Origin: Planctomycetota bacterium | GTDB lineage: Bacteria > Planctomycetota > MHYJ01 > WSZJ01 | Length of the DNA: 64,000 nt | Assembly (NCBI GenBank): GCA_038060895.1 | Contig: JBBTCT010000014.1 | Span: 28,549 to 92,548, forward strand | Reading direction: 5' to 3' | Shown here: positions 1 to 64,000 of the stretch, piece after piece | Layout: each line of letters opens with the position of its first letter | How positions within the stretch are numbered: position 1 is the first letter of the stretch | Translations under genes and position numbers: made by a program | The notes under the pieces: generated by a model | The model's database searches: none | What the model saw: only the letters and a program-made list of their open reading frames with translations | What the model was told of the DNA's origin: nothing

Positions 1-819
1 GCAAAGAGCGGCCGGCCCGGTCCATCGTCCGCGGGCGAGTGGATTTCCCAGGCAGTTTCGCTGGAACGGGAGGGCGATCTTCGCGGCGCTCGCGCGGCAT
101 GCGATCGAGCGATTCAGCTCGATCCGCTCGAGGCGGAGGCTTGGAGCTTCAGCGCTGCATTACGCAGGTGGGCCGGGGACTTCGGAGGGGCGATCTCCGA
201 CGCCGATAAAGCGATTGCGCTGGACCCGCGGAGTGCGTGGGGCTGGATCCACAGGGGGATTGCAAAGCTCCGACAGGGGAACACGTCAGCGGGGATGGCG
301 GATCTCAACGCGGTCATCGAGTTCGATCCGGAGAATCCGGACGTTTGGGACGAACGCGGGCTGGCGTTCTACTCCGCCGGCAATACGTCCGCCGCAATTG
401 AGGACTTCGACAAGGCCATCAAGCTGGCGCTGATCTCGCGTCAGGACTACCCGGCTCTCTTTCGCTGGATGTCCCGCATTCGCGCGGGTGACGCCGAGCT
501 CGCCCAAAGGGAGCTGGACGCGTATTTCGGAACGCGGTGGTTCGGCGACGACTCAAGCTGGTCGAGCGTCCTCGTCGCTCTGGCGCTCGGAAAGTTGTCG
601 CTGGAAGACGTGCTGAAACGTGCTCCCGAAAAAGCGCAGGGAAATCTGGCGGGACGCATCTGCGAAGCGCGCTTTTACGCCGGCGTTGCAGCCCGAGGGA
701 AAGGCATCGATTCCGAAGCGATGGCACAATTCGAAGCCGCACTGGCCGCGAACGAACCGTCTTACCAGGAGCACGAGCTGGCCAGGGAAGAGATTCGACG
801 ATTGCGGGAGAAACGCTGA
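1..819 (+). CDS. TPR-repeat protein with NlpI-like C-terminus (5' truncated by window)
   Basis: Frame 1 is open from base 1. It has repeated TPR-like units (AIQLDP..AW, AIALDP..AWGWIHRG, VIEFDPENPDVWDERG) and a C-terminal CEARFYAG segment resembling NlpI. Confidence 0.75.
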   Translation, partial: AKSGRPGPSSAGEWISQAVSLEREGDLRGARAACDRAIQLDPLEAEAWSFSAALRRWAGDFGGAISDADKAIALDPRSAWGWIHRGIAKLRQGNTSAGMADLNAVIEFDPENPDVWDERGLAFYSAGNTSAAIEDFDKAIKLALISRQDYPALFRWMSRIRAGDAELAQRELDAYFGTRWFGDDSSWSSVLVALALGKLSLEDVLKRAPEKAQGNLAGRICEARFYAGVAARGKGIDSEAMAQFEAALAANEPSYQEHELAREEIRRLREKR

Positions 820-839
820 GTTCGTGGTCCCCGAGCGCG

Positions 840-2306
840 CTACTCCGCCGCCTCTTCGTCTTCCTTCCATCCGCCCCCCAGCGCCTTGTAAAGCGCGACC
901 CGGATCGTCGCGACCGAGGCATCGCTCTGCGCGAGGTCGTTGAGCGCGTTGAGCCACGCCTTGTCGGTCTCCAGGACTTCGAGAAGTGAAATCAATCCCT
1001 GCTTGTACAGGTCCTTCGCCTGGTTGACGGCGCGCTCGTTGGCGGCGACGGCGCGAGTCAGGGCGGCGCGGCGCGCGTCCTGGGCGCTGGATTCGGAGAG
1101 GGCGTCCTCGACTTCGCGGAGGGCGTTGAGGACGGCCTGGCGGTAGGCGAGGAGGGCCTGCTCGGCGCGGGCGTCGGCGGCCTTGACCTGGCAGTAGAGT
1201 TCGGGGAGGGAGAAGATGCGCCAGTTGAGTGAAGGGCCGATGGACCAGGTCTGGGAAGAGGCGCGGAAGAAGAGCTGGGCGTCGATGGATTCGAGGCCGA
1301 GGTTGCCGATGAGATTGACGTGGGGGAGCATGGCGTCGACTTTGAGGCCGATGTCGGCGGTGGCGGCGATGAGGCGGAATTCGGCTTTGCGCAGATCGGG
1401 GCGGCGGGCGAGGAGGTCGGCGGGGAGTCCGGCGGGCGGGGTCGGGGGCGGAAGCGGGATCGGCTGGACTTCGGCGAGCTCCTTGTCGAGCGCCGTCGGC
1501 CATTCTCCGAGCAGGACCGCCAGCGCGTGCCTGGCGCGGTCGGCGGCGACGTGCAGGCTTGGGATGCGCGCCTGAAGGGTCTCAACTTCAGCTTCCGTGC
1601 GCGCGACGTCGAGGTCGGTGGCCATGCCGGAGTCGAAGCGCGTCTTCGTGAGGTTGTAGATTTCCTGCTGGCCGCGGAGGCCGTCGGCGGCGACGGCGAG
1701 CTGGCGCTGCGCTCCGCGAAGCGAGATGTAGTTGCGTGCGACTTCGGCGACGAGGGAGACGAGGACCTCGTGCTTCTCCTCCAGCGTCACGCCGTAGGTG
1801 GCTTCCACCTGTTCGAACGCCCGGCGCTTCCCGCCCCAGATGTCGATTTCCCAGATCGCATCGAACCCGGCTTCGTAGTGGTTGCGGCGGATGTCTACAC
1901 CCGGCTGGCGGGCCAGCGCGGAATTCTTGGAGATGCGCTCGCGCTTCGCCGAGCCATTGAGATCGAGGTCCGGGAGGAAGTCGGCGAGCGCGGCGCCGCG
2001 GAGGTTGCGGCCTTCGCGGAGCGCGGCCTCGGCGCGCTTGATGTCGAGGTTGTTGGCGAGAGCGCGCGTGACGAGGGCGTCGAGGGTGGGGTCACCGAGC
2101 TGTTTCCACCACTCGGTGATGTCGCCGGTTTCGGGGTTGCCCTGGGTGAAGGTGGGCGGCGTGTCGATGACGGGTTTCTCATAGTCGGGGCCTACGGAGC
2201 AGCCGGAGAGGAGGGCGACGACGAGCAGGGCTCGGGTTCGAGGTTTGAGAAAGGAATACGCGGATGAAGGCGAATTTCGCGGAAAGGGCCGCGGATAGGG
2301 AGTCAC
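840..2306 (-). CDS. TolC/NodT-family efflux outer-membrane lipoprotein
   Basis: Lipobox LLSGC followed by SVGPDY, WW..LGDPTL..LV..AL.NNLD, WEIDIWG, RRPDLR.AE and terminal LYKALGGGW. The probable start is GTG at 2306 overlapping the HlyD stop; the start is uncertain. Confidence 0.9.
   Translation of the reverse strand: MTPYPRPFPRNSPSSAYSFLKPRTRALLVVALLSGCSVGPDYEKPVIDTPPTFTQGNPETGDITEWWKQLGDPTLDALVTRALANNLDIKRAEAALREGRNLRGAALADFLPDLDLNGSAKRERISKNSALARQPGVDIRRNHYEAGFDAIWEIDIWGGKRRAFEQVEATYGVTLEEKHEVLVSLVAEVARNYISLRGAQRQLAVAADGLRGQQEIYNLTKTRFDSGMATDLDVARTEAEVETLQARIPSLHVAADRARHALAVLLGEWPTALDKELAEVQPIPLPPPTPPAGLPADLLARRPDLRKAEFRLIAATADIGLKVDAMLPHVNLIGNLGLESIDAQLFFRASSQTWSIGPSLNWRIFSLPELYCQVKAADARAEQALLAYRQAVLNALREVEDALSESSAQDARRAALTRAVAANERAVNQAKDLYKQGLISLLEVLETDKAWLNALNDLAQSDASVATIRVALYKALGGGWKEDEEAAE
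2254..2300. repeat. ~47-bp dispersed repeat (copy 1), inside the TolC N-terminal coding region
   Basis: GAATACGCGGATGAAGGCGAATTTCGCGGAAAGGGCCGCGGATAGGG closely matches 7953-7999. Confidence 0.7.
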
Positions 2307-3358
2307 TTGGCGGCGCCTCCCACCGGGGCTGCCTCGATGGAGACGTCCATCTGCTGGCCAACGTAAACAGGGAGCGCGGTGCGCGGGAACTTGAAGAGCA
2401 CCTGCATGACTCGCGTGTCGACGCGCTCGATCGACGAGCCGGTGAGCGAGTGCTTCGGCACCACGAGCGGCTCGATGCGCACGAACTCGAGCTTCGCGTT
2501 GAGCTCGCTGTTGCCGCGGACGTATCCGACGGCGGCGGCGCCGGGTTTGAAGCGCCATGCGTCGTTTTCGTCGATGTCCACGCGGACGTGAAGGATGTCG
2601 GTCTTCCCGAGGACGATGAGCGGCGAAGCGGTCAGGGCGTACTCGCCGGGGCGGACGTTCACCTGGAGAATTTCGCCTTCGATCGGCGACCGGACCGTGA
2701 GGCGCTCCAGGGCAACTTCGCTCGCGCGGAGCTGCGACTCCGTGGTCGCGATCTCGGCCTCGGCGACGAGGATGTCAGGCGCCCAGGCGCCGGCCTTGAG
2801 AAGCGCGAGCTGGGAACGCGCTTCAGCAACGCGAGCATCGGCCATCTGCGACGCGAACCGCCGCCGGCCCAGGTCTTCTTCGCTCATCGCGCGCTTGTCG
2901 GCCATCGCCTCGACGCGCTTCAGCTGGTCGCTCAGGTTCTGCGCGTCGGCCTCGGCGGCTTTCAGGCGCGCTTCGAGCGGCGGAACATCTTCCGGGCGGG
3001 GGAGGGACCTGACGCGCGCGAGTTTCTGTCGGGCGGCCTCGATCAGGGCCTTGCGGACCTCAATCTCGGCGCGGACGTCGCGGTCGTCGAGCCGGAGAAG
3101 CGGCGCGCCTGCCTTGACGGGCTTGCCGACCTCGACCAGGACCTCGATGACCAGTCCCGGCACCGCCGTCGCCGCTTCGATGTTCTCGGACGACGCTTCG
3201 ACAAGCCCCGCGCCCGCCATGTACGACGCGAACGGCGCGCGTGCCGGGTCGGCGATGGGGGCGCCTGCGGGGACGGGGCGGGCGCCCATGATGACGGTCC
3301 AGATGGCGAGGGCGAGGCCGAGCAGGGCGAGGGGGGGAAGGGCATACTTGCGGATCAT
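2303..3358 (-). CDS. HlyD-family membrane fusion protein (DevB-like)
   Basis: N-terminal TM helix, lipoyl-like G.V.EVLV..G..VK.G.PL..LD, coiled coil, and VRSPIEG.ILQVNVRPGE. AGGAG SD lies before ATG 3358. Confidence 0.9.
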   Translation of the reverse strand: MIRKYALPPLALLGLALAIWTVIMGARPVPAGAPIADPARAPFASYMAGAGLVEASSENIEAATAVPGLVIEVLVEVGKPVKAGAPLLRLDDRDVRAEIEVRKALIEAARQKLARVRSLPRPEDVPPLEARLKAAEADAQNLSDQLKRVEAMADKRAMSEEDLGRRRFASQMADARVAEARSQLALLKAGAWAPDILVAEAEIATTESQLRASEVALERLTVRSPIEGEILQVNVRPGEYALTASPLIVLGKTDILHVRVDIDENDAWRFKPGAAAVGYVRGNSELNAKLEFVRIEPLVVPKHSLTGSSIERVDTRVMQVLFKFPRTALPVYVGQQMDVSIEAAPVGGAAK

Positions 3359-3390
3359 GGGGCGACTCCTTTGGTGAAAGCAAAGGCAAG

Positions 3391-3497
3391 AACGAAAGGA
3401 AAAACGAAAAGCGAAAAACAAAAAACGAAAACGCCAGCGTCGAACAATGCCGTCACTTTTCGTTTTTTGTTTTTCATTTTTCGTCTTTCGTTTCGTT
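3391..3497. repeat. Inverted A-rich/T-rich heptamer-periodic repeat forming a long hairpin
   Basis: AACGAAAGGAAAAACGAAAAGCGAAAAACAAAAAACGAAAA (3391-3431) is nearly the reverse complement of 3457-3497. Confidence 0.75.
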
Positions 3498-4259
3498 GTT
3501 GCCGTTTTTCTCCACGGCAACTCCACGCCCCCGGGCATCCGGAGGGCGGGGTCCACCTTTCGTCACGGAGACAACGCGGCCGTCGTCCATCCGGGCGATG
3601 CGGTCCGCGAACTCGAAAATACGCGCGTCGTGCGTCACCACGACCAGCGCCCGGTCGGCGCCGGAAGCGACTTCACGCATGAGCTCCATCACCTTGTGCC
3701 CCGTCTCGTGGTCGAGCGAGCTCGTAGGTTCGTCGCAGACGATCAGCCGCGGGTTGTGCACGAGCGCCCGCGCGATCGCGACCCGCTGCTGCTGGCCGCC
3801 GGAGAGTTTCGACGGAAGAGCCTTCCAACGGTCGCCGATGGCGACGCGATTGAGGAGTTCGCGCCCGCGATCAACGGCCTCGGAGTGGCGCACCCCGGCG
3901 ATCAGCAGGGGTATCGCGACGTTTTCGGCGATCGTGAGGGTGGGAAGGAGATTGAACTGCTGGAAGACAAAGCCGATGTTCTCGCCGCGGAAGCGCGTGC
4001 GACGCGAGCCGGACATCGCCTTGAGGTCTTCGCCGAAAACGCTGACCTCGCCTGCATCGTGGTCGAGGATTCCGGCGATGACGGAAATGAGCGTGGTTTT
4101 CCCGCAGCCCGAAGGACCGACCAGCATGAGCAATTCCCCCTGCCGGACCTCGAGGTCGATCCCGCGGAGCGCCGTGACGAGCGACTGCCCGGAGCCGTAG
4201 GCTTTCGTGACCCCGGTGCAGGAGACGGCGATCTGGGTGGCGGTTTCGGTCATCGTCAT
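3474..4259 (-). CDS. ABC transporter ATP-binding protein (LolD/DevA-like)
   Basis: Walker A GPSGCGKT, GFVFQQFNL, signature LSGGQQQRVAIARAL, Walker B IVCDEPT, and VVTHD. The start overlaps the permease stop (ATGA). Confidence 0.95.
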   Translation of the reverse strand: MTMTETATQIAVSCTGVTKAYGSGQSLVTALRGIDLEVRQGELLMLVGPSGCGKTTLISVIAGILDHDAGEVSVFGEDLKAMSGSRRTRFRGENIGFVFQQFNLLPTLTIAENVAIPLLIAGVRHSEAVDRGRELLNRVAIGDRWKALPSKLSGGQQQRVAIARALVHNPRLIVCDEPTSSLDHETGHKVMELMREVASGADRALVVVTHDARIFEFADRIARMDDGRVVSVTKGGPRPPDARGRGVAVEKNGNNETKDEK

Positions 4260-5416
4260 CCCTTGAACACGATGGCGGGTTCGGCTCGCATGACGGTGCG
4301 GATGCTGAGCAGCGCGGAGAGCACGCAGATGACCATGATCGCGCCGCCGCTGATGACGAGCAGCTTCCACGTCAGCAGGAACGAAAGCTCCGTATCGCGG
4401 AGGAGGAAGCCGAAAAGCGACGCGCCGCCGACGCCGATTCCCCAGCCGATGGCGCCGACGATCGAGGCCTGGAGGAGGATCATCCCGAGGAGCTGGCTGT
4501 CGCGCGCGCCCATCGCCTTCAGCGCCGCGAAATATTTGATGTTGTCCACGGTGAAATTGAAAAACGTCTGCCCGGCGATCGCAGTGCCGACGATGAATCC
4601 GAGCAGCACGGCAATGCCGAAGTTGATCGGGATGCCGGTGTACTTCATGAAGTAGTCGTACGTCAGGTCCTGGAATCCCTTCTGCGTGTACGCCGCGAGC
4701 CCGGTCGCCGCTTCGATCCTCCGGCAGACCTCCAGCTTGTCCTCGCCGTCCTTCGCCTTCACGAGCACGAACGACAGGAGCTTGCGTTCCTGTGGGGCGA
4801 AGAGGGTCGCGCGGGAATAGGTGGTGTAGATGACGGGCTGCGACTGGAACGTCCGCGTCGTCCTGCAGATGCCGGCCACGATCGCCCGGTGGTCGTTGAG
4901 CTCGAGCGTATCGCCGACCTTGATCGGGATTTTGCTGCCGCCCTCGGTCTCGGCGGGCCGCGCGAGCTTTCCTTCGGCGCCGACGATGTCCACGATGACG
5001 GAGTCGGCGCGACGCAGGTCCTCGAGCCGCCCTTCGACCATCGTCCCCGGTCCGCCCGTCAGCGTCGCGTCGTCGAGCCCGACGACATGACAGGTCTGGA
5101 AGCTTCCGTTGTCGAGCCGCGCCTTGAGCAGTCCCTTGTAGAGCGGCATGGCCCAGTCCACGCCTTCCACGCCGCGGACGCGGTAGAGCATCGTGTCCTG
5201 AAGCGGCTTGATGTCCTCGATCATCAGCACTTTCTTGTCCATCACCCAGATGTCCGGCCCCCCGGTGTCCGTGATGAACCCGTACGTCCGCGCCATGAGG
5301 CCCTCGAAGATCGACGCCTGCTGTGTGATCAGCAGCGAGGCGAACGTCAATCCCATGAGGATGCCGAGGTAGCGGGCGCGGTCGCCCACGAGCATCTTGA
5401 TCGCGACGAATTTCAC
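4256..5416 (-). CDS. ABC transporter permease (FtsX/MacB/DevC-like)
   Basis: N-terminal TM, periplasmic domain, three C-terminal TMs, ALKAMGA motif and terminal EPAIVFKG. Confidence 0.9.
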   Translation of the reverse strand: MKFVAIKMLVGDRARYLGILMGLTFASLLITQQASIFEGLMARTYGFITDTGGPDIWVMDKKVLMIEDIKPLQDTMLYRVRGVEGVDWAMPLYKGLLKARLDNGSFQTCHVVGLDDATLTGGPGTMVEGRLEDLRRADSVIVDIVGAEGKLARPAETEGGSKIPIKVGDTLELNDHRAIVAGICRTTRTFQSQPVIYTTYSRATLFAPQERKLLSFVLVKAKDGEDKLEVCRRIEAATGLAAYTQKGFQDLTYDYFMKYTGIPINFGIAVLLGFIVGTAIAGQTFFNFTVDNIKYFAALKAMGARDSQLLGMILLQASIVGAIGWGIGVGGASLFGFLLRDTELSFLLTWKLLVISGGAIMVICVLSALLSIRTVMRAEPAIVFKG

Positions 5417-6069
5417 CGGTGTGCCTCGGCCGCGAGGGCGCGGACGCCGGCCAGCGAGAACTCGTACACGTGGCGCGCAAGCCGTTCGAGGTCCTCGCGG
5501 CGGTAGGTGAGGCCCGGATTCAGTTTCGCGATGACGGGCTGGCAGTGGCGGTAGAAAAGGATCTGGCCGACGACCGAAGCGGCGCAGGCGCTGATGACGG
5601 CGGGTGAAGCGGAGGGGCCAAGAAGTCCCCGCAGGACGGAGTTCAGGTAGTCGCCGAGTGGCCGCAGGACGTAGTCCACAAGGCCGTCGAGGGCGGCGGT
5701 GGGGTCGGCCATTTCGCGCGCCATGAGCTGGCCGTGCCAGGCGCCGGGGCTCTGGTCGAGAACGCGAAGGAAGAAGGACAGAACGAATGCGTGAAGCTTT
5801 TCTTCTGGAGAGGAGTTTGCGGAGACGCCCATATCGGGCGGGTACTTCTTCAGCACGGTTCCCAGGGCGAATTTCAGAACTTCCGAATGGAGAGTCGCCT
5901 TGTCCCGAAAGTGGTAATTGACGGCGGCGATATTCACTCCAGCCTTGGTGACGATTTCGCGCACCGTTGACGACTTAAACCCATTTGTAGCAAAGACTTC
6001 TGACGCTGCCAAGAGAAGCCTTTGGCGCGTCCTCTCGCTCGTACTGGGGTCCATCGTTTTTTCGATCAT
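5413..6069 (-). CDS. TetR-family regulator with CecR/DUF1956-like C-terminus
   Basis: TRQRLL.AA..VFA..GF...TVREI...AGVNIAAVNYHF.DK HTH and REMADPT. The start could be 6054, 6069 or 6078. Confidence 0.88.
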   Translation of the reverse strand: MIEKTMDPSTSERTRQRLLLAASEVFATNGFKSSTVREIVTKAGVNIAAVNYHFRDKATLHSEVLKFALGTVLKKYPPDMGVSANSSPEEKLHAFVLSFFLRVLDQSPGAWHGQLMAREMADPTAALDGLVDYVLRPLGDYLNSVLRGLLGPSASPAVISACAASVVGQILFYRHCQPVIAKLNPGLTYRREDLERLARHVYEFSLAGVRALAAEAHR

Positions 6070-6073
6070 ATGT

Positions 6074-6090
6074 TTCAAACCTCCGTTTCA
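6074..6090. promoter_or_regulatory. Candidate TetR operator (imperfect palindrome TTCAAAC-N4-GTTTCA)
   Basis: The palindrome lies in an AT-rich patch at the start of the TetR gene. A further TCAAAC half-site is at 6101-6106. Confidence 0.5.
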
Positions 6091-6135
6091 TATGTGTATA
6101 TCAAACATTAGTTCGAGTCAAGCCCGATTCCGAAC

Positions 6136-7773
6136 TTATTCTTCGAAAAGGCGCTCCCCGCGCGCCAGCTTCACCGTCGCATGTACCGTCTGGTTCACCG
6201 TACGATTCGTTGGCGAGTGCGACGACAGGTACCGCGCCACCGCCACCGCCGCAATCTGCGGGTCAACTCCCTTCACACCCATCCAAAGCCCCAGCCCCGC
6301 TTCAAACGCCTGCGCCGTGTGGAACCCGTGGTCCTCCAGCAGGTAAGCGCTCGCCATCTGTCTCCACAGTTCCTTCTCCTCGCGCCCCATCGCCAACCAG
6401 GTCGCCACGGTCCGGGCGGCATCCTCAACCCGCTTCCCTCCAATATCCCCGTGGAGTTTCGGAAAGATCTCCTCCATCGGCTCCGCCTCCCTCGGCTTCG
6501 GCACCGGGGCCGCCGGCATGTTCAGGAAGCGGACCAGGTAGACGTCCATTGCCCCGTGCAGCAGCGCCCGGATCCGCGGAAGGCCCGGCGACGCGCGCGC
6601 CACGAACCGCCGCGCCGCCTCCGCGTACGTGAACGCGTGGTGCACCGTGTCCCAGTCGAAGAACTCGTTCCGGAGGTGGAAGCGTGCGACGCGCATCAGC
6701 GCCGCGACCGCGAGCCGGTCCTCGGCGCCGGGCCTCGCCGCGGCCAGGCCGGCGACGACGCTGGCAGGGTCGTCGGAGAGCAGAGTGTCCGCGGCCACCC
6801 CTTCGCCCGTTTCGGCGCTCTCGATCAGCTCCACAAGATCGTGAGGAATTCTCCAGTCCGAGTCTTCCTCCGAGCGGGACGCCCCGGCGATGTCCGTCAC
6901 CAGCGACGCCAGGACGGGCGCGGCGTGCGCCCACCCGATCCGATCGAGCAGCTCGAACGCCTTCTCGGTGAAGTCGAGCGCATGCCCGCCATCGAGGAAG
7001 ACGTGGTCGGTCAGCGCGCCCAGGAACGCGTCGGCCAGTTCGCGCGGCGACGCGCCCTTGGCGATCATCGTGAGCAGGCAGCGTTTCGCGGCCTGCCCGT
7101 CGCGCTGCTCGACGAATTGCCGGAACCATCCGGAAAGCCGGCCCATGTCGAGCGTTTCCGCATGCGGAAGCGCTTCGACCGGGACGGGAGGCGGGCGGTT
7201 CTCGCAATCGCTCGCGACGGCGCGCAGGCCGTGGACGAGGGCGAGGATGCGGTCTTCGCGCGCCAGCTCGAGCGACGCAAGGACGTTCGCGTGGGCGGTA
7301 AGTATGGTGAGCCCGCTCGCCCACTCGTCGCGGAAGGCGACGCCGAAAAGCGCGCCCCGCTTCACGATTTCGACGTCGGAAGTGCCGGCGTCGATGAGAG
7401 CGACGACGGCGCGCGCGATTTTCGAGGTGTTGAATTCGCGGAGGCCCTCGTCGAGGAGTTTCCAGCGCGCGGCCGTCGCGTCGCCGCGGGGGCGGAGGTC
7501 GACCCAGACTTCGTCGCCGCGCATCTCGACGGGGTAGGAGGGGAGGTCGACGCCGCCCGCGGTGAGGCAGCCGCCGCCGCAGGCGTCGAAGCGCCACTGG
7601 TGCCAGTGGCAGGTGACGATGCCGTCCTTGAGGGAGCCCTTGTGCATGGGGAATCCGAGGTGGGGGCAGCGGTTGTCGAACGCGAAGACCTTGTCGCCTT
7701 CGGCCCAGATGCAGAGGCCGTCGGAGAGGAGGGGGCCGTCCTTGAGGCGGGAAAGCGTGGCGAGGTGTTTCAT
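6136..7773 (-). CDS. Rieske [2Fe-2S] domain protein with long helical C-terminal region
   Basis: Rieske ligands CPHLG and CHWHQW, followed by about 450 aa with repeated His motifs (GGHALDF, VHHAFTY, GFHTAQ). Confidence 0.85.
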   Translation of the reverse strand: MKHLATLSRLKDGPLLSDGLCIWAEGDKVFAFDNRCPHLGFPMHKGSLKDGIVTCHWHQWRFDACGGGCLTAGGVDLPSYPVEMRGDEVWVDLRPRGDATAARWKLLDEGLREFNTSKIARAVVALIDAGTSDVEIVKRGALFGVAFRDEWASGLTILTAHANVLASLELAREDRILALVHGLRAVASDCENRPPPVPVEALPHAETLDMGRLSGWFRQFVEQRDGQAAKRCLLTMIAKGASPRELADAFLGALTDHVFLDGGHALDFTEKAFELLDRIGWAHAAPVLASLVTDIAGASRSEEDSDWRIPHDLVELIESAETGEGVAADTLLSDDPASVVAGLAAARPGAEDRLAVAALMRVARFHLRNEFFDWDTVHHAFTYAEAARRFVARASPGLPRIRALLHGAMDVYLVRFLNMPAAPVPKPREAEPMEEIFPKLHGDIGGKRVEDAARTVATWLAMGREEKELWRQMASAYLLEDHGFHTAQAFEAGLGLWMGVKGVDPQIAAVAVARYLSSHSPTNRTVNQTVHATVKLARGERLFEE

Positions 7774-7827
7774 GGCGTTGGCCTCCGGTTTCGTGGGAAG
7801 CAGGATGCCTCATCCCCGGATAGTTAG

Positions 7828-7843
7828 TAAAGTAAGTACTTTA
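7828..7843. promoter_or_regulatory. Palindromic operator candidate TAAAGTA-AG-TACTTTA
   Basis: Perfect 7-bp inverted repeat in an AT-rich island 55 bp upstream of the Rieske gene. Confidence 0.5.
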
Positions 7844-7869
7844 TTAAATCAAAGCCCTGCGAACAGGCG

Positions 7870-7999
7870 CCGTATCCGCGGCTGTTTCCGCGAAATCAGC
7901 CTTTATCCGCGAATTCCTTCGCCGTTTTCAGGAAGTCTTTTTCAGGTAAACAGAATTCGCGGATGAAAGCGAATTACGCGGAAACTGCCGCGGATAAGG
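7870..7999. repeat. Two inverted copies of the ~47-bp repeat (REP/MITE-like)
   Basis: 7870-7916 is approximately the reverse complement of 7953-7999. Confidence 0.75.
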
Positions 8000-8020
8000 C
8001 CCGGCCATCATCGCCGTCCT

Positions 8021-9283
8021 CTAGTTCCCCGGCAAATGCCCCAAAACCATCTTCCCGATCTTCTCCGCCCCGAGGACCGCCGCGTTCGCCTTCGCCGCCG
8101 CCGGCGATTTCTTCGCCGCCACCGCGAGATAGTGGAACACGACCTCCCGCTGGAAATCCTTGTCATGCACCAGCGACGGCGATTCCCCCGGGTGATCCCT
8201 CACGTCCCGCGCTCGCTTCGCAATCCGCTGCGCCAGCCAGTCCCCCTCGGTCCCCTTCGCAGCCGCTTCCATCGATTCCGCCGCCTTCTCGTACTCGCCA
8301 TTCTCGGCGAGCCGTTCCCCCGTCAGGAACACCGCGACCGGGTTGTCCGGCCATGCCTGGATCGACAGCGCAATCTCCCGGTCCGCGCTTTCGTTGTCCT
8401 TCTGCTGCAGATACATGAACCCGAGGGCGAGGTGGATGCCCGCGAGCAGCTCCGGACCGTACCCCGCCCCTGCTCCGCCTGCGATCGCCGGCGCGCGGTT
8501 GATTTCCTCGCCCGCCAGGAGCGGCATCCCCAGCCGCGAGAAAATGATCCCGCGCACGAGGTGGAACGCCGTCCGGTCGTCGTCGTTCGGCAGCTTCGCC
8601 GGATCCGCCATCTCCAGCTCCCACAGCGCCATGTCGTTCTTGCCCAGAATCATGAACGCGATCGCCAGGTCCCGGCTCGCTTCCGGCGGCGGCGCCGCCG
8701 ACATTCCGCGCACATCTGACGCAATTCCCGCCCAGTCCGGCTTGCCGTCCGGCAGCCGCGCCCGCCCGTTCGCCCGCGTCGCCAGCCCCGAGGCCACCCT
8801 CGCCGGCTCCCGGATCGACTCCGGCAGCTCTTCAATGTCCTTCCCCTTCGCCTGCTCCGCCGCCGCCGCCATCCCCGCACACGACGCCGACCACGCCACC
8901 TTCCGCGCCGCACGGTACGCCTTCGCCTTCAACCCGCTCCGAATCTCCTCCAGCCGCTTCTCCTCGTCCGCAAACCGCGCTTCCCGCCTCGCCTCCCGCG
9001 CCGCCGCCGCGCACTCCTGCCGCGACTTCTTCTCTTCCTCCGGCGCCGCCGCATTCTTCGCAAGGATCTCGCCCGCCTTCTTCGAAGCGGCCTCGGCGTG
9101 AAGCGCCGCCGCGTCCGCCTGCTTCGGCTCCTTCGCCCAGCGCGCGGCCTTCGCCGCATCGCGGTCGCGTGCCGCAACATCACGAAGCGCGGGGATCGTG
9201 CCGGGAAGAGGCGCCTCCTTTTTGCCGCAGGCTGCAAAGAGTCCGGGAAGAAGGAGGAGCAACGGGATTGCGAAGCGCCTCAT
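8021..9283 (-). CDS. Lipoprotein with coiled-coil and TPR-like region
   Basis: Lipobox in MRRFAIPLLLLLPGLFAAC, an Ala/Lys-rich coil and TPR-like HLALGFMYLQ. The ATG overlaps the upstream stop. Confidence 0.7.
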   Translation of the reverse strand: MRRFAIPLLLLLPGLFAACGKKEAPLPGTIPALRDVAARDRDAAKAARWAKEPKQADAAALHAEAASKKAGEILAKNAAAPEEEKKSRQECAAAAREARREARFADEEKRLEEIRSGLKAKAYRAARKVAWSASCAGMAAAAEQAKGKDIEELPESIREPARVASGLATRANGRARLPDGKPDWAGIASDVRGMSAAPPPEASRDLAIAFMILGKNDMALWELEMADPAKLPNDDDRTAFHLVRGIIFSRLGMPLLAGEEINRAPAIAGGAGAGYGPELLAGIHLALGFMYLQQKDNESADREIALSIQAWPDNPVAVFLTGERLAENGEYEKAAESMEAAAKGTEGDWLAQRIAKRARDVRDHPGESPSLVHDKDFQREVVFHYLAVAAKKSPAAAKANAAVLGAEKIGKMVLGHLPGN

Positions 9284-10083
9284 CGCGACTCCGGGATGGT
9301 CAATTCCTGCGTGGCGTTGTGTCCGAATCCCACGAGCGATTCCTCGGTCACTCCCGGATGGCCACCGCGTTCCGATCTCACCAATCCTCCCCATGAGGCC
9401 TGCACGTCGCGCCAGATCACGTCTTTCCGGAGCCACCAGAAATCAGGTCGTCGGAACGAGGGCACTTCAGCGGACCACCAGCTCGTTTCGACTTCGACCG
9501 GATTTCCAGTAATGGAATAGTCCCAGGTGGTCTCCAGAACGACTCTCTCACAGGCAACTTCCCTGGAGCCGACACTCTTCTTCTCCAGCCAGATCTCTCC
9601 CCTGCGCAACTTCACTTTTCGAGGGCCCCCGATGAGGCTCAACTCTTTCATGCGCTTTGCGCCCGCTTCCCGGTCAGCCTCACTGCGCGGCGCGGGATGC
9701 TCGACCTTGACCGGGTGCCCCGTCTTGCCGGGACGGCCGATCCAGCAGTCCTTCACATGCTTTCCCGGTTTCGAGAGCCACGCCAGCAGAACCCACCCGG
9801 CCAGACCGTCACCGTCCGAGGCTGTCTGGACCAGGTACCCGTCTTCCGCGGACTTGAGCAAGGCGGTCCGGCATCGGATGGCCGGCTTCCCGTCCTTGGC
9901 AGCCACTTCGTATTCCACCCAGTCTCCCGGCTTGACGTTTTCAAGGGAAAGGTCCGACCAATGAGACTCCTTGATCGCGACGGGGGGCGGATCGTCCGCA
10001 GGACTGCATGCAGCCGTGCCGAAGGTGGCGAGAGCCGCTGCAAATAGACCCGACCACGAGTGCGCGCGTTTGCAGGAGATCAT
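9280..10083 (-). CDS. Hypothetical lipoprotein
   Basis: Signal peptide ending in TAAC, VKPGDWVEY and WWSAEVP motifs. CACAAT lies 6 nt upstream of the ATG. Confidence 0.6.
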   Translation of the reverse strand: MISCKRAHSWSGLFAAALATFGTAACSPADDPPPVAIKESHWSDLSLENVKPGDWVEYEVAAKDGKPAIRCRTALLKSAEDGYLVQTASDGDGLAGWVLLAWLSKPGKHVKDCWIGRPGKTGHPVKVEHPAPRSEADREAGAKRMKELSLIGGPRKVKLRRGEIWLEKKSVGSREVACERVVLETTWDYSITGNPVEVETSWWSAEVPSFRRPDFWWLRKDVIWRDVQASWGGLVRSERGGHPGVTEESLVGFGHNATQELTIPESR

Positions 10084-10244
10084 CGGTGCATTGTGACCCG
10101 GGCCGGACGCGTCATGGAAGCGCTGTTCGCGGGCGATCTCTGGCGCGAGCATGCGGGCGGGATTCGAGGAGCACAGGGGCGTTCTTCTCTTCGTGCGAAA
10201 ACCGTAAGTGCCCGAACGGACCCGGCGACCGTAGAATCCCCGGC

Positions 10245-10688
10245 TTGCGTCCCCCACCCGACCGCATCGCCCGCATCACCGTATCCGCCGTGCAGCCGCT
10301 CTTCGGCGGCTGGTCGCTCTGGATCCGCGGCGACGGCGCGGCGGCGGCATTCCGCGTCTCCCGGGGATGCCTTCTCTCGACGAGGCACGACGCGAAAGTA
10401 TCGGAGCCGGTGCTGCGGCGGATCGAAGCGATGCTGGCCGAGACGAAATTCTGGGAGCTGCCTCCCCCGACGCTGAAGGCAGCGCCGATGCCGGACGAAA
10501 CCTGGATTGAGATCGGCGCCAAGGCCCAGAGCGGGATCCAGGCCTCGGTAGGGAAGTTCGCGCGGCAGAAGAGCGAGAAGTTCGACCCGGTCCTGAAGGA
10601 GCTGGAAGGGATTGCGGCGCAGGCGTGGGCGGGGCCGAGGGTGTCGGAGGGGAAATACGATCCTTACGAGATTCCAGCGGGCTTCTGA
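10245..10688 (+). CDS. Hypothetical protein
   Basis: Protein-like composition from TTG 10245, which is 7 nt after TAGAAT. The start is uncertain. Confidence 0.55.
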   Translation: MRPPPDRIARITVSAVQPLFGGWSLWIRGDGAAAAFRVSRGCLLSTRHDAKVSEPVLRRIEAMLAETKFWELPPPTLKAAPMPDETWIEIGAKAQSGIQASVGKFARQKSEKFDPVLKELEGIAAQAWAGPRVSEGKYDPYEIPAGF

Positions 10689-10690
10689 AG

Positions 10691-11353
10691 TTGCCCGCGG
10701 ATCCGAGCGAAGGCTGGACGCCGGGCCGCAAGATTGCGGAATTGGTCAGGCTTGGGCGAAACCTGCGCTATTGGATCGGAGTACCAGTGGCGAAGCCTGC
10801 TCGCTGGAGCGAGGTTTACCGCGTTGACGCCGACGAAGTCTCAACAATTTCGGGAGAGCAGTGTCCTCTGCACGAAGTCAGGGCGTGGTTCTCGGCCACT
10901 CCGGACAACGAATTGTTCGAGATCGAAGGCGATTTACCGCTTCTGCCCGGAATCCACGGGCTTGTCCGGCACCAGCTTCCGGAACCGGAAAGGGTGACTG
11001 AGGCCGAATTGCGAAAGGGCAGATCTCTGGTCCTCGTGACGCATGGCCCCTGTGCTCTGCCGTGGCGCGACGCGCGACACTTTTCTACGCAGCTCCTGAA
11101 CGTCGGCCAGGAAGCCTTTACCGTAACCAGCTTCAGTGCCTACGCCAGGCAGCGCCCCGGGATCTACTGGACCACCATGCGTTTCTCCGCAACGCAGTTT
11201 CGCGCGTGGTATGACCTGGGTATCGAGGAGTGGATTGCGCCGGGAGCGCGTGTGTGGGATCCCGCAAATTATTCCGATCGCGCCACTCTCTGGGCGTATC
11301 GATGCGAAACTCGCGGAGGTCTGAATTTCGTGACCGGTGAGGTCTCCGCGTAA
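10691..11353 (+). CDS. Hypothetical protein
   Basis: Aromatic-rich ORF filling the gap between neighbours. The TTG start is tentative. Confidence 0.5.
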   Translation: MPADPSEGWTPGRKIAELVRLGRNLRYWIGVPVAKPARWSEVYRVDADEVSTISGEQCPLHEVRAWFSATPDNELFEIEGDLPLLPGIHGLVRHQLPEPERVTEAELRKGRSLVLVTHGPCALPWRDARHFSTQLLNVGQEAFTVTSFSAYARQRPGIYWTTMRFSATQFRAWYDLGIEEWIAPGARVWDPANYSDRATLWAYRCETRGGLNFVTGEVSA

Positions 11354-11361
11354 ACGAGGCG

Positions 11362-12345
11362 TCACTTCGAGGCGGCCTTCGCTTCTTCCAGCGCTGCGAC
11401 GATCCTCGCTTCGGCCTCGCTCCCCGCGAACCGCGTCTTCGCTTTCGCGAGCAGGTCAGCGGTCTTCTTCGCGTCTCCCGCCGCCTTCGCGTCCGCGATC
11501 GCCTTGTCCGCCGCTTCGTCGATCAACTTTGCGACGAGCTCTCCGCGGCTCTTCGCGTAGGCGCTCTTCGCTCCCGCGAGTTTTTTCAGCGCCGCGCCCG
11601 CTTTGCCGTACTGCTTTGCTTCCACGAGCGCGCGGGCGCCCTGGAGCAGGCCGAGGCAATCCGCCGGGACCAGGCTTTCCATCCACTCGAACTGCTGCTT
11701 CCACGCTTCCGCCGGCGGGTTGTGGGGCCAGTCTGGGGGTTCGTCGAAGGTCACGTCCATGCCCGCCTTCTTCATGTCCTCGACCGATTTCTTCGACTGG
11801 GCGTGGTTGAAATCCTTGCCGCCGCTGACGACGCGAAAGGGCGTCTTGAGCATCTTGCGCGCCATGTCCTCGCTGATCAGGCAGCCGCTGACCGGGGCGC
11901 CGGCCGTGAACGTCTCGGGGTGGTCGGTGCAGAGGTGGCAGGTCACGAACCCGCCCGCCGAGTGGCCTGAAACGTACACCCGGTCGCGGTCGATCGAATA
12001 CGTCGCCAGCACTTCGTTCGCGATCTCAACGATCCGCTTCATGTCTTCGTCGTCGTATCCCTGCGGATCCTTCGATGCCGGCAGGCACAGGATGTACCCC
12101 TTGTTCTTCGCGGCCGCGTAGTTCGACTCGTAGCTCTCCGGCCGGCCACCGGAGCCGTGGAACATGAAGATGATCCCGTACTTCTGCGCCGGCGAGTACT
12201 TCCCCGGCGCGTCGAGGATGTAGTAGCTCGGTCCGAACTCGATCTTCTGGCGCCCGCCCTTTGCCGGAGGCGGCTTGCGCGCGGCGCCCTGGGCGGCGGC
12301 GGGCAGGGCGAGGGCAAGGGCAAGGGCAAGGGAGAGAGCTCGCAT
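11362..12345 (-). CDS. Secreted alpha/beta hydrolase (PHB depolymerase/esterase-like)
   Basis: Signal peptide, FHGSGG, IDRDRVYVSGHSAGG nucleophile elbow, and Asp (GGKD) and His (WPH) candidates. Confidence 0.8.
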   Translation of the reverse strand: MRALSLALALALALPAAAQGAARKPPPAKGGRQKIEFGPSYYILDAPGKYSPAQKYGIIFMFHGSGGRPESYESNYAAAKNKGYILCLPASKDPQGYDDEDMKRIVEIANEVLATYSIDRDRVYVSGHSAGGFVTCHLCTDHPETFTAGAPVSGCLISEDMARKMLKTPFRVVSGGKDFNHAQSKKSVEDMKKAGMDVTFDEPPDWPHNPPAEAWKQQFEWMESLVPADCLGLLQGARALVEAKQYGKAGAALKKLAGAKSAYAKSRGELVAKLIDEAADKAIADAKAAGDAKKTADLLAKAKTRFAGSEAEARIVAALEEAKAASK

Positions 12346-12441
12346 GGGGGAGCATTCTGGCAGAGGCGACTTGAGAGCGGAAGCGCCTCGAAATCGAAAG
12401 CGAAGCCGATAGAATGCCCCTTTCACTCAAGGAGAATCGCG

Positions 12442-13737
12442 ATGCGCCTGCTCGCGCCGCTTGTTGCGTTCCTGCTCATCTCCGCCCCGCTTGTTCGCGC
12501 CGACGACGTCGCGGCCGACCAGCTTGCCGCGCCTTTCACGGCCGAAGCCGGTGGGAAGCCGATCGATCTCGCCGACGGGGTGGGGCATTCGGCGCCGCTG
12601 TTCGTGGACTGGGACGGCGACGGGCTGAGGGATCTGCTGGTCGGGCAGTTCGGCGGCGGAAAGCTGCGGATCTACCGCAACACGGGAAAGAAGGAAGCGC
12701 CCGCGTTCGACAAATTCGAGTGGTTCCAGGCGGCCGGCAAGGACGGCGTCGTCGAAACGGGCTGATGCGTCGGCTTCGGTCCGCAGGTTGCGGACCTGGA
12801 CGGCGACGGGCTGCGCGAGGTCTTGACGGGATCCTGGCCGGGCCCGGTGTTTGTTTTTCGAAGGCTCAAGGACGGCGCCTTCGCCGCAGTCGAGAGGCTG
12901 AAAGACACGGAAGGGAATGACTACCGGTTCGAGAACGTGAACGCTTCTTCCGTCGGCGCGGCCGACTGGGACTGCGACGGCGACGTGGACCTGGTGGTCG
13001 GGTACATCTCGGGGCCGATGTTCATCCTCAAGAACGAGAGCAAGGACGGCAAAGTCGCCTTCGGCGACGCCCTCCCGCTCATGGCGAACGGCAAGAAAGT
13101 CGAAGCCACCGACGCCGGCCCGTGCCTCGCGGACTGGGACGGCGACGGCATCGAAGACCTCATCCTGGGCGACGGCGAGGGCGGCGTGCGCCTCTTCCGC
13201 GCCCGTCGCAAGGGCGACAAGGGCTTCCCCGAACTCGGGGCGGAAGAGTGGCTGATTGCGCCGCGTCCCGCGAACGACCAGTGGACGCCGCTCAAGGCCG
13301 ACAAGGACGGTCACATCGAGAAGCCGCGCATCGGCGTCCGCACGAAGCCGTCCGTCGGCGACTGGAACGGCGACGGCAAGCCGGACCTGCTCGTCGGCGA
13401 TTACTCTTCCGTCGAAATGCCGGCGCGCGAGCTGACGGCCGAGGACCAGGCGAAGCTCAAGATCCTGAAGACGAAGGAAGACGCGCTTCTCGAGGAGAGC
13501 ACGAAGGTGTGGGAAGCGATGGAAAAGGAAGTCTTCCGGCAGATGGGGCTCGCCGCGGATGCAGAGGTCCCCGCTGCACGGAAGGCGGAGTACGACAAGT
13601 TGTGGGAGAAAGTCGCCGCGACGAACCCCGATAACGTGAGAATCGAGAACGAAATGGGCGAGACGATGGATGCGATCGCCCTGTACGAGTCGCGGCGCGG
13701 GTCCCGCGGGTTCGTGTGGGTCTACTTGCGGAAATAA
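12442..13737 (+). CDS. Secreted FG-GAP/VCBS-repeat protein, putative selenoprotein (in-frame UGA at 12763-12765)
   Basis: Two track ORFs share one frame across ETG-TGA-CVGFGPQVADLDGDG. There are five D(W/L)DGDG..DLL.G-type repeats, an AAGGAG SD and a signal peptide. Confidence 0.8.
12778..12796 (+). promoter_or_regulatory. SECIS-like hairpin
   Basis: GGTCCGCA-GGT-TGCGGACC: a perfect 8-bp stem with G-containing loop starting 12 nt after the UGA. Confidence 0.7.
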
Positions 13738-13822
13738 TCCGGATTTCCGGGAAGAAGATCGCCGCTTCAACGCACTCCTCCTTCAGAACCCCGCGAAGTG
13801 CGGGCTATGATTCGGAGGAGCG

Positions 13823-15991
13823 ATGAAGCCCTGCACCGACCTCGTCCAGCGAGCCCAAAGCGACCGCACGCCTGAGTCCTTGGGCGCCCTCGTTTCGGCC
13901 ACGCAGGCTGATGTGTTCCATTTTCTCTGCCGACAGTTGCGCCACGCCGCCGACGCCGAGGACGCAACTCAGGAAACGTTCCGGCAGGTTCTGCGCGCTC
14001 TTCCGTCTCTTCGCGACCCCGCGGCCTTCCCCGGCTGGATCCACCGCATCGCCCTGCGCTCGGCGCAGGACGTCGTGCGGGGACGGGCCGCGCGGAAGCG
14101 GCTCGCCGCGGAACTGCCGGGGCGCGCGAACACGGAGGGGGCGGCGATGAGCGAAGCGGAGAGGGCGGAGACACGGTTGGCGGTGCGAGGGGCGGTCGAG
14201 GAGCTCGACGAAGAGCTGCGGACGACGGTCGTCCTGCGCTACGAGCAGGGCCTGTCGTACGGCGAGATCGCGGAGGCGATGGAATGCCCCGAGGGGACGG
14301 TGGGGAAGCGGCTGCACAGGGCGCACGAACGCCTTCGGGTTGCGCTCGCGGGGGCGGCCATCGCGCTGACATTGGTGGCCGTGGAGACGGAGCTGTCGGC
14401 TGAGCCTCGTGTCGAAACGCCCGTCAGGCTGAAAGAGTCCCTGACGCGAATGTCGCGCGGAGAGATTCCGGTCGCGCACTCGAAGCGCGCACTGGTTCAG
14501 CGACTCCTCGTCGTCGTGCTGGCCGTTGCAGCGCTGTTCCTCGTCCTCTGGCGATTCGGCTTTCCCGTTCGCCGGCCGGCGGGAGATGGAGGAAGCGCGG
14601 ACAACCGCGTTGCTTCGGCTCTTCCGGGAAATGCCGGTACCGCGAAGTCATCTCTCACGGAGAGTCCTTCCGGCGGCGTCGAGAACGGGAATTCTCCCGC
14701 GGCCACGGCGGTTTCCGCTTGCCGAGTGACCGGGCAGGTTCGCGAAGCCGCGTCGGGCGAGACGATCGCCGGGGCCCGCGTCTGGCTGGTCACCGCGGAC
14801 GCGCCGGCACGCATCATTGTTGAGACGAAGACTGATGCCCTGGGGAACTACGGATTCGAGGTGCCGCCCGGGAATTGGTTGATCGACGTAGCGGCCGAGG
14901 GATTCGTGCGCCTGCAGACCGCGATCGTTTTCGAGCGGCAACTTGCCTTGCTAGAGCATGAAGCGAGGGCAGCACATGATCACCACGAACGAGCCGTGAC
15001 CCGCGGGCGAGTGACGACAACTGCGGGTGAGAATACGAGGGTCGACCTCGAAGTTCCGAAGGCCGTGGCTGCTCGAGGCATCGTCTCGGATGAAGACGGA
15101 GTACCGGTCGAGGATGCGGTCGTCGCTTTCGAGATGCACGGCGTGGAACTTCCGGATGGCGGTTTCTGGTACAGCTACGGCAATGACGACCGCCCCAAAT
15201 CGGTGCGGACCGATTCAGCGGGTTCCTTCATGCTGACGGGCCTTCTCGGCATGGGGGAAGTAGAACTCAACGTGAACCGAATTGGATTCCAGCCGACCAA
15301 AGTCAAGGTGTCGCTCGGTCCACTCGGCGCCGACGCGTCTATCGCGCTGCGGCGCGGCATCGGAATCTCCGGGATCGTAGTCGACACGGAAGGACACCCG
15401 GTGTCCGGCGCGTGCATCCTTCTCGCGGAGGGAGACTCCTCAAAAGTCCGACTTCTCGTTGTCCAGGAGACGCGCGCCGACGCCGGCGGGCGCTTCAGCA
15501 TTCCCGACGCCCCTAGCGGGACCTCCGCGATCGTTGCCGCAGCCTCCGGATTCGGCTGGACCGCCGCCGCGCCGGACGTAGGAGGCGCTTCCCTCACTCT
15601 CGTCCTGCCGCGCGCTACCGGCATCCTTCGCGGCGCTATCCGCGACGAGAATGGAAAGCTCCTGCCCGGAGTGGAAGTCCGCGTGGAGGGCTATTTCGGG
15701 CAATCCGCGGCGGGCGCTGGGCTGATCAACACTGTTGATGAGCACGGCGGAAGCTGGACCTCGCCGAAGCCCGGTGAAATGAGTGGAGTCCTGCCGCGGG
15801 AATTGCGGATGCCCTTCGCCCGGACCGATGAGAAGGGCGAATTCAGTCTCGATGCTGTCTGTCTCAGTGGAGGCATGATGCCTCACTTGTCCATCGAGGC
15901 CGATGGATTCCGGTCGAAGCGCATAGAGGCGACGACTTCCACATTCCTGGAAATCCTGCTGGAACGAGAGTCGGGCGAACACTCGAAGTAA
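13823..15991 (+). CDS. ECF sigma factor fused to TM helix and carboxypeptidase-regulatory-like repeats (paralog 1)
   Basis: Sigma2 DAEDATQETF..LRDPAAFPGWIHRIA, sigma4 LRYEQGLSYGEIAEAMECPEGTV..RLHRA, TM LLVVVLAVAALFLVLW, and repeats G.V.D..G.PV.GA...TD..G.F. GGAGGAG SD. Confidence 0.88.
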   Translation: MKPCTDLVQRAQSDRTPESLGALVSATQADVFHFLCRQLRHAADAEDATQETFRQVLRALPSLRDPAAFPGWIHRIALRSAQDVVRGRAARKRLAAELPGRANTEGAAMSEAERAETRLAVRGAVEELDEELRTTVVLRYEQGLSYGEIAEAMECPEGTVGKRLHRAHERLRVALAGAAIALTLVAVETELSAEPRVETPVRLKESLTRMSRGEIPVAHSKRALVQRLLVVVLAVAALFLVLWRFGFPVRRPAGDGGSADNRVASALPGNAGTAKSSLTESPSGGVENGNSPAATAVSACRVTGQVREAASGETIAGARVWLVTADAPARIIVETKTDALGNYGFEVPPGNWLIDVAAEGFVRLQTAIVFERQLALLEHEARAAHDHHERAVTRGRVTTTAGENTRVDLEVPKAVAARGIVSDEDGVPVEDAVVAFEMHGVELPDGGFWYSYGNDDRPKSVRTDSAGSFMLTGLLGMGEVELNVNRIGFQPTKVKVSLGPLGADASIALRRGIGISGIVVDTEGHPVSGACILLAEGDSSKVRLLVVQETRADAGGRFSIPDAPSGTSAIVAAASGFGWTAAAPDVGGASLTLVLPRATGILRGAIRDENGKLLPGVEVRVEGYFGQSAAGAGLINTVDEHGGSWTSPKPGEMSGVLPRELRMPFARTDEKGEFSLDAVCLSGGMMPHLSIEADGFRSKRIEATTSTFLEILLERESGEHSK

Positions 15992-16003
15992 CTCGCGTCT
16001 TCC

Positions 16004-16558
16004 CTACTTCCCCGAGCGGGTCTTGCGATCCGCGAGTCCCGCCGGGGCGCAGTCGAACGCATGGTTGAAGCGCGCCGAGAAGTTTTCGAGCGCGATCGCG
16101 CCCGCGAGCTCGACCATCGCCACGTCGCCGAACGCGTTCTTCAGCTCTGCAAAGGTCGCTTCGTCCGCGTGCGCCGGCGTGTCCGTCATCCCGTCGGCAA
16201 ACCGGAGCGCCGCGCGTTCGAGCGGCGCGAGCGCGGCGGCCTGCGGCCCTTCGCGCACCGCTGCGATCTTCGCATCCGATAGTTTCGCCTCCCGGGCGAA
16301 GTAGGTCGTGATGTCCATTCAGAAGGGACAGCCGACGCGGATGGCAACGCGGGCCATCGCGAGCGACTTCAGCTCGAGGGGCAGCTTGCGCGGCTTCTCG
16401 ACTGCCCGCAGCACTTTCCCGAACGCCATCATCAGCCGCGGGACGAGCGCGTAGATCCGCGTCGGCTCCAGCACCTGCCCCCAGATCGAGCGCAGGCGCC
16501 AGAACGCCAGCCTGACAATGAGCGGACCATGGCCGTCCTGCACTCCCGGAATTCGCAT
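16004..16558 (-). CDS. AhpD/carboxymuconolactone-decarboxylase-like protein, putative CxxU selenoprotein (UGA at 16319-16321)
   Basis: Two abutting in-frame ORFs join as LKSLAMARVAIRVGCPF-TGA-MDI, followed by ERAALRFAD.MT and ENFSARFN. Confidence 0.85.
16284..16300 (-). promoter_or_regulatory. SECIS-like hairpin
   Basis: On the minus strand, TTCGCC-CGGGA-GGCGAA begins 18 nt after the UGA. Confidence 0.55.
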
Positions 16559-16723
16559 CGCGACTCTCCAAGTGTCGGAACCAGCCGAGTTTAGACAAAT
16601 GTCGAATTCCGCGCAGGATTCCGGAATTCTCCAAGAAATGGCGATTGCCCTTCTCTATTCTCGTGGAAGCCCTTCGCCTCGCTTCGCTCGCTCAGGGCGG
16701 AGCCGACAGTTGAGAGATGAGAC

Positions 16724-18823
16724 ATGCGCGACTGCACGGATCTGGTGGTGAAAGCACATGCCGGGGACCGCGAGGCCCTCGGCCGGCTCCTTGCCGCCGT
16801 CCAGGACGACGTCTACCACCTTCTGCTCTCCCGTCTCCGCGACGCCGCGGACGCGGAAGACGCCGCCCAGGAGACGCTCGTGCAGGCGATCACGTCCCTC
16901 CCCGATCTTCGGGAACCCCGCGCGTTCGCGGGGTGGCTCTTCCGCATCGCCCTCGACAAGGCGCGGCGCGCAAAGAGGTCCCCATCCCTGGAAACGGCTT
17001 CCGAACCCATTGCGAAAGCGGAGGCCGATCCCATGGAACGCGAAGAGACGAAACAGGCGGTGAGGAGGGCGGTGGCAGGGCTTGAGGAGAATCTCCGGAC
17101 GACGGTGGCGATGCGCTACGAGCACGGCCTCGCCTACGCCGACATCGCGCGGGCGATGGACTGCCCCGAAGGCACTGTCGCCGACCGGCTTCACACGGCG
17201 CACGAGCGGCTGAAGCGCGCGCTGGCCGGCGCAGGCTTCGCGATCACGATGGCGCTTCTCGAAACCGAGCTCTCCGCCGCGCCGCGCACGCCCGCGCCGC
17301 CAAGGTTAGCCGCGCGCGTCGCGAAAACGGTTCGGGAAGCTCCCCTGGTCGGACCGGGTCCGGGGCCGACGGGTCCGAGGTCGCGAACGAAGGTCGCGGG
17401 AGTCGTCGCGGCACTGGTGCTCGCGGTGTTCGTCGCGTGGAAGTTGTACGGGCCAGCGACCGACGAATCCTCGCAGTCTTCAGCAAGTTCGGGCGCGTCA
17501 GATGCACCTGGGGATAAGGTCGCTGACGCATCGACCGGCCCGCCTGCGAACGGCACTCCTACTCCGCGCAGCGGGACCGTGACCCCTGCAAGCACGGGAC
17601 GATTCATCGGCCGCGTGTATGAGCGCGACTCGAAGACGCCGATCGCGGGCGCTGAAATTGTCTTGTCGCCCTCTCGCGCCGATCCCGGGAAGACTGAAAC
17701 CCGCGAGTCCGTCTCAGCGCGTTCGGACAAAGATGGCCGATTCTCACTCGACGCCGAGCCTGGAATATGGAACGTCGAAGCCAGGGCGCCGGGGTTCGTT
17801 TGGTTTGCCGCCGAACTCCAGATCACAACTTTCACGCAGTCCCCCGGCGACAACACTGAGGAGTACTTGACCTCCTCTCGCGTGACCCTCACTGCCGGAC
17901 TTGAATCCAGTCGCGTCATTGACCTCGTTTCCGGGGTCCGCACCCGGGGCCGCGTCGTCGATGACCTCGGTCTCGCCGTTGCCGGCGCGCACGTCACGTT
18001 CGGCCTCGGCGCCTTGGCGAACGGGCGCACAATGACTCTTACAGATGGTTCATTTCACGGGCTTTCGCCCGTCCTCTCCGACCGCGAAGGCCGCTTCGAA
18101 TTCGCCGATCTCTGGCCAGCGGGCGACGTGAACTATACGGCGAGGTGCCCCGGATACAGGGAAGGCGCGGCTTCGATCAAACTGTCGGCGGTGCCTCCGG
18201 AAGCGACGATCGTGTTGAAGCGGATCCCCGGCATCAGGGTGTGGGGGACTGTCCGGGACTTGGAGAGCAACGCTCTCAAGGGTGCCCGGGTTTACGCCGG
18301 CAACGACGCGTTCCTGCAAGCGCTCGATGGTGCAACCGATGAACTGGGTCGTTTCGACTATTCATCCGTAAGCTCCGGCCGTCTGGCCATCGCGTGGGCC
18401 CCGGGGCGAGGCCCTGCTGTCCTGGCCCTCGACGCCATTCCGCCGGGTGGGCTCAACGCGAAGCTGCCGGTCATGGAAGGCCGTATTGCGGGCCATGTCG
18501 TCGACGGGTACGGCCAGCCCCTGGCAGGTGTGACGGTGACGGTGCTCGGGATCGGCGCGCGTAGCGAGTCGGGCACCGGGTGGCTTCTGTACGAGTACGC
18601 CAGTGTCTACTCCAGGGCGAAGGATGCCGTATTCGCCTTCCTCCCGCCCGAACTCGAGGCTCCGGTCGCGACGAGCGGCGATGACGGCGGCTTCTCCTTC
18701 GAGGGGTTCTGCGTCGGCTCGGGAAGCGGCGTCAAGCTCCTGGCGATACGCGAAGGGTACTTGAGATGTGAGAACGACTTCTTCGAGCCCGGGGAGATGG
18801 GAATCAGCATGCGTCAGAGGTGA
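16724..18823 (+). CDS. ECF sigma factor-TM-carboxypeptidase-regulatory-like fusion (paralog 2)
   Basis: Same sigma2/sigma4 motifs as paralog 1, TM VAGVVAALVLAVFVAW, and four beta-sandwich-like repeats. Confidence 0.88.
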   Translation: MRDCTDLVVKAHAGDREALGRLLAAVQDDVYHLLLSRLRDAADAEDAAQETLVQAITSLPDLREPRAFAGWLFRIALDKARRAKRSPSLETASEPIAKAEADPMEREETKQAVRRAVAGLEENLRTTVAMRYEHGLAYADIARAMDCPEGTVADRLHTAHERLKRALAGAGFAITMALLETELSAAPRTPAPPRLAARVAKTVREAPLVGPGPGPTGPRSRTKVAGVVAALVLAVFVAWKLYGPATDESSQSSASSGASDAPGDKVADASTGPPANGTPTPRSGTVTPASTGRFIGRVYERDSKTPIAGAEIVLSPSRADPGKTETRESVSARSDKDGRFSLDAEPGIWNVEARAPGFVWFAAELQITTFTQSPGDNTEEYLTSSRVTLTAGLESSRVIDLVSGVRTRGRVVDDLGLAVAGAHVTFGLGALANGRTMTLTDGSFHGLSPVLSDREGRFEFADLWPAGDVNYTARCPGYREGAASIKLSAVPPEATIVLKRIPGIRVWGTVRDLESNALKGARVYAGNDAFLQALDGATDELGRFDYSSVSSGRLAIAWAPGRGPAVLALDAIPPGGLNAKLPVMEGRIAGHVVDGYGQPLAGVTVTVLGIGARSESGTGWLLYEYASVYSRAKDAVFAFLPPELEAPVATSGDDGGFSFEGFCVGSGSGVKLLAIREGYLRCENDFFEPGEMGISMRQR

Positions 18824-18924
18824 GTCGCGACTGAATCCACGCACCCAGGAATTCCGAGATTTCGCCAATTTCCAGCGCCTCCGCGCATCTATTCTCCCGG
18901 AAGCCAACGGATAGGATCGACCTG

Positions 18925-21051
18925 ATGCGCGACGTAACCGTCCTTGTGACCCAGGCCCAGTCCGGCAACCGGGAGGCCCTCGGCGCGCTGGTCGCGGCGG
19001 TCCAGGACGACATCTGGCGGCTGCAGCTCTCGAGGACCGGCTCGGAAGCGGACGCTGAGGATGCGACCCAGGAGACGTTCGCGCGGATGATTGCTTCTCT
19101 CACCGAATTGCGGGACCCGCGGGCGTTCGCGGGGTGGCTCTACCGCATCGCGCTGAACCAGGCCCTGATGGCCGGCCGGCGACGCGCGGCGGACGCGAAA
19201 GCTCTCGCGGCCGTGGCTTCCACTTCCAGGGAACAAAAGGAGGAGGATGCCATGGAACGATCCGAGTTGAGACAGGCGGTGCGGCGTGCGGTCGAGGGGC
19301 TGGAAGCGAATCTCCGCGCGACCATCGAATTGCGATATGAGCACGACCTGGCGTACGCCGATATTGCGAGAGCTATGGACTGTCCGGAGGGCACCGTCGC
19401 GGATCGGCTGCACACGGCGCACGAGCGGCTGAAGCGCGCGCTGGCCGGCGCGGGAGTCGCGATCACCGTGGCGCTTCTCGAGAGCGAACTTTCCGCGGCG
19501 CCGCGATCGGCGGCTCCTCCGAGGCTGGCGGCGCGCGTCGCGAAGTCAGCAAGAGAGTTCCAGCCGGATCGCGGGATCTCTCCGAACGGGCCGCGTCGGA
19601 AGTCGGTGGCCGCGGGACTGACGGTCGCCCTGCTTGCTGCTCTTTTGCTGACCTGGTGGATGGCGCCTGTTCACCACAAGGATGAGGAGTCCACGGCCTC
19701 GGGTCCATCAAACGCAGGAAATCCAGTTGCAGGCCCGACGAAGAGTCCAGAGGCCGGGAAGCTTGCTTCCGAAGATTCGCGTCCGACCTCCCCCACTCCA
19801 CCTCGCGCAGGCAAGGCGCGCCTGACCGGCCGCGTCTTCGAGCGGGATACCGAACGCCCGCTCGCGGGGGCGACCGTGTGCCTTTTCTCAAGGTCGAGCG
19901 ATCCCAATATCGCCCCCGTCAAGGCGCAGTCCGACGCAGACGGCAGGTATTCCCTCGAAGCGCTTCCGGGCTCCTGGCGGATCGACGCGCTGGCGGCCGG
20001 GCACGTCTGCTATGCGGCCGAGCGCTGGTACGCCGTCAGCATCGCGAACTCGCCGCCCAGCGACGAGGAAGTCGTCGGCGCAACCCGTGTCGACCTGGCG
20101 GCGGACCAGGAGTTGACGAGGGATCTGCCCCTCGTGCCCGGCGTCCGGGTCGCCGGCCGCATCGTCGACGACATGGGCGCGGCGGTGCCGGGGGCCGCCG
20201 TTCAATTCATGATCCTCGCCGAGAGCCGGGAAGGCCGGGTGGGCTTCAGCGGCAACCAGTTCCGCCCGGGCGTGCTCTTCTCGGGCGTGGACGGGCGCTT
20301 CGAATGCGACGGCGTCTGGCCCCAGGGCAGCCTGGGCTTCACGGTGCTGCGCGAAGGCTACGAGAATGGCCGCGCCGGGTTCGAAATCGGGCCGCAGCCG
20401 AAGGAGACGACGATCGTGCTGAGGCGCCTTCCGGGCGCACACGTCTGGGGCACGGTGCGCGACGAACGCGGGCAGGCGTTGAAGGGCGCGTTCGTGTACT
20501 CGGGGAAGGAGCGCATGTTCTCGCCGCTGGAGGTCCCGACCAACGAGCTGGGACGCTTCGATTACGCCGACATCAGCGCCGACAGGCTTTTCCTCGTATG
20601 GTCGCCGGGCTACGGACTTGCCCAGTTCTCTTCCGACGTCCTTCCTCCCGGCGGCGCGGACGTCCGCTTGCGGGCCGCGGATGGGCGCGTCACGGGCGTG
20701 GTGGTGGACGCGCAGGGCCGTCCCGTGGCAGGCGCGGTCGTCCAGGTCACCCACATCGGGATCGTGAACGATTCCTGCCGCGCCTGGCTGGGATTTGTGG
20801 ACCCGACGGGCCGAACCGGCCTGAAGTCCAACTACAGCGACGCTTGCGGTTACCTGCCCGGGGATTTGAGAGCTCCCTCGGCCACCACGAGCGAAGACGG
20901 GCGCTTCGAATTCCCCGGCGTCTGCCTCGGTGAAGGCTGCGGGATCGAGCTGTTGGCGAAGCGCGACGGGCTCCCTGATGGAAACCTGGAGGTCCTGGAG
21001 CCGGGGGAAGCCCGGATCGTGATGGTGACCGACCGACCGGGGGAAAAATGA
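18925..21051 (+). CDS. ECF sigma factor-TM-carboxypeptidase-regulatory-like fusion (paralog 3)
   Basis: Same architecture as paralogs 1 and 2. Its sigma4 is nearly identical to paralog 2. Confidence 0.88.
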   Translation: MRDVTVLVTQAQSGNREALGALVAAVQDDIWRLQLSRTGSEADAEDATQETFARMIASLTELRDPRAFAGWLYRIALNQALMAGRRRAADAKALAAVASTSREQKEEDAMERSELRQAVRRAVEGLEANLRATIELRYEHDLAYADIARAMDCPEGTVADRLHTAHERLKRALAGAGVAITVALLESELSAAPRSAAPPRLAARVAKSAREFQPDRGISPNGPRRKSVAAGLTVALLAALLLTWWMAPVHHKDEESTASGPSNAGNPVAGPTKSPEAGKLASEDSRPTSPTPPRAGKARLTGRVFERDTERPLAGATVCLFSRSSDPNIAPVKAQSDADGRYSLEALPGSWRIDALAAGHVCYAAERWYAVSIANSPPSDEEVVGATRVDLAADQELTRDLPLVPGVRVAGRIVDDMGAAVPGAAVQFMILAESREGRVGFSGNQFRPGVLFSGVDGRFECDGVWPQGSLGFTVLREGYENGRAGFEIGPQPKETTIVLRRLPGAHVWGTVRDERGQALKGAFVYSGKERMFSPLEVPTNELGRFDYADISADRLFLVWSPGYGLAQFSSDVLPPGGADVRLRAADGRVTGVVVDAQGRPVAGAVVQVTHIGIVNDSCRAWLGFVDPTGRTGLKSNYSDACGYLPGDLRAPSATTSEDGRFEFPGVCLGEGCGIELLAKRDGLPDGNLEVLEPGEARIVMVTDRPGEK

Positions 21052-21058
21052 ATCGCGC

Positions 21059-21087
21059 TTGACAGGATTTCGCCCGATTCGTAGCTT
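21059..21087 (+). promoter_or_regulatory. Sigma70 promoter TTGACA-N17-TAGCTT
   Basis: Consensus -35 with 17-bp spacing. It places +1 at about the first base of the riboswitch. Confidence 0.75.
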
Positions 21088-21093
21088 GCCCGA

Positions 21094-21199
21094 CCTCTTA
21101 TCCAGACCGGCCGAGGGATGTGGCCCGACGACGCCGGGGCAACCGCCTGAAAAGGAAAGGTGCCAATTCCCACCCGCGACAGGCGGGGGAGATAAGAGG
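21094..21199 (+). ncRNA. SAM-I (S-box) riboswitch
   Basis: P1 CCTCTTATC/GATAAGAGG and conserved ATCCAGA, GAGGGA..TGGCCCGACGA, GGCAACC and GGTGCCAATTCC. Confidence 0.92.
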
Positions 21200-21214
21200 G
21201 GAAGCCTCGTCGCC

Positions 21215-21250
21215 AACCCTCGTCTCCCCACAAAGGAACGAGGGTTTTTT
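21215..21250 (+). terminator. Riboswitch expression platform (terminator / RBS-sequestering hairpin)
   Basis: AACCCTCGT...ACGAGGGTT followed by a T-run, ending immediately before the hom GTG and covering its SD-like purines. Confidence 0.7.
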
Positions 21251-21251
21251 C

Positions 21252-22565
21252 GTGGCGCAGATCACGCTGGGGCTGATCGGGCTCGGGACCGTGGGGACGG
21301 GCGTGGTGCGCCTGCTCCGCGAGAACGGCGACCTGATCGAGAAAAAGACGGGCATCCAGTTCCGCCTGAAAAAGATCGCCGACCGCGGGATTCACCAGTT
21401 CAGGGAATTCCCGCTGGACGGTTACGAGCTGGCCGAGAAGGCGGAAGCGGTGCTCGAGGATCCGGAGATCGAGATTGCGATCGAGCTGATCGGCGGCTAC
21501 GAGCCCGCGCGCACCTACCTTCTCCAGGCGATCGAGCGCGGAAAGCACGTCGTCACCGCGAACAAGGCGCTTCTTGCGAAATTCGGAGGCGAAATTTTCG
21601 CACTGGCGGACAAGGTCGGGGTCGAGGTGGGCTTCGAAGGAAGCGTCGCCGGCACCGTGCCGATCATCCGCGTGCTGCAGGACGGCCTCGCCGCGAACCG
21701 GATCGAGAAGGTCGCGGGGATCGTGAACGGGACGACGAATTTCATCCTGACGCGGATGACGGAAGAAGGACTGACGTACGAAGCAGCGCTTGCCGAAGCG
21801 ACGAAGCGGGGCTTTGCGGAGGCGGACCCGACGCTCGACGTGGACGGCGAGGACGCGGCGCACAAGCTGGCGATCCTGGCGACGCTCGCGTTCGGCGTGA
21901 GGCCCGAGCGCGGCGACATCCACGTCGAAGGGATCCGCGAACTTGGCCCCGAGGACATGGCGTTCGCGCGCGAGAACGGGTACGTCATCAAGCTGCTCGC
22001 CATCGGCCGCAAGACCAACGGCCACGTTGAGCTGCGCGTCCACCCCACTCTCGTCCCGAAGAACCACCCGCTCGCGGCGGTGCGCGACGAATTCAACGCC
22101 GTGTTCGTGAAGGGGGACGCTTCGCGCGAGACGATGTACTACGGCCGTGGCGCCGGGCAGATGCCGACCGCGTCGGCGGTGCTCAGCGACATCATCGAGA
22201 TCGCGGAACGCGCGCTCCACTCGCCGCGCGGGACGAAGCTCCCCGAGACGCGCGTCCGAAAGCGAACGCTGTACTGGAGCTCCGACAAGTTCCGACCGAT
22301 CTACGAAGTCCGTACTCGCTATTACCTGCGCTTCCCCATCGCCGACACGCCCGGCGCCATCGGGACGCTCACGACGATCCTCGGGCGCCACGGCGTCTCG
22401 ATTGCGGCGGTCCGCGCTTCGATCGTGGATTCCTCGGCGAAGAAAGGACGGATTGAGATCCTGACGCACGAGGCCGAGGAAATGGCGGTGAAGGTGTCGT
22501 GCTCGGAGATCGACGCGACGGGGATTCTACGGGACCGGCCGCGGTTGATCCGGGTTGAGGAGTAG
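21252..22565 (+). CDS. hom: Homoserine dehydrogenase with C-terminal ACT domain
   Basis: GLGTVGTGV, ELIGG, GKHVVTANKA, GIVNGTTNFIL, GFAEADPTLDVDG.DAAHKL and YGRGAG..PTASAV. Confidence 0.96.
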   Translation: MAQITLGLIGLGTVGTGVVRLLRENGDLIEKKTGIQFRLKKIADRGIHQFREFPLDGYELAEKAEAVLEDPEIEIAIELIGGYEPARTYLLQAIERGKHVVTANKALLAKFGGEIFALADKVGVEVGFEGSVAGTVPIIRVLQDGLAANRIEKVAGIVNGTTNFILTRMTEEGLTYEAALAEATKRGFAEADPTLDVDGEDAAHKLAILATLAFGVRPERGDIHVEGIRELGPEDMAFARENGYVIKLLAIGRKTNGHVELRVHPTLVPKNHPLAAVRDEFNAVFVKGDASRETMYYGRGAGQMPTASAVLSDIIEIAERALHSPRGTKLPETRVRKRTLYWSSDKFRPIYEVRTRYYLRFPIADTPGAIGTLTTILGRHGVSIAAVRASIVDSSAKKGRIEILTHEAEEMAVKVSCSEIDATGILRDRPRLIRVEE

Positions 22566-22574
22566 AAGGGCTTG

Positions 22575-22633
22575 TTCGGGGTTTCGGGTTCCGGAAGTTG
22601 AGTTCCGGGATCCGGGTTCCGAGTTCCGACTTC
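22575..22633. repeat. Degenerate heptamer tandem repeats (GTTCCGG/GTTCCGA-like)
   Basis: ttcggg gtttcgg gttccgg aagttga gttccgg gatccgg gttccga gttccga, in the hom-thrB spacer. Confidence 0.55.
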
Positions 22634-22666
22634 GGCTAAGTGTTGCGAGTTGAGGGTCTTGACGAG

Positions 22667-23635
22667 ATGGGCACGCTGGCCATTACAAAGGCATTCCAGG
22701 TAACCGCGGGGGAGGGGCGCAAGCCCGTTCTCCGGGCGAAACCGCTTAAGGCGGGCGAGGACGTCACCGTCCGCGCGCCTGCCACGACGTCCAACCTCGG
22801 GCCTGGGTTCGATGCGTTCGGGTTGGCGCTGACGCTGGAGAATGAAGCGGCGTTCGTGGCCGCAGAGCGGTGGCACGTCGAAATCAACGGCGAAGGCGCC
22901 GGAGCCTTGCCGACGGACGAGACCAATCTCATCGTGAAGGCCTGCAAGCTGGGGCTCGAGACGTGGGGAAGCGCGCTCAAGGCGCGGATTTCGTGCGTGA
23001 ACCGGATCCCGCTCGGGCGCGGGCTCGGGTCGAGCGCGGCGGCGATCGTGACGGGGCTCGCGGGCGCGGCGGCGCTTTCGGGGAAAAACCCGGGGCGCGA
23101 AGAGATCCTCACGCTGGCGCTCGAGCTGGAGCCGCACCCCGACAATCTTGCGGCGTGCCTCTGGGGGTCTTTCACGATCGCGGCGCCGCCCCACGTCGTG
23201 ACGCTGCCGTGGCCGGAGACGCTGCGCGTCGTCGCGGCCATACCGGACTTCGCCGTCGAGACCGCGAAGGCCCGCGCCCTTCTTCCGAAGTCGATCGCGC
23301 GTGAAGACGCAGTCCACAACATCGCGCGCGCCGCCGTCCTCGCCGCGGCCCTCGCTTCCGATTCGTTCCTGCCCCCGTGGGCGCTCGACGACCGCCTGCA
23401 CCAGGATCATCGCGCGCCGCTCGTGAAGGCGTGGCCTGCGGCGCGCGAGGCCGCGATCAGGGCCGGCGCGCTCGGCGCGGCCATCTCGGGTTCCGGGCCG
23501 ACGCTCGTCGCTTTTACCACGTCGCACGCGAAGGACGTCGGGGCCGCGCTCGCGGCGGAATTCAGCAAAGTCGGCGCCAGGGCGCGCGTGCTCGAACTCG
23601 GAGCCGCCCCCGGCGCTTCATGGGAGAAATCATGA
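22667..23635 (+). CDS. thrB: Homoserine kinase
   Basis: PATTSNLGPGFD, GHMP motif IPLGRGLGSSAA, EPHPDN, DRLHQ..R and ISGSGPT. Confidence 0.93.
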   Translation: MGTLAITKAFQVTAGEGRKPVLRAKPLKAGEDVTVRAPATTSNLGPGFDAFGLALTLENEAAFVAAERWHVEINGEGAGALPTDETNLIVKACKLGLETWGSALKARISCVNRIPLGRGLGSSAAAIVTGLAGAAALSGKNPGREEILTLALELEPHPDNLAACLWGSFTIAAPPHVVTLPWPETLRVVAAIPDFAVETAKARALLPKSIAREDAVHNIARAAVLAAALASDSFLPPWALDDRLHQDHRAPLVKAWPAAREAAIRAGALGAAISGSGPTLVAFTTSHAKDVGAALAAEFSKVGARARVLELGAAPGASWEKS

Positions 23636-24888
23636 CCACAGCCACGTCACCCCGCGCCGCCACGGCAGCGCGGCTCAAGGGTCTGAAGTGCCGCGAGTGC
23701 GGCGCCGTCGTGCCGATCGGGCCGGTGTATGTCTGCGAAGATTGCTACGGGCCGCTCGAGGTGATCTACGACTACGACGAGATCCGGCGGCAGATGACGC
23801 GCGAGTCGGTCGCGAAAGGGCCGCGGTCGATCTGGCGGTACCTGCCGCTTCTGCCGGTGAGCGAAGACTGCATCGTGACGCTTCATGAGGGCTGCACCCC
23901 GCTCGTGCCGGCGCCGCGTCTCGGCAAGGAGCTGGGACTCACGAACCTCTGGATCAAGAACGACGCCGTGAACCCGACGTACTCGTTCAAGGACCGGGTG
24001 GTCGCCTGCGCGGTGAGCCGCGCGAAGGAATTCGGGTTCGACACGGTGTCGTGCGCTTCGACGGGCAATCTCGGTTGCAGCGTCGCGGCATTTGGCGGCG
24101 TGAGCGGGATGAAGGCGGTGGTGTTCATCCCGCACGACCTCGAGCCTTCGAAGATCGTGGGGATCGGGAGCTATTCGCCGACGCTGATCGCGGTCGAAGG
24201 GACGTACGACGACGTGAACCGCCTGTGCGCCGAGATCAGCGCGACGAAGAACTGGGCGTTCGTGAACATCAACCTGCGGCCGTTCTACAGCGAAGGCTCG
24301 AAGACACTGGCGTTCGAGGTCGCCGAGCAGCTCGGCTGGCGCGCGCCGGACCATGTCGTCGTGCCGATCGCGAGCGGAAGCCTGCTCTGCAAGATTTACA
24401 AGGGGCTGCACGAGCTCGAGACGCTGGGGCTGATCGGCGAAGTCAAAACCCGCGTGAGCGGCGCGCAGGGCGCCGGCTGTTCGCCCGTCGCGACGGCGTT
24501 CGCGCAGGGGAAGGACGAGATCGTCCCGGTGAAGCCGAACACGATCGCCAAGTCGCTCGCGATCGGCAATCCCGCCGACGGGCCGTACGCGCTCGACATC
24601 ATCCGCAAGACCGGCGGGTCCGCGGCCGGCATCAGCGACGACGACATCGTCGCCGCCATCAAGCTCCTCGCCCGCACGGAGGGGATCTTCACGGAGACCG
24701 CCGGCGGCGCGACGATCGGGACCCTCGTGAAACTCGCGCGGGAAGGAAAGATCGGCAGGGACGAACTCACCGTCGCCTACATCACCGGGAACGGCTACAA
24801 GACGCAGGAGGCGATTGTGCCGACGCTCGCGAAACCGCCCGTGATCAAGCCGACGCTGAAGGACGTGGAAGCGATCCTCGGCAAGTAG
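23632..24888 (+). CDS. thrC: Threonine synthase family PLP enzyme (Zn-ribbon N-terminus)
   Basis: CRECG..CEDCYGPL, NPTYSFKDR (PLP Lys), ASTGN, EGSKTLAFE, TIAKSLAIGNPADG and TGNGYKT. Confidence 0.88.
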   Translation: MTTATSPRAATAARLKGLKCRECGAVVPIGPVYVCEDCYGPLEVIYDYDEIRRQMTRESVAKGPRSIWRYLPLLPVSEDCIVTLHEGCTPLVPAPRLGKELGLTNLWIKNDAVNPTYSFKDRVVACAVSRAKEFGFDTVSCASTGNLGCSVAAFGGVSGMKAVVFIPHDLEPSKIVGIGSYSPTLIAVEGTYDDVNRLCAEISATKNWAFVNINLRPFYSEGSKTLAFEVAEQLGWRAPDHVVVPIASGSLLCKIYKGLHELETLGLIGEVKTRVSGAQGAGCSPVATAFAQGKDEIVPVKPNTIAKSLAIGNPADGPYALDIIRKTGGSAAGISDDDIVAAIKLLARTEGIFTETAGGATIGTLVKLAREGKIGRDELTVAYITGNGYKTQEAIVPTLAKPPVIKPTLKDVEAILGK

Positions 24889-24890
24889 CC

Positions 24891-25898
24891 CTACTCCTTC
24901 TTCGGCTCCGCCGGCTTGATGCCCCACTTGTCCTCGAGGAGGCCGACCGCTTTCACACGATCAGCCGCCTTGTCGGGAATGGTCATGACGTACGCCTTCG
25001 GGTCGCCGCCGAGTCTTCCCAGCGAGGTCATCGCGTTGGCCCAGATCGCGCCGTCCCCGCCCGGGTCCAGCACGCCTTCGATGGCGCCGAGCCGCCGCGC
25101 GACTCTCAGGAGCGCGGGGACCCCCGCCTTGCCGAGCTTCTCAAGCGCCTGGATTCCGCTCTCCCGGTCACGCCACGCCTTCGAGGAATCCAGCGCCAGC
25201 TTTTCCCCCAGTTCGTCCGCATGCGCGTCCTCCATTCCCGCCAGCGCCGTTGCCGCCTGCGAACGGACCATGTGGTCGGCGTCCTCCTGGAGCGGCAGCG
25301 CCCGGATCACGTCCAGGTCCTTCTCCCCGACAAATTCCCACGCTACCTTCCCCAGCGCGCCGAGGTCCTCGAGCGCGTGAATCGCCGGCCAGCGCTTCTT
25401 GCCGTGCGCGCGGATGTCCACCATCAGCCCCGCGATCCCCGACCTGCGCCACTCCTGGCGATCCTTCGATTTGTTCGCTTCCCACCACGTCGCCCAGGTC
25501 GGCGGCGGCACCCCGGGCTTGCCGCCCCCCTCCCCGATCTCTGAAAGCATGTCGTGGTCTTCCGCCGACATGCACCCCGCACTCGGCGCCTTCGCCCGCT
25601 GGATGCGGCTCCACGTCATGGCAAAGAGAGCTTCGTGCGCCATGAACCAGTGAAGGGCCGACGGCATCCCTTTCGGGTCGTTGATCAGCGCGATCAGCGC
25701 CGGAATCGCCTCGCGGCATTCCTCGGTGGTCGCGCTGCCGAAGGGCGCCAGCAACGCGGCCTCGCGCTCCGGCTGGAACTGGTACTGGCCCTTTTCCGAC
25801 GATTCTTTGAGCGTCTTCATCCAGTCCGACGGCGTTTCAGCGCGCGCCGCCACCGCCATCAAGCACGTCACCACGGCCGGAATCTGGAACGCGCGCAT
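24891..25898 (-). CDS. Secreted HEAT-repeat-like hypothetical protein
   Basis: Signal peptide ending in ARA, and helical repeats AIPALIAL, VRSQAATAL and ALEKLG..GVPALL. Confidence 0.65.
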   Translation of the reverse strand: MRAFQIPAVVTCLMAVAARAETPSDWMKTLKESSEKGQYQFQPEREAALLAPFGSATTEECREAIPALIALINDPKGMPSALHWFMAHEALFAMTWSRIQRAKAPSAGCMSAEDHDMLSEIGEGGGKPGVPPPTWATWWEANKSKDRQEWRRSGIAGLMVDIRAHGKKRWPAIHALEDLGALGKVAWEFVGEKDLDVIRALPLQEDADHMVRSQAATALAGMEDAHADELGEKLALDSSKAWRDRESGIQALEKLGKAGVPALLRVARRLGAIEGVLDPGGDGAIWANAMTSLGRLGGDPKAYVMTIPDKAADRVKAVGLLEDKWGIKPAEPKKE

Positions 25899-26002
25899 GG
25901 ACGTCTCCCTCCCAGCGGTTTCTCTTCGCCATTGGACGAAATTGCGGCGGGAAAGTTCGGAGGATTCGCGATGACCCGGCCAGGCATACAATTCCCGCCC
26001 CC

Positions 26003-27142
26003 ATGCGCAGCGTCACCCTCGGGAAGAAACTCGACCGCGCGATCCGCGCCGGGGCGCCGTGGATCTATCGCGACGCCCTCGACCGGCCTCCGCGGCTGCG
26101 CGACGGGGAAGTCGTCACCGTCGAGACGGGCGCGGGCCGGCCGGTCGCAACGGGTTTCTGGGACACCCGGTCGGCCATCGCCGTGCGTGTTCTGGAAGCG
26201 GGGCCCGTGGAGGATCCGCCGGCGCTGGTTGAGACCCGCCTCCGGGAAGCCCTTGCCCGGCGTCTCACGGCGCTCGACCGCACTCGCACGAACGCCTTCC
26301 GCTGGGTCCACGGCGAGGCCGACCGCCTCCCCGGGCTCCACGCCGACCTCTATGACGACGTTGCCGTCCTGCGCTTCGACGGCGGCGGCGCGCGCGAATT
26401 CTACGCACACGTCGCGAAGCAGCTGGCGGGCGCCACGACGCTGCGCGGCGCCATCGACCGCGACGGCACCGTGCTCGCCGGTCGCGTCCCGGAGACCTTG
26501 ACGGTTCGCGAAAACGGACTGCTCTTCGAAGTCTCGCCCGGACGCGCTTCCAAGGGCGGCCTCTTTCTCGACCAGCGCGAGAATCGCGAACGCGTCGAAA
26601 TGCTCTCCAGCGGCTCTTCCGTGCTCAACCTGTTCGGTTACACCGGCGGCTTCTCACTCTACGCCGCCCGCGGCGGCGCCGCCTCGACCGACACCGTCGA
26701 TGTCTCCCGCCCCGCCCTCGCCGCCGCGCGTCGCAACTTCGCGCTGAACGCTCTTCCCCTCGCCCTTGCGCGATTTCACGAAGCGGACGTTTTCGATTTC
26801 CTGGAAGCGGGTTCAGGCCGCCGCAGGTTCTGGGACCTCGTGATCAGCGACCCACCGAGTTTCGCGCCGAGCCGCGTTTCGCTGCCGGCGGCGCGCCGGG
26901 CCTACTTCCGGCTTCACCAGCTCGCCGTCGCGGTCACGAGTCCCGGCGGTTTGCTGTGCGCCGCTTCCTGCTCCAGCCATTTCTCTCGCGAGGAACATCT
27001 GGAAAATGTGCGTGAAGCGGCGCGGTCGCGCGGTCGCCGCTTCGAAGTTCTCGAGGTTCACGGAGCCGGATGCGACCACCCCGTGATCCCGGCGTTTCCC
27101 GAAGGGGACTACCTGAAGTTTGCGATCGGCCGCGTGCGGTAG
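26003..27142 (+). CDS. RlmI-like class I SAM-dependent rRNA methyltransferase
   Basis: PUA-like N-terminus (G.PWIY), HGEADRLPGL, GLFLDQRENR, VLNLFGYTGGFS, DPPSFA and PEGDYLK. Confidence 0.9.
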   Translation: MRSVTLGKKLDRAIRAGAPWIYRDALDRPPRLRDGEVVTVETGAGRPVATGFWDTRSAIAVRVLEAGPVEDPPALVETRLREALARRLTALDRTRTNAFRWVHGEADRLPGLHADLYDDVAVLRFDGGGAREFYAHVAKQLAGATTLRGAIDRDGTVLAGRVPETLTVRENGLLFEVSPGRASKGGLFLDQRENRERVEMLSSGSSVLNLFGYTGGFSLYAARGGAASTDTVDVSRPALAAARRNFALNALPLALARFHEADVFDFLEAGSGRRRFWDLVISDPPSFAPSRVSLPAARRAYFRLHQLAVAVTSPGGLLCAASCSSHFSREEHLENVREAARSRGRRFEVLEVHGAGCDHPVIPAFPEGDYLKFAIGRVR

Positions 27143-27233
27143 CGTTGCCCAACGCGCCCCTGGTCGGCCTGGTTCGGGTTCCTGACGGCGCCGCGAACCC
27201 ATAGACGAATCCCTGCGGGAAACATGAAAGCCC

Positions 27234-27262
27234 GGGGCGTGGGCCAACACAGCTCACGCCCC
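27234..27262. terminator. Hairpin between convergent genes
   Basis: GGGGCGTGGGC-caacaca-GCTCACGCCCC. Confidence 0.55.
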
Positions 27263-27269
27263 GAGCCGG

Positions 27270-28382
27270 TTACCTCGAGAGCGCCCCCCTCACGAGCGCC
27301 CTGAGGACTTCACTCTTCTTTACTACCTGTGCGAGCGGGGCTGCCGCGTTCTCGTATGTTCCGATGACGTTCGCTCCTGAAGCCGTCCCGCGCAGCGACC
27401 GGTCGCGCCTCGCCCGAAGGACGTCAACACGCGACGAATTCTCGGACCCGTACGCCGCCGTTGCCACAATGCAGTACTTGTCTTTGTACCGGCGGTACTT
27501 CCCCTTCAGCCCTCCTCCATAGTCATCATCGTCGTCGTCCGACGAGCTGCTGCCGCTGCCGTTGGCCGCGGGAGGAGGCGTGGCGCCGGGTTCTTCATTC
27601 CACACGCCTGGATCCTGAGGCGGCGGAGGGGGAGGAAGTGGAGGCAGAGGAGAAGCCGGCGGCATTGGCGGGAGTGGAGACGGTGGAGGCGGCGGAGGAG
27701 GCGGCGGTGGCGGCGGAGGAGGAGGAGGCGGCGGTGGAGGCGGCGATGACTCGTCGATCCCGTCCGCGACCGTCCCCGTTCCGTAGAGCGTCACGACTCC
27801 CCCGATGTCGTCCGGTTGGAGATCCGACACCGAGCCCACGACAGGATTCATGATGGCCGTCGCCTTGGTCTCGTGGCCGAGACCAATGGCGTGCCCGAAT
27901 TCATGAAGTGCGACTTTGCGCATGAGGACCGCGTCTCCCCACGTGAAATGCACTCCGTTGAATTCGACATCCGCGTCCGACATGACTCCGGAGGAATAGT
28001 CGAAGGAACACACCCCGATCGCGCTGGAGCCGAATCCCCAGGACGATTCTTCCCAGCCTGCGATGTGGTTTCCGTCGCCGGTCGCGGCCGCGACAAGCGT
28101 CGTGCCGGTGTAGCGAAGATCCAGATTGCCGACCGTCGCGTCTTCCCACGCCTTAAGGCAGTCGATCAAGACAACCCACTCGCCCTCCTTGTCCGCCATC
28201 GCACCAGCCATGTCTGGCGTCCCCGCCGCGGCAAACATCCAGTCCACGTTCCCCCCCGACGAAGTGCCCAGCGCCCCACCGCCCCACTTTGGCGGCGGCG
28301 GACCATAGAACACGTACCCGCTCGATTTGGGCGGAAGCGCCAGCATGACGGCGAGTGCGCTGAAGGCCAGGAAGCGCTTCAT
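27270..28382 (-). CDS. Matrixin (M10) zinc metalloprotease with poly-Pro linker and CFI-box-CTERM-like domain
   Basis: Signal peptide, DADVEFN, HEFGHAIGLGH, Met-turn AIMNP, and C-terminal CIVATAAYGS...VDVLR..RD..L. Confidence 0.88.
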   Translation of the reverse strand: MKRFLAFSALAVMLALPPKSSGYVFYGPPPPKWGGGALGTSSGGNVDWMFAAAGTPDMAGAMADKEGEWVVLIDCLKAWEDATVGNLDLRYTGTTLVAAATGDGNHIAGWEESSWGFGSSAIGVCSFDYSSGVMSDADVEFNGVHFTWGDAVLMRKVALHEFGHAIGLGHETKATAIMNPVVGSVSDLQPDDIGGVVTLYGTGTVADGIDESSPPPPPPPPPPPPPPPPPPPPPSPLPPMPPASPLPPLPPPPPPQDPGVWNEEPGATPPPAANGSGSSSSDDDDDDYGGGLKGKYRRYKDKYCIVATAAYGSENSSRVDVLRARRDRSLRGTASGANVIGTYENAAAPLAQVVKKSEVLRALVRGALSR

Positions 28383-28957
28383 TTCTTCACCTCCGCCTGG
28401 AGGCGAGCCACAACATCCGCGAGGGGCTCTTCTTTCGAATTTGGAGCCTCTGCGCCAACCAGGTTCCCGTTCGCGTCGAGAGTCATGAACGCGGCGTGCT
28501 CAAAATCACGGCGCGCCTGGTCCGCCCCGCTTGAGTCGGTCCGGATGACCCACCGGCCCTGGACGGCGCCGACGACTGCGGAGAATTTGGCGGTTGTGAT
28601 CTCCCTGGTGAGGCAAAGGAGGAGGCGTTCATCTTTCTGGAAGAGCGGGACGCCCGGGGCGGTCATCGTGCGATTCCCGATGGTGCCGCCGAATGCGTGA
28701 AGAGTCAGGAGGGCGCCGGGCTGATCCGGTCCCTTGATCGACTGATCGACGCGGAAGGTCGCAACGGTATAGATCGACTGGACGCCGTCGCCGTCGGGAT
28801 CAAGCCACTGGGCCTGTGCGGTCAGAACGGTGCCCGTTACAACGCGTTCGCTCTCCTGCACGATCCGCGCTTCGGAGATGACAAGCAACGTCAAGGACTG
28901 GGCAGAAATTGAGGCGGCCGCAACGAGCGCCGCGGTCCATAGGGCCTTTCGTCTCAT
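28379..28957 (-). CDS. Secreted hypothetical protein, translationally coupled to matrixin
   Basis: Signal peptide, IV..SE.VV.G.V, IYT...F.V...IKG and GGTIG....APGVP.F motifs. ATGA overlap with matrixin. Confidence 0.7.
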   Translation of the reverse strand: MRRKALWTAALVAAASISAQSLTLLVISEARIVQESERVVTGTVLTAQAQWLDPDGDGVQSIYTVATFRVDQSIKGPDQPGALLTLHAFGGTIGNRTMTAPGVPLFQKDERLLLCLTREITTAKFSAVVGAVQGRWVIRTDSSGADQARRDFEHAAFMTLDANGNLVGAEAPNSKEEPLADVVARLQAEVKK

Positions 28958-29039
28958 CGTCGATCTCCTGTCGCTTTCGGGTTCCAGGGCTGGCGGCGGC
29001 GATGCGTCCGCTCTTTGACACGCGCGGGGCAGGACCGCT

Positions 29040-29056
29040 TGCAAAGCGTCTGCCAA
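29040..29056 (-). promoter_or_regulatory. Sigma54 (-24/-12) promoter
   Basis: Minus strand TTGGCAGACGCTTTGCA has GG-N10-GC spacing and sits about 80 nt upstream of ATG 28957. Confidence 0.65.
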
Positions 29057-29192
29057 CATAAAGTGTGTAAAGTGGATGAAATCGGGGTTTTGGCCGTGCA
29101 TGACTGCACGAATCATGAGTAAAGAGTACAACATGGTTTCATGTGTAAATCCTTCTGAACACCCGTTCAAATTCATCACCAGTGCGCGCCGG

Positions 29193-30428
29193 CTACCACC
29201 ACCTCCGCGCGTCGTACTTCCCGGTCAAGAGTCGCTCCACCGCCTGACCCAGGATCTGCCGCCCCCAGCGAAACTTCGCGTACAGCCGCACGAACATCAC
29301 GACTTCCCCGATCACCTGCATTCGCTCCGTCCATCCCAGCCGCCGAAGTGCCGCCCAGAAATCCGCTTCGTGCGGACGCCCGAACGCGATCTGAAGCGGG
29401 TTCCACTGGTCGCTGCAGTGGCGGACTTCACTTTCGATGAAGCGGCGATAGACGCGCTGCGAGGGCTCGCCGTGAAACGCCGCTTCTGCGATCGCCTCGC
29501 CGCAGATGGCGCCTGAATGCAGCGCCGCCGACATTCCTTCCGCCATCATGTTCAGGAACCCCGCCGCCTGCCCGGTGATCAGCACGCGGCCCTTTCCAAA
29601 CACGTACCGGTTGATGAGCGACAGACCGAAATTCTCGCCGCACGCCTCGGAGTCCTGCGCCGGCCCGAGCTCGACCCCGTGGCGCCGCCCGATGTACTTC
29701 ACGACGTTGGCGTGCGCCTTGTCGAAGTTGTGCCCCGCGTCGAAGCCGACGCCCACGATCTGCCGCCCGTCCCGCGCGTGGCTCCAGGTGTAGTGGCCGA
29801 GTCCCGGGTGAAACCAGAAGTGGAAGTACTGCCGGTCCAGCGGGCACTTCACGATGTCGTGGAATTTCTGCCCGACGAGAAACCACGGGATCGCGTTCTG
29901 GTAGTTCGGGTAGACAGCCTTCACCACGAGCGACGTCGGCCCGTCCGCTCCCACGACCCACCTCGCCCGGATCGTCTCAGGCCGCCCGCGCCGGATCACG
30001 CGCACGTCCACATGCTGCGCAGCCGACTCCAGCTCAGTGAACGCCGTCTCGTCCTCCACCACCGCACCGCTTCGCTGGATCGCCCAGTAGTCCGAATTCT
30101 TGCGGTACAGGTGCGGCGTCGGCCCTCCGAAGAAGTCAATATCGATGGAGGGCGCCTTGGGAAAGTGAAACGTGACCCCGCGGCACGAGGTTGGCTCGTG
30201 AAGGATCTCGCGAGGAAGAGGCCCGAAATTCTCGAGCAGGAACCGGTGGCCGCGCGGAGACAGGATTCCGCTGCAGATCTTGTGGCGCGGGAGTTTCTTG
30301 CGCTCGATGACGAGCGTCTGGAGCCCTGCGTCCACGAGGCGTTTGGCGCACGCTGCGGCCGACAGCGAAGCGCCGACAATGAGGACGTCGACGGAGCGGG
30401 AGGGAGTGCCGATGGCGGGGGCGATCAT
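29193..30428 (-). CDS. Geranylgeranyl-reductase-like FAD-dependent oxidoreductase
   Basis: DVLIVGA, ERKKLPRHKICSG, VVGADGPTS.V and G.AAGF....AEG...A..SG. Confidence 0.8.
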   Translation of the reverse strand: MIAPAIGTPSRSVDVLIVGASLSAAACAKRLVDAGLQTLVIERKKLPRHKICSGILSPRGHRFLLENFGPLPREILHEPTSCRGVTFHFPKAPSIDIDFFGGPTPHLYRKNSDYWAIQRSGAVVEDETAFTELESAAQHVDVRVIRRGRPETIRARWVVGADGPTSLVVKAVYPNYQNAIPWFLVGQKFHDIVKCPLDRQYFHFWFHPGLGHYTWSHARDGRQIVGVGFDAGHNFDKAHANVVKYIGRRHGVELGPAQDSEACGENFGLSLINRYVFGKGRVLITGQAAGFLNMMAEGMSAALHSGAICGEAIAEAAFHGEPSQRVYRRFIESEVRHCSDQWNPLQIAFGRPHEADFWAALRRLGWTERMQVIGEVVMFVRLYAKFRWGRQILGQAVERLLTGKYDARRWW

Positions 30429-30493
30429 GCGGGCGGCGCATCGTAGCGCGGCGCGGGCAGGGCGGTGAAGGGGCGCGACGGTAATATGACGGA

Positions 30494-32257
30494 ATGACCG
30501 GAGCCTCTCCCACCCTGCTGCTGTCCATCCTCCTGGACATCGTGACGCTAGCGGACGGACGGCGCTTCGAGGGAACCGTCCTGTCGGACGATGGATCCAC
30601 GCTGGTGCTCCGTCGCCGCCACGACGAATTCCACATGGACCGGCGCAACGTCGCAAAAGTGGAGAAGGCGCCTCTCTCATGGGAGGAGTACGCCGCGAAG
30701 GCCGCGGCCCTCAAGCCGGACACCGCGGCGGGGGAGCATGCGGCTCTGGCGAAGTGGTGCCGGGAACGGAAACTGATCGACGAGGCGCGGGCGCAGTGGG
30801 AAGCCGTGCTGGCGAAGGCTCCGGAGAATGCTGAAGCTCGGGCGGCGTTGAACTGGCGGAAGGTGGACGGTAAGTGGGTACGTGACCTGGCGCTGTGGGC
30901 AGCGGACTGGGTGAAGGCGGACGCTTCGCTCGGGTCGCCGCCCGTCGCGCCGCCGGATGAGCTGGAGCGGCGGAGCAAGCACCGTGCGGACGCCGGGGAC
31001 TGGCTGCGCGCCTCGGGGGAGCAGCGGCAGGCGGAACTCCTCGCTCAATTGACGCAGTGCGTCATGCAGGGTGACGCCGCCGCCCGCCACGAGGCCGCCG
31101 CCGCGCTCAAGGCCTCCGGCGTCCCGCTCGCCGCCCTCGAGGTCCTCGCGCACCGTCTCGACTTCAGCGACCCCGCCGCCGCCCCCGACTCGATCGAGTT
31201 CGCGTGGAACGAAGCCGGCGACCGCGCTCCCTGCTTCCTCGCCCTCCCCGACCGCAGGCGCTTCCCCGGCCCACGCCCCGTCCTCGTCTCCATGCACGTC
31301 ACGTCCGGCCCGGCCCGCAACCGTCGCGACCGCTTCGCCGTCCTCGCGCGCGAGTCCGGCTGGATCATCGCGGCGCCGCACTCGGAACCGAATTTCGGGA
31401 AGGGGTGGGGTTCGACGGAAGCGGAGCGGCGCGTGACGCTTGCGGCGCTCGACGCGGTGCTGCGGCGCTGCCCAGCGGATCCGGACCGCGCGTTCATCAA
31501 CGGCTCGTCAATGGGAGGAAACGGAGCGTGGGAAATCGCCATGCTCCATCCCGACCGCTGGGCCGGCGCCGCCCCGTGGATCAGCGGCGCGCGCGTCCGC
31601 ACCATGCCGTTCCTCGCGAATCTCAGAGGCCTCCCCCTGCAGGCCCGCGTCGGCGCTCTCGAGGACGGACTCATGCTCGAGGCGACGCGGGAAGCGGCCG
31701 CATTTCTGCGCGAGGGCCTCGGTTCGCCGGCGGCGCTCGAGGAGGAGCCGGACTGGGGGCACATGGACAAGGACGAAACGTGGATCGCGGCGTTCGCGGA
31801 GTGGGCCGCGCCGATCCGCCGCAACGTCTACTCCCCCGCGATCGTCCAGCGCTTCGTCACGGTCGCGCAGTCGCGCCACCATTGGCTCGCGGCCGAAACC
31901 CTGCGCGGCCCCGCCCCGGTCGATCCGACCCGCGGCGACATCCCCGTCAGTGCGACCGGCACCGAAGCCGAACGCCGCCGCGAATACGTCAAGAAGGGCC
32001 GGGACGGCACGGCCCTGCTCACGGGGCGCGTCGCGGGACAGAAAATTTCCATCGAAGCGAGAAAGGTCGGCCGGCTCACGGTGTGGTTCTCGGACAACCT
32101 GGTGGACCTCGACCGCGACGTCATCGTCGAGATCAACGGGAAGCGTGCTTTTTCCGGAAAGATCGAGCGCCGCTTCGAGGATTTCATCGATGAAATCGCC
32201 GCGAGCGGAGACGCGGGTCGGATCTACGTCGCGCGGAAGAGTTTCGAAGTGAAATAA
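30494..32257 (+). CDS. Alpha/beta-hydrolase domain protein
   Basis: N-terminal DIV.L.DGR..EG domain and EAR.AL....DGKW, DPDR.FINGSSMGG elbow, and C-terminal VDLD..V....NG. Confidence 0.75.
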   Translation: MTGASPTLLLSILLDIVTLADGRRFEGTVLSDDGSTLVLRRRHDEFHMDRRNVAKVEKAPLSWEEYAAKAAALKPDTAAGEHAALAKWCRERKLIDEARAQWEAVLAKAPENAEARAALNWRKVDGKWVRDLALWAADWVKADASLGSPPVAPPDELERRSKHRADAGDWLRASGEQRQAELLAQLTQCVMQGDAAARHEAAAALKASGVPLAALEVLAHRLDFSDPAAAPDSIEFAWNEAGDRAPCFLALPDRRRFPGPRPVLVSMHVTSGPARNRRDRFAVLARESGWIIAAPHSEPNFGKGWGSTEAERRVTLAALDAVLRRCPADPDRAFINGSSMGGNGAWEIAMLHPDRWAGAAPWISGARVRTMPFLANLRGLPLQARVGALEDGLMLEATREAAAFLREGLGSPAALEEEPDWGHMDKDETWIAAFAEWAAPIRRNVYSPAIVQRFVTVAQSRHHWLAAETLRGPAPVDPTRGDIPVSATGTEAERRREYVKKGRDGTALLTGRVAGQKISIEARKVGRLTVWFSDNLVDLDRDVIVEINGKRAFSGKIERRFEDFIDEIAASGDAGRIYVARKSFEVK

Positions 32258-32259
32258 CT

Positions 32260-33258
32260 TCAGCTCCGGGAGGCCAGCGCCGCGACGTGCACGACTTCCA
32301 CGTCCCGCTCCCGCCGGATGGCTTCGCCGTCCTCGAGGTTTTCGACCACCACGCGTTTGGGGTGGCGTCCCTCGAGGATCCACTTCACCTGCTCGGCAAT
32401 CCGCACCGGGCCGCTTCCGAAGCGGGCGTTCAGGGCGGTGGCCGAGGTGGGAACCGCGAGGCGCTGGAGGTCGAGATTCATCTCGCAGCCGGTTTCGTGA
32501 CGCAGCGCGTCATAGACCAGGACGAGGCGTTCGCGGTCGGCGTGATAGGCGCGCGCTTCGAGGACGTAGAGGTCCGTCGGGCGCAGCGCCCGGCGGATTT
32601 CCGTGAGTGCGATGCACGCCTCGCCGAGCGGACGGACTGGCGTGCCGGGGAGCCACTTCTTGATGAAAGCGTTCATGAATCCCTCGGTCGTGACGACACG
32701 CATAGCGCCGCGGAGCCCGGCTAGAAACTGTTCCAGTCGCTCCGGCGACGGGGAGAGCCCCGCTTCCAGCGCCGTCGCGATGTCGCGCCCCGGGTCGGCG
32801 GCGACCACGACGTGGGAGGGGCCGCCGAGGCGCAGGATGGCGGAGGCGAGGAGGGCGGGGTCGGCGAGGAGGCGCTCTTCGGCGAGGAGGACGGTCTTCA
32901 GGTGAGTCGAGGGGCGCGATGCGGGGCGGGGCGGCGCCAGGAACCCCGAGGCGAGTGGGACGAGAGGCGAGGTCCCCGCGGCGGCGAGTTCCGCGCGGAG
33001 CGACAGCGTCAACGAGACGAGGTCGATCCGCTCGGGGCACGCAGGGACGCACGAGCCGCACATCGTGCAGGCGGCGATCGATTCGACCAGGTCGGCCGCG
33101 CGCGCGCCTCCCTGAAGCGCGGTGGCCCGGCCCTTGGGAGTGAGTCGCAGGTCGTGCGTCTGCTGCCAGACGGGGCACGCGAGCGCGCAGATGTCGCAGC
33201 CGCTGCAGGCGGCGAACGTCGCGGGCGCAGGGATTTTTTGGAAGTGAGCGAAGGACAT
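32260..33258 (-). CDS. 4Fe-4S dicluster (Fe-S)-binding protein (GlcF-like N-terminus)
   Basis: CSGCDICALACP, PKGR and CTMCGSCVPACP. Confidence 0.8.
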   Translation of the reverse strand: MSFAHFQKIPAPATFAACSGCDICALACPVWQQTHDLRLTPKGRATALQGGARAADLVESIAACTMCGSCVPACPERIDLVSLTLSLRAELAAAGTSPLVPLASGFLAPPRPASRPSTHLKTVLLAEERLLADPALLASAILRLGGPSHVVVAADPGRDIATALEAGLSPSPERLEQFLAGLRGAMRVVTTEGFMNAFIKKWLPGTPVRPLGEACIALTEIRRALRPTDLYVLEARAYHADRERLVLVYDALRHETGCEMNLDLQRLAVPTSATALNARFGSGPVRIAEQVKWILEGRHPKRVVVENLEDGEAIRRERDVEVVHVAALASRS

Positions 33259-33300
33259 CAAGTGGGGCCTTCCGTCAGGGTGTAGCGGTTGGGAAGAGGG

Positions 33301-33368
33301 GGTAGTTGGTAGGAGGTAGTGGGTAGGAGGTAGACAAGGCCCTTTCTACCTCCTACCCCCTACCTACT
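33301..33368. repeat. Heptamer (GGTAGGA-like) inverted repeat hairpin
   Basis: ggtaggaggtagtgggtaggaggtag pairs with ctacctcctaccccctacctac. Confidence 0.7.
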
Positions 33369-33410
33369 GCCGTTGGCCTGCGAGCCGCAGGACTTAAACC
33401 AGTCGCTTCC

Positions 33411-35030
33411 TTAGAACACGACGTCCGGGTTCAACACCATCCCCGGGTCCGCCGCCCGTTTCATCGCCAGGTGCCGGTCCACGACTTCGTCGCCGAACAT
33501 CCGCCGGATGTACCCCTTCATCGCGCCGCCAAACCGGTAGTAACTCCCGCCGAACTTCAGCCCGACGTCGTAGATCGCGTTCTTGAAGCTCTGCAGGTAG
33601 TCGCGGCTGAATTCGCCCGCCTTGAACATCGGCTCGAATTCGCAGCCGTACCCCCAGCCTTCCGCGTCGGGGGGCATGCACGAGAGCTCGTAGCGCTCGC
33701 GCTTGCCGAAGACGCGGATCGCGACGCAGTACAGGGTGTACGCCGTGAAGTACTTGCGCATGACCTTGTTCCCTTCGAGCACCGCGTCCGCGAACTTCTC
33801 CGCGCTGGTCGCGAGGTCGGGGATGACCATCGTGCGGTTTCCCCAGTGGCGCCAGACGGCGCGCGAAAAAACGACGGTGCGGTCGAGCATCCTGCCGTCG
33901 CGCAGGTGCTCGGGGCGCTCGAATTCGGGGAGGAGAAGTTTCTTGCGCCGGTACAGCCAGAGCGCTTCAGGGAGCTGCCAGGGGCGAAGCGCGTAATGCA
34001 TCGCGGTGCGAAGCGCGAACTGCGTCTCGGTGAGGCCGCGCAATTTCGGGCGGACGTTCGCGAAGAAGGCGCGCTCGCGGTCGTCGTCGTCGAATGCAAA
34101 GAGAAGGTTGTTGGCGCGGTCCTTCATCGTGAGGATGCCGCTGTAGTCGGTCGCGTCGCTGCGGACGACGAGCTGCAGGTCGTCGATGGCGCGGCGGAGG
34201 TCGTCGTAAAAGAGGTAGTGCATGCGGCACGGCGTGTACGCCCGGATGCGCATCGTGGCCTCGGTGACGACGCCGAACTGGCCGTAGCCGAGGAGGACGC
34301 GCTCGAAGAGCTGCGGGTTTTCCGTCTCGGAGCACTCGACGATGTCGCCGGTCGGGGTCACGACTTCCATCGCGACGCACTGGTCCGCGCTGCACCCCCA
34401 CTTGCACGCGTTGACGTCGATGCCGCCGACGGCGATGGTGCCGCCGACGCTCGAAGTAAAATTGAGCGGTGCACTGACGTAGTCAAGTCCCTGGCGGCGG
34501 AGGACTTCGGCCATCGAGTGCCAGAAAATCCCGGCCTCGACGCGCGCCAGCATCCGGTCGCGGTCGACGTGCTTCACTTTGCTCATTCCCGTCATATCGA
34601 GCGCCAGCCCGCCGAAGGCGACCGTCTCGCCCTCGGTCGTGAGACCTCCTCCGCGCGTGGTGACGGGAACGCGGAAGCGCTGGGCGGCTTTCATGACGGC
34701 GGCGACGTGAACCGCCGATCGCCCGGTGACGACGCCGTGCGGCGCCCCGAGCGCCAGTCCGCCCGCGTCCGTCACGAAGGCCGCCTTCGTTCCCCGGTCC
34801 TCGCGCACTTCGACTCCCGCGGAGCGCAACTCCGCCGTGAACGCGCCCCAGTTCTCCCCGGACCAGCGCGAAGGATTCGTCTGCTGGCGCGGAATGCCGA
34901 AGAGCGCTTCGGCCCCGACCGGGTCAGGCGGGATCACGCCGCGGGCGGGCGGTTCGACGGCGAACGCTCCGCCACCGTCGCGGTGGGCGGTGGCGCCGGA
35001 AGAGCGGGCCTTGGAGGGGTCGAAGAGCAT
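33411..35030 (-). CDS. FAD-binding (VAO/PCMH-type) oxidoreductase
   Basis: VTTRGGG, VEAG..W, SVGGTIAVGG, EVVTPTG.IV.CS..ENP.LF...L.GYGQFGVVT and terminal DPGMVLNP. Confidence 0.85.
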   Translation of the reverse strand: MLFDPSKARSSGATAHRDGGGAFAVEPPARGVIPPDPVGAEALFGIPRQQTNPSRWSGENWGAFTAELRSAGVEVREDRGTKAAFVTDAGGLALGAPHGVVTGRSAVHVAAVMKAAQRFRVPVTTRGGGLTTEGETVAFGGLALDMTGMSKVKHVDRDRMLARVEAGIFWHSMAEVLRRQGLDYVSAPLNFTSSVGGTIAVGGIDVNACKWGCSADQCVAMEVVTPTGDIVECSETENPQLFERVLLGYGQFGVVTEATMRIRAYTPCRMHYLFYDDLRRAIDDLQLVVRSDATDYSGILTMKDRANNLLFAFDDDDRERAFFANVRPKLRGLTETQFALRTAMHYALRPWQLPEALWLYRRKKLLLPEFERPEHLRDGRMLDRTVVFSRAVWRHWGNRTMVIPDLATSAEKFADAVLEGNKVMRKYFTAYTLYCVAIRVFGKRERYELSCMPPDAEGWGYGCEFEPMFKAGEFSRDYLQSFKNAIYDVGLKFGGSYYRFGGAMKGYIRRMFGDEVVDRHLAMKRAADPGMVLNPDVVF

Positions 35031-35091
35031 TCGAGCCCGGCATTACAGCAGGGAAGCGAGAGCGGGGGCAAGGGCGGGGGCGGATACAGAC

Positions 35092-36039
35092 CTACGCCGC
35101 ACTCCCCATCTCCCTCGGTCTCACCGCGACCGTCACCCGGCGTTCTTCCCGCAGCAGCTCCACCGTCGTCTCCGCGCCGATGGCGTCATGCCCGAGGAAG
35201 CGATGCAGGTCGGGGACCGACTGCACCGCCTTCCCGCCCGCGCCGACGAGGATGTCGCCGGGACGGATGCCGGCGGTGGCCGCGGGCGAGCCTGGCGCAA
35301 CTTCGCGGATGGCGACGCCGCGGGTCGCAGCGACGCCTGCGGCCCTCGCGAGCCGCGCGGGCACGAGGATCTCCTGCGCGGAAATGCCAAGCCAGGCGCG
35401 GCGGACGCGCCCGTGCGCGAGAATCTCCGACAGCACGAACGTCGCCGTGTTCGACGGCACCGCGAACCCCAGCCCCTGCGCCGGGAAAACGACCGCCGAA
35501 TTGATGCCCACGACTTTCCCTTCCGCATCGACGAGCGGCCCGCCGCTGTTGCCCGGGTTGATCGGTGCGTCCGTCTGCACGACGCCCTCAATCACTCGCC
35601 CCGTCCGCCCGCCCGGAAGCGTCCGGCCCAGAGCGCTGACGATCCCGCACGTCACCGTGCGGTCCAACCCCAGCGGGGAGCCGAGCGCGAGCACCAGGTG
35701 GCCCACGCGAAGCGCATTCGAGTCGCCCAGCCCGGCGTGCGGGAGGCCGGAAGCGGCGAGGCGCAGCACCGCGAGGTCCGTCGCCGGGTCGTCTCCCACG
35801 ATGTCCGCGAGGATCGTACGGCCGTCCGCAAGCGTCGCTTCGACCGCGGTCGCGCCGTGCACGACGTGCGAGTTGGTGAGCGCATAACCGTCGGGCGCGA
35901 CGATGACAGAGGAGCCGGAAGCGACCCCGGGACGCTTCTCCATCAGCGCCTTGACGTGGAGAACCGCGGGCGCGACGCGGTCGACGACCGCGGCAATCTG
36001 GTCGGAGAAATCTCGAAGGGGAATCATCGCGGGCTCCAT
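35092..36039 (-). CDS. S1C/HtrA-like serine protease with PDZ domain
   Basis: TNSHVV, TDLAVL, QTDAPINPGNSGGPL and PDZ GSPA..AGI.PGDIL. No signal peptide is evident. Start is 36039 or 36027. Confidence 0.92.
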   Translation of the reverse strand: MEPAMIPLRDFSDQIAAVVDRVAPAVLHVKALMEKRPGVASGSSVIVAPDGYALTNSHVVHGATAVEATLADGRTILADIVGDDPATDLAVLRLAASGLPHAGLGDSNALRVGHLVLALGSPLGLDRTVTCGIVSALGRTLPGGRTGRVIEGVVQTDAPINPGNSGGPLVDAEGKVVGINSAVVFPAQGLGFAVPSNTATFVLSEILAHGRVRRAWLGISAQEILVPARLARAAGVAATRGVAIREVAPGSPAATAGIRPGDILVGAGGKAVQSVPDLHRFLGHDAIGAETTVELLREERRVTVAVRPREMGSAA

Positions 36040-36127
36040 GAGTGGAGATTGAAATGCGGACTTACCTAACTGCCGGCACCGCCCTCCGTATTCCAACGAT
36101 TGACGCCCCCGCGCGTAAGATCGGTCC

Positions 36128-36685
36128 ATGGCCGACCGCGATCTCGTCCACCGTTGCCTCCGCCGCGAGCCCGGCGCGTGGGAGGAATTCGTGGCGACGT
36201 TTCGCGAAGCGCTGGCCGGTGCGGCGGGCGCGGCGCTCAAGCGGGCCACCGGCGCGGCCCGCGAGGAGGACGTCGAGTCGGCGGTGCAGTCCGCGCTCGT
36301 CGCCCTCCTGGACAAGGACAGCGCCGCGCTTCGCTCCTGGCAGGGACGCGCCTCGCTCGCGACGTACCTCCGCGTCATCGCGACCCGGGTCACGCTGAAT
36401 TCGGTGCGGACGGAGTTGCGTCGAGGTTCGCTTCGTTTCCGGCCCTTGGACGATGCGGGCGACCCGGAAGCGCCGCCGGTGGCGGAGCCGGCGGACACTT
36501 CGGGAGTGCGAGCGGCCATGGACCAGCTATCCGTGCGCGACCGGCTGATGCTGAAGTTGTTTCACCTCGACGGCGCAACGTACCGGCAGATTGCGTCGGT
36601 GCTGGGGATCCCGCTCAACGCGGTGTCACCCGCGATTTCGCGGGCGCGCGAAAAATTGCGCGTACTTTTTCCGAAGGGCCGGTGA
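36128..36685 (+). CDS. ECF RNA polymerase sigma factor
   Basis: AWEEFV, LRSWQGRASLATYLRVIA and sigma4 DR..L.L....G.TY.QIA.VLGIP...V...ISRAR.KL. Confidence 0.88.
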   Translation: MADRDLVHRCLRREPGAWEEFVATFREALAGAAGAALKRATGAAREEDVESAVQSALVALLDKDSAALRSWQGRASLATYLRVIATRVTLNSVRTELRRGSLRFRPLDDAGDPEAPPVAEPADTSGVRAAMDQLSVRDRLMLKLFHLDGATYRQIASVLGIPLNAVSPAISRAREKLRVLFPKGR

Positions 36686-36694
36686 CTAAGGGGC

Positions 36695-37978
36695 ATGGCC
36701 TGCCCGGACCCGGAAACGATGGCGCAATACGTGGAGGGGAGCCTGCCCGAATTCGGGCGGGAGGCGCTGCTGGAGCACCTGGGTGGCTGCGACGGGTGCC
36801 GCGAAATGGTGCTGGTGCTCACGGTCGAAAAGCGCGCTACCGAGCGACGTATCCCATTGCGGCGCAAGAGGTTTGCGTGGGGAGGCTGGGTAGCTGCCGC
36901 GGCGGTTCTGGCCACCGCCTTCGTCGTCTGGAAGGCTCTCCCGGCCAGGCAGCCCTCCCGGGTTCCGGGTGAAAGCCAGCTCACGAAAGCACCCGATCCC
37001 GTAGAGCCGTCAAACGCAAGACCGCCGGCCGATGCTGGACCCGTTGTCGTCAAGCCGCCGCCGCCGGTGGATCCGGGACCCAGGCCGCCCGTCGATCCCG
37101 CCCCGAAGCCTCCCGTCGATCCCCCGCCGCCCGTCGACCCCGGCCCGAAACCGCCGGTCGATCCCGGGACGAATCCACCGCTTCCACCGACCCGCGCACT
37201 CGCCGCCCTCCGCCTTCTCGACATTCAGGGCCGGCTCGTTGCGGAAGGAAAGCCGGTTGCTGAAGGGGCGGCCGTGACGGGGACGCTGACGGCGCCGGAG
37301 GGCGCGGGTTTTCATGTCGATGGTCACCTTGTTGCCATGGCGACGGGCGTCTCCCTGACCCTTTCGCGCGACGGCGATGTGCTGGTGTTCGAGGCGAGGA
37401 AGGGCGAGGTGTTCGTCCAGCCGCGCGGCGAGTTCACGATACGGGCAGCCGGGAGGGACCTCGCGCTCACAGGCGCGGGGATCGTGACGGAGAAAGGTCC
37501 CTTGCCGTTCAAGGACAAGCCCGCAGCCGACAAGGCGCGGGCGAAGTTCGCCAAGTGGCTGCCGGCGCGGCGCACGATCCTGTTCGAGGATTTCGCGGCG
37601 ATCGCCGACGGCTTCGAGCGCAGTACCGCGCAGGGCGGGCCGATCTTCGGCGCACGCGTCATGCTGCCGGAGCCGGCGGACTGGTCGAGAAAACTCGCGA
37701 TCCGCATCCGGGTCCGCTCCGCGGCGCGCACCGTGCAGGTCGGGGTGCTCTTCCGCGACCGGGTGGCCCCTTGGGCCGCGATGGCGACGACCGCCGGCGA
37801 CGACTGGCGCGAAATCACCGTCCGCGCTTCCGACTTCTCCGCCGGACCGACCGGCGCGGCCGCCCCCGCCGAGGGCGACGACATCGCCGGCCTCACGTTC
37901 TCGATCAACACCCAGGAGCCCGGCACGTCCGGCGCTTCCCTGGACCTCGACGACCTCGCCATCTCCCTGGAGGAATAG
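36695..37978 (+). CDS. ZAS (zf-HC2) anti-sigma factor with TM, Pro-rich stalk and extracytoplasmic domains
   Basis: C..E.....HLGGCDGC, TM WVAAAAVLATAFVVW, (PPVDP)x5 repeats, and a C-terminal jelly-roll-like W.EITV..SDF...LDDL. Confidence 0.8.
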   Translation: MACPDPETMAQYVEGSLPEFGREALLEHLGGCDGCREMVLVLTVEKRATERRIPLRRKRFAWGGWVAAAAVLATAFVVWKALPARQPSRVPGESQLTKAPDPVEPSNARPPADAGPVVVKPPPPVDPGPRPPVDPAPKPPVDPPPPVDPGPKPPVDPGTNPPLPPTRALAALRLLDIQGRLVAEGKPVAEGAAVTGTLTAPEGAGFHVDGHLVAMATGVSLTLSRDGDVLVFEARKGEVFVQPRGEFTIRAAGRDLALTGAGIVTEKGPLPFKDKPAADKARAKFAKWLPARRTILFEDFAAIADGFERSTAQGGPIFGARVMLPEPADWSRKLAIRIRVRSAARTVQVGVLFRDRVAPWAAMATTAGDDWREITVRASDFSAGPTGAAAPAEGDDIAGLTFSINTQEPGTSGASLDLDDLAISLEE

Positions 37979-37979
37979 C

Positions 37980-38891
37980 ATGCGCCTGCTTGCCGCCGTC
38001 CTCGCCCTCGCCGCATTTCCCGCCGCCGCCGAGCCTGCCGTCAAGATCGTCGCCGCGAAGGAAAAAGGCTGGGCGAAGCTAGTCGCCACGTCCGCGACCT
38101 ACGAAATCCAGTCCGACGCCGACGCCAAGACGCTTCAGCAGGTCGCCGTCATGCTCGAGGACCTGCACCGCGCGTTCGTGGAGACATTCAAGGCCAGGAT
38201 CAAGAGCGAGGAAGCGCGGGAGCTGATGCAGGTGCGCTTCTATAAGACGCGGAAGGTCTTCCTCGCGAACATGCAGATGGGCGGACCCGGAGGTCCCGGG
38301 GGCGGTCCTCCCGGCGGCAAGGGAGGCGGCCCGCAGATGCCGGGCGGCGGGGACGGCGGTCCCGGCGGCTACTACGATCCCGGGACGAAGTCGCTTCACA
38401 CCGGCCTCGAGCAGCCCGCCGGCGACGACTGGGTTTTCGTGCTCAAGCACGAAGCGACGCACCAGCTCCTTCACAACCGTCTCTCCATCGGCGGCGGCCA
38501 GCCCGGCGCGTCGAGCGCGATCTGGTTCAACGAGGGATTCGCCTCGTACTGGGCGATGACCGTCTGGAAGGGCAAGGAGATCGTCGAGGGAGGCGTGATG
38601 AAGAAGCTGCTGGACGAGTTCAGGCAGATGGAGTCGTCGAAGACGCTGGTGCCGCTGAAGACGCTGATCGGCGGCCAGCCGAACCCGATGCAGATGAAGG
38701 CGTACTACTCCGAAGGCTGGGCGCTCTGCCACTTCCTGAGGGGCGGCAAGTACCGCGAGAAGTTCGCGGCGTACCTGGACAAGGAGCGCGACGGCAAGAT
38801 TTCCTGGGAGGACTTCACGGAAGCGCTCGGGATCAAGGATGCGGCGGCGTTCGAGAAGGAATTCGTGGCGTACGCGAAGGCCCTGAAATAG
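37980..38891 (+). CDS. Secreted DUF1570-like zinc-peptidase-motif protein
   Basis: Signal peptide, GGYY, HEATHQ, WFNEGFASY and YSEGWAL.HFL. Confidence 0.75.
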   Translation: MRLLAAVLALAAFPAAAEPAVKIVAAKEKGWAKLVATSATYEIQSDADAKTLQQVAVMLEDLHRAFVETFKARIKSEEARELMQVRFYKTRKVFLANMQMGGPGGPGGGPPGGKGGGPQMPGGGDGGPGGYYDPGTKSLHTGLEQPAGDDWVFVLKHEATHQLLHNRLSIGGGQPGASSAIWFNEGFASYWAMTVWKGKEIVEGGVMKKLLDEFRQMESSKTLVPLKTLIGGQPNPMQMKAYYSEGWALCHFLRGGKYREKFAAYLDKERDGKISWEDFTEALGIKDAAAFEKEFVAYAKALK

Positions 38892-38914
38892 CCGGGCTCA
38901 GGCATGATGCGCGC

Positions 38915-39679
38915 GTGACCGAAACCGTGCAACCCGCCCTGCCTCCGCGCCGCCGTCCTGGCGGACTGCAGGCCTTCTGGATCGCCGCGATTGTTCTCGC
39001 TGCGGGGGCGGCGTTCGTGATCCCTTTCAACCGGGCCCCGAAGATCGTCGAGGTCATGCCTGGCCGCGGGCCGGCGGTGAAGCCGCGCGGGTGGGACGAG
39101 ACCCGCGCGGCGTTCCCCGGGATGGAAGTACGCGATCGCGGCGCCGTCGTCTTCGCGGGGGATTCGATCACCGCATGGTGGAAAGACCTGCCAGGCGCGT
39201 TTCCCGGCCTCAAGGTCGCCAACCGCGGCATCGCGGGAGACACTTCGAGAACGCTCCTGTACCGCTTCGACGCCGACATTCTCGCGCTCGAACCGAAAGC
39301 GATGGTTCTCCTCATAGGCACCAACGACTTGCACCTGGGCGCGAATCCATCCGACGTTGCGTTCAACGTGATGGACATGCTGGACCGGTTACAGCGCAGC
39401 CGCCCCGACGCACGGGTCGTCCTCTGCGCGGTGATGCCGCGCATGCCGCTCACGAACCTGCCGCCAGAGAAGATCCTCGACCTCAACGCCCGGCTGCGCG
39501 CGATCTCTTCGTCCCGCCGCGGCGTCACGTGGTGCGATTCGCACACGCCCTTCGTGACCGAGATCGGGGGAGTGCGTGACGAAGAGTTCCCGGACGGGCT
39601 GCATCCAAACGAGGCCGCCTATGCCAAATGGGCGGAGTCGCTTAGAGGAGCGATGAAGGAAGCGGGGATACAGGAGTAG
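38915..39679 (+). CDS. GDSL/SGNH lipase-esterase
   Basis: GDSIT, NRGIAGD, IGTND and DGLHPN. Confidence 0.9.
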   Translation: MTETVQPALPPRRRPGGLQAFWIAAIVLAAGAAFVIPFNRAPKIVEVMPGRGPAVKPRGWDETRAAFPGMEVRDRGAVVFAGDSITAWWKDLPGAFPGLKVANRGIAGDTSRTLLYRFDADILALEPKAMVLLIGTNDLHLGANPSDVAFNVMDMLDRLQRSRPDARVVLCAVMPRMPLTNLPPEKILDLNARLRAISSSRRGVTWCDSHTPFVTEIGGVRDEEFPDGLHPNEAAYAKWAESLRGAMKEAGIQE

Positions 39680-39692
39680 TCCGCGGCCCGGC

Positions 39693-40445
39693 TTAATTCC
39701 TCCGCGAATTCAGCTTCTCCAGCAGCCTCAGGATTTCGAGGTAGAGCCAGACGAGGGTGACGAGCAGGCCGAAGGCCGCGTACCACTCCATGTATTTCGG
39801 CGCGCCGGTTTCGGCGCCCTGCTCGATGAAGTCGAAGTCGAGCACGAGGTTGAGCGCGGCGACGATGATGACGAAGACCGAGATGCCGATCCCGATCGGG
39901 CCGGAGTTGTGAATGAAGCCGACGTTGACGCCGAAGAGCCGCAGGAAAAACATCACGGTGTAGGCGAGCATGATGCCGCCGGTGGCAGCGACGACGCCGA
40001 GCTTGAAGTTTTCCGTGGGGCGGATGAGGCGGGACATGTAGGCCACGAGAAGGGCGAGGAGCGTCCCGAAGGTGAGCAGTACGGCGTGCAGAACAATGTG
40101 AGTGCCCGGATAGCTCAGGTCATAGACCGCAGAGATGGCGCCCAGGAACAGTCCTTCGCACGCGGCGTAGAGGGGCGCCGTGACCGGAGCCCACTCGCGC
40201 TTGAATGCGGTGACGAGCCCCAGGATCAATCCGCCGATCATCCCGCCGATCCCGAGGACGAGGGCCGTCTGGAAATCCGAATTCTGCATCGGGATCCACG
40301 TGATCAGGGCGCAGCCGGCGGCGATGAAAAGGAGGGTCGCGGTTTTGATGACCGAGCCCTGCAGCGTCATCTGGGACGAGCCTGCGGCGGAGATGAAGTT
40401 CTCGAACGACTTGGCGCTGAGGGCCGGGTTGGCGGTGCGGATCAT
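39693..40445 (-). CDS. Bax inhibitor-1/YccA family membrane protein
   Basis: NPAL, YA..EGL.LG.IS, NL.LDFDFIE.G...GAPKYMEWYAAFGL.VTLVWLYLEILRLL. AGGAG SD. Confidence 0.9.
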   Translation of the reverse strand: MIRTANPALSAKSFENFISAAGSSQMTLQGSVIKTATLLFIAAGCALITWIPMQNSDFQTALVLGIGGMIGGLILGLVTAFKREWAPVTAPLYAACEGLFLGAISAVYDLSYPGTHIVLHAVLLTFGTLLALLVAYMSRLIRPTENFKLGVVAATGGIMLAYTVMFFLRLFGVNVGFIHNSGPIGIGISVFVIIVAALNLVLDFDFIEQGAETGAPKYMEWYAAFGLLVTLVWLYLEILRLLEKLNSRRN

Positions 40446-40524
40446 GTCAGGACTCCTCGCAATTCGAGTGCCACGGGAAGGTATCCTGCCCGCAGGGGAA
40501 ACGCCACCGCCAACGGAGATTCGC

Positions 40525-41721
40525 GTGCAACGACGTCCGCTTTTCGCCTGCCTGTACGCCGTCCTGTCTGCCATCGAGGCATCCGCCGAAGCCCCCGTCG
40601 GCTGGGTGTACCCGGCCGAAGCGATGGCGGCCAAAGGGGACCGGATGCCCTGGCCGGTCGAGGTCGTGCGCGGGCCCTCTGGCGCCGTCGGCGTCTTCGT
40701 GTTCGAGCGCGGTGCCGGCCTGACGTTTCGCGTGTCGGCTGACGGGCGCGCGCCGTGGAAGGTGATCCTGCTCCCGAACGGCCCCGCCGGGGAGCCTGTC
40801 GTCGAAGGCGACCGCGTTGAGATCCCGCTCGCGGACGAGGACGACAAGTCGATTTCAATCGCAGCGTTCGACCTTGCGGCGGGGAAGGACCTGTCCCGGA
40901 CACGGATCGCCGGCACCCTGAAGGGGTTGCCGTCATTTTCACGGCTGGCCGCTCGGGGCGCGGATCGGTACCTGGCGATGAGCACATCGTCGGGGGAGAT
41001 TTTCTATTCGCAGACGGAAGACAGCGGGAAGAAGTGGCGCGCGCTCTCAGCCGCCGGCCGCACGGTCGCGCGCGGAGATTCGTGCTGCCCTCCTCTTCTC
41101 GTCGCTGACGACGGCCCGCACCTGGTCTTCGTCGGCGAGTACAACAAGCTTGTCCACAGGATCGCCAGTGCCGAGGGCTCCGCCTGGACGGACGCTCCCG
41201 CCGTCCCGGCCCCCGCTCCCGAGCAGGGCGATCCCGTCGCGATCACCGGCGCCCAGAACGGAAACCAGTTTCACCTCGTCCTGCTCACGAGCAAGTTCCG
41301 CTTCCTCTACAACTGGAGCGACGACGCCGGCGCGCACTGGGCCGTCTGGACGGTCGCCGCCGCACCCCCCAAAGACTCCCTCGCTTCGTTTGACATCGCC
41401 GCCACGTTTCGCCTCAAGGCGCGCGGGAAAAACGCAGTCTTCACGTGGACGGAGCGCGGCGAACGCGAGGGCGACCCGTATTACTGCCGGTTTCTCGTCA
41501 GCCGCACCAGCGGCGGCAAGTGGGAAGACTTCAGTCCCGCTTCAGGCGTGCGGGGGAGCAGCGGGCTCGCCGCAGCCTTCATCGGCGAGGACGGCGGGAT
41601 CACCGCGGCGGTCGCGGCCGCGCCGAAAGTCACGACGGGGACGCGTTACGTCCTCGTCCGGCAGGCGGTGAAGGGCGCCGATCCCGGGGAAATCCCGTCC
41701 GCAGAGTGGTGGGGCAAGTAA
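40525..41721 (+). CDS. Secreted BNR/Asp-box (sialidase-like) protein
   Basis: Asp-box motifs [16 protein letters not shown] and [12 protein letters not shown] lies upstream of GTG 40525. Confidence 0.65.
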
Positions 41722-41745
41722 CCGAAGCCGCGCCCCCGGGGAAAC

Positions 41746-41790
41746 TTTTCCTTTTTTGTTTTTCCTTTTTCGTTTTTCGTTTCGTCTTCG
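41746..41790. repeat. T-rich heptamer tract related to 3457-3497
   Basis: ttttccttttttgtttttccttttcgtttttcgtttcgtcttcg-like tract. Confidence 0.55.
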
Positions 41791-41816
41791 CCGTTCATCC
41801 ACCAAGGAGCCCCTTC

Positions 41817-42161
41817 ATGCCCCCCGTCACAACCCCCTCCGGCCTCCAGTACGAAGACCTCGTCGTCGGCACCGGCGCTTCGCCTCAACCCCGCCAGAAC
41901 TGCAAGGTCCACTACACCGGCTGGCTGACCGACGGGAAGAAATTCGACAGCTCCAAAGACCGCGGCGAGCCGTTCGAATTCCCGGTCGGCGCGGGACGCG
42001 TGATCAGGGGCTGGGACGAAGGCGTCGCAACGATGAAGGTGGGCGGAAAGCGCAAGCTGACCATCCCCCCGGACCTCGGATACGGCGCACGCGGCGCAGG
42101 CGGCGTCATCCCCCCGAACGCCGTGCTCGTCTTCGAGGTCGAGCTGCTCGGCGTCGGGTAA
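41817..42161 (+). CDS. FKBP-type peptidyl-prolyl isomerase
   Basis: [28 protein letters not shown] and [31 protein letters not shown]. Confidence 0.96.
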
Positions 42162-42167
42162 GGCCTC

Positions 42168-42848
42168 CTACCGGCTGCCCGCGTCCCCGCTCCGCAACCG
42201 CTCCACCTCCTCGCGGTCCGCGGGCACGTACGCCTTCCTCTCCACCGCCGGCATCGTCACCTCGCACACCGGGTCGTAGGGCAACGCCTCGCGCTTCCGG
42301 CGCTTCTTCCAGTACTCGCGCCAGTAGTCCCACCATTTCCCGTGCAGCCCCGACAGGTCCCCCGCCGGGACCTCGATGCCGTGGGCATGCACGCTCAGCC
42401 GCTCGGCCGCGACCGCCGCCATCGCCGGCCCCGCCCCGAACGCAAGCCGCACCGGCGCCCGGTGGTACCCCGCGTCGCCGGGCGCGAATCCGTGGCGCGT
42501 CATCACGTCCCCCGCTTCACGCATCATCACCTTCAGCCAGCGGTCGTCATTGAAGGAGAATCCTCCGTTCCAGATAGGAAGAGGCTCGAGGCGGTCCTCG
42601 TTCATGAGGCGCGGCCAGTCGTGGGGGAAATGCGAGGCACTGCGCCGGGTCATGAAGCTGGCTGAAATGACGTGGTGAAAGCGGAGCGCGACGTGGCCCG
42701 CCGGCGGCGCGCCGTCGCGCAGCGGCGGAAACCAGAGCTGCACGCCTGCGAACTCGAGCTGGATCGTGCCGGGAAAGTCGGCGTCCCACCAGGTCCAGGA
42801 GCCGACGTCCGGGATCGCGGCTTTCAGAGTTCGAAAATGCTGGTCCAG
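42168..42848 (-). CDS. Hypothetical protein (possible CTG start)
   Basis: The frame extends 35 protein-like codons upstream of the tracked GTG, to a CTG that follows GGGAGGAG. C-terminal WWDYWREYW...LPYDPVCEVT.P. Confidence 0.6.
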   Translation of the reverse strand: MDQHFRTLKAAIPDVGSWTWWDADFPGTIQLEFAGVQLWFPPLRDGAPPAGHVALRFHHVISASFMTRRSASHFPHDWPRLMNEDRLEPLPIWNGGFSFNDDRWLKVMMREAGDVMTRHGFAPGDAGYHRAPVRLAFGAGPAMAAVAAERLSVHAHGIEVPAGDLSGLHGKWWDYWREYWKKRRKREALPYDPVCEVTMPAVERKAYVPADREEVERLRSGDAGSR

Positions 42849-42941
42849 AGATCTCCTCCCGCCGCGTATTTACGGAAATCGGGCGAAGCGCTGACAGATA
42901 ATTCAAGGGAACGCGCGCGGGAATCCGATAGCCTCTCGCCG

Positions 42942-44003
42942 ATGCCGCCTGCCCTTTTCACGCCGTTCACTCTTCGCAACCTCACGCTCGCGAACCGGAT
43001 CGTCGTGTCGCCGATGTGCCAGTACAGCTCGGAGGGCGGGCTTGCGACGGAATGGCACCAGGTTCACCTCGGGCAGTTCGCGCTGGGAGGCGCGGGGCTG
43101 GTGTGGATCGAAGCGACCGGCGTGGAGCCGCGGGGCCGGATTTCGCCGGGGTGCCATGGATTCTGGTCCGACGGGCACGCGAAGGCGCTCGAGCCCGTCG
43201 TCGCGTTCTTCCGGAAGCATGGCGTCGCGAAGCTCGGCATCCAGCTCGCGCATGCGGGACGGAAGGCGTCGACGGACGTTCCATGGAAGGGCGGGAAGCC
43301 GCTGGTCGAAGGGGCGTGGGAGACGGTGGCGCCGTCGGCGCTGCCGTTCGACGCCGGGTGGCACACGCCGCGGGCGATGGACGCGGTGGACATGACCACC
43401 GTGCGCGAGGCGTTCGCATCGGCGGCGCACCGGGCGGCGGCTTGCGGGCTGGACGCGATCGAAGTGCACGCTGCGCACGGTTACCTGCTTCACCAGTTCC
43501 TGTCGCCGCTCTCGAACCGCCGCTCGGATAGTTACGGAGGCTCTCTCGAAAACCGGATGCGCTTCCCCCTCGAAGTGTTTGACGCAGTGCGTCAAACCGC
43601 CCAGGGACTCCCCGTCGGCGTCCGCGTCTCGGCGACCGACTGGGCCGACGGCGGCTGGACGCTCGACGACACCGTGGCGTTCGCCCGCGAACTGAAGGCG
43701 CGCGGGTGCGATTTCATCGACGTCTCCAGCGGCGGGACCCTGCCGAAGGCGAAAACCCCCTCGGGCCCCGGTTTCCAGGTCCCTTTCGCGGCAACCGTGC
43801 GCGCCGACGCCGTCATCCCCACCATCGCCGTCGGGTTCATCGCCGAACCCGCTCAGGCCGAGGAGATCGTCGCTTCTGGCCAGGCCGACCTCGTCGCCAT
43901 GGCCCGCGCGTTTCTCGACGACCCCCACTGGCCGTGGCACGCCGCGAAGGCGCTGGGTGGGGAAGCGGCTTATCCGCCGCAGTACGCAAGGGCGAAGAAG
44001 TAG
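42942..44003 (+). CDS. NADH:flavin oxidoreductase (Old Yellow Enzyme, NamA/YqjM-like)
   Basis: NRIVVSPMCQYS, GIQLAHAGRKAS, EVHAAHGYLLHQFLSP.SN.R.D.YGG and P.QYAR. Confidence 0.93.
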   Translation: MPPALFTPFTLRNLTLANRIVVSPMCQYSSEGGLATEWHQVHLGQFALGGAGLVWIEATGVEPRGRISPGCHGFWSDGHAKALEPVVAFFRKHGVAKLGIQLAHAGRKASTDVPWKGGKPLVEGAWETVAPSALPFDAGWHTPRAMDAVDMTTVREAFASAAHRAAACGLDAIEVHAAHGYLLHQFLSPLSNRRSDSYGGSLENRMRFPLEVFDAVRQTAQGLPVGVRVSATDWADGGWTLDDTVAFARELKARGCDFIDVSSGGTLPKAKTPSGPGFQVPFAATVRADAVIPTIAVGFIAEPAQAEEIVASGQADLVAMARAFLDDPHWPWHAAKALGGEAAYPPQYARAKK

Positions 44004-44006
44004 AAC

Positions 44007-45701
44007 TCAGAACCTGACGCGCTTCCGCGGATGCTTCAGCAGCAGTTCGCTCCAGCTCACCCGCGCTTCCCGCTCGTCCCCGCTGTGCCGCCGCACCGCG
44101 TCGCCCCGGGCCTTCGCCCGCGGCGATGACGCCGGCTCCCGCGTCGCCCGCTCCAGGTCGGGCCCGTCGAAATAGCCCGTAGACCGCCCGGCCTCCAGGA
44201 GCGCGCCGCCGTACCCGCGCGGGCCGATCTCGTGGAAGCGCGTGTCGATCTTCTGCGCCGCGGCGACCGTGGCAGCGCCGTCCGTCGTCGCGGTGGCCGC
44301 AGCCTTCGCGACGCCGCGCCAGCCACCCTCCTCCGCCAGCGCCTCCGCCACCAGGTCGCGCTTCGCCACCCAGTCCACTTCCTTGTAAAGCAGGTGCGGG
44401 TCCTCCGCGAGCGCTTCCAGCACATAGCGCCATTTCGAAAGCACCTCGGCCGTCTCCGGTTCCGCATTCTTGCCGCAGAATTTCTCAGCTTCTTCCAGGT
44501 AGTACTTCTGGATCTGAAGCGCCGTCATTGCCGTCCCGTCCGCGAGCGGAATCGGCCTGGTGAGCGCCGGGTCGCCGTCGACGATCGCGATCGCCTCGCC
44601 CAGGTCGCGCGGGGCGAGGTTGCGAAGCGGGTGTCCGGCCTCGATCATCCGGAGCACGAGGTCCGTCGTCCCGAGCCGCAGCACCGTCGCCAGACGCGAC
44701 GTGTTCGAGTCCGCAAACAGAACCTGCATGCGCTTCCGCCGCGACCAGATGCTCCAGGGTTCGCGCACGAAATTCTTCAGGTCGAACACGGGGCGCCTGG
44801 CGTCGTCCCAGTAGATTCCCGCGGCGTGCCGGATCGCGGGGGCCTTGTGCGAGAGCGCGACGGTGGCGCCGTCGGCGGCGACGCGGCCGGGGCCGCAGAA
44901 GACGAGGCGCGTGTACAGGTGGGGGAGGAGAAGACGCCGGGCGTCCGGAAAAGCCGCCTTGCGGAGAAGGACGTCGTACCCGCGCACCCAGGGGAGCGTG
45001 ACCGCGTACGTGAGGTCCATGAGCCGGACCAGCGTTTCTTCGCGCACCAGCGCGCGCCCGAGGCTCAGGATCCCGCGCGCGCCCGCCGCGAACGGCCGGC
45101 CGAGGAGTGGAAGCGGCGCGAGCGCGGCGCAGAGAAGGTAGGACGCGGCCGCGGCGAGGAACATCGAGTAGAGGAGGAGCTTGAAAATCGACTCCGCGAT
45201 GCGCAGCGGGATCCAGAACGCCGGGAACGCCAACGCGAGAAGAAGCACGCGCAGGACGGAGGCCGGGTCGTCCACCTCGTAGTTCTCGTGCGACCCCCAC
45301 ACATTCCCCGCCGAGTCCGCGGCAGCCTTGCCTACGACGAGTTCGCCCTCGAAGCCGCGCGTCCGCAGCCGGAATTCCGCTTCACCATGCAAGCGGCCGA
45401 GAAGCACGTCCTGCGCGTGATGGTAGCGCGCCGCCTCGAGCGGCCCCCGGCATTCCGGCGTCGCCATTTCCAGGAGGCCCGTCGAAAATCGCGCCGTCGG
45501 CGCCTCGTAATGCATCAGCCCGCCCGTGGCCAGAAAGACGCCGCCCTTCGGCACGGCCGCCGGCAGCGCCGGCACCTCGGCCCGCACCGCAGCCTCGACG
45601 ACTTCGTAGATGTCACGCGGAAGCGGCGATCGGCCGCCAGCTTCGCGCGGCACCCAGGCGAGGGCGAATTCGGTTTCGACGCCGATGAGCCGGGGGTGCA
45701 T
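44007..45701 (-). CDS. PafA/Dop-family (Pup ligase/deamidase-like) protein with inserted hydrophobic segments
   Basis: IGVETEF, FLATGG, EMATPEC, GSHENY, RMQVLFADSN, LRLGTT.LVL.MIE, TALQIQ..YLE, EVDWVAK, D.RFHEI and RA.ARG. Confidence 0.9.
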   Translation of the reverse strand: MHPRLIGVETEFALAWVPREAGGRSPLPRDIYEVVEAAVRAEVPALPAAVPKGGVFLATGGLMHYEAPTARFSTGLLEMATPECRGPLEAARYHHAQDVLLGRLHGEAEFRLRTRGFEGELVVGKAAADSAGNVWGSHENYEVDDPASVLRVLLLALAFPAFWIPLRIAESIFKLLLYSMFLAAAASYLLCAALAPLPLLGRPFAAGARGILSLGRALVREETLVRLMDLTYAVTLPWVRGYDVLLRKAAFPDARRLLLPHLYTRLVFCGPGRVAADGATVALSHKAPAIRHAAGIYWDDARRPVFDLKNFVREPWSIWSRRKRMQVLFADSNTSRLATVLRLGTTDLVLRMIEAGHPLRNLAPRDLGEAIAIVDGDPALTRPIPLADGTAMTALQIQKYYLEEAEKFCGKNAEPETAEVLSKWRYVLEALAEDPHLLYKEVDWVAKRDLVAEALAEEGGWRGVAKAAATATTDGAATVAAAQKIDTRFHEIGPRGYGGALLEAGRSTGYFDGPDLERATREPASSPRAKARGDAVRRHSGDEREARVSWSELLLKHPRKRVRF

Positions 45702-45743
45702 GGGAGAAAGCGGCGGCGAAAAAACTTCGGGACCGGCCGCCTG

Positions 45744-45914
45744 CTACTCGCCGCCGCCCGGCACAGTCGTCGCTTTCACATACTCCAGGGGCTGCGTCTT
45801 CGCGTCCTTCGCGATCGCCGCGATTGCGGCAGCCGCGCGATCCAGCGGCGGCGCGACGGGCGGCGCCACAACCGGCGCCTCGGTGGACGGTACTGGCTTG
45901 TCATTCTGCGACAT
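45744..45914 (-). CDS. Pup/UBact-like small modifier protein (56 aa, ends GGE)
   Basis: Manual translation gives MSQNDKPVPSTEAPVVAPPVAPPLDRAAAAIAAIAKDAKTQPLEYVKATTVPGGGE*. It has a GAGG SD and lies 42 nt upstream of the PafA-like gene. Confidence 0.8.
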   Translation of the reverse strand: MSQNDKPVPSTEAPVVAPPVAPPLDRAAAAIAAIAKDAKTQPLEYVKATTVPGGGE

Positions 45915-46041
45915 GGTTGCCTCGCGAACATGGGGAGGACTCGCCGGTCCTGCGCTTCAGGGGAAAGTTGGCGGCGTCGTGCGGGCTTCCACCCCGCAAG
46001 GCCCGTCTTCCCCTTCCGGCCTTCCTCACTAACCGCTTTGA

Positions 46042-46070
46042 ACGATAGGCGTGCCCGGACCACGCGTCAA
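46042..46070 (-). promoter_or_regulatory. Sigma70-like promoter TTGACG-N17-TATCGT for the pup-pafA-like pair
   Basis: Near-consensus hexamers with a 17-bp spacer on the minus strand. Confidence 0.55.
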
Positions 46071-46085
46071 TCGCCTTTCCGCGGG

Positions 46086-46901
46086 TTATTGCGGACCTGT
46101 CGGCGCCCCGCCCTGCGCTGCCCACACCTTCTTGAAGAGAGCGATTGACGCCGGAGCGTGGCCCGCGTAGTGGTTGTTGAAGTAGCCGTAGATCTCGAAT
46201 TTAGGCACGAGGTCGCGAAGCGCCTGCACCCAGGCTCCTGTCTCAACTTCCCGGTCGACCACGACTTTTTCCCAGGTCTTCGTGACCTTCTCGATTCCCA
46301 TCCGGTCCCCGAGCCACCGGACGTAAATCCAGTCGGACGTCAGAAGGTCCATCCGCTTCCGGTACTCCGATGCCTTCAACATGAACGGGTGGTCGATCAG
46401 CGCCAGCGCGATCCGCTTCGATTTCAGCGCGTCGAGAAAAGCCGGCACCAGGAAGTTCTTGTTGCGGACCTCGACGGCGAAGCGGAATCCGGACGGGAGA
46501 GTCTTGATGAGTTTCCGGATCGCCTCGAAAAACGGAAACGGCGTCGGCATGTCGGTCTTGTTGAAGTACGGAAACTGGAAGAGCAGCGGGCCGAGCTTGT
46601 CGCCGAGCCCGGACATGACCTTGAGAAACGCATTCAACTCCTCGTCAATCCCCTCCAGCCGCTTCTCGTGCGTAATCACCTGCGGGATCTTCGCGGCGAA
46701 GAGAAAATTGTCCGGCGTCTTGCGCTTCCAGCCCTCGACCATCGCCGGCGAGGGAATGCGATAGAAGGTGGCGTCGATTTCGACGGTGTCGAAGTGTTGT
46801 GCGTAGATCGGCAGAAAGTCCGCGAGTTGAGTTCCGGCCGGGTAAAAGGGTCCGACCCAGGAATCGGCGGACCAGGAAGAAGTACCAAGGCGGAGGGGCA
46901 T
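46086..46901 (-). CDS. DUF72 domain protein
   Basis: GTSSW...W.G.FYP, FDTVEIDATFYRIP, F.AKIPQ.ITH, LG.LLFQFP, AVE.R and YFNNHY.G.AP. Confidence 0.92.
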   Translation of the reverse strand: MPLRLGTSSWSADSWVGPFYPAGTQLADFLPIYAQHFDTVEIDATFYRIPSPAMVEGWKRKTPDNFLFAAKIPQVITHEKRLEGIDEELNAFLKVMSGLGDKLGPLLFQFPYFNKTDMPTPFPFFEAIRKLIKTLPSGFRFAVEVRNKNFLVPAFLDALKSKRIALALIDHPFMLKASEYRKRMDLLTSDWIYVRWLGDRMGIEKVTKTWEKVVVDREVETGAWVQALRDLVPKFEIYGYFNNHYAGHAPASIALFKKVWAAQGGAPTGPQ

Positions 46902-46922
46902 GCGCGGGATGGTAGCAGAACC

Positions 46923-47046
46923 CAGAGCGCGTGAAAAAAGCGAGCGCCATCGCGCGATCGGGACTCGCAACCCGCCGTCGGAAAGGATCGACGGCGGGGC
47001 GCGAGTCCCGATCACGCGCCGTCGCTCGCTTTTTTCACGCGCTCTG
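46923..47046. repeat. 124-bp near-perfect palindrome
   Basis: Perfect 24-bp terminal arms CAGAGCGCGTGAAAAAAGCGAGCG, then inner stems GATCGGGACTCGC and CCCGCCGTCG around an 8-nt loop. Confidence 0.85.
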
Positions 47047-47190
47047 TGAAAACGGCGGGAGCAACGGGGGTCGGTTCTCAGGAAGCCAGCCAGAAGAGCC
47101 GGATGATGTCGTACGCGATGACGGAGCAGACGACGACGCAGCTTGACCCGCCGGATGCTCTCTCACGCCCGGAGCCGCGGGCAACCCGTT

Positions 47191-48828
47191 CTACTTCGGC
47201 GTCCCCGCCGCCTTCGCGGCCGCTTCGTTTTCCTCGAGCACCGCTTCGAGCCCGAAAAAGTGTTTCCGCAGGACGCGGTCGCGATCGACCCACCAGGTGG
47301 CGCGGGCTTTGTCGCCGACGCGCTCGACGAATTTGCAGAGCATGACTTTCTGGCCGCGGATTTCCGTCTCCTGCTCGCCGTGACATTCGAGGATGCAGAG
47401 GGCGGGTTCGGTCTGGGCCATGGCGAGCCGCTGGACGGAGCGGCGGGAGCCGGGGGCCTGCGGGAACGTGGCGATCCACTGGTGGAGGCCGAAGCCGGGC
47501 ACGAAATCTTCGGGCAGCGTGCGCTTGTAGGGTTTGCCCTGCCACGTGCCGATGAAGCCGGTTTCGATGTGGCGGAGTGTGAAGAAGGGCTGGCCGAGTT
47601 CGGTCTGGATTCCGTCCTGCATGAAGTGGCAATTGGCGATGCGGTCGTTGGCGCCGAAGACGACGACGGCGGAGGAGTCGTGCCACTGGTTGTCCTGGCC
47701 CATGTAGTGGGTTTCGGCCTCGAACATCGCTCCTTCGCCGGTCGGGCTGACCGTCTGGGATTCCCAACCTGCGGGCTGGCCGTCCTTCGTGAGCGAGAAC
47801 CAGCACTTCATTTTCTTGAGCGGGGCCCTCTCGCCGAGTTCGCGCGTCGGCGCGGCGCCGACCGAGGGTGGAAGATCCTCCGGTCTCCGGGGCGGGTCGG
47901 ACGTTCGATTGGCGACGGCAGAGTTGGCGCCCGGCGGGGGAGGGGCGGTTGCACGTCCGAGGAGGCGCGAAGGCGAGTCGGCGATTCCGGGCGGCATGGG
48001 CGCGCCCCCGGGGATCTGGGAAGGCATGATGATTCCGGATCCGGGGACGCCGGACGGCCTGCTCGTGGCACCCGGCGGCGAAATGACGGTGGACTGCCGC
48101 CCCACGGGGCTTCCCGTCGAGCCAAGAACCTTCGTCGGGTCGTCGAATCCTGCGATCCCGCCGCCGCCCGTCTGCCTGTCGCGGGGCGTCGTCGGGGCCA
48201 AGGTCTGCTTCGCAATCGTCTCCGACACCTCAAGGTACGCTTCGAGACCGAAGCTCACGCGCAGGACGGTCCTGTCCGCATCCACCCACCAGTGATTCCG
48301 CTCCTTGCCGGCGACGCGCTCGATGAAGTGCCACGCCTTGAGGGGCCGGCCGCCGACCTTGACGAATTCCTCGCCCATGCATTCGATCGACGCGGGCGCC
48401 GCTGCGTCCGATCCCATCGGCAGCCGCGAGAACCCGGCAAGCGAGCGATCCTCGAACGGAAGCGTGGCGACCCACTCGGCGTTGCCGAAATTGGGAAGGA
48501 AGTCGTGGGGAAGGATTTTGGTGAAGGGCTTCCCGGCCCACGTCCCGCTGAAGACGTCGCCGTTGCGGCGGATCTGGAATCCCATGACACCGTCGCTCTG
48601 GTAGCGGACGGCCTCGAGCCGCGTGCCGCCGGTCCCGAACGCGAGGGTCGCGATCCCCTCGGACATCCCGGTCGGTGAACGGCGCGCCGTAAATGTCTCA
48701 ACCGTGGCGCTTCCGTCGGACACCGCCGAAACCACGTGGCGTTCGTAGCCCACCCGTTGCCCGTTCTGGTCCCACAGGGAGTACCAGCGGACGCCGCTTT
48801 TGAAAGGTGTGCGTTGAACGGTCGGCAT
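47191..48828 (-). CDS. Hypothetical protein with internally duplicated domain and Pro/Gly linker
   Basis: WYSL..NGQ.VGYE / WFSL.KDGQ.AGWE, GTWAGKPF / GTWQGKPY and WWVDADRTVL / WWVDRDRVL. Confidence 0.75.
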   Translation of the reverse strand: MPTVQRTPFKSGVRWYSLWDQNGQRVGYERHVVSAVSDGSATVETFTARRSPTGMSEGIATLAFGTGGTRLEAVRYQSDGVMGFQIRRNGDVFSGTWAGKPFTKILPHDFLPNFGNAEWVATLPFEDRSLAGFSRLPMGSDAAAPASIECMGEEFVKVGGRPLKAWHFIERVAGKERNHWWVDADRTVLRVSFGLEAYLEVSETIAKQTLAPTTPRDRQTGGGGIAGFDDPTKVLGSTGSPVGRQSTVISPPGATSRPSGVPGSGIIMPSQIPGGAPMPPGIADSPSRLLGRATAPPPPGANSAVANRTSDPPRRPEDLPPSVGAAPTRELGERAPLKKMKCWFSLTKDGQPAGWESQTVSPTGEGAMFEAETHYMGQDNQWHDSSAVVVFGANDRIANCHFMQDGIQTELGQPFFTLRHIETGFIGTWQGKPYKRTLPEDFVPGFGLHQWIATFPQAPGSRRSVQRLAMAQTEPALCILECHGEQETEIRGQKVMLCKFVERVGDKARATWWVDRDRVLRKHFFGLEAVLEENEAAAKAAGTPK

Positions 48829-48932
48829 GGGAATTCTTGCGGGCGCGATCTTGAAGGGTGCGCGCGCCGCGTGGAAGTGATTTTACCGCGAATCCCGCCG
48901 GGCGGGCCGATGTTTTTTTTACGGGCCGCTGC

Positions 48933-50135
48933 TCAGCTCGCGAGCTTCAGCACGATCGCGACCGCGGCCTTCGCCTTCGCGCGCTTCACCTCGATCTCCA
49001 GCCGGTCCTTTCCGAACTCCAGGATTTCGTCAAAACCGTTCGAGTAGGGGAGCGGGAATTCGACCACGTGGTCCGGGGTCACGCCCTTGCCTTCGAGCTT
49101 GTCTCCCTTTGTGTACATCCGCCCGTCCACCACGGGGCACAGCAGGCAGGAGCCGTCCGATAGCGGGAAGAACTGCGAGCCGAGCACGGCGCCCTCGGTC
49201 GTGCGGCCGACCGCGGGGCCAAGCTTCTCCTTCATGAAGGACCACGTGAAGATCTCCTTCGCCGACCGCGAGCGATCGTCCACGAGCAGCACGACCGGCT
49301 TGTCCCACGCCCCGGTGCGGAAAAGGCCGAGGATCGCGTTCATCACGATCGGCGATCCGCCGCGCCCGCGGATGTCGAGCAGCAGCCCGTCGCACTTCTT
49401 GAATTCCTTCGCCATCGCGTCGGAGACCGTCTTGAAGATCGGCGCGACGAGGAAATGCCAGGTGTGGACGTAGCCGAATCTCATGCCGTGGTACTTGATC
49501 ACGCGCACGCTGTTCTTTGTCGCTTCGATCGCGGAAATCGGCTCCGGCGTCACAGGCACCGAACGCGGTTTCCCTTTCTCCGACTCGACCGTCAGCATCA
49601 CTTTTTCCGTCCCCTCGGTGCGCAGGTACCACAGCGGCGGCCACGGCAGCCCGGGATCGCTTCCCGCCTGTTCCACAAGCCCCGACTTCTTCGCAGGGAT
49701 GCCGTTGATCTTCACGATCCGGTCGCCGCGCCTGATCCCCGCTTTCTCCGCCGGCCCGCCCTCGAAGATGCTGCGTACAAACAACCCCCCGTCGATTTCG
49801 ATCGCTTCAAACCCGATCTGCGGCACGGGCTCGGAGCCCATCTCCGGCAACATGTGTTCCTGGTACGCGTCCTTCGAAAGCAGAACCAGGTGCGAGGCCT
49901 TGAGTTCTCCCAGCATCCGGTTCGTGATCTCAATCAGCTCCGTCTGCGTCTTCGCCGCCTTTGCCAGCGGGCGGTACTGTTCCTTCAGCGCGTCCCAGTC
50001 CATGCCGTGCATCTTCTTGTCATAAAAGCGCGCCTTCGTCGTCTTCCACGCCTCGTCGAACGTCTTGATGCGGGGCTTTTCGGCGAGGGCGGGCAGGGCG
50101 AGGGCGAGGAGAAGAGCGGAGGCCAGGAGGCGCAT
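48933..50135 (-). CDS. S41 family peptidase with PDZ domain
   Basis: Signal peptide, FYD...HG.DW, L..SH, PDZ GPAEKAGI..GD.I, LLDIRG.GG, SAKE and G..T.GAV. Confidence 0.9.
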   Translation of the reverse strand: MRLLASALLLALALPALAEKPRIKTFDEAWKTTKARFYDKKMHGMDWDALKEQYRPLAKAAKTQTELIEITNRMLGELKASHLVLLSKDAYQEHMLPEMGSEPVPQIGFEAIEIDGGLFVRSIFEGGPAEKAGIRRGDRIVKINGIPAKKSGLVEQAGSDPGLPWPPLWYLRTEGTEKVMLTVESEKGKPRSVPVTPEPISAIEATKNSVRVIKYHGMRFGYVHTWHFLVAPIFKTVSDAMAKEFKKCDGLLLDIRGRGGSPIVMNAILGLFRTGAWDKPVVLLVDDRSRSAKEIFTWSFMKEKLGPAVGRTTEGAVLGSQFFPLSDGSCLLCPVVDGRMYTKGDKLEGKGVTPDHVVEFPLPYSNGFDEILEFGKDRLEIEVKRAKAKAAVAIVLKLAS

Positions 50136-50205
50136 GGAGTGGAGTCCTGTTCGTGAAGTGAAGGGTGATACGGGACCGGAGGTCGAAGTGATGGAAGCGG
50201 ATTCG

Positions 50206-50877
50206 CTATCCGTATCGAGTGGGGTCTGCCACGCCCGCTTCGCGAAACCCCTGCCTGCGAATCACGCACGAGTCGCAAGCGCCGCATGCCCGGCCACGCG
50301 CGTCCGGGTCGTAGCACGAATGCGTGATCGACAGGTCCAGCCTGGCGCGCACTGCCGCGAGGATGATCTGCGCCTTGCTCAACTTGAGAAGAGGCGCATG
50401 GATTTTCCATCGCGCACCTTTCGCGCCGGATTTCGTCCCTGTCGCCAGCACTCTCTCAAACGCCCGAAGGAACTGCGGCCGGCAATCGGGGTACCCCGAA
50501 TAGTCGAGCACGTTGAACCCGACCACCAGGTCGCGCGCGCCGATCGTCTCGGCAAACGCCGCGGCAATCGACAGGAAGACCGTGTTCCGCGCCGGCACGT
50601 AGGTGGACGGAATCCCCTTGCCGATCCGACGGCGATTCGGCACGGCAATTCGCCGGTCCGTCAGCGCGCTTCCGCCGAACGCCGCCAAGTCCAGGTCGAC
50701 CTCGCGGTGGTCGCGGATCCCGAAGTGTCGCGCCACCCGGCGTGCCGCGGCCATCTCCACCGCATGGCGCTGGCCGTAGCGGAACGAGAGGGCGTGGAGG
50801 CGGAAGCGACTCTGAAGCAGCGTTCCCGCGGTCGCGGAGTCGAGTCCGCCGGATAGAAGGAGGACGGCCTTGCGCAC
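50206..50877 (-). CDS. queC: 7-cyano-7-deazaguanine synthase
   Basis: LSGGLDS, YGQRH..E, STYVPARN, YSGYPDCR and SCY......CGACDSC..R. Confidence 0.95.
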   Translation of the reverse strand: MRKAVLLLSGGLDSATAGTLLQSRFRLHALSFRYGQRHAVEMAAARRVARHFGIRDHREVDLDLAAFGGSALTDRRIAVPNRRRIGKGIPSTYVPARNTVFLSIAAAFAETIGARDLVVGFNVLDYSGYPDCRPQFLRAFERVLATGTKSGAKGARWKIHAPLLKLSKAQIILAAVRARLDLSITHSCYDPDARGRACGACDSCVIRRQGFREAGVADPTRYG

Positions 50878-50978
50878 GACCGGATGCTACGGAATTCGCG
50901 GCCGGGAGGCGACGAACCCCGCAAAGGCGGCAAGTCCCGGGCGGCGCCGCGCGTGCATTGAGGCTGCGTAAAACAGTC

Positions 50979-51016
50979 TTGATTTCAGGTACCAGGAACC
51001 TAAAATAGGTCAGGTA
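50979..51016 (+). promoter_or_regulatory. Promoter TTGATT-N16-TAAAAT with overlapping repeats
   Basis: An ACCT-AAAAT-AGGT palindrome covers the -10 box. CAGGTA is repeated at 50986 and 51011. Confidence 0.45.
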
Positions 51017-51032
51017 GATTCTGGAGGTCGCG

Positions 51033-51413
51033 ATGCCAGCCGGCCGGGAGCCCGAGGTTTAGCGGCTCAAGTACATGGTCGGGATTCCAATTCCCTCCCA
51101 GGACCGGGAAGGGAATCCGTTGAGGAAGTCGGACGTCGAGAAGTGGACGTGCCAGGTGCAGCAGGTACTCACCGATTGTTTTGGAGGCGCGACGCCTGTG
51201 CCCGCGCCTGCATTCAATCGGGTCGGATCGCGGGTGATGTTCGAGGCGAGGCAGGTGCTGGTGCTCTCGGCGTGCAGGAACCGGAATTAGTATCTCTCGA
51301 AGCAGGGCGTGATCGGCCAGTTGGCGCAGGACATGAAAGAGGCTCTCAACCAGTACGCGGTCATCGTCCTTGCATTCCCCAGCGATTCGATTCTCGTTGT
51401 GGACAAGGGCTGA
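51033..51413 (+). pseudogene. 126-codon ORF interrupted by two in-frame TAG codons (51060, 51288)
   Basis: GGAGG SD before ATG 51033. The frame reads as protein-like through both stops to TGA 51411. Confidence 0.55.
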
Positions 51414-51442
51414 AGAGCCGCACAGATGGAAAGGAGAAACAG

Positions 51443-51817
51443 GTGAAATTCAAAGGCGTCGAGTTCATCGAGATCGCTCCGGGCACGACCCGGCGGGACC
51501 GCGCCGCGGAACGCATCGTGCGTCGGTACTATCCCGATTGCGGGCCGGTCACGGTGTACCGCACCACGGACGGCGAGCTTGGTTTCCAGGCAAACATCCC
51601 GATCATTCCGGGGGACAAGTCCCGCATCGAGCGGATGTACGCCGAGCTCAATCGCGCCCTGGGAGAGCGCCGCGGCCGCCCTCGCGGCGAGCCGACCGTG
51701 CAAACAAAGCTCAACCTGCCGAAGAAGATCTACAACGCTCTCAAGGGCGCGGCGAAGAAGTCGGGGTCGAGCATGTCGCGGCTGGTGGCGGACTATGTGA
51801 GGGCGAATCTGCTGTAG
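51443..51817 (+). CDS. Small protein with C-terminal ribbon-helix-helix (antitoxin-like)
   Basis: AAGGAG SD and GTG start, RGRP motif then VQTKLNLPKKIYNALK.AAKKSG.SMSRLVADYV. Confidence 0.7.
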   Translation: MKFKGVEFIEIAPGTTRRDRAAERIVRRYYPDCGPVTVYRTTDGELGFQANIPIIPGDKSRIERMYAELNRALGERRGRPRGEPTVQTKLNLPKKIYNALKGAAKKSGSSMSRLVADYVRANLL

Positions 51818-51902
51818 AACCGTTTCGCGGGGCTTCTTGTGGCCCGTAGACGAGGTCGGTTTGGTCTCGATTTCGACGGGAGTGCGCGTTTAGAGTGCGG
51901 CC

Positions 51903-52811
51903 ATGGGACTGGACGTCTTCGTCATGCCGATTTCGGCGTATCTCGCGGGGCGCTTTGAGAGCCCTCTCGCCCAAGTGCTGGGTTCGGCAGCGGCGGCGAA
52001 TGTGATTCGCGTGGGCAACCCGAAGCCGGACGCGGCTCCGGACTTGGCCGCCGAGCACTTGGCGTGGATGCAGGCGGAGCTGACGCGGCTTACGGGCAGG
52101 ACTGTGGCGTGGCGCGACGCCGGGGAGACGGTCTTCTCGCGGCAGTACCACTACGGCTCCGTGCAGGCCGTGAGGGCACTCGCTGCGTCCGTGGAATACC
52201 CGAACCTTTCAGTTGACGCGGCAGGGAAGCCCCTTCCGGTCGAACGATTTGACCGCGAGCACCCGGCCCTGGTCCACGTCTACCGCGGCGCGGCGACGAA
52301 ATTCCCTCACCTCATCTGGCACGCAGACAACCAGGGGTATTACGTCCCTTGCGATTTCCCGGAACCAGTGAAGCTCGGACTATCGCCGCTCGAACGGGCC
52401 GCGCAGGAGAAACAGGACGCGGAGGACCGGGCATTCTACGAGCAGGAGGCGGCGAAGCGGAAGTCGCTCCGGTGGAAGCTCGAACGGCTCTTTCACCGCA
52501 TTGACCTGCTGTTCCGCCCCGCGAAAGAGCGGGAGTTTCACCGGCTCCTCATGGCAATGGAGGATGTTCTCGAATCGCCCAGCCCCGCGGACGGGCGATG
52601 GGACTGGGTAGGTTCCTCCATCGCCTTGCTCCGCGAACTCGAGGTGCTTCGCAGCCACGCCGGCGTGGAGCGCGACTGGAACGGCCTGCCCGACGAGACG
52701 CTCGCGGAGGAATCCGATCCGTTCCGCGGGCTGAAGTACGCGTGGGCATTTCTCCACAAAGCTGGGAGGGAGTCCGTCGCGAACGGCCTTCCCATTGTCT
52801 TCGACGGCTAG
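51903..52811 (+). CDS. Hypothetical protein
   Basis: Long ORF with MGLDV start, HL..H.D..GYYVP.DF, GSS..L..EL and terminal PIVF.G. Confidence 0.7.
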   Translation: MGLDVFVMPISAYLAGRFESPLAQVLGSAAAANVIRVGNPKPDAAPDLAAEHLAWMQAELTRLTGRTVAWRDAGETVFSRQYHYGSVQAVRALAASVEYPNLSVDAAGKPLPVERFDREHPALVHVYRGAATKFPHLIWHADNQGYYVPCDFPEPVKLGLSPLERAAQEKQDAEDRAFYEQEAAKRKSLRWKLERLFHRIDLLFRPAKEREFHRLLMAMEDVLESPSPADGRWDWVGSSIALLRELEVLRSHAGVERDWNGLPDETLAEESDPFRGLKYAWAFLHKAGRESVANGLPIVFDG

Positions 52812-52883
52812 CTGGTGGAATCAGGTGGCCTGCGCGAGGGATTGTTCCGAACCGGCGCGTTCCTGCGGAGATAAACTCCTGAT

Positions 52884-54128
52884 ATGTCGTCCCATGAACC
52901 CCTTCTGAATTCAAACATCCCGGTCGCGTCTTCACCCGGAGGTGCGGATGCCTCGCGGGTCTTGAACACGTCCGGCGGCCCTACGGCGAGCCCGGATCCC
53001 GTCCCGCCCTTTGTCGGACGGCTGATCGCCGGGTACCACGTGGACGAACTGGTCGGCGCGGGCGGTTTCTCAATGGTGTTCCGCGCCACTCGGGTGTCGT
53101 CCGGCGAGACGGTCGCGCTCAAGCTTCCGCGGGCCGAAGGGTTCCTCGAGCACCTGCGCCGTGAGGCCGTCGTCGCCTCGGGGTTCGTCGACCCTCAGGT
53201 CGTGGACATCCGCGAGGTTCGGCTCGATCACGACCCGCCGTTCCTCGTCATGGGATTCATCCAGGGGGCCGACCTGGCCCTTCCGTCAGGGCCCGTGCCT
53301 CCCGCGGAGATCGGGAAAGCGTTCGAGACCTTTCGCGACATCGCGGCGGTCGTGGCGCGGATGCACGAGTCCGGGGTCGTGCATGGCGACCTGAAGCCGG
53401 GCAACCTGCGGATCGACCCGGCAGGCAAGTGCCACGTGCTCGACCTGGGCGTGGCGCGGCAGCAGGTCGCCGTGCGGCAGGTGTCGACGCTTCGCGCCTC
53501 GATGCACAGCGTCACCGGCGAGAAGATCGCGGGGACGCTGGAGTACATGGCGCCGGAAGTGCTGGCCTGCGGGAAGCCGGGGACGCCGGCGGACGTGTAT
53601 GCGCTCGGCGTCATCCTTCACTCCCTGCTGTGCGGCCGCCCGCCGGCGTTCGGGGTGAGCCCATCGGAGATCAACCCGTATCTGCCACCGGGGTTCGGGC
53701 CGTTCCTGCGGGCGCTGCTCCACCATGACCCGAAGGCGCGTATCGAACGGGCCGGGGACCTTCTCCCGGCCATCGACGGATTCATCGAGGCGGAGAAGCG
53801 CTGCCTCGCGCGGAGGGACGGTCACGCGCGGCGCCGCGTCCTGATGGAAAGCCTGCGCACACTGGGCCGTGCCGGGCGGGTCCTGTTCTGGACGGCCGCC
53901 GCCATATCCCTCGCATTCCTGGCGTCGCTGACCCCCGCCGGCGCGGACGTTGCCCGGGAGTTGGAGCTTGCATCGTTGCTGGGGATGCTGGTCATGCCGG
54001 GGGCCGTCCTTGGCCTGGTGGGCATCCTCCTCGGGGTCACCTCGATCAATGCGTGGATCCTGCGGATCCCTGCGCGGGCGTACAAGGAGCGGCCGGGACA
54101 CAAGTTCTGGTCGTTCATGATGAAATGA
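52884..54128 (+). CDS. Hanks-type Ser/Thr kinase with two C-terminal TMs
   Basis: GAGGFSMV, VALK, HGDLKPGN, DLG, GTLEYMAPE and DVYALG. Confidence 0.9.
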   Translation: MSSHEPLLNSNIPVASSPGGADASRVLNTSGGPTASPDPVPPFVGRLIAGYHVDELVGAGGFSMVFRATRVSSGETVALKLPRAEGFLEHLRREAVVASGFVDPQVVDIREVRLDHDPPFLVMGFIQGADLALPSGPVPPAEIGKAFETFRDIAAVVARMHESGVVHGDLKPGNLRIDPAGKCHVLDLGVARQQVAVRQVSTLRASMHSVTGEKIAGTLEYMAPEVLACGKPGTPADVYALGVILHSLLCGRPPAFGVSPSEINPYLPPGFGPFLRALLHHDPKARIERAGDLLPAIDGFIEAEKRCLARRDGHARRRVLMESLRTLGRAGRVLFWTAAAISLAFLASLTPAGADVARELELASLLGMLVMPGAVLGLVGILLGVTSINAWILRIPARAYKERPGHKFWSFMMK

Positions 54129-55183
54129 GAGAGGCGCCCGGCATCGAGCTCCTGGAGCAGGTCTCGGTCACCAACCTCAGCGAGGTGTGGCGTGGCCGCC
54201 TCGTGCCCGGTGGCGCCGCGGTCGCGGTGAAATTCGCGGCGGGCACCGCATCGGCGGCGAACCTGTCGGCGGAAGCGGAGATCGCAAGCCGGCTCGTCAG
54301 CCGAGGGCTCAAGGGCATCGTCCCCGCCCGTTTCGTCGCCTCCCCGGAGCCCCATCTCGTTCTCCCGTGGATGGGCCGGCAGACGCTTCGAAACATCATC
54401 AACGGGATTCGGACCGAGGACGACCGGGGCCGCGCCTGCCGGATCCTCATGCACGTGATGGTGAACACGGCGGCCGTGCATCGCGAGGGCGTCCTCCACG
54501 GCGACCTCAAGCCCGAGAACATCCTCATCGGAGAGGGCTACCTGCCCTGGCTCACCGATTTCGGTATGGCGCGCCTGATCCACAGCGAGCGGCTCGACAA
54601 CCAGGTGAGCCGCTCCCTCGACACGACCGGCGAAGCGTGGGGAGGAACGCTCCCATACCTCCCGCCGGAAGGCCTGCACGGCGACCCGCCCTCGCTCTCC
54701 TGGGACGTCTACGCCATCGGCGTCATGCTGCACGAGGTCCTTATGGACCGGCGGCCGGACCGCGCGGCTTCGCCCGAAGTGCTTCGCGCCTGGCTTCCCT
54801 GGGAGATGGTGGACCTCCTTGTCGCGAGCCTCGCCTGGTCTCCCGCCGACCGGCTCCCCGACATGCCGCGCTTCTGCGACCGGCTCCGGCCGTACCAGGA
54901 GGAACTCGCGCTGACAGGATATGCCCGCATCGGCCTCCGCATCCAGCGCCGCCTCATGGTCTTCGTCGCGGCGTTCTTCATCCTGTACCGCCACCTCTGC
55001 GCCCTCGCGCTGCTGGCAACCTACGCCGCGATCGTCGTCTTCGCGGTCCTGTGGCGGGCGCCGATCGTCCTGCTGTCCTTCCTCCCATTCCTCATCCTCC
55101 ACCTTGTCGTTCGGTGGGAGGGGCCGGAAACGCTCGAAGAGGCCGCTCTTCGGAAGAGCGGCCAGGTGAAGAGCGGGGCGTAG
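54125..55183 (+). CDS. Hanks-type Ser/Thr kinase with C-terminal TMs
   Basis: VAVK, HGDLKPEN, DFG, GTLPYLPPE and DVYAIG. ATGA overlap with the upstream kinase. Confidence 0.88.
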   Translation: MREAPGIELLEQVSVTNLSEVWRGRLVPGGAAVAVKFAAGTASAANLSAEAEIASRLVSRGLKGIVPARFVASPEPHLVLPWMGRQTLRNIINGIRTEDDRGRACRILMHVMVNTAAVHREGVLHGDLKPENILIGEGYLPWLTDFGMARLIHSERLDNQVSRSLDTTGEAWGGTLPYLPPEGLHGDPPSLSWDVYAIGVMLHEVLMDRRPDRAASPEVLRAWLPWEMVDLLVASLAWSPADRLPDMPRFCDRLRPYQEELALTGYARIGLRIQRRLMVFVAAFFILYRHLCALALLATYAAIVVFAVLWRAPIVLLSFLPFLILHLVVRWEGPETLEEAALRKSGQVKSGA

Positions 55184-55201
55184 GGCGCAGGCTCCTCGCC
55201 G

Positions 55202-56842
55202 CTACATCGGAATCCTGATCCCGTTCTTCTTCGCCGCCCTCTTCGCCTCGTCATACCCGGCATCCGCATGCCGTGCGATCCCGATCCCGGGGTCGTTCGT
55301 GAGGACCATCGAGACGCGCTTCGACGACTTCGCGCTTCCGTCGACACAGATGACCTGGCCGGCGTGGATGGAGTAGCCGATGCCGACGCCGCCACCGTGG
55401 TGGACGGAGACCCACGTGGCGCCGCTGGCGGTGTTGAGGAGGGCGTTGAGGACGGGCCAGTCGGCGATGGCGTCGGAGCCGTCCTTCATGGCTTCGGTTT
55501 CGCGGTTAGGGGAAGCGACGCTTCCGGTGTCGAGGTGGTCACGGCCGATGACGAAGGGCGCCTTGACCTTCTTCTTCGCGACGAGCCGGTTCAGCAGTTC
55601 GCCGAAGCGGGCCCGTTCGCCCTGGCCGAGCCAGCAGATGCGGGCGGGGAGGCCCTGGAATTTCACGCGCTGGCGGGCCATGCGGATCCAGTTGGCGAGG
55701 GATTCGTTGTCGCCGAATTCCTTGAGGACGAGGTCGTCGGTGATCGCGATGTCCTTCGGGTCGCCGGAGAGGGCGGCCCAGCGGAAGGGGCCGCGGCCCT
55801 CGCAGAAGAGCGGGCGGACGTACGCCGGCACGAAGCCGGGGAAGTCGAACGCATTTTCGACGCCCGCGAGTTTTGCCTGGCCACGAAGATTGTTGCCGTA
55901 GTCGAAGACGACGGCGCCGGCCTTCTGCATGTCGAGCATCGCGCGGCAGTGGACCGCCATTGATTCCATCGAGCGGCGCACGTACTCCTGCGGCGCCTTT
56001 TCGCGGAGGCTTGCCGCGAGTTCGAGCGTCATGCCGTTGGGGACGTAACCGTTGAGCGCGTCGTGCGCGCTCGTCTGGTCCGTCACCACGTCCGGGGTGA
56101 TGCGCCGCTTCACCAGCTCCGGAAGAACGTCCGCGCAGTTCCCGACGAGCCCGACCGAGACGGCTTCCTTCTTTTGACGCGCTGCGTCAATCCACCGGAG
56201 CGCCTCGTCCAGCGAAGCGGTCATCCTGTCGCAGTACTTCTCGCCGACCCGCCGCCGGATGCGCGCGGGATCCACTTCCACGCACAGAATCGCCGCCCCC
56301 GCCATCGTCCCCGCCAGCGGCTGCGCCCCTCCCATCCCGCCCAGCCCGCCCGTCAGCACGAACTTCCCCGCGAGCGATCCTCCAAAGTGCTTCCTCCCCG
56401 CCGCCGCGAACGTCTCGTACGTCCCCTGCAGGATCCCCTGCGTCCCGATGTAGATCCACGACCCCGCCGTCATCTGGCCGAACATCGTCAGTCCCAGTGC
56501 TTCCAGCCGCCGGAATTCGCCCCACGTCGCCCAGTGCGGCACGAGAAGCGAATTGGCGATCAGCACGCGCGGCGCCATGTCGTGCGTCCTGAAGACGCCG
56601 ACCGGCTTGCCCGACTGCACGAGCATCGTCTCGTCGTCGCGAAGCTTCTTCAGCGTCGCGAGAATCGCCGCCAGGCACGCGTGGTTCCGCGCGGCCTTCC
56701 CGCTCCCGCCATAGACCACGAGGCGCTCCGGCGCTTCCGCCACCTCCGGGTCCAGGTTGTTCTGGATCATCCGGAACGGCGCTTCGGTCTGCCAGGACCG
56801 GCACGTGCGCTTCGGGCCTCGCGGGGCGCGGATCGGTTTCAT
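55202..56842 (-). CDS. hutU: Urocanate hydratase
   Basis: [50 protein letters not shown] and HHGGGVG. Confidence 0.97.
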
Positions 56843-56943
56843 GGACCGATTCTGCGCGAGGCCGGGCGGATCGGGAAGAACGGCGTCGCGGCTCTTCGAA
56901 GAAAAATCCCGATCGAGGGGACTCCGGACGTTAGGCTCGGGGA

Positions 56944-58119
56944 ATGACCGACCCCGTCACCCTCCTCAAAGCGCAGTACGCCTTCGCACGCGCGCTGGCC
57001 GAGTCAGGCTCGCTTGCCGAAGCGGCGCCGTCGATTCTGCGCGAAGTCTGCGGGGCGCTCGGGTGGGACGTTGGCGTGCTCTGGCGCGTGGACCCGGTGG
57101 ACCGCGTGCTGCGGTTCGTGGATTTCTGGTGCCGGCCGGATGTGCGCGCGGGCGATTTCGAACTGGAGTGCCGCGCGAGGACCTTCGAGCCGGGAGTCGG
57201 GCTGCCCGGGCGGGCCTGGCTGGACGTGCGTCCCTCCTGGATCAAGGACGTGAACGCCGATCCGAATTTTCCACGGGCTCCCTTTGTGCTGGAGCCCGGG
57301 CTGCACGCCGCGTTCGCCTTTCCCGTCCGGCTCAAGGACCAGGTGTTCGGCGTCCTCGAGTTCTTTCGAAGGGACGAAGCGGCGCCCGACGAAGAGCTTC
57401 TCAATTCCCTGGAGGCGATCGGGGGCCAGATCGGGCAGTACCACGTGCGGCGCAGGGCCGAGGCGGAACTCGCCGAAGCCCACGCCCGGCTCGCCCAGCA
57501 GAACGAGGCTCTCGAGGTCGCCAATCGCCGGCTCGCCGAGCTCGCGGTCACCGACCCCCTCACCGGCATCGCCAACCACCGGGCTTTCCGCCAGCGCCTC
57601 GACGCGTTCGTCTCCGAAGCCGCCCGGGGCCGCGGCTTCGCCCTCGTCATGGTCGACATCGATCACTTCAAGCGCGTCAACGACACCCACGGCCACCCCG
57701 CGGGCGACCAGGTCCTCCGCGGCGTCGCCGAGACGCTTCGCGACGGCATCCGCAAAACCGACTTCGCCGCGCGGTACGGCGGCGAAGAGTTCGCCGTCCT
57801 GCTCGCCGACGTCGAGGAAGACCAGGCCGCCGGAATTGCAGAGATTCTCCGCAAACGTGTCGGCGGCCTCGCCAGCCCCTTCGGCCGCGTCACCGCCAGT
57901 TTCGGCGTCGCCGTGGCGCGCATCGGGCGCAATTCAGCCGAAGCGCTGATCGCCGCGGCCGACGGAGCGCTTCTCAGGGCAAAGAAGCGCGGCCGGAACC
58001 GCGTCGAGCGCGCGGCGCCGCCGAAAGTAAAGCCGGCGATTACGGTTCGCAAGCGCGGCAGCCGTGCGAAGCGGTCGCCTGTCCGGAAGGCGACGTCACG
58101 GAAGCGGGGCGGGCGCTGA
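56944..58119 (+). CDS. GAF-domain diguanylate cyclase
   Basis: GAF G.GLPGRAW...AFAFPV, TDPLTG..N, DIDHFK.VND..GH..GD, I-site RKTD and RYGGEEF. Confidence 0.93.
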
Positions 58120-58165
58120 GGATTCCCTCCGCCGCCCGCAGGAATCTGTTACCCTTCGCCGCCCG

Positions 58166-59533
58166 ATGATGCATTTCAAAGACCTCCATCTGATTCAGCC
58201 GCTCCTCGACGCCGTCGCGCAGGAGGGGTACCAGCACCCGACGCCGATCCAGGAAAAGGCGATCCCGGTCCTGCTTTCCGGGAAGGACGTGCTGGGGTGC
58301 GCCCAAACGGGGTCCGGGAAAACGGCGGCATTTGCGCTTCCCATTCTCCAGAAGCTGGCCGCGGAGCCGATGACGGGGAAGCGCGACGTGCGAGCGCTGA
58401 TCCTGGCTCCGACGCGGGAGCTGGTCGCGCAGATCGGCGACAGCTTCACGGCTTACGGCCGGAACACTTCCATCATCACGACCACCATCTATGGCGGCAT
58501 CGCCCAGGGACCGCAGTCGCGCGCGGTGCGCGCCGGGCTGGACGTGATCGTCGCGACGCCCGGGCGGCTGCTCGACCTGATGGGACAGGCGGTCGTGACG
58601 CTCAGCTCGGTGCGCTTCCTCGTGCTCGACGAAGCGGACCGGATGATGGACATGGGCTTCCTCCCCGACCTGTACCGCATCGTGCGCCGCGTGCCGCTGG
58701 TGCGGCAGACGATGCTCTTCTCGGCGACGCTTCCCCACGAGATCGTCAGCCTGGCGAAGGAAATCCTGCACGAGCCGGTGCGGGTGGACGTGGCGCCGAG
58801 TTCGACGACGGTCGAGACCGTGCGGCAGGTGGTCTACCACGTGAGCCGGGAGGGCAAGAAGGCGTTGATCAGCCGGCTGGTGCAGTCGGCGGACGTGAAG
58901 CGTGCGCTGGTGTTCACGCGGACGAAGATTGGTGCGAACGAGGTGGTTGCGGCGCTGAACTACACGCCGGTGCGTGCGGACGTGATGCACGCGGACCGGG
59001 GGCAGAGCGCGCGCGAGAAGACGCTGGAGCAGTTCAAGCTGGGAGTGACGCGGGTGCTCGTCGCGACGGACATCGCGAGCCGCGGGCTCGACGTGGACGG
59101 GATCACGCACGTCTTCAACTACGACGTTCCCGACGAGCCGGAATCGTACGTGCACCGGATCGGACGGACGGCGCGGGCGGGGGCGCACGGCATGGCGATC
59201 ACGCTGTGCTCGCGCGAGGAAGAGCGGAAGTGGGCGGCGATCGAGCATGCGATCCGGATGAAGATTCCGGAGGGGGAGAAGCCGGGGAAGGCGGGCGGGC
59301 ATGCGGGCGGGCGGGCGGGCGGGCACGCCGGCGGACACGCGCCTGCGCCCCACGCCCCGGCGCATGCCCCCGTACACGCACCTGCGCCGCCCCATCCCCA
59401 CACGCCTGTACCTGCCCCGCCGCCCGCGCCCGAGCCGACGCACGATGTCCGCCACGGGATGGCCATGCCGCCGCCTGAGGAAGGCGCGAGAAAAGTCAGC
59501 CGGCTGCGCCAGAGACATCCGCGGCGACGGTAG
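58166..59533 (+). CDS. rhlE: DEAD-box RNA helicase (RhlE-like)
   Basis: Q motif PTPIQ, AQTGSGKT, PTREL, TPGRL, DEAD, SAT, SRGLD and HRIGRTAR, with a His/Pro-rich tail. Confidence 0.88.
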   Translation: MMHFKDLHLIQPLLDAVAQEGYQHPTPIQEKAIPVLLSGKDVLGCAQTGSGKTAAFALPILQKLAAEPMTGKRDVRALILAPTRELVAQIGDSFTAYGRNTSIITTTIYGGIAQGPQSRAVRAGLDVIVATPGRLLDLMGQAVVTLSSVRFLVLDEADRMMDMGFLPDLYRIVRRVPLVRQTMLFSATLPHEIVSLAKEILHEPVRVDVAPSSTTVETVRQVVYHVSREGKKALISRLVQSADVKRALVFTRTKIGANEVVAALNYTPVRADVMHADRGQSAREKTLEQFKLGVTRVLVATDIASRGLDVDGITHVFNYDVPDEPESYVHRIGRTARAGAHGMAITLCSREEERKWAAIEHAIRMKIPEGEKPGKAGGHAGGRAGGHAGGHAPAPHAPAHAPVHAPAPPHPHTPVPAPPPAPEPTHDVRHGMAMPPPEEGARKVSRLRQRHPRRR

Positions 59534-59569
59534 TCGAAGCGCGAAGGGCCACGAGGGAACGGACCTCTC

Positions 59570-59953
59570 TCAGCGATGCGGGCCTGCCGCGGACGTCTCG
59601 ATCAAGTCGGCGAGGAGCGACCGGTGGCAGCGCGCCGGGTCGTCGCAAGCCGATGAGCAGAGAAGCGTGATCGTCTTCCCCGCAGTGTGGCGCTTTGCGA
59701 GCACTTCAATCCCGATCCACTGCGACTTCATTTCGGCGAGGTACCGCGCGCGGTACTCCTCCCACCCGATGGCGTCGCCGGCCTTGCCGTAGAACGCCGC
59801 GTGCAGTTCGCGGCTCGGCCCCAGGCGCGGCCACCATTCGTCCCAGGTCTCGTCGGCGGCCGAGACGCCGCGTGGGCGAAAGCGGCAGATGAGCAGCCGG
59901 AAGCCATCGCCCGGCCCGCGCGGGTCGTTCCAGCGGCGCGTGAGGAGGGGCAT
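59570..59953 (-). CDS. DUF488 family protein
   Basis: DG.R.LI.R..PRGV, DEW...LGPS.EL, RY.AEM, ITLLC and CHR. Confidence 0.85.
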   Translation of the reverse strand: MPLLTRRWNDPRGPGDGFRLLICRFRPRGVSAADETWDEWWPRLGPSRELHAAFYGKAGDAIGWEEYRARYLAEMKSQWIGIEVLAKRHTAGKTITLLCSSACDDPARCHRSLLADLIETSAAGPHR

Positions 59954-59960
59954 CAATAGA

Positions 59961-59992
59961 AAGGAGCCCCGGGACAGCTTCCCGGGGCTCCT
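59961..59992 (-). terminator. Rho-independent terminator after the DUF1579 gene
   Basis: AGGAGCCCCGGGA-cagct-TCCCGGGGCTCCT followed by TTCT on the minus strand. Confidence 0.7.
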
Positions 59993-60006
59993 GGTCCGTT
60001 CGCGCC

Positions 60007-60597
60007 TTACTTCTTCCGCGTGTAGGTGAGTTCCATGAACTTCACTTCCTTGTCCCCGAGCTTCAGGAACATCTCGAAGACGAAGGAGTCATCGCCCTTG
60101 TGCGTGTGCACCCAGCGCGACTCGATCTCGCCGCCCGACGACGGGTCCGACATCTTGCCGGTGAACTCGATCGTTTTCCCCGCGTCCTTGCTGGTGCCGG
60201 TGAGCCAGACCGCGCCCGTGCTCATGCTGTCGATCCAGTGCGCCGTGTATTTCTTCGACACCCGGTCGAAGCCGATAATCTCCAGGCCGGTGAAGGTCGT
60301 GCCCTCCATCTCGCCCTTGTAGTCCTGCTGGACGTAGCGGCCGTCGAAGATGACCTTGAACTCCGCCGAGCCCTTGGAGTCGGTCGCCTTGCCCTCCATG
60401 TCGTAGAACTTCGAAGCGACGTCCCACTTGCCTGCCAGCTTCGCGAGGGCCGCGTGCTCGGGACCAGGCTTCATGGGGTCATCCGCGGCCGCATCGCCGC
60501 CCTTGTCGCTTCCTTCATCCTCGGAGAACAGGGGCAGGGCAAGGACGGTGAACAGCATGGCGGTAGCGGCGATGCCGGTCAGGAACTTCGACTTCAT
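60007..60597 (-). CDS. DUF1579 domain secreted protein
   Basis: Signal peptide, PGPEH..L..LAG.W, GFD...KKY...WIDSM.T and ME.TYTR. AAGGAG SD. Confidence 0.85.
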   Translation of the reverse strand: MKSKFLTGIAATAMLFTVLALPLFSEDEGSDKGGDAAADDPMKPGPEHAALAKLAGKWDVASKFYDMEGKATDSKGSAEFKVIFDGRYVQQDYKGEMEGTTFTGLEIIGFDRVSKKYTAHWIDSMSTGAVWLTGTSKDAGKTIEFTGKMSDPSSGGEIESRWVHTHKGDDSFVFEMFLKLGDKEVKFMELTYTRKK

Positions 60598-60696
60598 GGT
60601 CGGTCTCCTTCGAAAAGGTGTTTGTTTCGTGACGTGTGAGGGGAAGGAGGCTAAGCGCGGGGAAGTGTGTCGCGCAAGCGGGATTCGGCGCGGGCA

Positions 60697-61944
60697 CTAC
60701 CGGAATTCCATCGCCGTGTAGCTCACGACCTCGTGGTTTTCCGTGTCCGCGAAGCGGTCGTATTTGACCAGAGAGCCCTTTTTCGCATCCGTGGCCGCCA
60801 GCAGCGTCGTGATGGCCGAGAGGCCGCAGACCTTGCGCCAGTCCTTCACGTCGCTCACCGATTTGAACCAACCTCTCGCATCGACGGCGGCGGCGTGCCC
60901 GAGGGAGGCGAGGTCTTCCTCCTCGATCTTCTTCAGCAGCTCAGGAGTCACGGGGTCCTTGTCGCCGAACTTGGCGCCGACGTGCGAGAGGTCCACGGCG
61001 CCGATGAGGACGCAGGGGCCGCGCTTCTCCATCGTTTGACGCAGCGCGTCAACGAAGCCCGCGACCTGCGGGTCCGAAAGAGGATCCGTCCGCTTGAAGA
61101 CGTGCTCGTGCATCGAGCTGACGAGGACCGGGACGATCTTGAAGGGCTTGTCTCGAAAGAGCCATCTCAGGAGCAGCGCCTGGAATTCAATCGAGTGCTC
61201 GTCGCGGTGATAAATCTCGTCGGCGAACAGGTCGCCGCCCTTCCAGCGCGAGGCGAGCTCGTCCACGAACTCCGTGTCCACAGGCGCGGCGCCGAGCGGC
61301 GTGTCGTAGTTCTTCTTCGTCGCGGTGTAGAGGGTGTGCGGCGACTTGTGCGCGACGCCGAGGATCACGAACGTGTCCGCGGCGCAGCCGTTCGCGAGCG
61401 CTCCGTACGCGTGCGCGTAGCAGGGGCCTCCCCGGTGAAGGTCGATGTGCGGGGCGAGGATCGCCCGGACCGGGCCTTTCTTCACGGACTTCGGCGGCGC
61501 CTTCCCGGGTCCCCGCTCATGCGAAAAAAAAGACTCGAGATAGCCCGGAATCGCTTCCGGCCCGCCTCCGCTCGGCGGAATGTACGCCCCCTGGCTCCAC
61601 GCCGGCCGTGCCGGCGCCGCGCGGAACTCATCGACGATCTTCTTCTTCCGCGCCTCGAACGCTTCTCCCTCGAGAAATCCCTTGGCGTCGAGGTCCCTGA
61701 TGAGCCCCCGGATGTCCTCTTCCGGGACCTCGCGTCCGGTCGCCCGCCGGAATTCCTCCTGCATGTCGGCCGGGGCGTGCTTCCCGTCGAACATCTGGAG
61801 CAGGAACGCCCCGTAGAGAGTGACCGGGTAAGCGCCTTCCGCGAATCCCATCGGGTCCGTCAGGATCAGGAACTTCTGCCCCTTGTGCTCGTGGGCCTGG
61901 GGCTCCACGTAGCGCAGAAGCGGGCGGTCGGGTAACGGACACAT
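60697..61944 (-). CDS. amrB: AmmeMemoRadiSam system protein B (MEMO1 family) with N-terminal extension
   Basis: APHID..RG...Y, LGVAH, TPLG, EHSIEFQ, DLSHVG, VCG and VSY. Confidence 0.85.
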   Translation of the reverse strand: MCPLPDRPLLRYVEPQAHEHKGQKFLILTDPMGFAEGAYPVTLYGAFLLQMFDGKHAPADMQEEFRRATGREVPEEDIRGLIRDLDAKGFLEGEAFEARKKKIVDEFRAAPARPAWSQGAYIPPSGGGPEAIPGYLESFFSHERGPGKAPPKSVKKGPVRAILAPHIDLHRGGPCYAHAYGALANGCAADTFVILGVAHKSPHTLYTATKKNYDTPLGAAPVDTEFVDELASRWKGGDLFADEIYHRDEHSIEFQALLLRWLFRDKPFKIVPVLVSSMHEHVFKRTDPLSDPQVAGFVDALRQTMEKRGPCVLIGAVDLSHVGAKFGDKDPVTPELLKKIEEEDLASLGHAAAVDARGWFKSVSDVKDWRKVCGLSAITTLLAATDAKKGSLVKYDRFADTENHEVVSYTAMEFR

Positions 61945-61983
61945 GCCTGGATTGTACCGGGCGCGTCCGCCGCTGAGCCGGCA

Positions 61984-62103
61984 GTATGGAGTATTGAGTG
62001 TTGAGGAGTGAGTAGCCGGGAGTTCACCTGACCGGCGCGCAGGCTTGAGCCGGTCGTGCTCTGTTCAGACTCCAAACTCCTTCCTACTCAACCCTCAACA
62101 CTC
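61984..62103. repeat. Heptamer-periodic inverted repeat in the divergent amrB/rluB spacer
   Basis: GAGTGTTGAGGAGTGAGTAG (61996-62015) pairs with CTACTCAACCCTCAACACTC (62084-62103), enclosing an inner GACCGGC/GCCGGTC stem. Confidence 0.65.
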
Positions 62104-62172
62104 CCCCCTATCAACTTGTCCACGCATCGCTATAATCCCCCCCCCCTTCCCCGCCACCCCAAAGGACCAACA

Positions 62173-64000
62173 ATGCAGACGCGCCTCCAGAAACTCCTCG
62201 CTCACGCCGGCATCGCTTCCAGACGCGAATGCGAGGAAATCGTCGCCGCCGGGCGCGTCACGGTGAACGGCAAGGTCGTGACGGAACTCGGGTCCAAGGC
62301 TGACCCGGACGTCGACGACGTGCGCTGCGACGGGGAGCCCGTGAAACCGGAGAAGACGGTTTACTTCCTGCTCAACAAGCCCTCAGGAGTTCTCTGCACG
62401 AACGAGAAGTCCTTCGGGCACACGCGCGTCATTGACCTGTTCCCCTCGATCTCGCAGCGCCTCTACACGGTCGGCCGGCTCGACGCCGAGGCAACCGGAC
62501 TCCTGATCGTCACCAATGACGGAGAACTCGCCAACCGCATCGCGCATCCGCGGTATGAAGTCGAAAAAACTTATGCGGTTGCGGTGAAGGGCTGGCTCGA
62601 GGGGCCGGCTCTGGAGAAGATCCAGAAGGGCGTCTGGCTTTCCGAGGGAAAGACGGGACGCGCCAAGGTGCGGATCCTCAAGCGCACGCGGCAGATGACC
62701 ACGCTCGAAATCTCGATTCACGAGGGTCAGAACCGCGAAGTCCGCCGCCTGTTCGCGAAGGTCGGGCACTCCGTCGTCGCCCTTCGCCGAATCCAGGTTG
62801 GCGGACTCGTCCTCGGCAAGATCCACGAGGGACAGTGGATCCCGATCGACCGGGAGACGCTTCTGAAGAAGATCGGCATCGATCCGGCCACGCTGGAGCC
62901 GGAAGCGATTGCGGCGTTTGAGGCGAGGCCCGTGAAGAAAAAGAAGTTCGAGGCGGTGGAGCCGGAGGTCGAAGCCGAAGTGGAAGAGGACGAGGTCGTG
63001 GAGGAAGCGCCGGCTGAGGAGAAGCCTGCGGCGAAGGGGAAAGGCAAGGCGAAGCCGAAGGTGGAGGAAGAGGTCGAAGTCGAGGCGAAGAAGGAGCCGG
63101 GCGAGGAGGAAGAGCCGAGCGACGACGAGCTCGAGGAGATGCTGGAGGAGTCCGGCGAGTTTGACGATGACGACGAGGACGACGACGGAGAAGACGAGGA
63201 TGAGGTTGAAGAGGTTGAGGGAGCCGGGGCGGGGAGTGGCGCGCCGAAGCAGGGAGGCGCATGGAAGCCGCCTCCGGCGACGGATCGCGGAGCGGGCCGG
63301 AGCGCGCCGCGCGTGGCGTCGGGTGGCGATCGCGGCTTCCGTCGTGACGACCGGGCCAGCGGGCCGGCGGGTGCCCGTCCGTGGAGCGGCTCTTCGCGCG
63401 ACGCGAGCGGTGTCGGCAACTGGAAGGGCGACCGGAGTGGTCGTGGTCGCGGGCCGCAGGGGGTAGGGGACGCGCCGGCAGAGGGCGGCGGCGGCCGTGG
63501 GGGGAGCGGCGGGTATCGCGGGAATCGCGAAGCGGCGGGCGGCGCGCAGGGTGGACGGCCGTGGAGCGGGCCGAAGCGCGAGGGTGCGGGTGGTGCCAAG
63601 CCGTGGAGTGGCCCGAGACGCGAGGGCAGCGGAGGCGGCGACCGTCCGTGGAGTGGCCCGAAGCGGGAGGGGTCCGGCGGAGCGAAGCCGTGGAGTGGAC
63701 CGAGGCGTGAGGGCGGCGGTGACCGCCCATGGAGCGGCCCGAGACGCGAAGGCAGCGGAGGCGGCGACCGGCCGTGGAGCGGGCCGAGGCGCGAGGGCGG
63801 TGGCGACAGGCCGTGGAGCGGCCCGAAGCGAGAGGGATCGGGAGGAGCGAAGCCGTGGAGCGGGCCGAGGCGCGAGGGTGGTGGCGACAGACCGTGGAGC
63901 GGGCCGAGGCGCGAAGGATCGGGAGAAGCGAAGCCATGGAGTGGCCCGAGGCGCGAGGGTGGTGGCGACAGACCGTGGAGCGGGCCGAGGCGCGAAGGAT
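62173..64000 (+). CDS. rluB: rRNA pseudouridine synthase (RluB/RsuA family) with long disordered tail; runs off window
   Basis: Not in the ORF track. Manual translation gives MQTRLQKLLAHAGIASRRECEE..AGRVTVNG (S4), LNKPSG, VGRLD, GLLIVTNDG and EGQNREVRR. TATAAT at 62131 and AAGGA SD. Confidence 0.9.
   Translation, partial: MQTRLQKLLAHAGIASRRECEEIVAAGRVTVNGKVVTELGSKADPDVDDVRCDGEPVKPEKTVYFLLNKPSGVLCTNEKSFGHTRVIDLFPSISQRLYTVGRLDAEATGLLIVTNDGELANRIAHPRYEVEKTYAVAVKGWLEGPALEKIQKGVWLSEGKTGRAKVRILKRTRQMTTLEISIHEGQNREVRRLFAKVGHSVVALRRIQVGGLVLGKIHEGQWIPIDRETLLKKIGIDPATLEPEAIAAFEARPVKKKKFEAVEPEVEAEVEEDEVVEEAPAEEKPAAKGKGKAKPKVEEEVEVEAKKEPGEEEEPSDDELEEMLEESGEFDDDDEDDDGEDEDEVEEVEGAGAGSGAPKQGGAWKPPPATDRGAGRSAPRVASGGDRGFRRDDRASGPAGARPWSGSSRDASGVGNWKGDRSGRGRGPQGVGDAPAEGGGGRGGSGGYRGNREAAGGAQGGRPWSGPKREGAGGAKPWSGPRREGSGGGDRPWSGPKREGSGGAKPWSGPRREGGGDRPWSGPRREGSGGGDRPWSGPRREGGGDRPWSGPKREGSGGAKPWSGPRREGGGDRPWSGPRREGSGEAKPWSGPRREGGGDRPWSGPRREG
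63559..64000 (+). repeat. Coding tandem repeat PWSGP(K/R)REG(S)GG, at least 11 copies of 39-45 nt
   Basis: CC(G/A)TGGAG(C/T)GG recurs in frame at 63559, 63601, 63646, 63688, 63727, 63772, 63811, 63853, 63892, 63934 and 63973. Confidence 0.9.

What the first reader, a model, noticed from the sequence alone, without database searches (positions are those of the whole stretch)
44007..45914. Two-gene, apparently membrane-anchored pupylation-like system: hidden GGE-ending modifier plus PafA-family enzyme with a TM insert
Seen: a 56-aa ORF below the track cutoff, Pro/Ala-rich and ending ...EYVKATTVPGGGE*, directly upstream of and co-oriented with a PafA/Dop-family gene. Right after the GSHENY motif the enzyme has a long hydrophobic insert (LRVLLLALAFPAFWIPL...IFKLLLYSMFLAAAASYLLCAALAPLPLLG). 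There are no proteasome, Mpa/ARC or second Dop/PafA genes in the window. Known: actinobacterial Pup ends GGQ/GGE and is ligated through its terminal Glu by PafA; a GGE end needs no deamidation, and UBact is a related modifier in Gram-negative phyla. I recall TM-containing PafA homologues being noted computationally in Planctomycetes/Deltaproteobacteria, but not characterised. Inference: a minimal, possibly proteasome-independent tagging system acting at the membrane, with a modifier that resembles Pup mainly in its EYV...GGE tail.
Basis: partly seen in the sequence, partly recalled or inferred. Interest (0 to 1): 0.88.

Follow-up and report, generated by a model that had tools for sequence, protein, structure and literature searches.

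The report
Membrane-anchored Pup-like protein tagging pair
A small protein ending in Gly-Gly-Glu sits directly in front of a membrane-anchored relative of the mycobacterial Pup ligase; this two-gene tagging system without a proteasome was predicted from sequence in 2008 and, as far as my searches show, has not been tested at the bench.

Summary
Window 45744-45914(-) encodes a 56-aa protein ending VPGGGE. 42 nt downstream, 44007-45701(-) encodes a 564-aa Pup_ligase (PF03136, 238 bits) with a ~105-residue hydrophobic helical insert right after GSHENY.

The small ORF is a real gene:
- A same-strand ORF ending GGE lies just upstream of 40 of 41 insert-bearing homologues from at least eight phyla, and in all 10 relatives' loci.
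- dN/dS is 0.12-0.30.
- 871 library representatives match its profile, and the best 150 all end GGE.
- A co-fold scores 0.88 against 0.01 for controls, though a like complex is solved.

No second Pup_ligase, Mpa or proteasome was found in the genome (86.5% complete). None of 11 cassette-bearing genomes showed a 20S pair.

Iyer, Burroughs and Aravind (2008) described this pairing in Rhodopirellula and Plesiocystis and proposed pupylation of membrane proteins.
- the modifier family misses the Pfam Pup model (0 of 34);
- it never ends in GGQ;
- the enzyme branches outside the PafA+Dop clade;
- the enzyme carries Glu in place of the catalytic Asp;
- the window belongs to a small divergent sub-lineage.

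Verdict: new member of a known, uncharacterised kind. Interest is moderate.

The parts
45744..45914 (-). Gene for the 56-aa modifier (stop codon included). The N-terminal ~22 residues are variable and Pro/Ala-rich. The C-terminal ~32 residues are conserved and end VPGGGE.
   Evidence: ORF. Family alignment A2. 40 of 41 long-form loci and 11 of 11 loci including the window's own carry the same ORF. dN/dS is 0.12-0.30. The profile finds one copy in the genome.
45920..45923 (-). GAGG, a Shine-Dalgarno-like tetramer 6-9 nt upstream of the modifier's ATG.
   Evidence: Read directly. Similar GGAG/AAGG motifs lie upstream of many homologous small ORFs. This is a consensus resemblance only.
46042..46070 (-). 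Sigma-70-like promoter match (TTGACG, 17 nt, TATCGT) in the 171-nt gap between the DUF72 gene and the modifier gene.
   Evidence: 1 site found against 0.1 expected from shuffles. A pattern match, not evidence of function.
44007..45701 (-). Gene for the 564-aa membrane-type Pup_ligase homologue (stop codon included).
   Evidence: PF03136 at 238.3 bits. Below the PafA and Dop equivalog cut-offs. AF2 model with pLDDT 93.8. Foldseek top hits are Dop 4b0r and PafA 4bjr.
45279..45296 (-). GSHENY motif, residues 136-141, on the active-site strand that precedes the insert.
   Evidence: Read. G136, E139 and Y141 are invariant in A1 and A4.
44952..45275 (-). Family-specific insert, residues ~143-250, modelled as helices 149-194, 201-218 and 221-249.
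   Evidence: Insertion point. Absent from PafA rows. Helices. Present in all 56 long-form rows, at 78-129 aa.
45192..45266 (-). First TM-length hydrophobic stretch, residues 146-170.
   Evidence: Kyte-Doolittle 19-residue mean of 1.96. No dedicated TM predictor was available.
45099..45188 (-). Second TM-length hydrophobic stretch, residues 172-201, followed by an Arg-rich amphipathic segment.
   Evidence: Kyte-Doolittle 19-residue mean of 1.93.
45504..45506 (-). Codon of Glu66, aligned with the catalytic Asp of PafA/Dop.
   Evidence: A1 places E66 under the Asp that ends the strand in the PafA rows. It is invariant in 56 of 56 long forms. It touches the modifier in the co-fold. The role of the Asp comes from Cui et al. 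2021. The equivalence is my inference from the alignment.

Best explanation
This is a two-gene, membrane-anchored, proteasome-independent pupylation-type conjugation system.

The 56-aa protein is an intrinsically disordered modifier. Its conserved C-terminal ~32 residues dock as helices in the groove of the ligase's C-terminal domain and put the terminal Glu into the glutamine-synthetase-type active site.

The enzyme is held at the cytoplasmic face of the inner membrane by a hydrophobic helical insert that starts about five residues after the active-site strand. It uses ATP to phosphorylate the gamma-carboxylate of that Glu, then transfers the modifier to an amine. The most likely acceptor is the epsilon-amino group of lysines on membrane or membrane-proximal proteins.

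The modifier is encoded with a terminal Glu, so no deamidase is needed. There is no Dop, Mpa or 20S core, so the tag is not a proteasome degron. It more likely regulates or marks membrane proteins.

Shown here: gene pair, family, insert, conservation, purifying selection, absence of partners. Inferred: ligase chemistry (from the family), membrane location (hydropathy only), protein-lysine acceptors, and a non-degradative role.
For: - Family and fold: PF03136 at E 2.2e-70. Foldseek hits Dop 4b0r at E 7.7e-25 (TMt 0.82) and PafA-Pup 4bjr at E 1.5e-23. The acidic and Arg columns E9, E11, E78, E83, E139, R265 and R324 are invariant between long forms and actinobacterial PafA.
- Modifier is a real gene: 40 of 41 long-form loci have a same-strand ORF ending GGE, -1 to 224 nt upstream. 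So do 11 of 11 loci of the window's genus and order, the window's own included. dN/dS is 0.12-0.30 in 6 of 6 congeneric comparisons. 871 library representatives match at E<=0.001, and 150 of the best 150 end GGE.
- Binding model: ipSAE was 0.88 in three runs against a best of 0.01 in 3 controls. That mark was reached by 58 of 80 solved complexes and 2 of 110 mismatched pairs. Runs share at least 79% of contacts and partner pLDDT is at least 69. Modifier residues 23-56 contact ligase 450-506 and active-site residues 11-18, 66, 68, 74-76, 122-138. PafA-Pup and Dop-Pup complexes are solved, so this pass may reflect likeness.
- Membrane anchor: two hydrophobic stretches, and an all-helical insert with pLDDT 81-96. 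The insert is present in 56 of 56 long forms.
- No partners in the genome: one Pup_ligase, no PF00227, no Mpa over the cut-off.
- No partners in other cassette-bearing genomes: of 11, 6 have no PF00227 match, and the main hit in the other 5 is HslV over its equivalog cut-off.
- Prior prediction of the same mechanism: Iyer et al. 2008.
- Expression hint: RNA-library contigs at 99% identity or more cover both genes, and one bridges them.
Against: - No conjugate has been observed for any member, as far as my searches show.
- The modifier is not detectably a Pup. 0 of 34 members hit PF05639. Profile-profile comparison with canonical Pup gives only 10.7% probability, E 0.0029.
- The enzyme is below both the PafA and the Dop equivalog cut-offs.
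- It has Glu where PafA/Dop have the catalytic Asp.
- It lacks the Thr-Thr pair of the alpha-loop in the A1 alignment. The AF2 model shows no PafA-like helix there. By Hecht et al. 2020 an alpha-helix there marks PafA and a loop marks Dop.
- By PDB sequence search it scores higher against Dop (120 bits) than against PafA (84 bits).
- Membrane insertion rests on hydropathy alone. AF2 draws residues 149-194 as one 46-residue helix rather than a two-TM hairpin.
- The RNA evidence is contigs from one study. DNA carry-over was not excluded, because no silent stretch was laid.
- The genome is 86.5% complete, so absences are not proof.
- One weak PF00227 match in G013 (40.9 bits) is unexplained.
Confidence: 0.7

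Rival explanations
1. The chemistry is the same, but the tag is a degron for a membrane-bound or other AAA+ protease such as FtsH, rather than a regulatory mark. The system would then be a membrane-protein quality-control pathway that replaces the Mpa-proteasome with another unfoldase-protease.
For: In actinobacteria the known role of Pup is degradation (background). The genome has several generic AAA+ matches, 6 at 52-147 bits to the Mpa model, none over the cut-off. The modifier keeps a disordered, variable N-terminal tail of about 20 residues that an unfoldase could engage.
Against: No AAA+ or protease gene is a conserved neighbour. No neighbour cluster occurs in more than 6 of 42 loci. The only conserved part of the modifier is the ligase-binding C-terminal ~32 residues, with no second conserved surface for a receptor.
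Confidence: 0.2
2. The acceptor is not a protein lysine but an amine at the membrane surface, such as the head group of phosphatidylethanolamine or an ornithine lipid. The modifier would become lipid-anchored, by analogy with Atg8 lipidation.
For: The hydrophobic insert begins about five residues after the active-site strand (GSHENY 136-141, hydrophobic from 146). This should hold the catalytic face close to the bilayer. The alpha-loop region, which binds protein targets in PafA (Hecht 2020), is not conserved here. The superfamily ligates small amines such as ammonia and cysteine.
Against: No direct evidence. Every characterised member of PF03136 acts on protein lysines or on Pup itself. Nothing in the loci points to lipid metabolism.
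Confidence: 0.06
3. The enzyme works mainly as a Dop-like amidase/depupylase, or the small protein is a pseudo-substrate regulator or a peptide matured at its C-terminus, and no protein conjugation takes place.
For: The PDB sequence score is higher against Dop than against PafA. There is no PafA-type helix in the alpha-loop region of the model. There are 11 extra residues at the position of the Dop-loop relative to PafA. Hecht 2020 notes partial alignment with the Dop-loop.
Against: A hydrolase alone, with a modifier already ending in Glu, has nothing to hydrolyse. 150 of 150 best family members end GGE and none ends GGQ. 4 of 5 other genomes and the window's own hold a single Pup_ligase gene. 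NCBIfam scores PafA (163.8) above Dop (145.4). The enzyme branches outside the PafA+Dop clade rather than with Dop. Hecht 2020 argues that the ancestor was a ligase with promiscuous hydrolase activity.
Confidence: 0.05

Closest known systems
Membrane-type Pup / Pup-ligase pair of Rhodopirellula and Plesiocystis (Iyer, Burroughs & Aravind 2008, Biol Direct 3:45; computational prediction)
   Same: A small G[EQ]-ending protein gene lies adjacent to a single PafA-family gene. A TM insertion follows core strand 4 immediately. There is no linkage to proteasome genes. The predicted location is the cytoplasmic face of the membrane (compared).
   Different: The window's enzyme sits in a separate 7-row sub-lineage. 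Pirellulaceae and Nannocystaceae rows fall in the main 46-row clade. Only two clear hydrophobic stretches are seen here, against the four TM segments reported. No linked membrane-protein gene is present: the neighbours are DUF72 and an OYE oxidoreductase. The paper's Additional file 1 could not be seen.
Actinobacterial Pup-PafA-Dop-Mpa-20S pathway
   Same: Same enzyme family and fold. The modifier ends Gly-Gly-Glu and is predicted to lie in the same groove with its end in the active site. The chemistry is presumed to be ATP-dependent gamma-glutamyl phosphate formation.
   Different: No Dop, Mpa or 20S. The modifier misses the Pup HMM, while 3 of 3 canonical Pups hit it. It is never GGQ. The enzyme has a ~105-aa membrane insert and Glu for the catalytic Asp, is below the equivalog cut-offs, and branches outside PafA+Dop.
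UBact systems of Nitrospirota, Verrucomicrobiota and others (Lehmann et al. 2017; recalled, paper not held in the library)
   Same: A Pup-like small modifier with a PafA homologue in Gram-negative phyla.
   Different: As I recall, UBact loci carry proteasome and Mpa-like genes, soluble ligases, and a modifier ending in a single Gly before Glu/Gln. Here there is no proteasome, the ligase has a membrane insert, and the end is Gly-Gly-Glu. No Pfam or NCBIfam family of that name matched any of 34 members. I did not verify that those libraries hold a UBact model.
Single-copy Planctomycetes PafA/Dop homologue used as outgroup by Hecht et al. 2020 (MBE 38:761)
   Same: It is single-copy, about 29-31% identical to both PafA and Dop, partly aligned with the Dop-loop, and branches outside the PafA/Dop duplication. 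My tree agrees.
   Different: In the passages I read, that paper does not mention the membrane insert or the adjacent modifier. Its supplementary alignment could not be seen.

Membership tests
Pup_ligase superfamily (Pfam PF03136; carboxylate-amine ligase, GS fold) | HMM score over the gathering cut-off | tested here: met
   238.3 bits against a cut-off of 25, E 2.2e-70.
Pup_ligase superfamily (Pfam PF03136; carboxylate-amine ligase, GS fold) | Fold of PafA/Dop | tested here: met
   AF2 pLDDT 93.8. Foldseek: Dop 4b0r at E 7.7e-25 with TMt 0.82, and PafA 4bjr at E 1.5e-23.
Pup_ligase superfamily (Pfam PF03136; carboxylate-amine ligase, GS fold) | Conserved acidic and Arg active-site columns | tested here: met
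   E9, E11, E78, E83, E139, R265 and R324 are invariant across long forms and PafA rows. The roles of these residues are recalled, not tested.
PafA, Pup--protein ligase (NCBIfam TIGR03686 equivalog) | Score over the equivalog cut-off | tested here: not met
   163.8 bits against 551.3.
PafA, Pup--protein ligase (NCBIfam TIGR03686 equivalog) | Catalytic Asp (D64 in C. glutamicum PafA) | tested here: not met
   Glu66 occupies the aligned column and is invariant in 56 of 56 long forms. This is a conservative replacement, and the equivalence is inferred from the alignment.
PafA, Pup--protein ligase (NCBIfam TIGR03686 equivalog) | Alpha-helical 'alpha-loop' with the conserved Thr-Thr pair | tested here: inconclusive
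   The Thr-Thr pair is not conserved in A1. The model shows only a 3-residue helix plus strands at 283-307. Both observations depend on the alignment and the model.
Dop, depupylase/deamidase (NCBIfam TIGR03688 equivalog) | Score over the equivalog cut-off | tested here: not met
   145.4 bits against 492.3.
Dop, depupylase/deamidase (NCBIfam TIGR03688 equivalog) | Dop-loop of ~40 residues before strand beta2 | tested here: not met
   Only about 11 extra residues relative to PafA at that position.
Pup (Pfam PF05639) | HMM match | tested here: not met
   0 of 34 family members matched at E<=10. 3 of 3 canonical Pup controls hit at 1e-17 to 1e-21. hhalign probability is 10.7%.
Pup (Pfam PF05639) | C-terminal Gly-Gly-Glu/Gln | tested here: met
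   VPGGGE in the window. 150 of the best 150 family members end GGE.
Pup (Pfam PF05639) | Gene adjacent to a PafA-family gene | tested here: met
   42-nt gap in the window. 40 of 41 long-form loci.
Pup (Pfam PF05639) | Binds the ligase groove with its C-terminus in the active site | tested here: inconclusive
   The co-fold scores 0.88 against a best control of 0.01. This is a model only, and like complexes are solved.
UBact | Match to a UBact profile | not testable with these tools
   No such family appeared for any of 34 members in Pfam or NCBIfam. I could not confirm that either library holds a UBact model, and I had no UBact sequence from a tool.
UBact | Linkage to proteasome and Mpa-like genes (recalled) | tested here: not met
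   None in the window or the genome. No conserved neighbour.
Membrane-type Pup system of Iyer et al. 2008 | TM insertion immediately C-terminal to core strand 4 of the ligase | tested here: met
   The insert lies between Dop-equivalent residues 159 and 161. It has two TM-length hydrophobic stretches.
Membrane-type Pup system of Iyer et al. 2008 | Four TM segments | tested here: inconclusive
   Crude hydropathy finds 2 here. Across 56 long forms it finds 1 (11 rows), 2 (32 rows) or 3 (13 rows). No TM predictor was available.
Membrane-type Pup system of Iyer et al. 2008 | No linkage to proteasome genes | tested here: met
Membrane-type Pup system of Iyer et al. 2008 | Linked gene for a membrane protein | tested here: not met
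   The window's neighbours are DUF72 and an OYE oxidoreductase. No neighbour cluster occurs in more than 6 of 42 loci.

The most novel reading that the evidence does not exclude
The family is the undivided, pre-duplication form of the PafA/Dop enzyme. Its catalytic face is pinned to the bilayer, so its acceptors would be amines of the membrane surface itself, such as lipid head groups like phosphatidylethanolamine. That would be a bacterial counterpart of Atg8 lipidation built on Pup chemistry, perhaps reversible by the same enzyme.
Probability: 0.06. Interest if true: 0.9.

Novelty: new member of a known kind. Interest (0 to 1): 0.42.

Why it matters
Pupylation is understood almost entirely as a proteasome degron in actinobacteria. 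This cassette has a modifier and one membrane-bound enzyme, and no deamidase, unfoldase or proteasome. It is widespread: at least eight phyla among the fetched loci, and 871 modifier representatives in the library. It branches outside the PafA/Dop duplication.

If it conjugates, it would show what Pup-type tagging does without a proteasome, and what the ancestral enzyme could do. The targets would be a new layer of membrane-protein regulation in Planctomycetota, Myxococcota and others.

In practical terms, the modifier family has no Pfam or NCBIfam model, and the enzyme is annotated only as 'PafA2 family'. Annotation pipelines therefore miss the pairing. The idea itself dates from 2008. This window adds one more member from an uncultured groundwater planctomycete rather than a new handle on the question.

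Tried and rejected
**UBact membership.** No family of that name matched. I could not confirm that a model exists in those libraries. Papers holding 'UBact' gave no description. I left this open.

**ESM Atlas.** The search for the modifier found the exact sequence but no usable look-alike.

**A conserved third gene.** BLASTP clustering of ORFs of 70 aa or more in 42 loci found none in more than 6 loci. The recurrent ones are a divergent amidohydrolase (6 loci), Ser/Thr kinases, an enolase-superfamily gene and a T2SSE ATPase. I rejected all of these as core parts.

**Terminator.** None was found after the ligase gene. The four hits lie inside genes or upstream of the cassette.

**TM topology.** I had only Kyte-Doolittle windows.

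**RNA evidence.** Only contigs were laid, so they give no strand, ends or level. Parts without cover say nothing.

**Literature follow-up.** Searches found no experimental work on the membrane-type system. A 2025 review (PMC12288473) holds none of the six terms I searched in it. The library omits most subscription journals, and supplements were closed. Additional file 1 of Iyer 2008 and supplementary file 1 of Hecht 2020 may already list these modifiers or this insert.

**Rows dropped.**
- A4 and the tree leave out long-form loci L011, L025 and L032, because their start is uncertain or the ORF is cut.
- They also leave out P0002, P0004, P0007, P0013, P0018, P0019, P0021 and P0023, which are near-duplicates or partial.
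- A2 holds 33 of the 40 loci modifiers. L004, L007, L015, L022, L034, L038 and L062 were left out for uncertain, over-long starts.
- The tree uses 26 of 39 short-form loci, picked by hand.
- A3 holds 17 of the 22 canonical Pups listed.
Full report
**What is there.**
On the minus strand, 45744..45914 encodes a 56-aa protein ending ...EYVKATTVPGGGE. After a 42-nt gap, 44007..45701 encodes a 564-aa protein. The small protein has 9 Pro and 12 Ala in 56 residues, by direct count. A GAGG lies 6-9 nt before its ATG. The only sigma-70-like match in the region lies in the 171-nt gap upstream of it (1 found, 0.1 expected).

The large protein matches Pup_ligase PF03136 at E 2.2e-70. It is far below the curated cut-offs for PafA (163.8 against 551.3 bits) and Dop (145.4 against 492.3 bits). 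GSHENY is residues 136-141.

A sequence search of solved structures aligns query 78-142 to Dop 99-159 and query 246-558 to Dop 161-461. About 103 residues are therefore inserted at a single point. Actinobacterial PafA rows are gapped across this stretch.

Hydropathy gives two TM-length stretches, 146-170 and 172-201. An AF2 model built on 56 sequences has pLDDT 93.8. It draws the insert as helices 149-194, 201-218 and 221-249. The rest of the model matches Dop and PafA structures, with 4b0r at E 7.7e-25 and 4bjr at E 1.5e-23.

**Is the small ORF real?**
A scan of one genome per species returned 80 loci. 41 of them encode insert-bearing ('long') ligases, from the following groups:
- Planctomycetota
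- Myxococcota
- Bdellovibrionota
- Acidobacteriota
- Spirochaetota, including Leptospiraceae
- Verrucomicrobiota
- Vulcanimicrobiota
- a bin labelled Proteobacteria

In 40 of the 41 loci, a same-strand ORF ending GGE stops -1 to 224 nt before the ligase. L024 has none in 11.6 kb. None ends GGQ.

As a control, the 80 loci hold 12,435 stop-to-stop segments of 30 aa or more. 72 end GG[EQ]. 40 of these are the long-form modifiers and 28 are canonical Pups beside short-form ligases. Only 4 are neither.

In the window's own lineage the ligase was found in 6 of 7 other genomes of the genus and in 4 of 4 of the order. It was found in 0 of 29 genomes from other orders of the class. All 11 loci, the window's included, carry the GGE ORF. 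One of them, L091, appears to be the same genome as L002.

Over the last 36 codons, dN/dS against six congeners is 0.12-0.30. A profile of 34 modifiers (A2) finds one copy in the window's genome. It finds 871 representatives at E<=0.001 in the 1.84-billion-protein library. The best 150 all end GGE: VPHGGE 77, VPEGGE 25, VPFGGE 13, and VPGGGE, as here, 6. Their median length is 56 aa. The gene is therefore real, translated and widespread, and gene callers do find it.

**Is it Pup?**
Only loosely. None of the 34 members matches Pfam Pup or any meaningful Pfam or NCBIfam family, even at E<=10. By contrast, 3 of 3 canonical Pups from the short-form loci hit PF05639 at 1e-17 to 1e-21. Profile-profile comparison with 17 canonical Pups gives 10.7% probability and E 0.0029, with the C-termini in register.

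Only the C-terminal ~32 residues are conserved. They follow a pattern of hydrophobic residues, then R-x-D-A/S, then Y-L-x-E-T-x-V-P-x-G-G-E.

A co-fold of ligase and modifier scored 0.88 in each of three runs, against a best of 0.01 in 3 controls. That mark was reached by 58 of 80 solved complexes and 2 of 110 mismatched pairs. Runs agree in at least 79% of contacts, and partner pLDDT is at least 69. Modifier residues 23-56 lie on ligase helices 450-506, and the tail lies among active-site residues 11-18, 66, 68, 74-76 and 122-138. PafA-Pup and Dop-Pup complexes are solved, so this shows likeness to them rather than proof of binding.

**What kind of enzyme?**
A quick IQ-TREE of 82 rows puts the 26 short-form rows on one side of a branch with SH-aLRT 100. 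These are PafA of Actinomycetota and Poribacteria, and Dop of Actinomycetota, Myxococcota and Spirochaetota. All 56 long forms lie on the other side. This agrees with Hecht et al. 2020, who used single-copy Planctomycetes homologues as the outgroup to the PafA/Dop duplication (passages).

The window's protein sits in a 7-row sub-clade (100*). That sub-clade is separate from the main 46-row clade, which holds the Pirellulaceae and Nannocystaceae rows.

The acidic and Arg columns shared with PafA are intact. The residue aligned with the catalytic Asp is Glu66. The Asp is D94 in Dop and D64 in C. glutamicum PafA (Cui et al. 2021, passages). Glu66 is invariant in 56 of 56 long forms, though the equivalence is my inference from the alignment.

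The alpha-loop Thr-Thr pair is not conserved. About 11 extra residues sit where Dop has its ~40-residue loop.

The modifier always ends in Glu, and 4 of 5 other genomes as well as the window's own hold a single family member. The enzyme must therefore at least ligate. Whether it also removes the tag is open.

**No degradation machinery.**
The genome is 86.5% complete. It has no PF00227 match and no Mpa over the cut-off (best 146.6 against 504.75 bits).

Of 10 further cassette-bearing genomes, 5 have no PF00227 match, one of them a 10.6-Mb genome with a complete chromosome. In the other 5, the main match is HslV over its equivalog cut-off at the same place. One weak extra match in G013 is unexplained.

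No neighbour is conserved beyond 6 of 42 loci. The window's flanks are DUF72 and a convergent OYE oxidoreductase.

**Expression.**
Contigs from aquifer metatranscriptome libraries lie on the ligase and the modifier at 99% identity or more. They come from one study and at most two samples. One contig (45663-45913) and another (45624-45798) bridge the two genes. These are contigs, and DNA carry-over was not excluded, so this is a hint only.

**Comparison with what is known.**
Iyer, Burroughs and Aravind (2008; passages read) reported the following for Plesiocystis and Rhodopirellula:
- Pup and the Pup ligase are not linked to proteasome genes.
- The ligases carry an insertion of four TM segments immediately C-terminal to core strand 4.
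I found no experimental follow-up, within a library that lacks most subscription journals and with supplements closed.

**Verdict.**
The finding is real and correctly read. It is a new member, in a divergent sub-lineage, of a kind predicted in silico in 2008 and still uncharacterised.
- the breadth of the family;
- the strict GGE ending;
- the lack of any profile model for the modifier;
- the position of the enzyme outside PafA+Dop;
- the Asp-to-Glu change;
- the absence of a conserved third gene;
- a passing co-fold.

Noticed in passing
L096 (G003:C23:546000-562000), about 5100-14100, minus strand: A planctomycete that carries the membrane cassette (L003) also has a second, soluble locus. It holds two adjacent Pup_ligase paralogues (536 aa, and 929 aa with a TPR-like tail), an Mpa-like AAA ATPase with a proteasomal OB domain (225 bits to pup_AAA, below the cut-off), a JAB/MPN protein, and a possible 65-aa ORF ending NGE with no family match. 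It lies inside a longer 380-aa repeat-rich open frame, so its start is uncertain. The genome has no PF00227 match.
   Followed up: partly
L002, L003, L006, L009, L013, L023, about 0.6 kb upstream of the cassette, opposite strand: An Amidohydro_1 family gene is a divergent neighbour in 6 of 42 long-form loci. It could be a candidate isopeptidase or mere synteny. It is not present beside the window's cassette.
   Followed up: partly
L024:4550-5000: This is the one long-form locus without a GGE-ending ORF. A small, very hydrophobic ORF lies directly upstream of the ligase instead. No GG[EQ]-ending segment of 30 aa or more exists anywhere in the 11.6-kb locus.
   Followed up: partly
window 47191-48828 (-): A 545-aa ORF with no Pfam match. 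By eye, its two halves repeat each other: similar blocks recur around the WWVD...FGLEA motifs. It looks like an internally duplicated protein of unknown family.
   Followed up: no
L040-L048, L051, L056, L064-L066, L073, L075, L078: Canonical Pup (PF05639-type tail, GGE or GGQ) lies beside short-form PafA/Dop genes in MAGs labelled Poribacteria, Myxococcota/delta proteobacterium and Spirochaetales. The classical system therefore also occurs outside Actinomycetota. In Myxococcota and Spirochaetota, both the classical and the membrane type are present in the phylum.
   Followed up: partly
G013:C65:30776-31252: A weak PF00227 match (40.9 bits, 143 of 189 positions) that is not the genome's HslV. 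It is unexplained.
   Followed up: no
window 45663-45913: An RNA-library contig (run X13) ends one base short of the modifier's ATG at 45914. With contigs alone this cannot be read as a transcript end.
   Followed up: no
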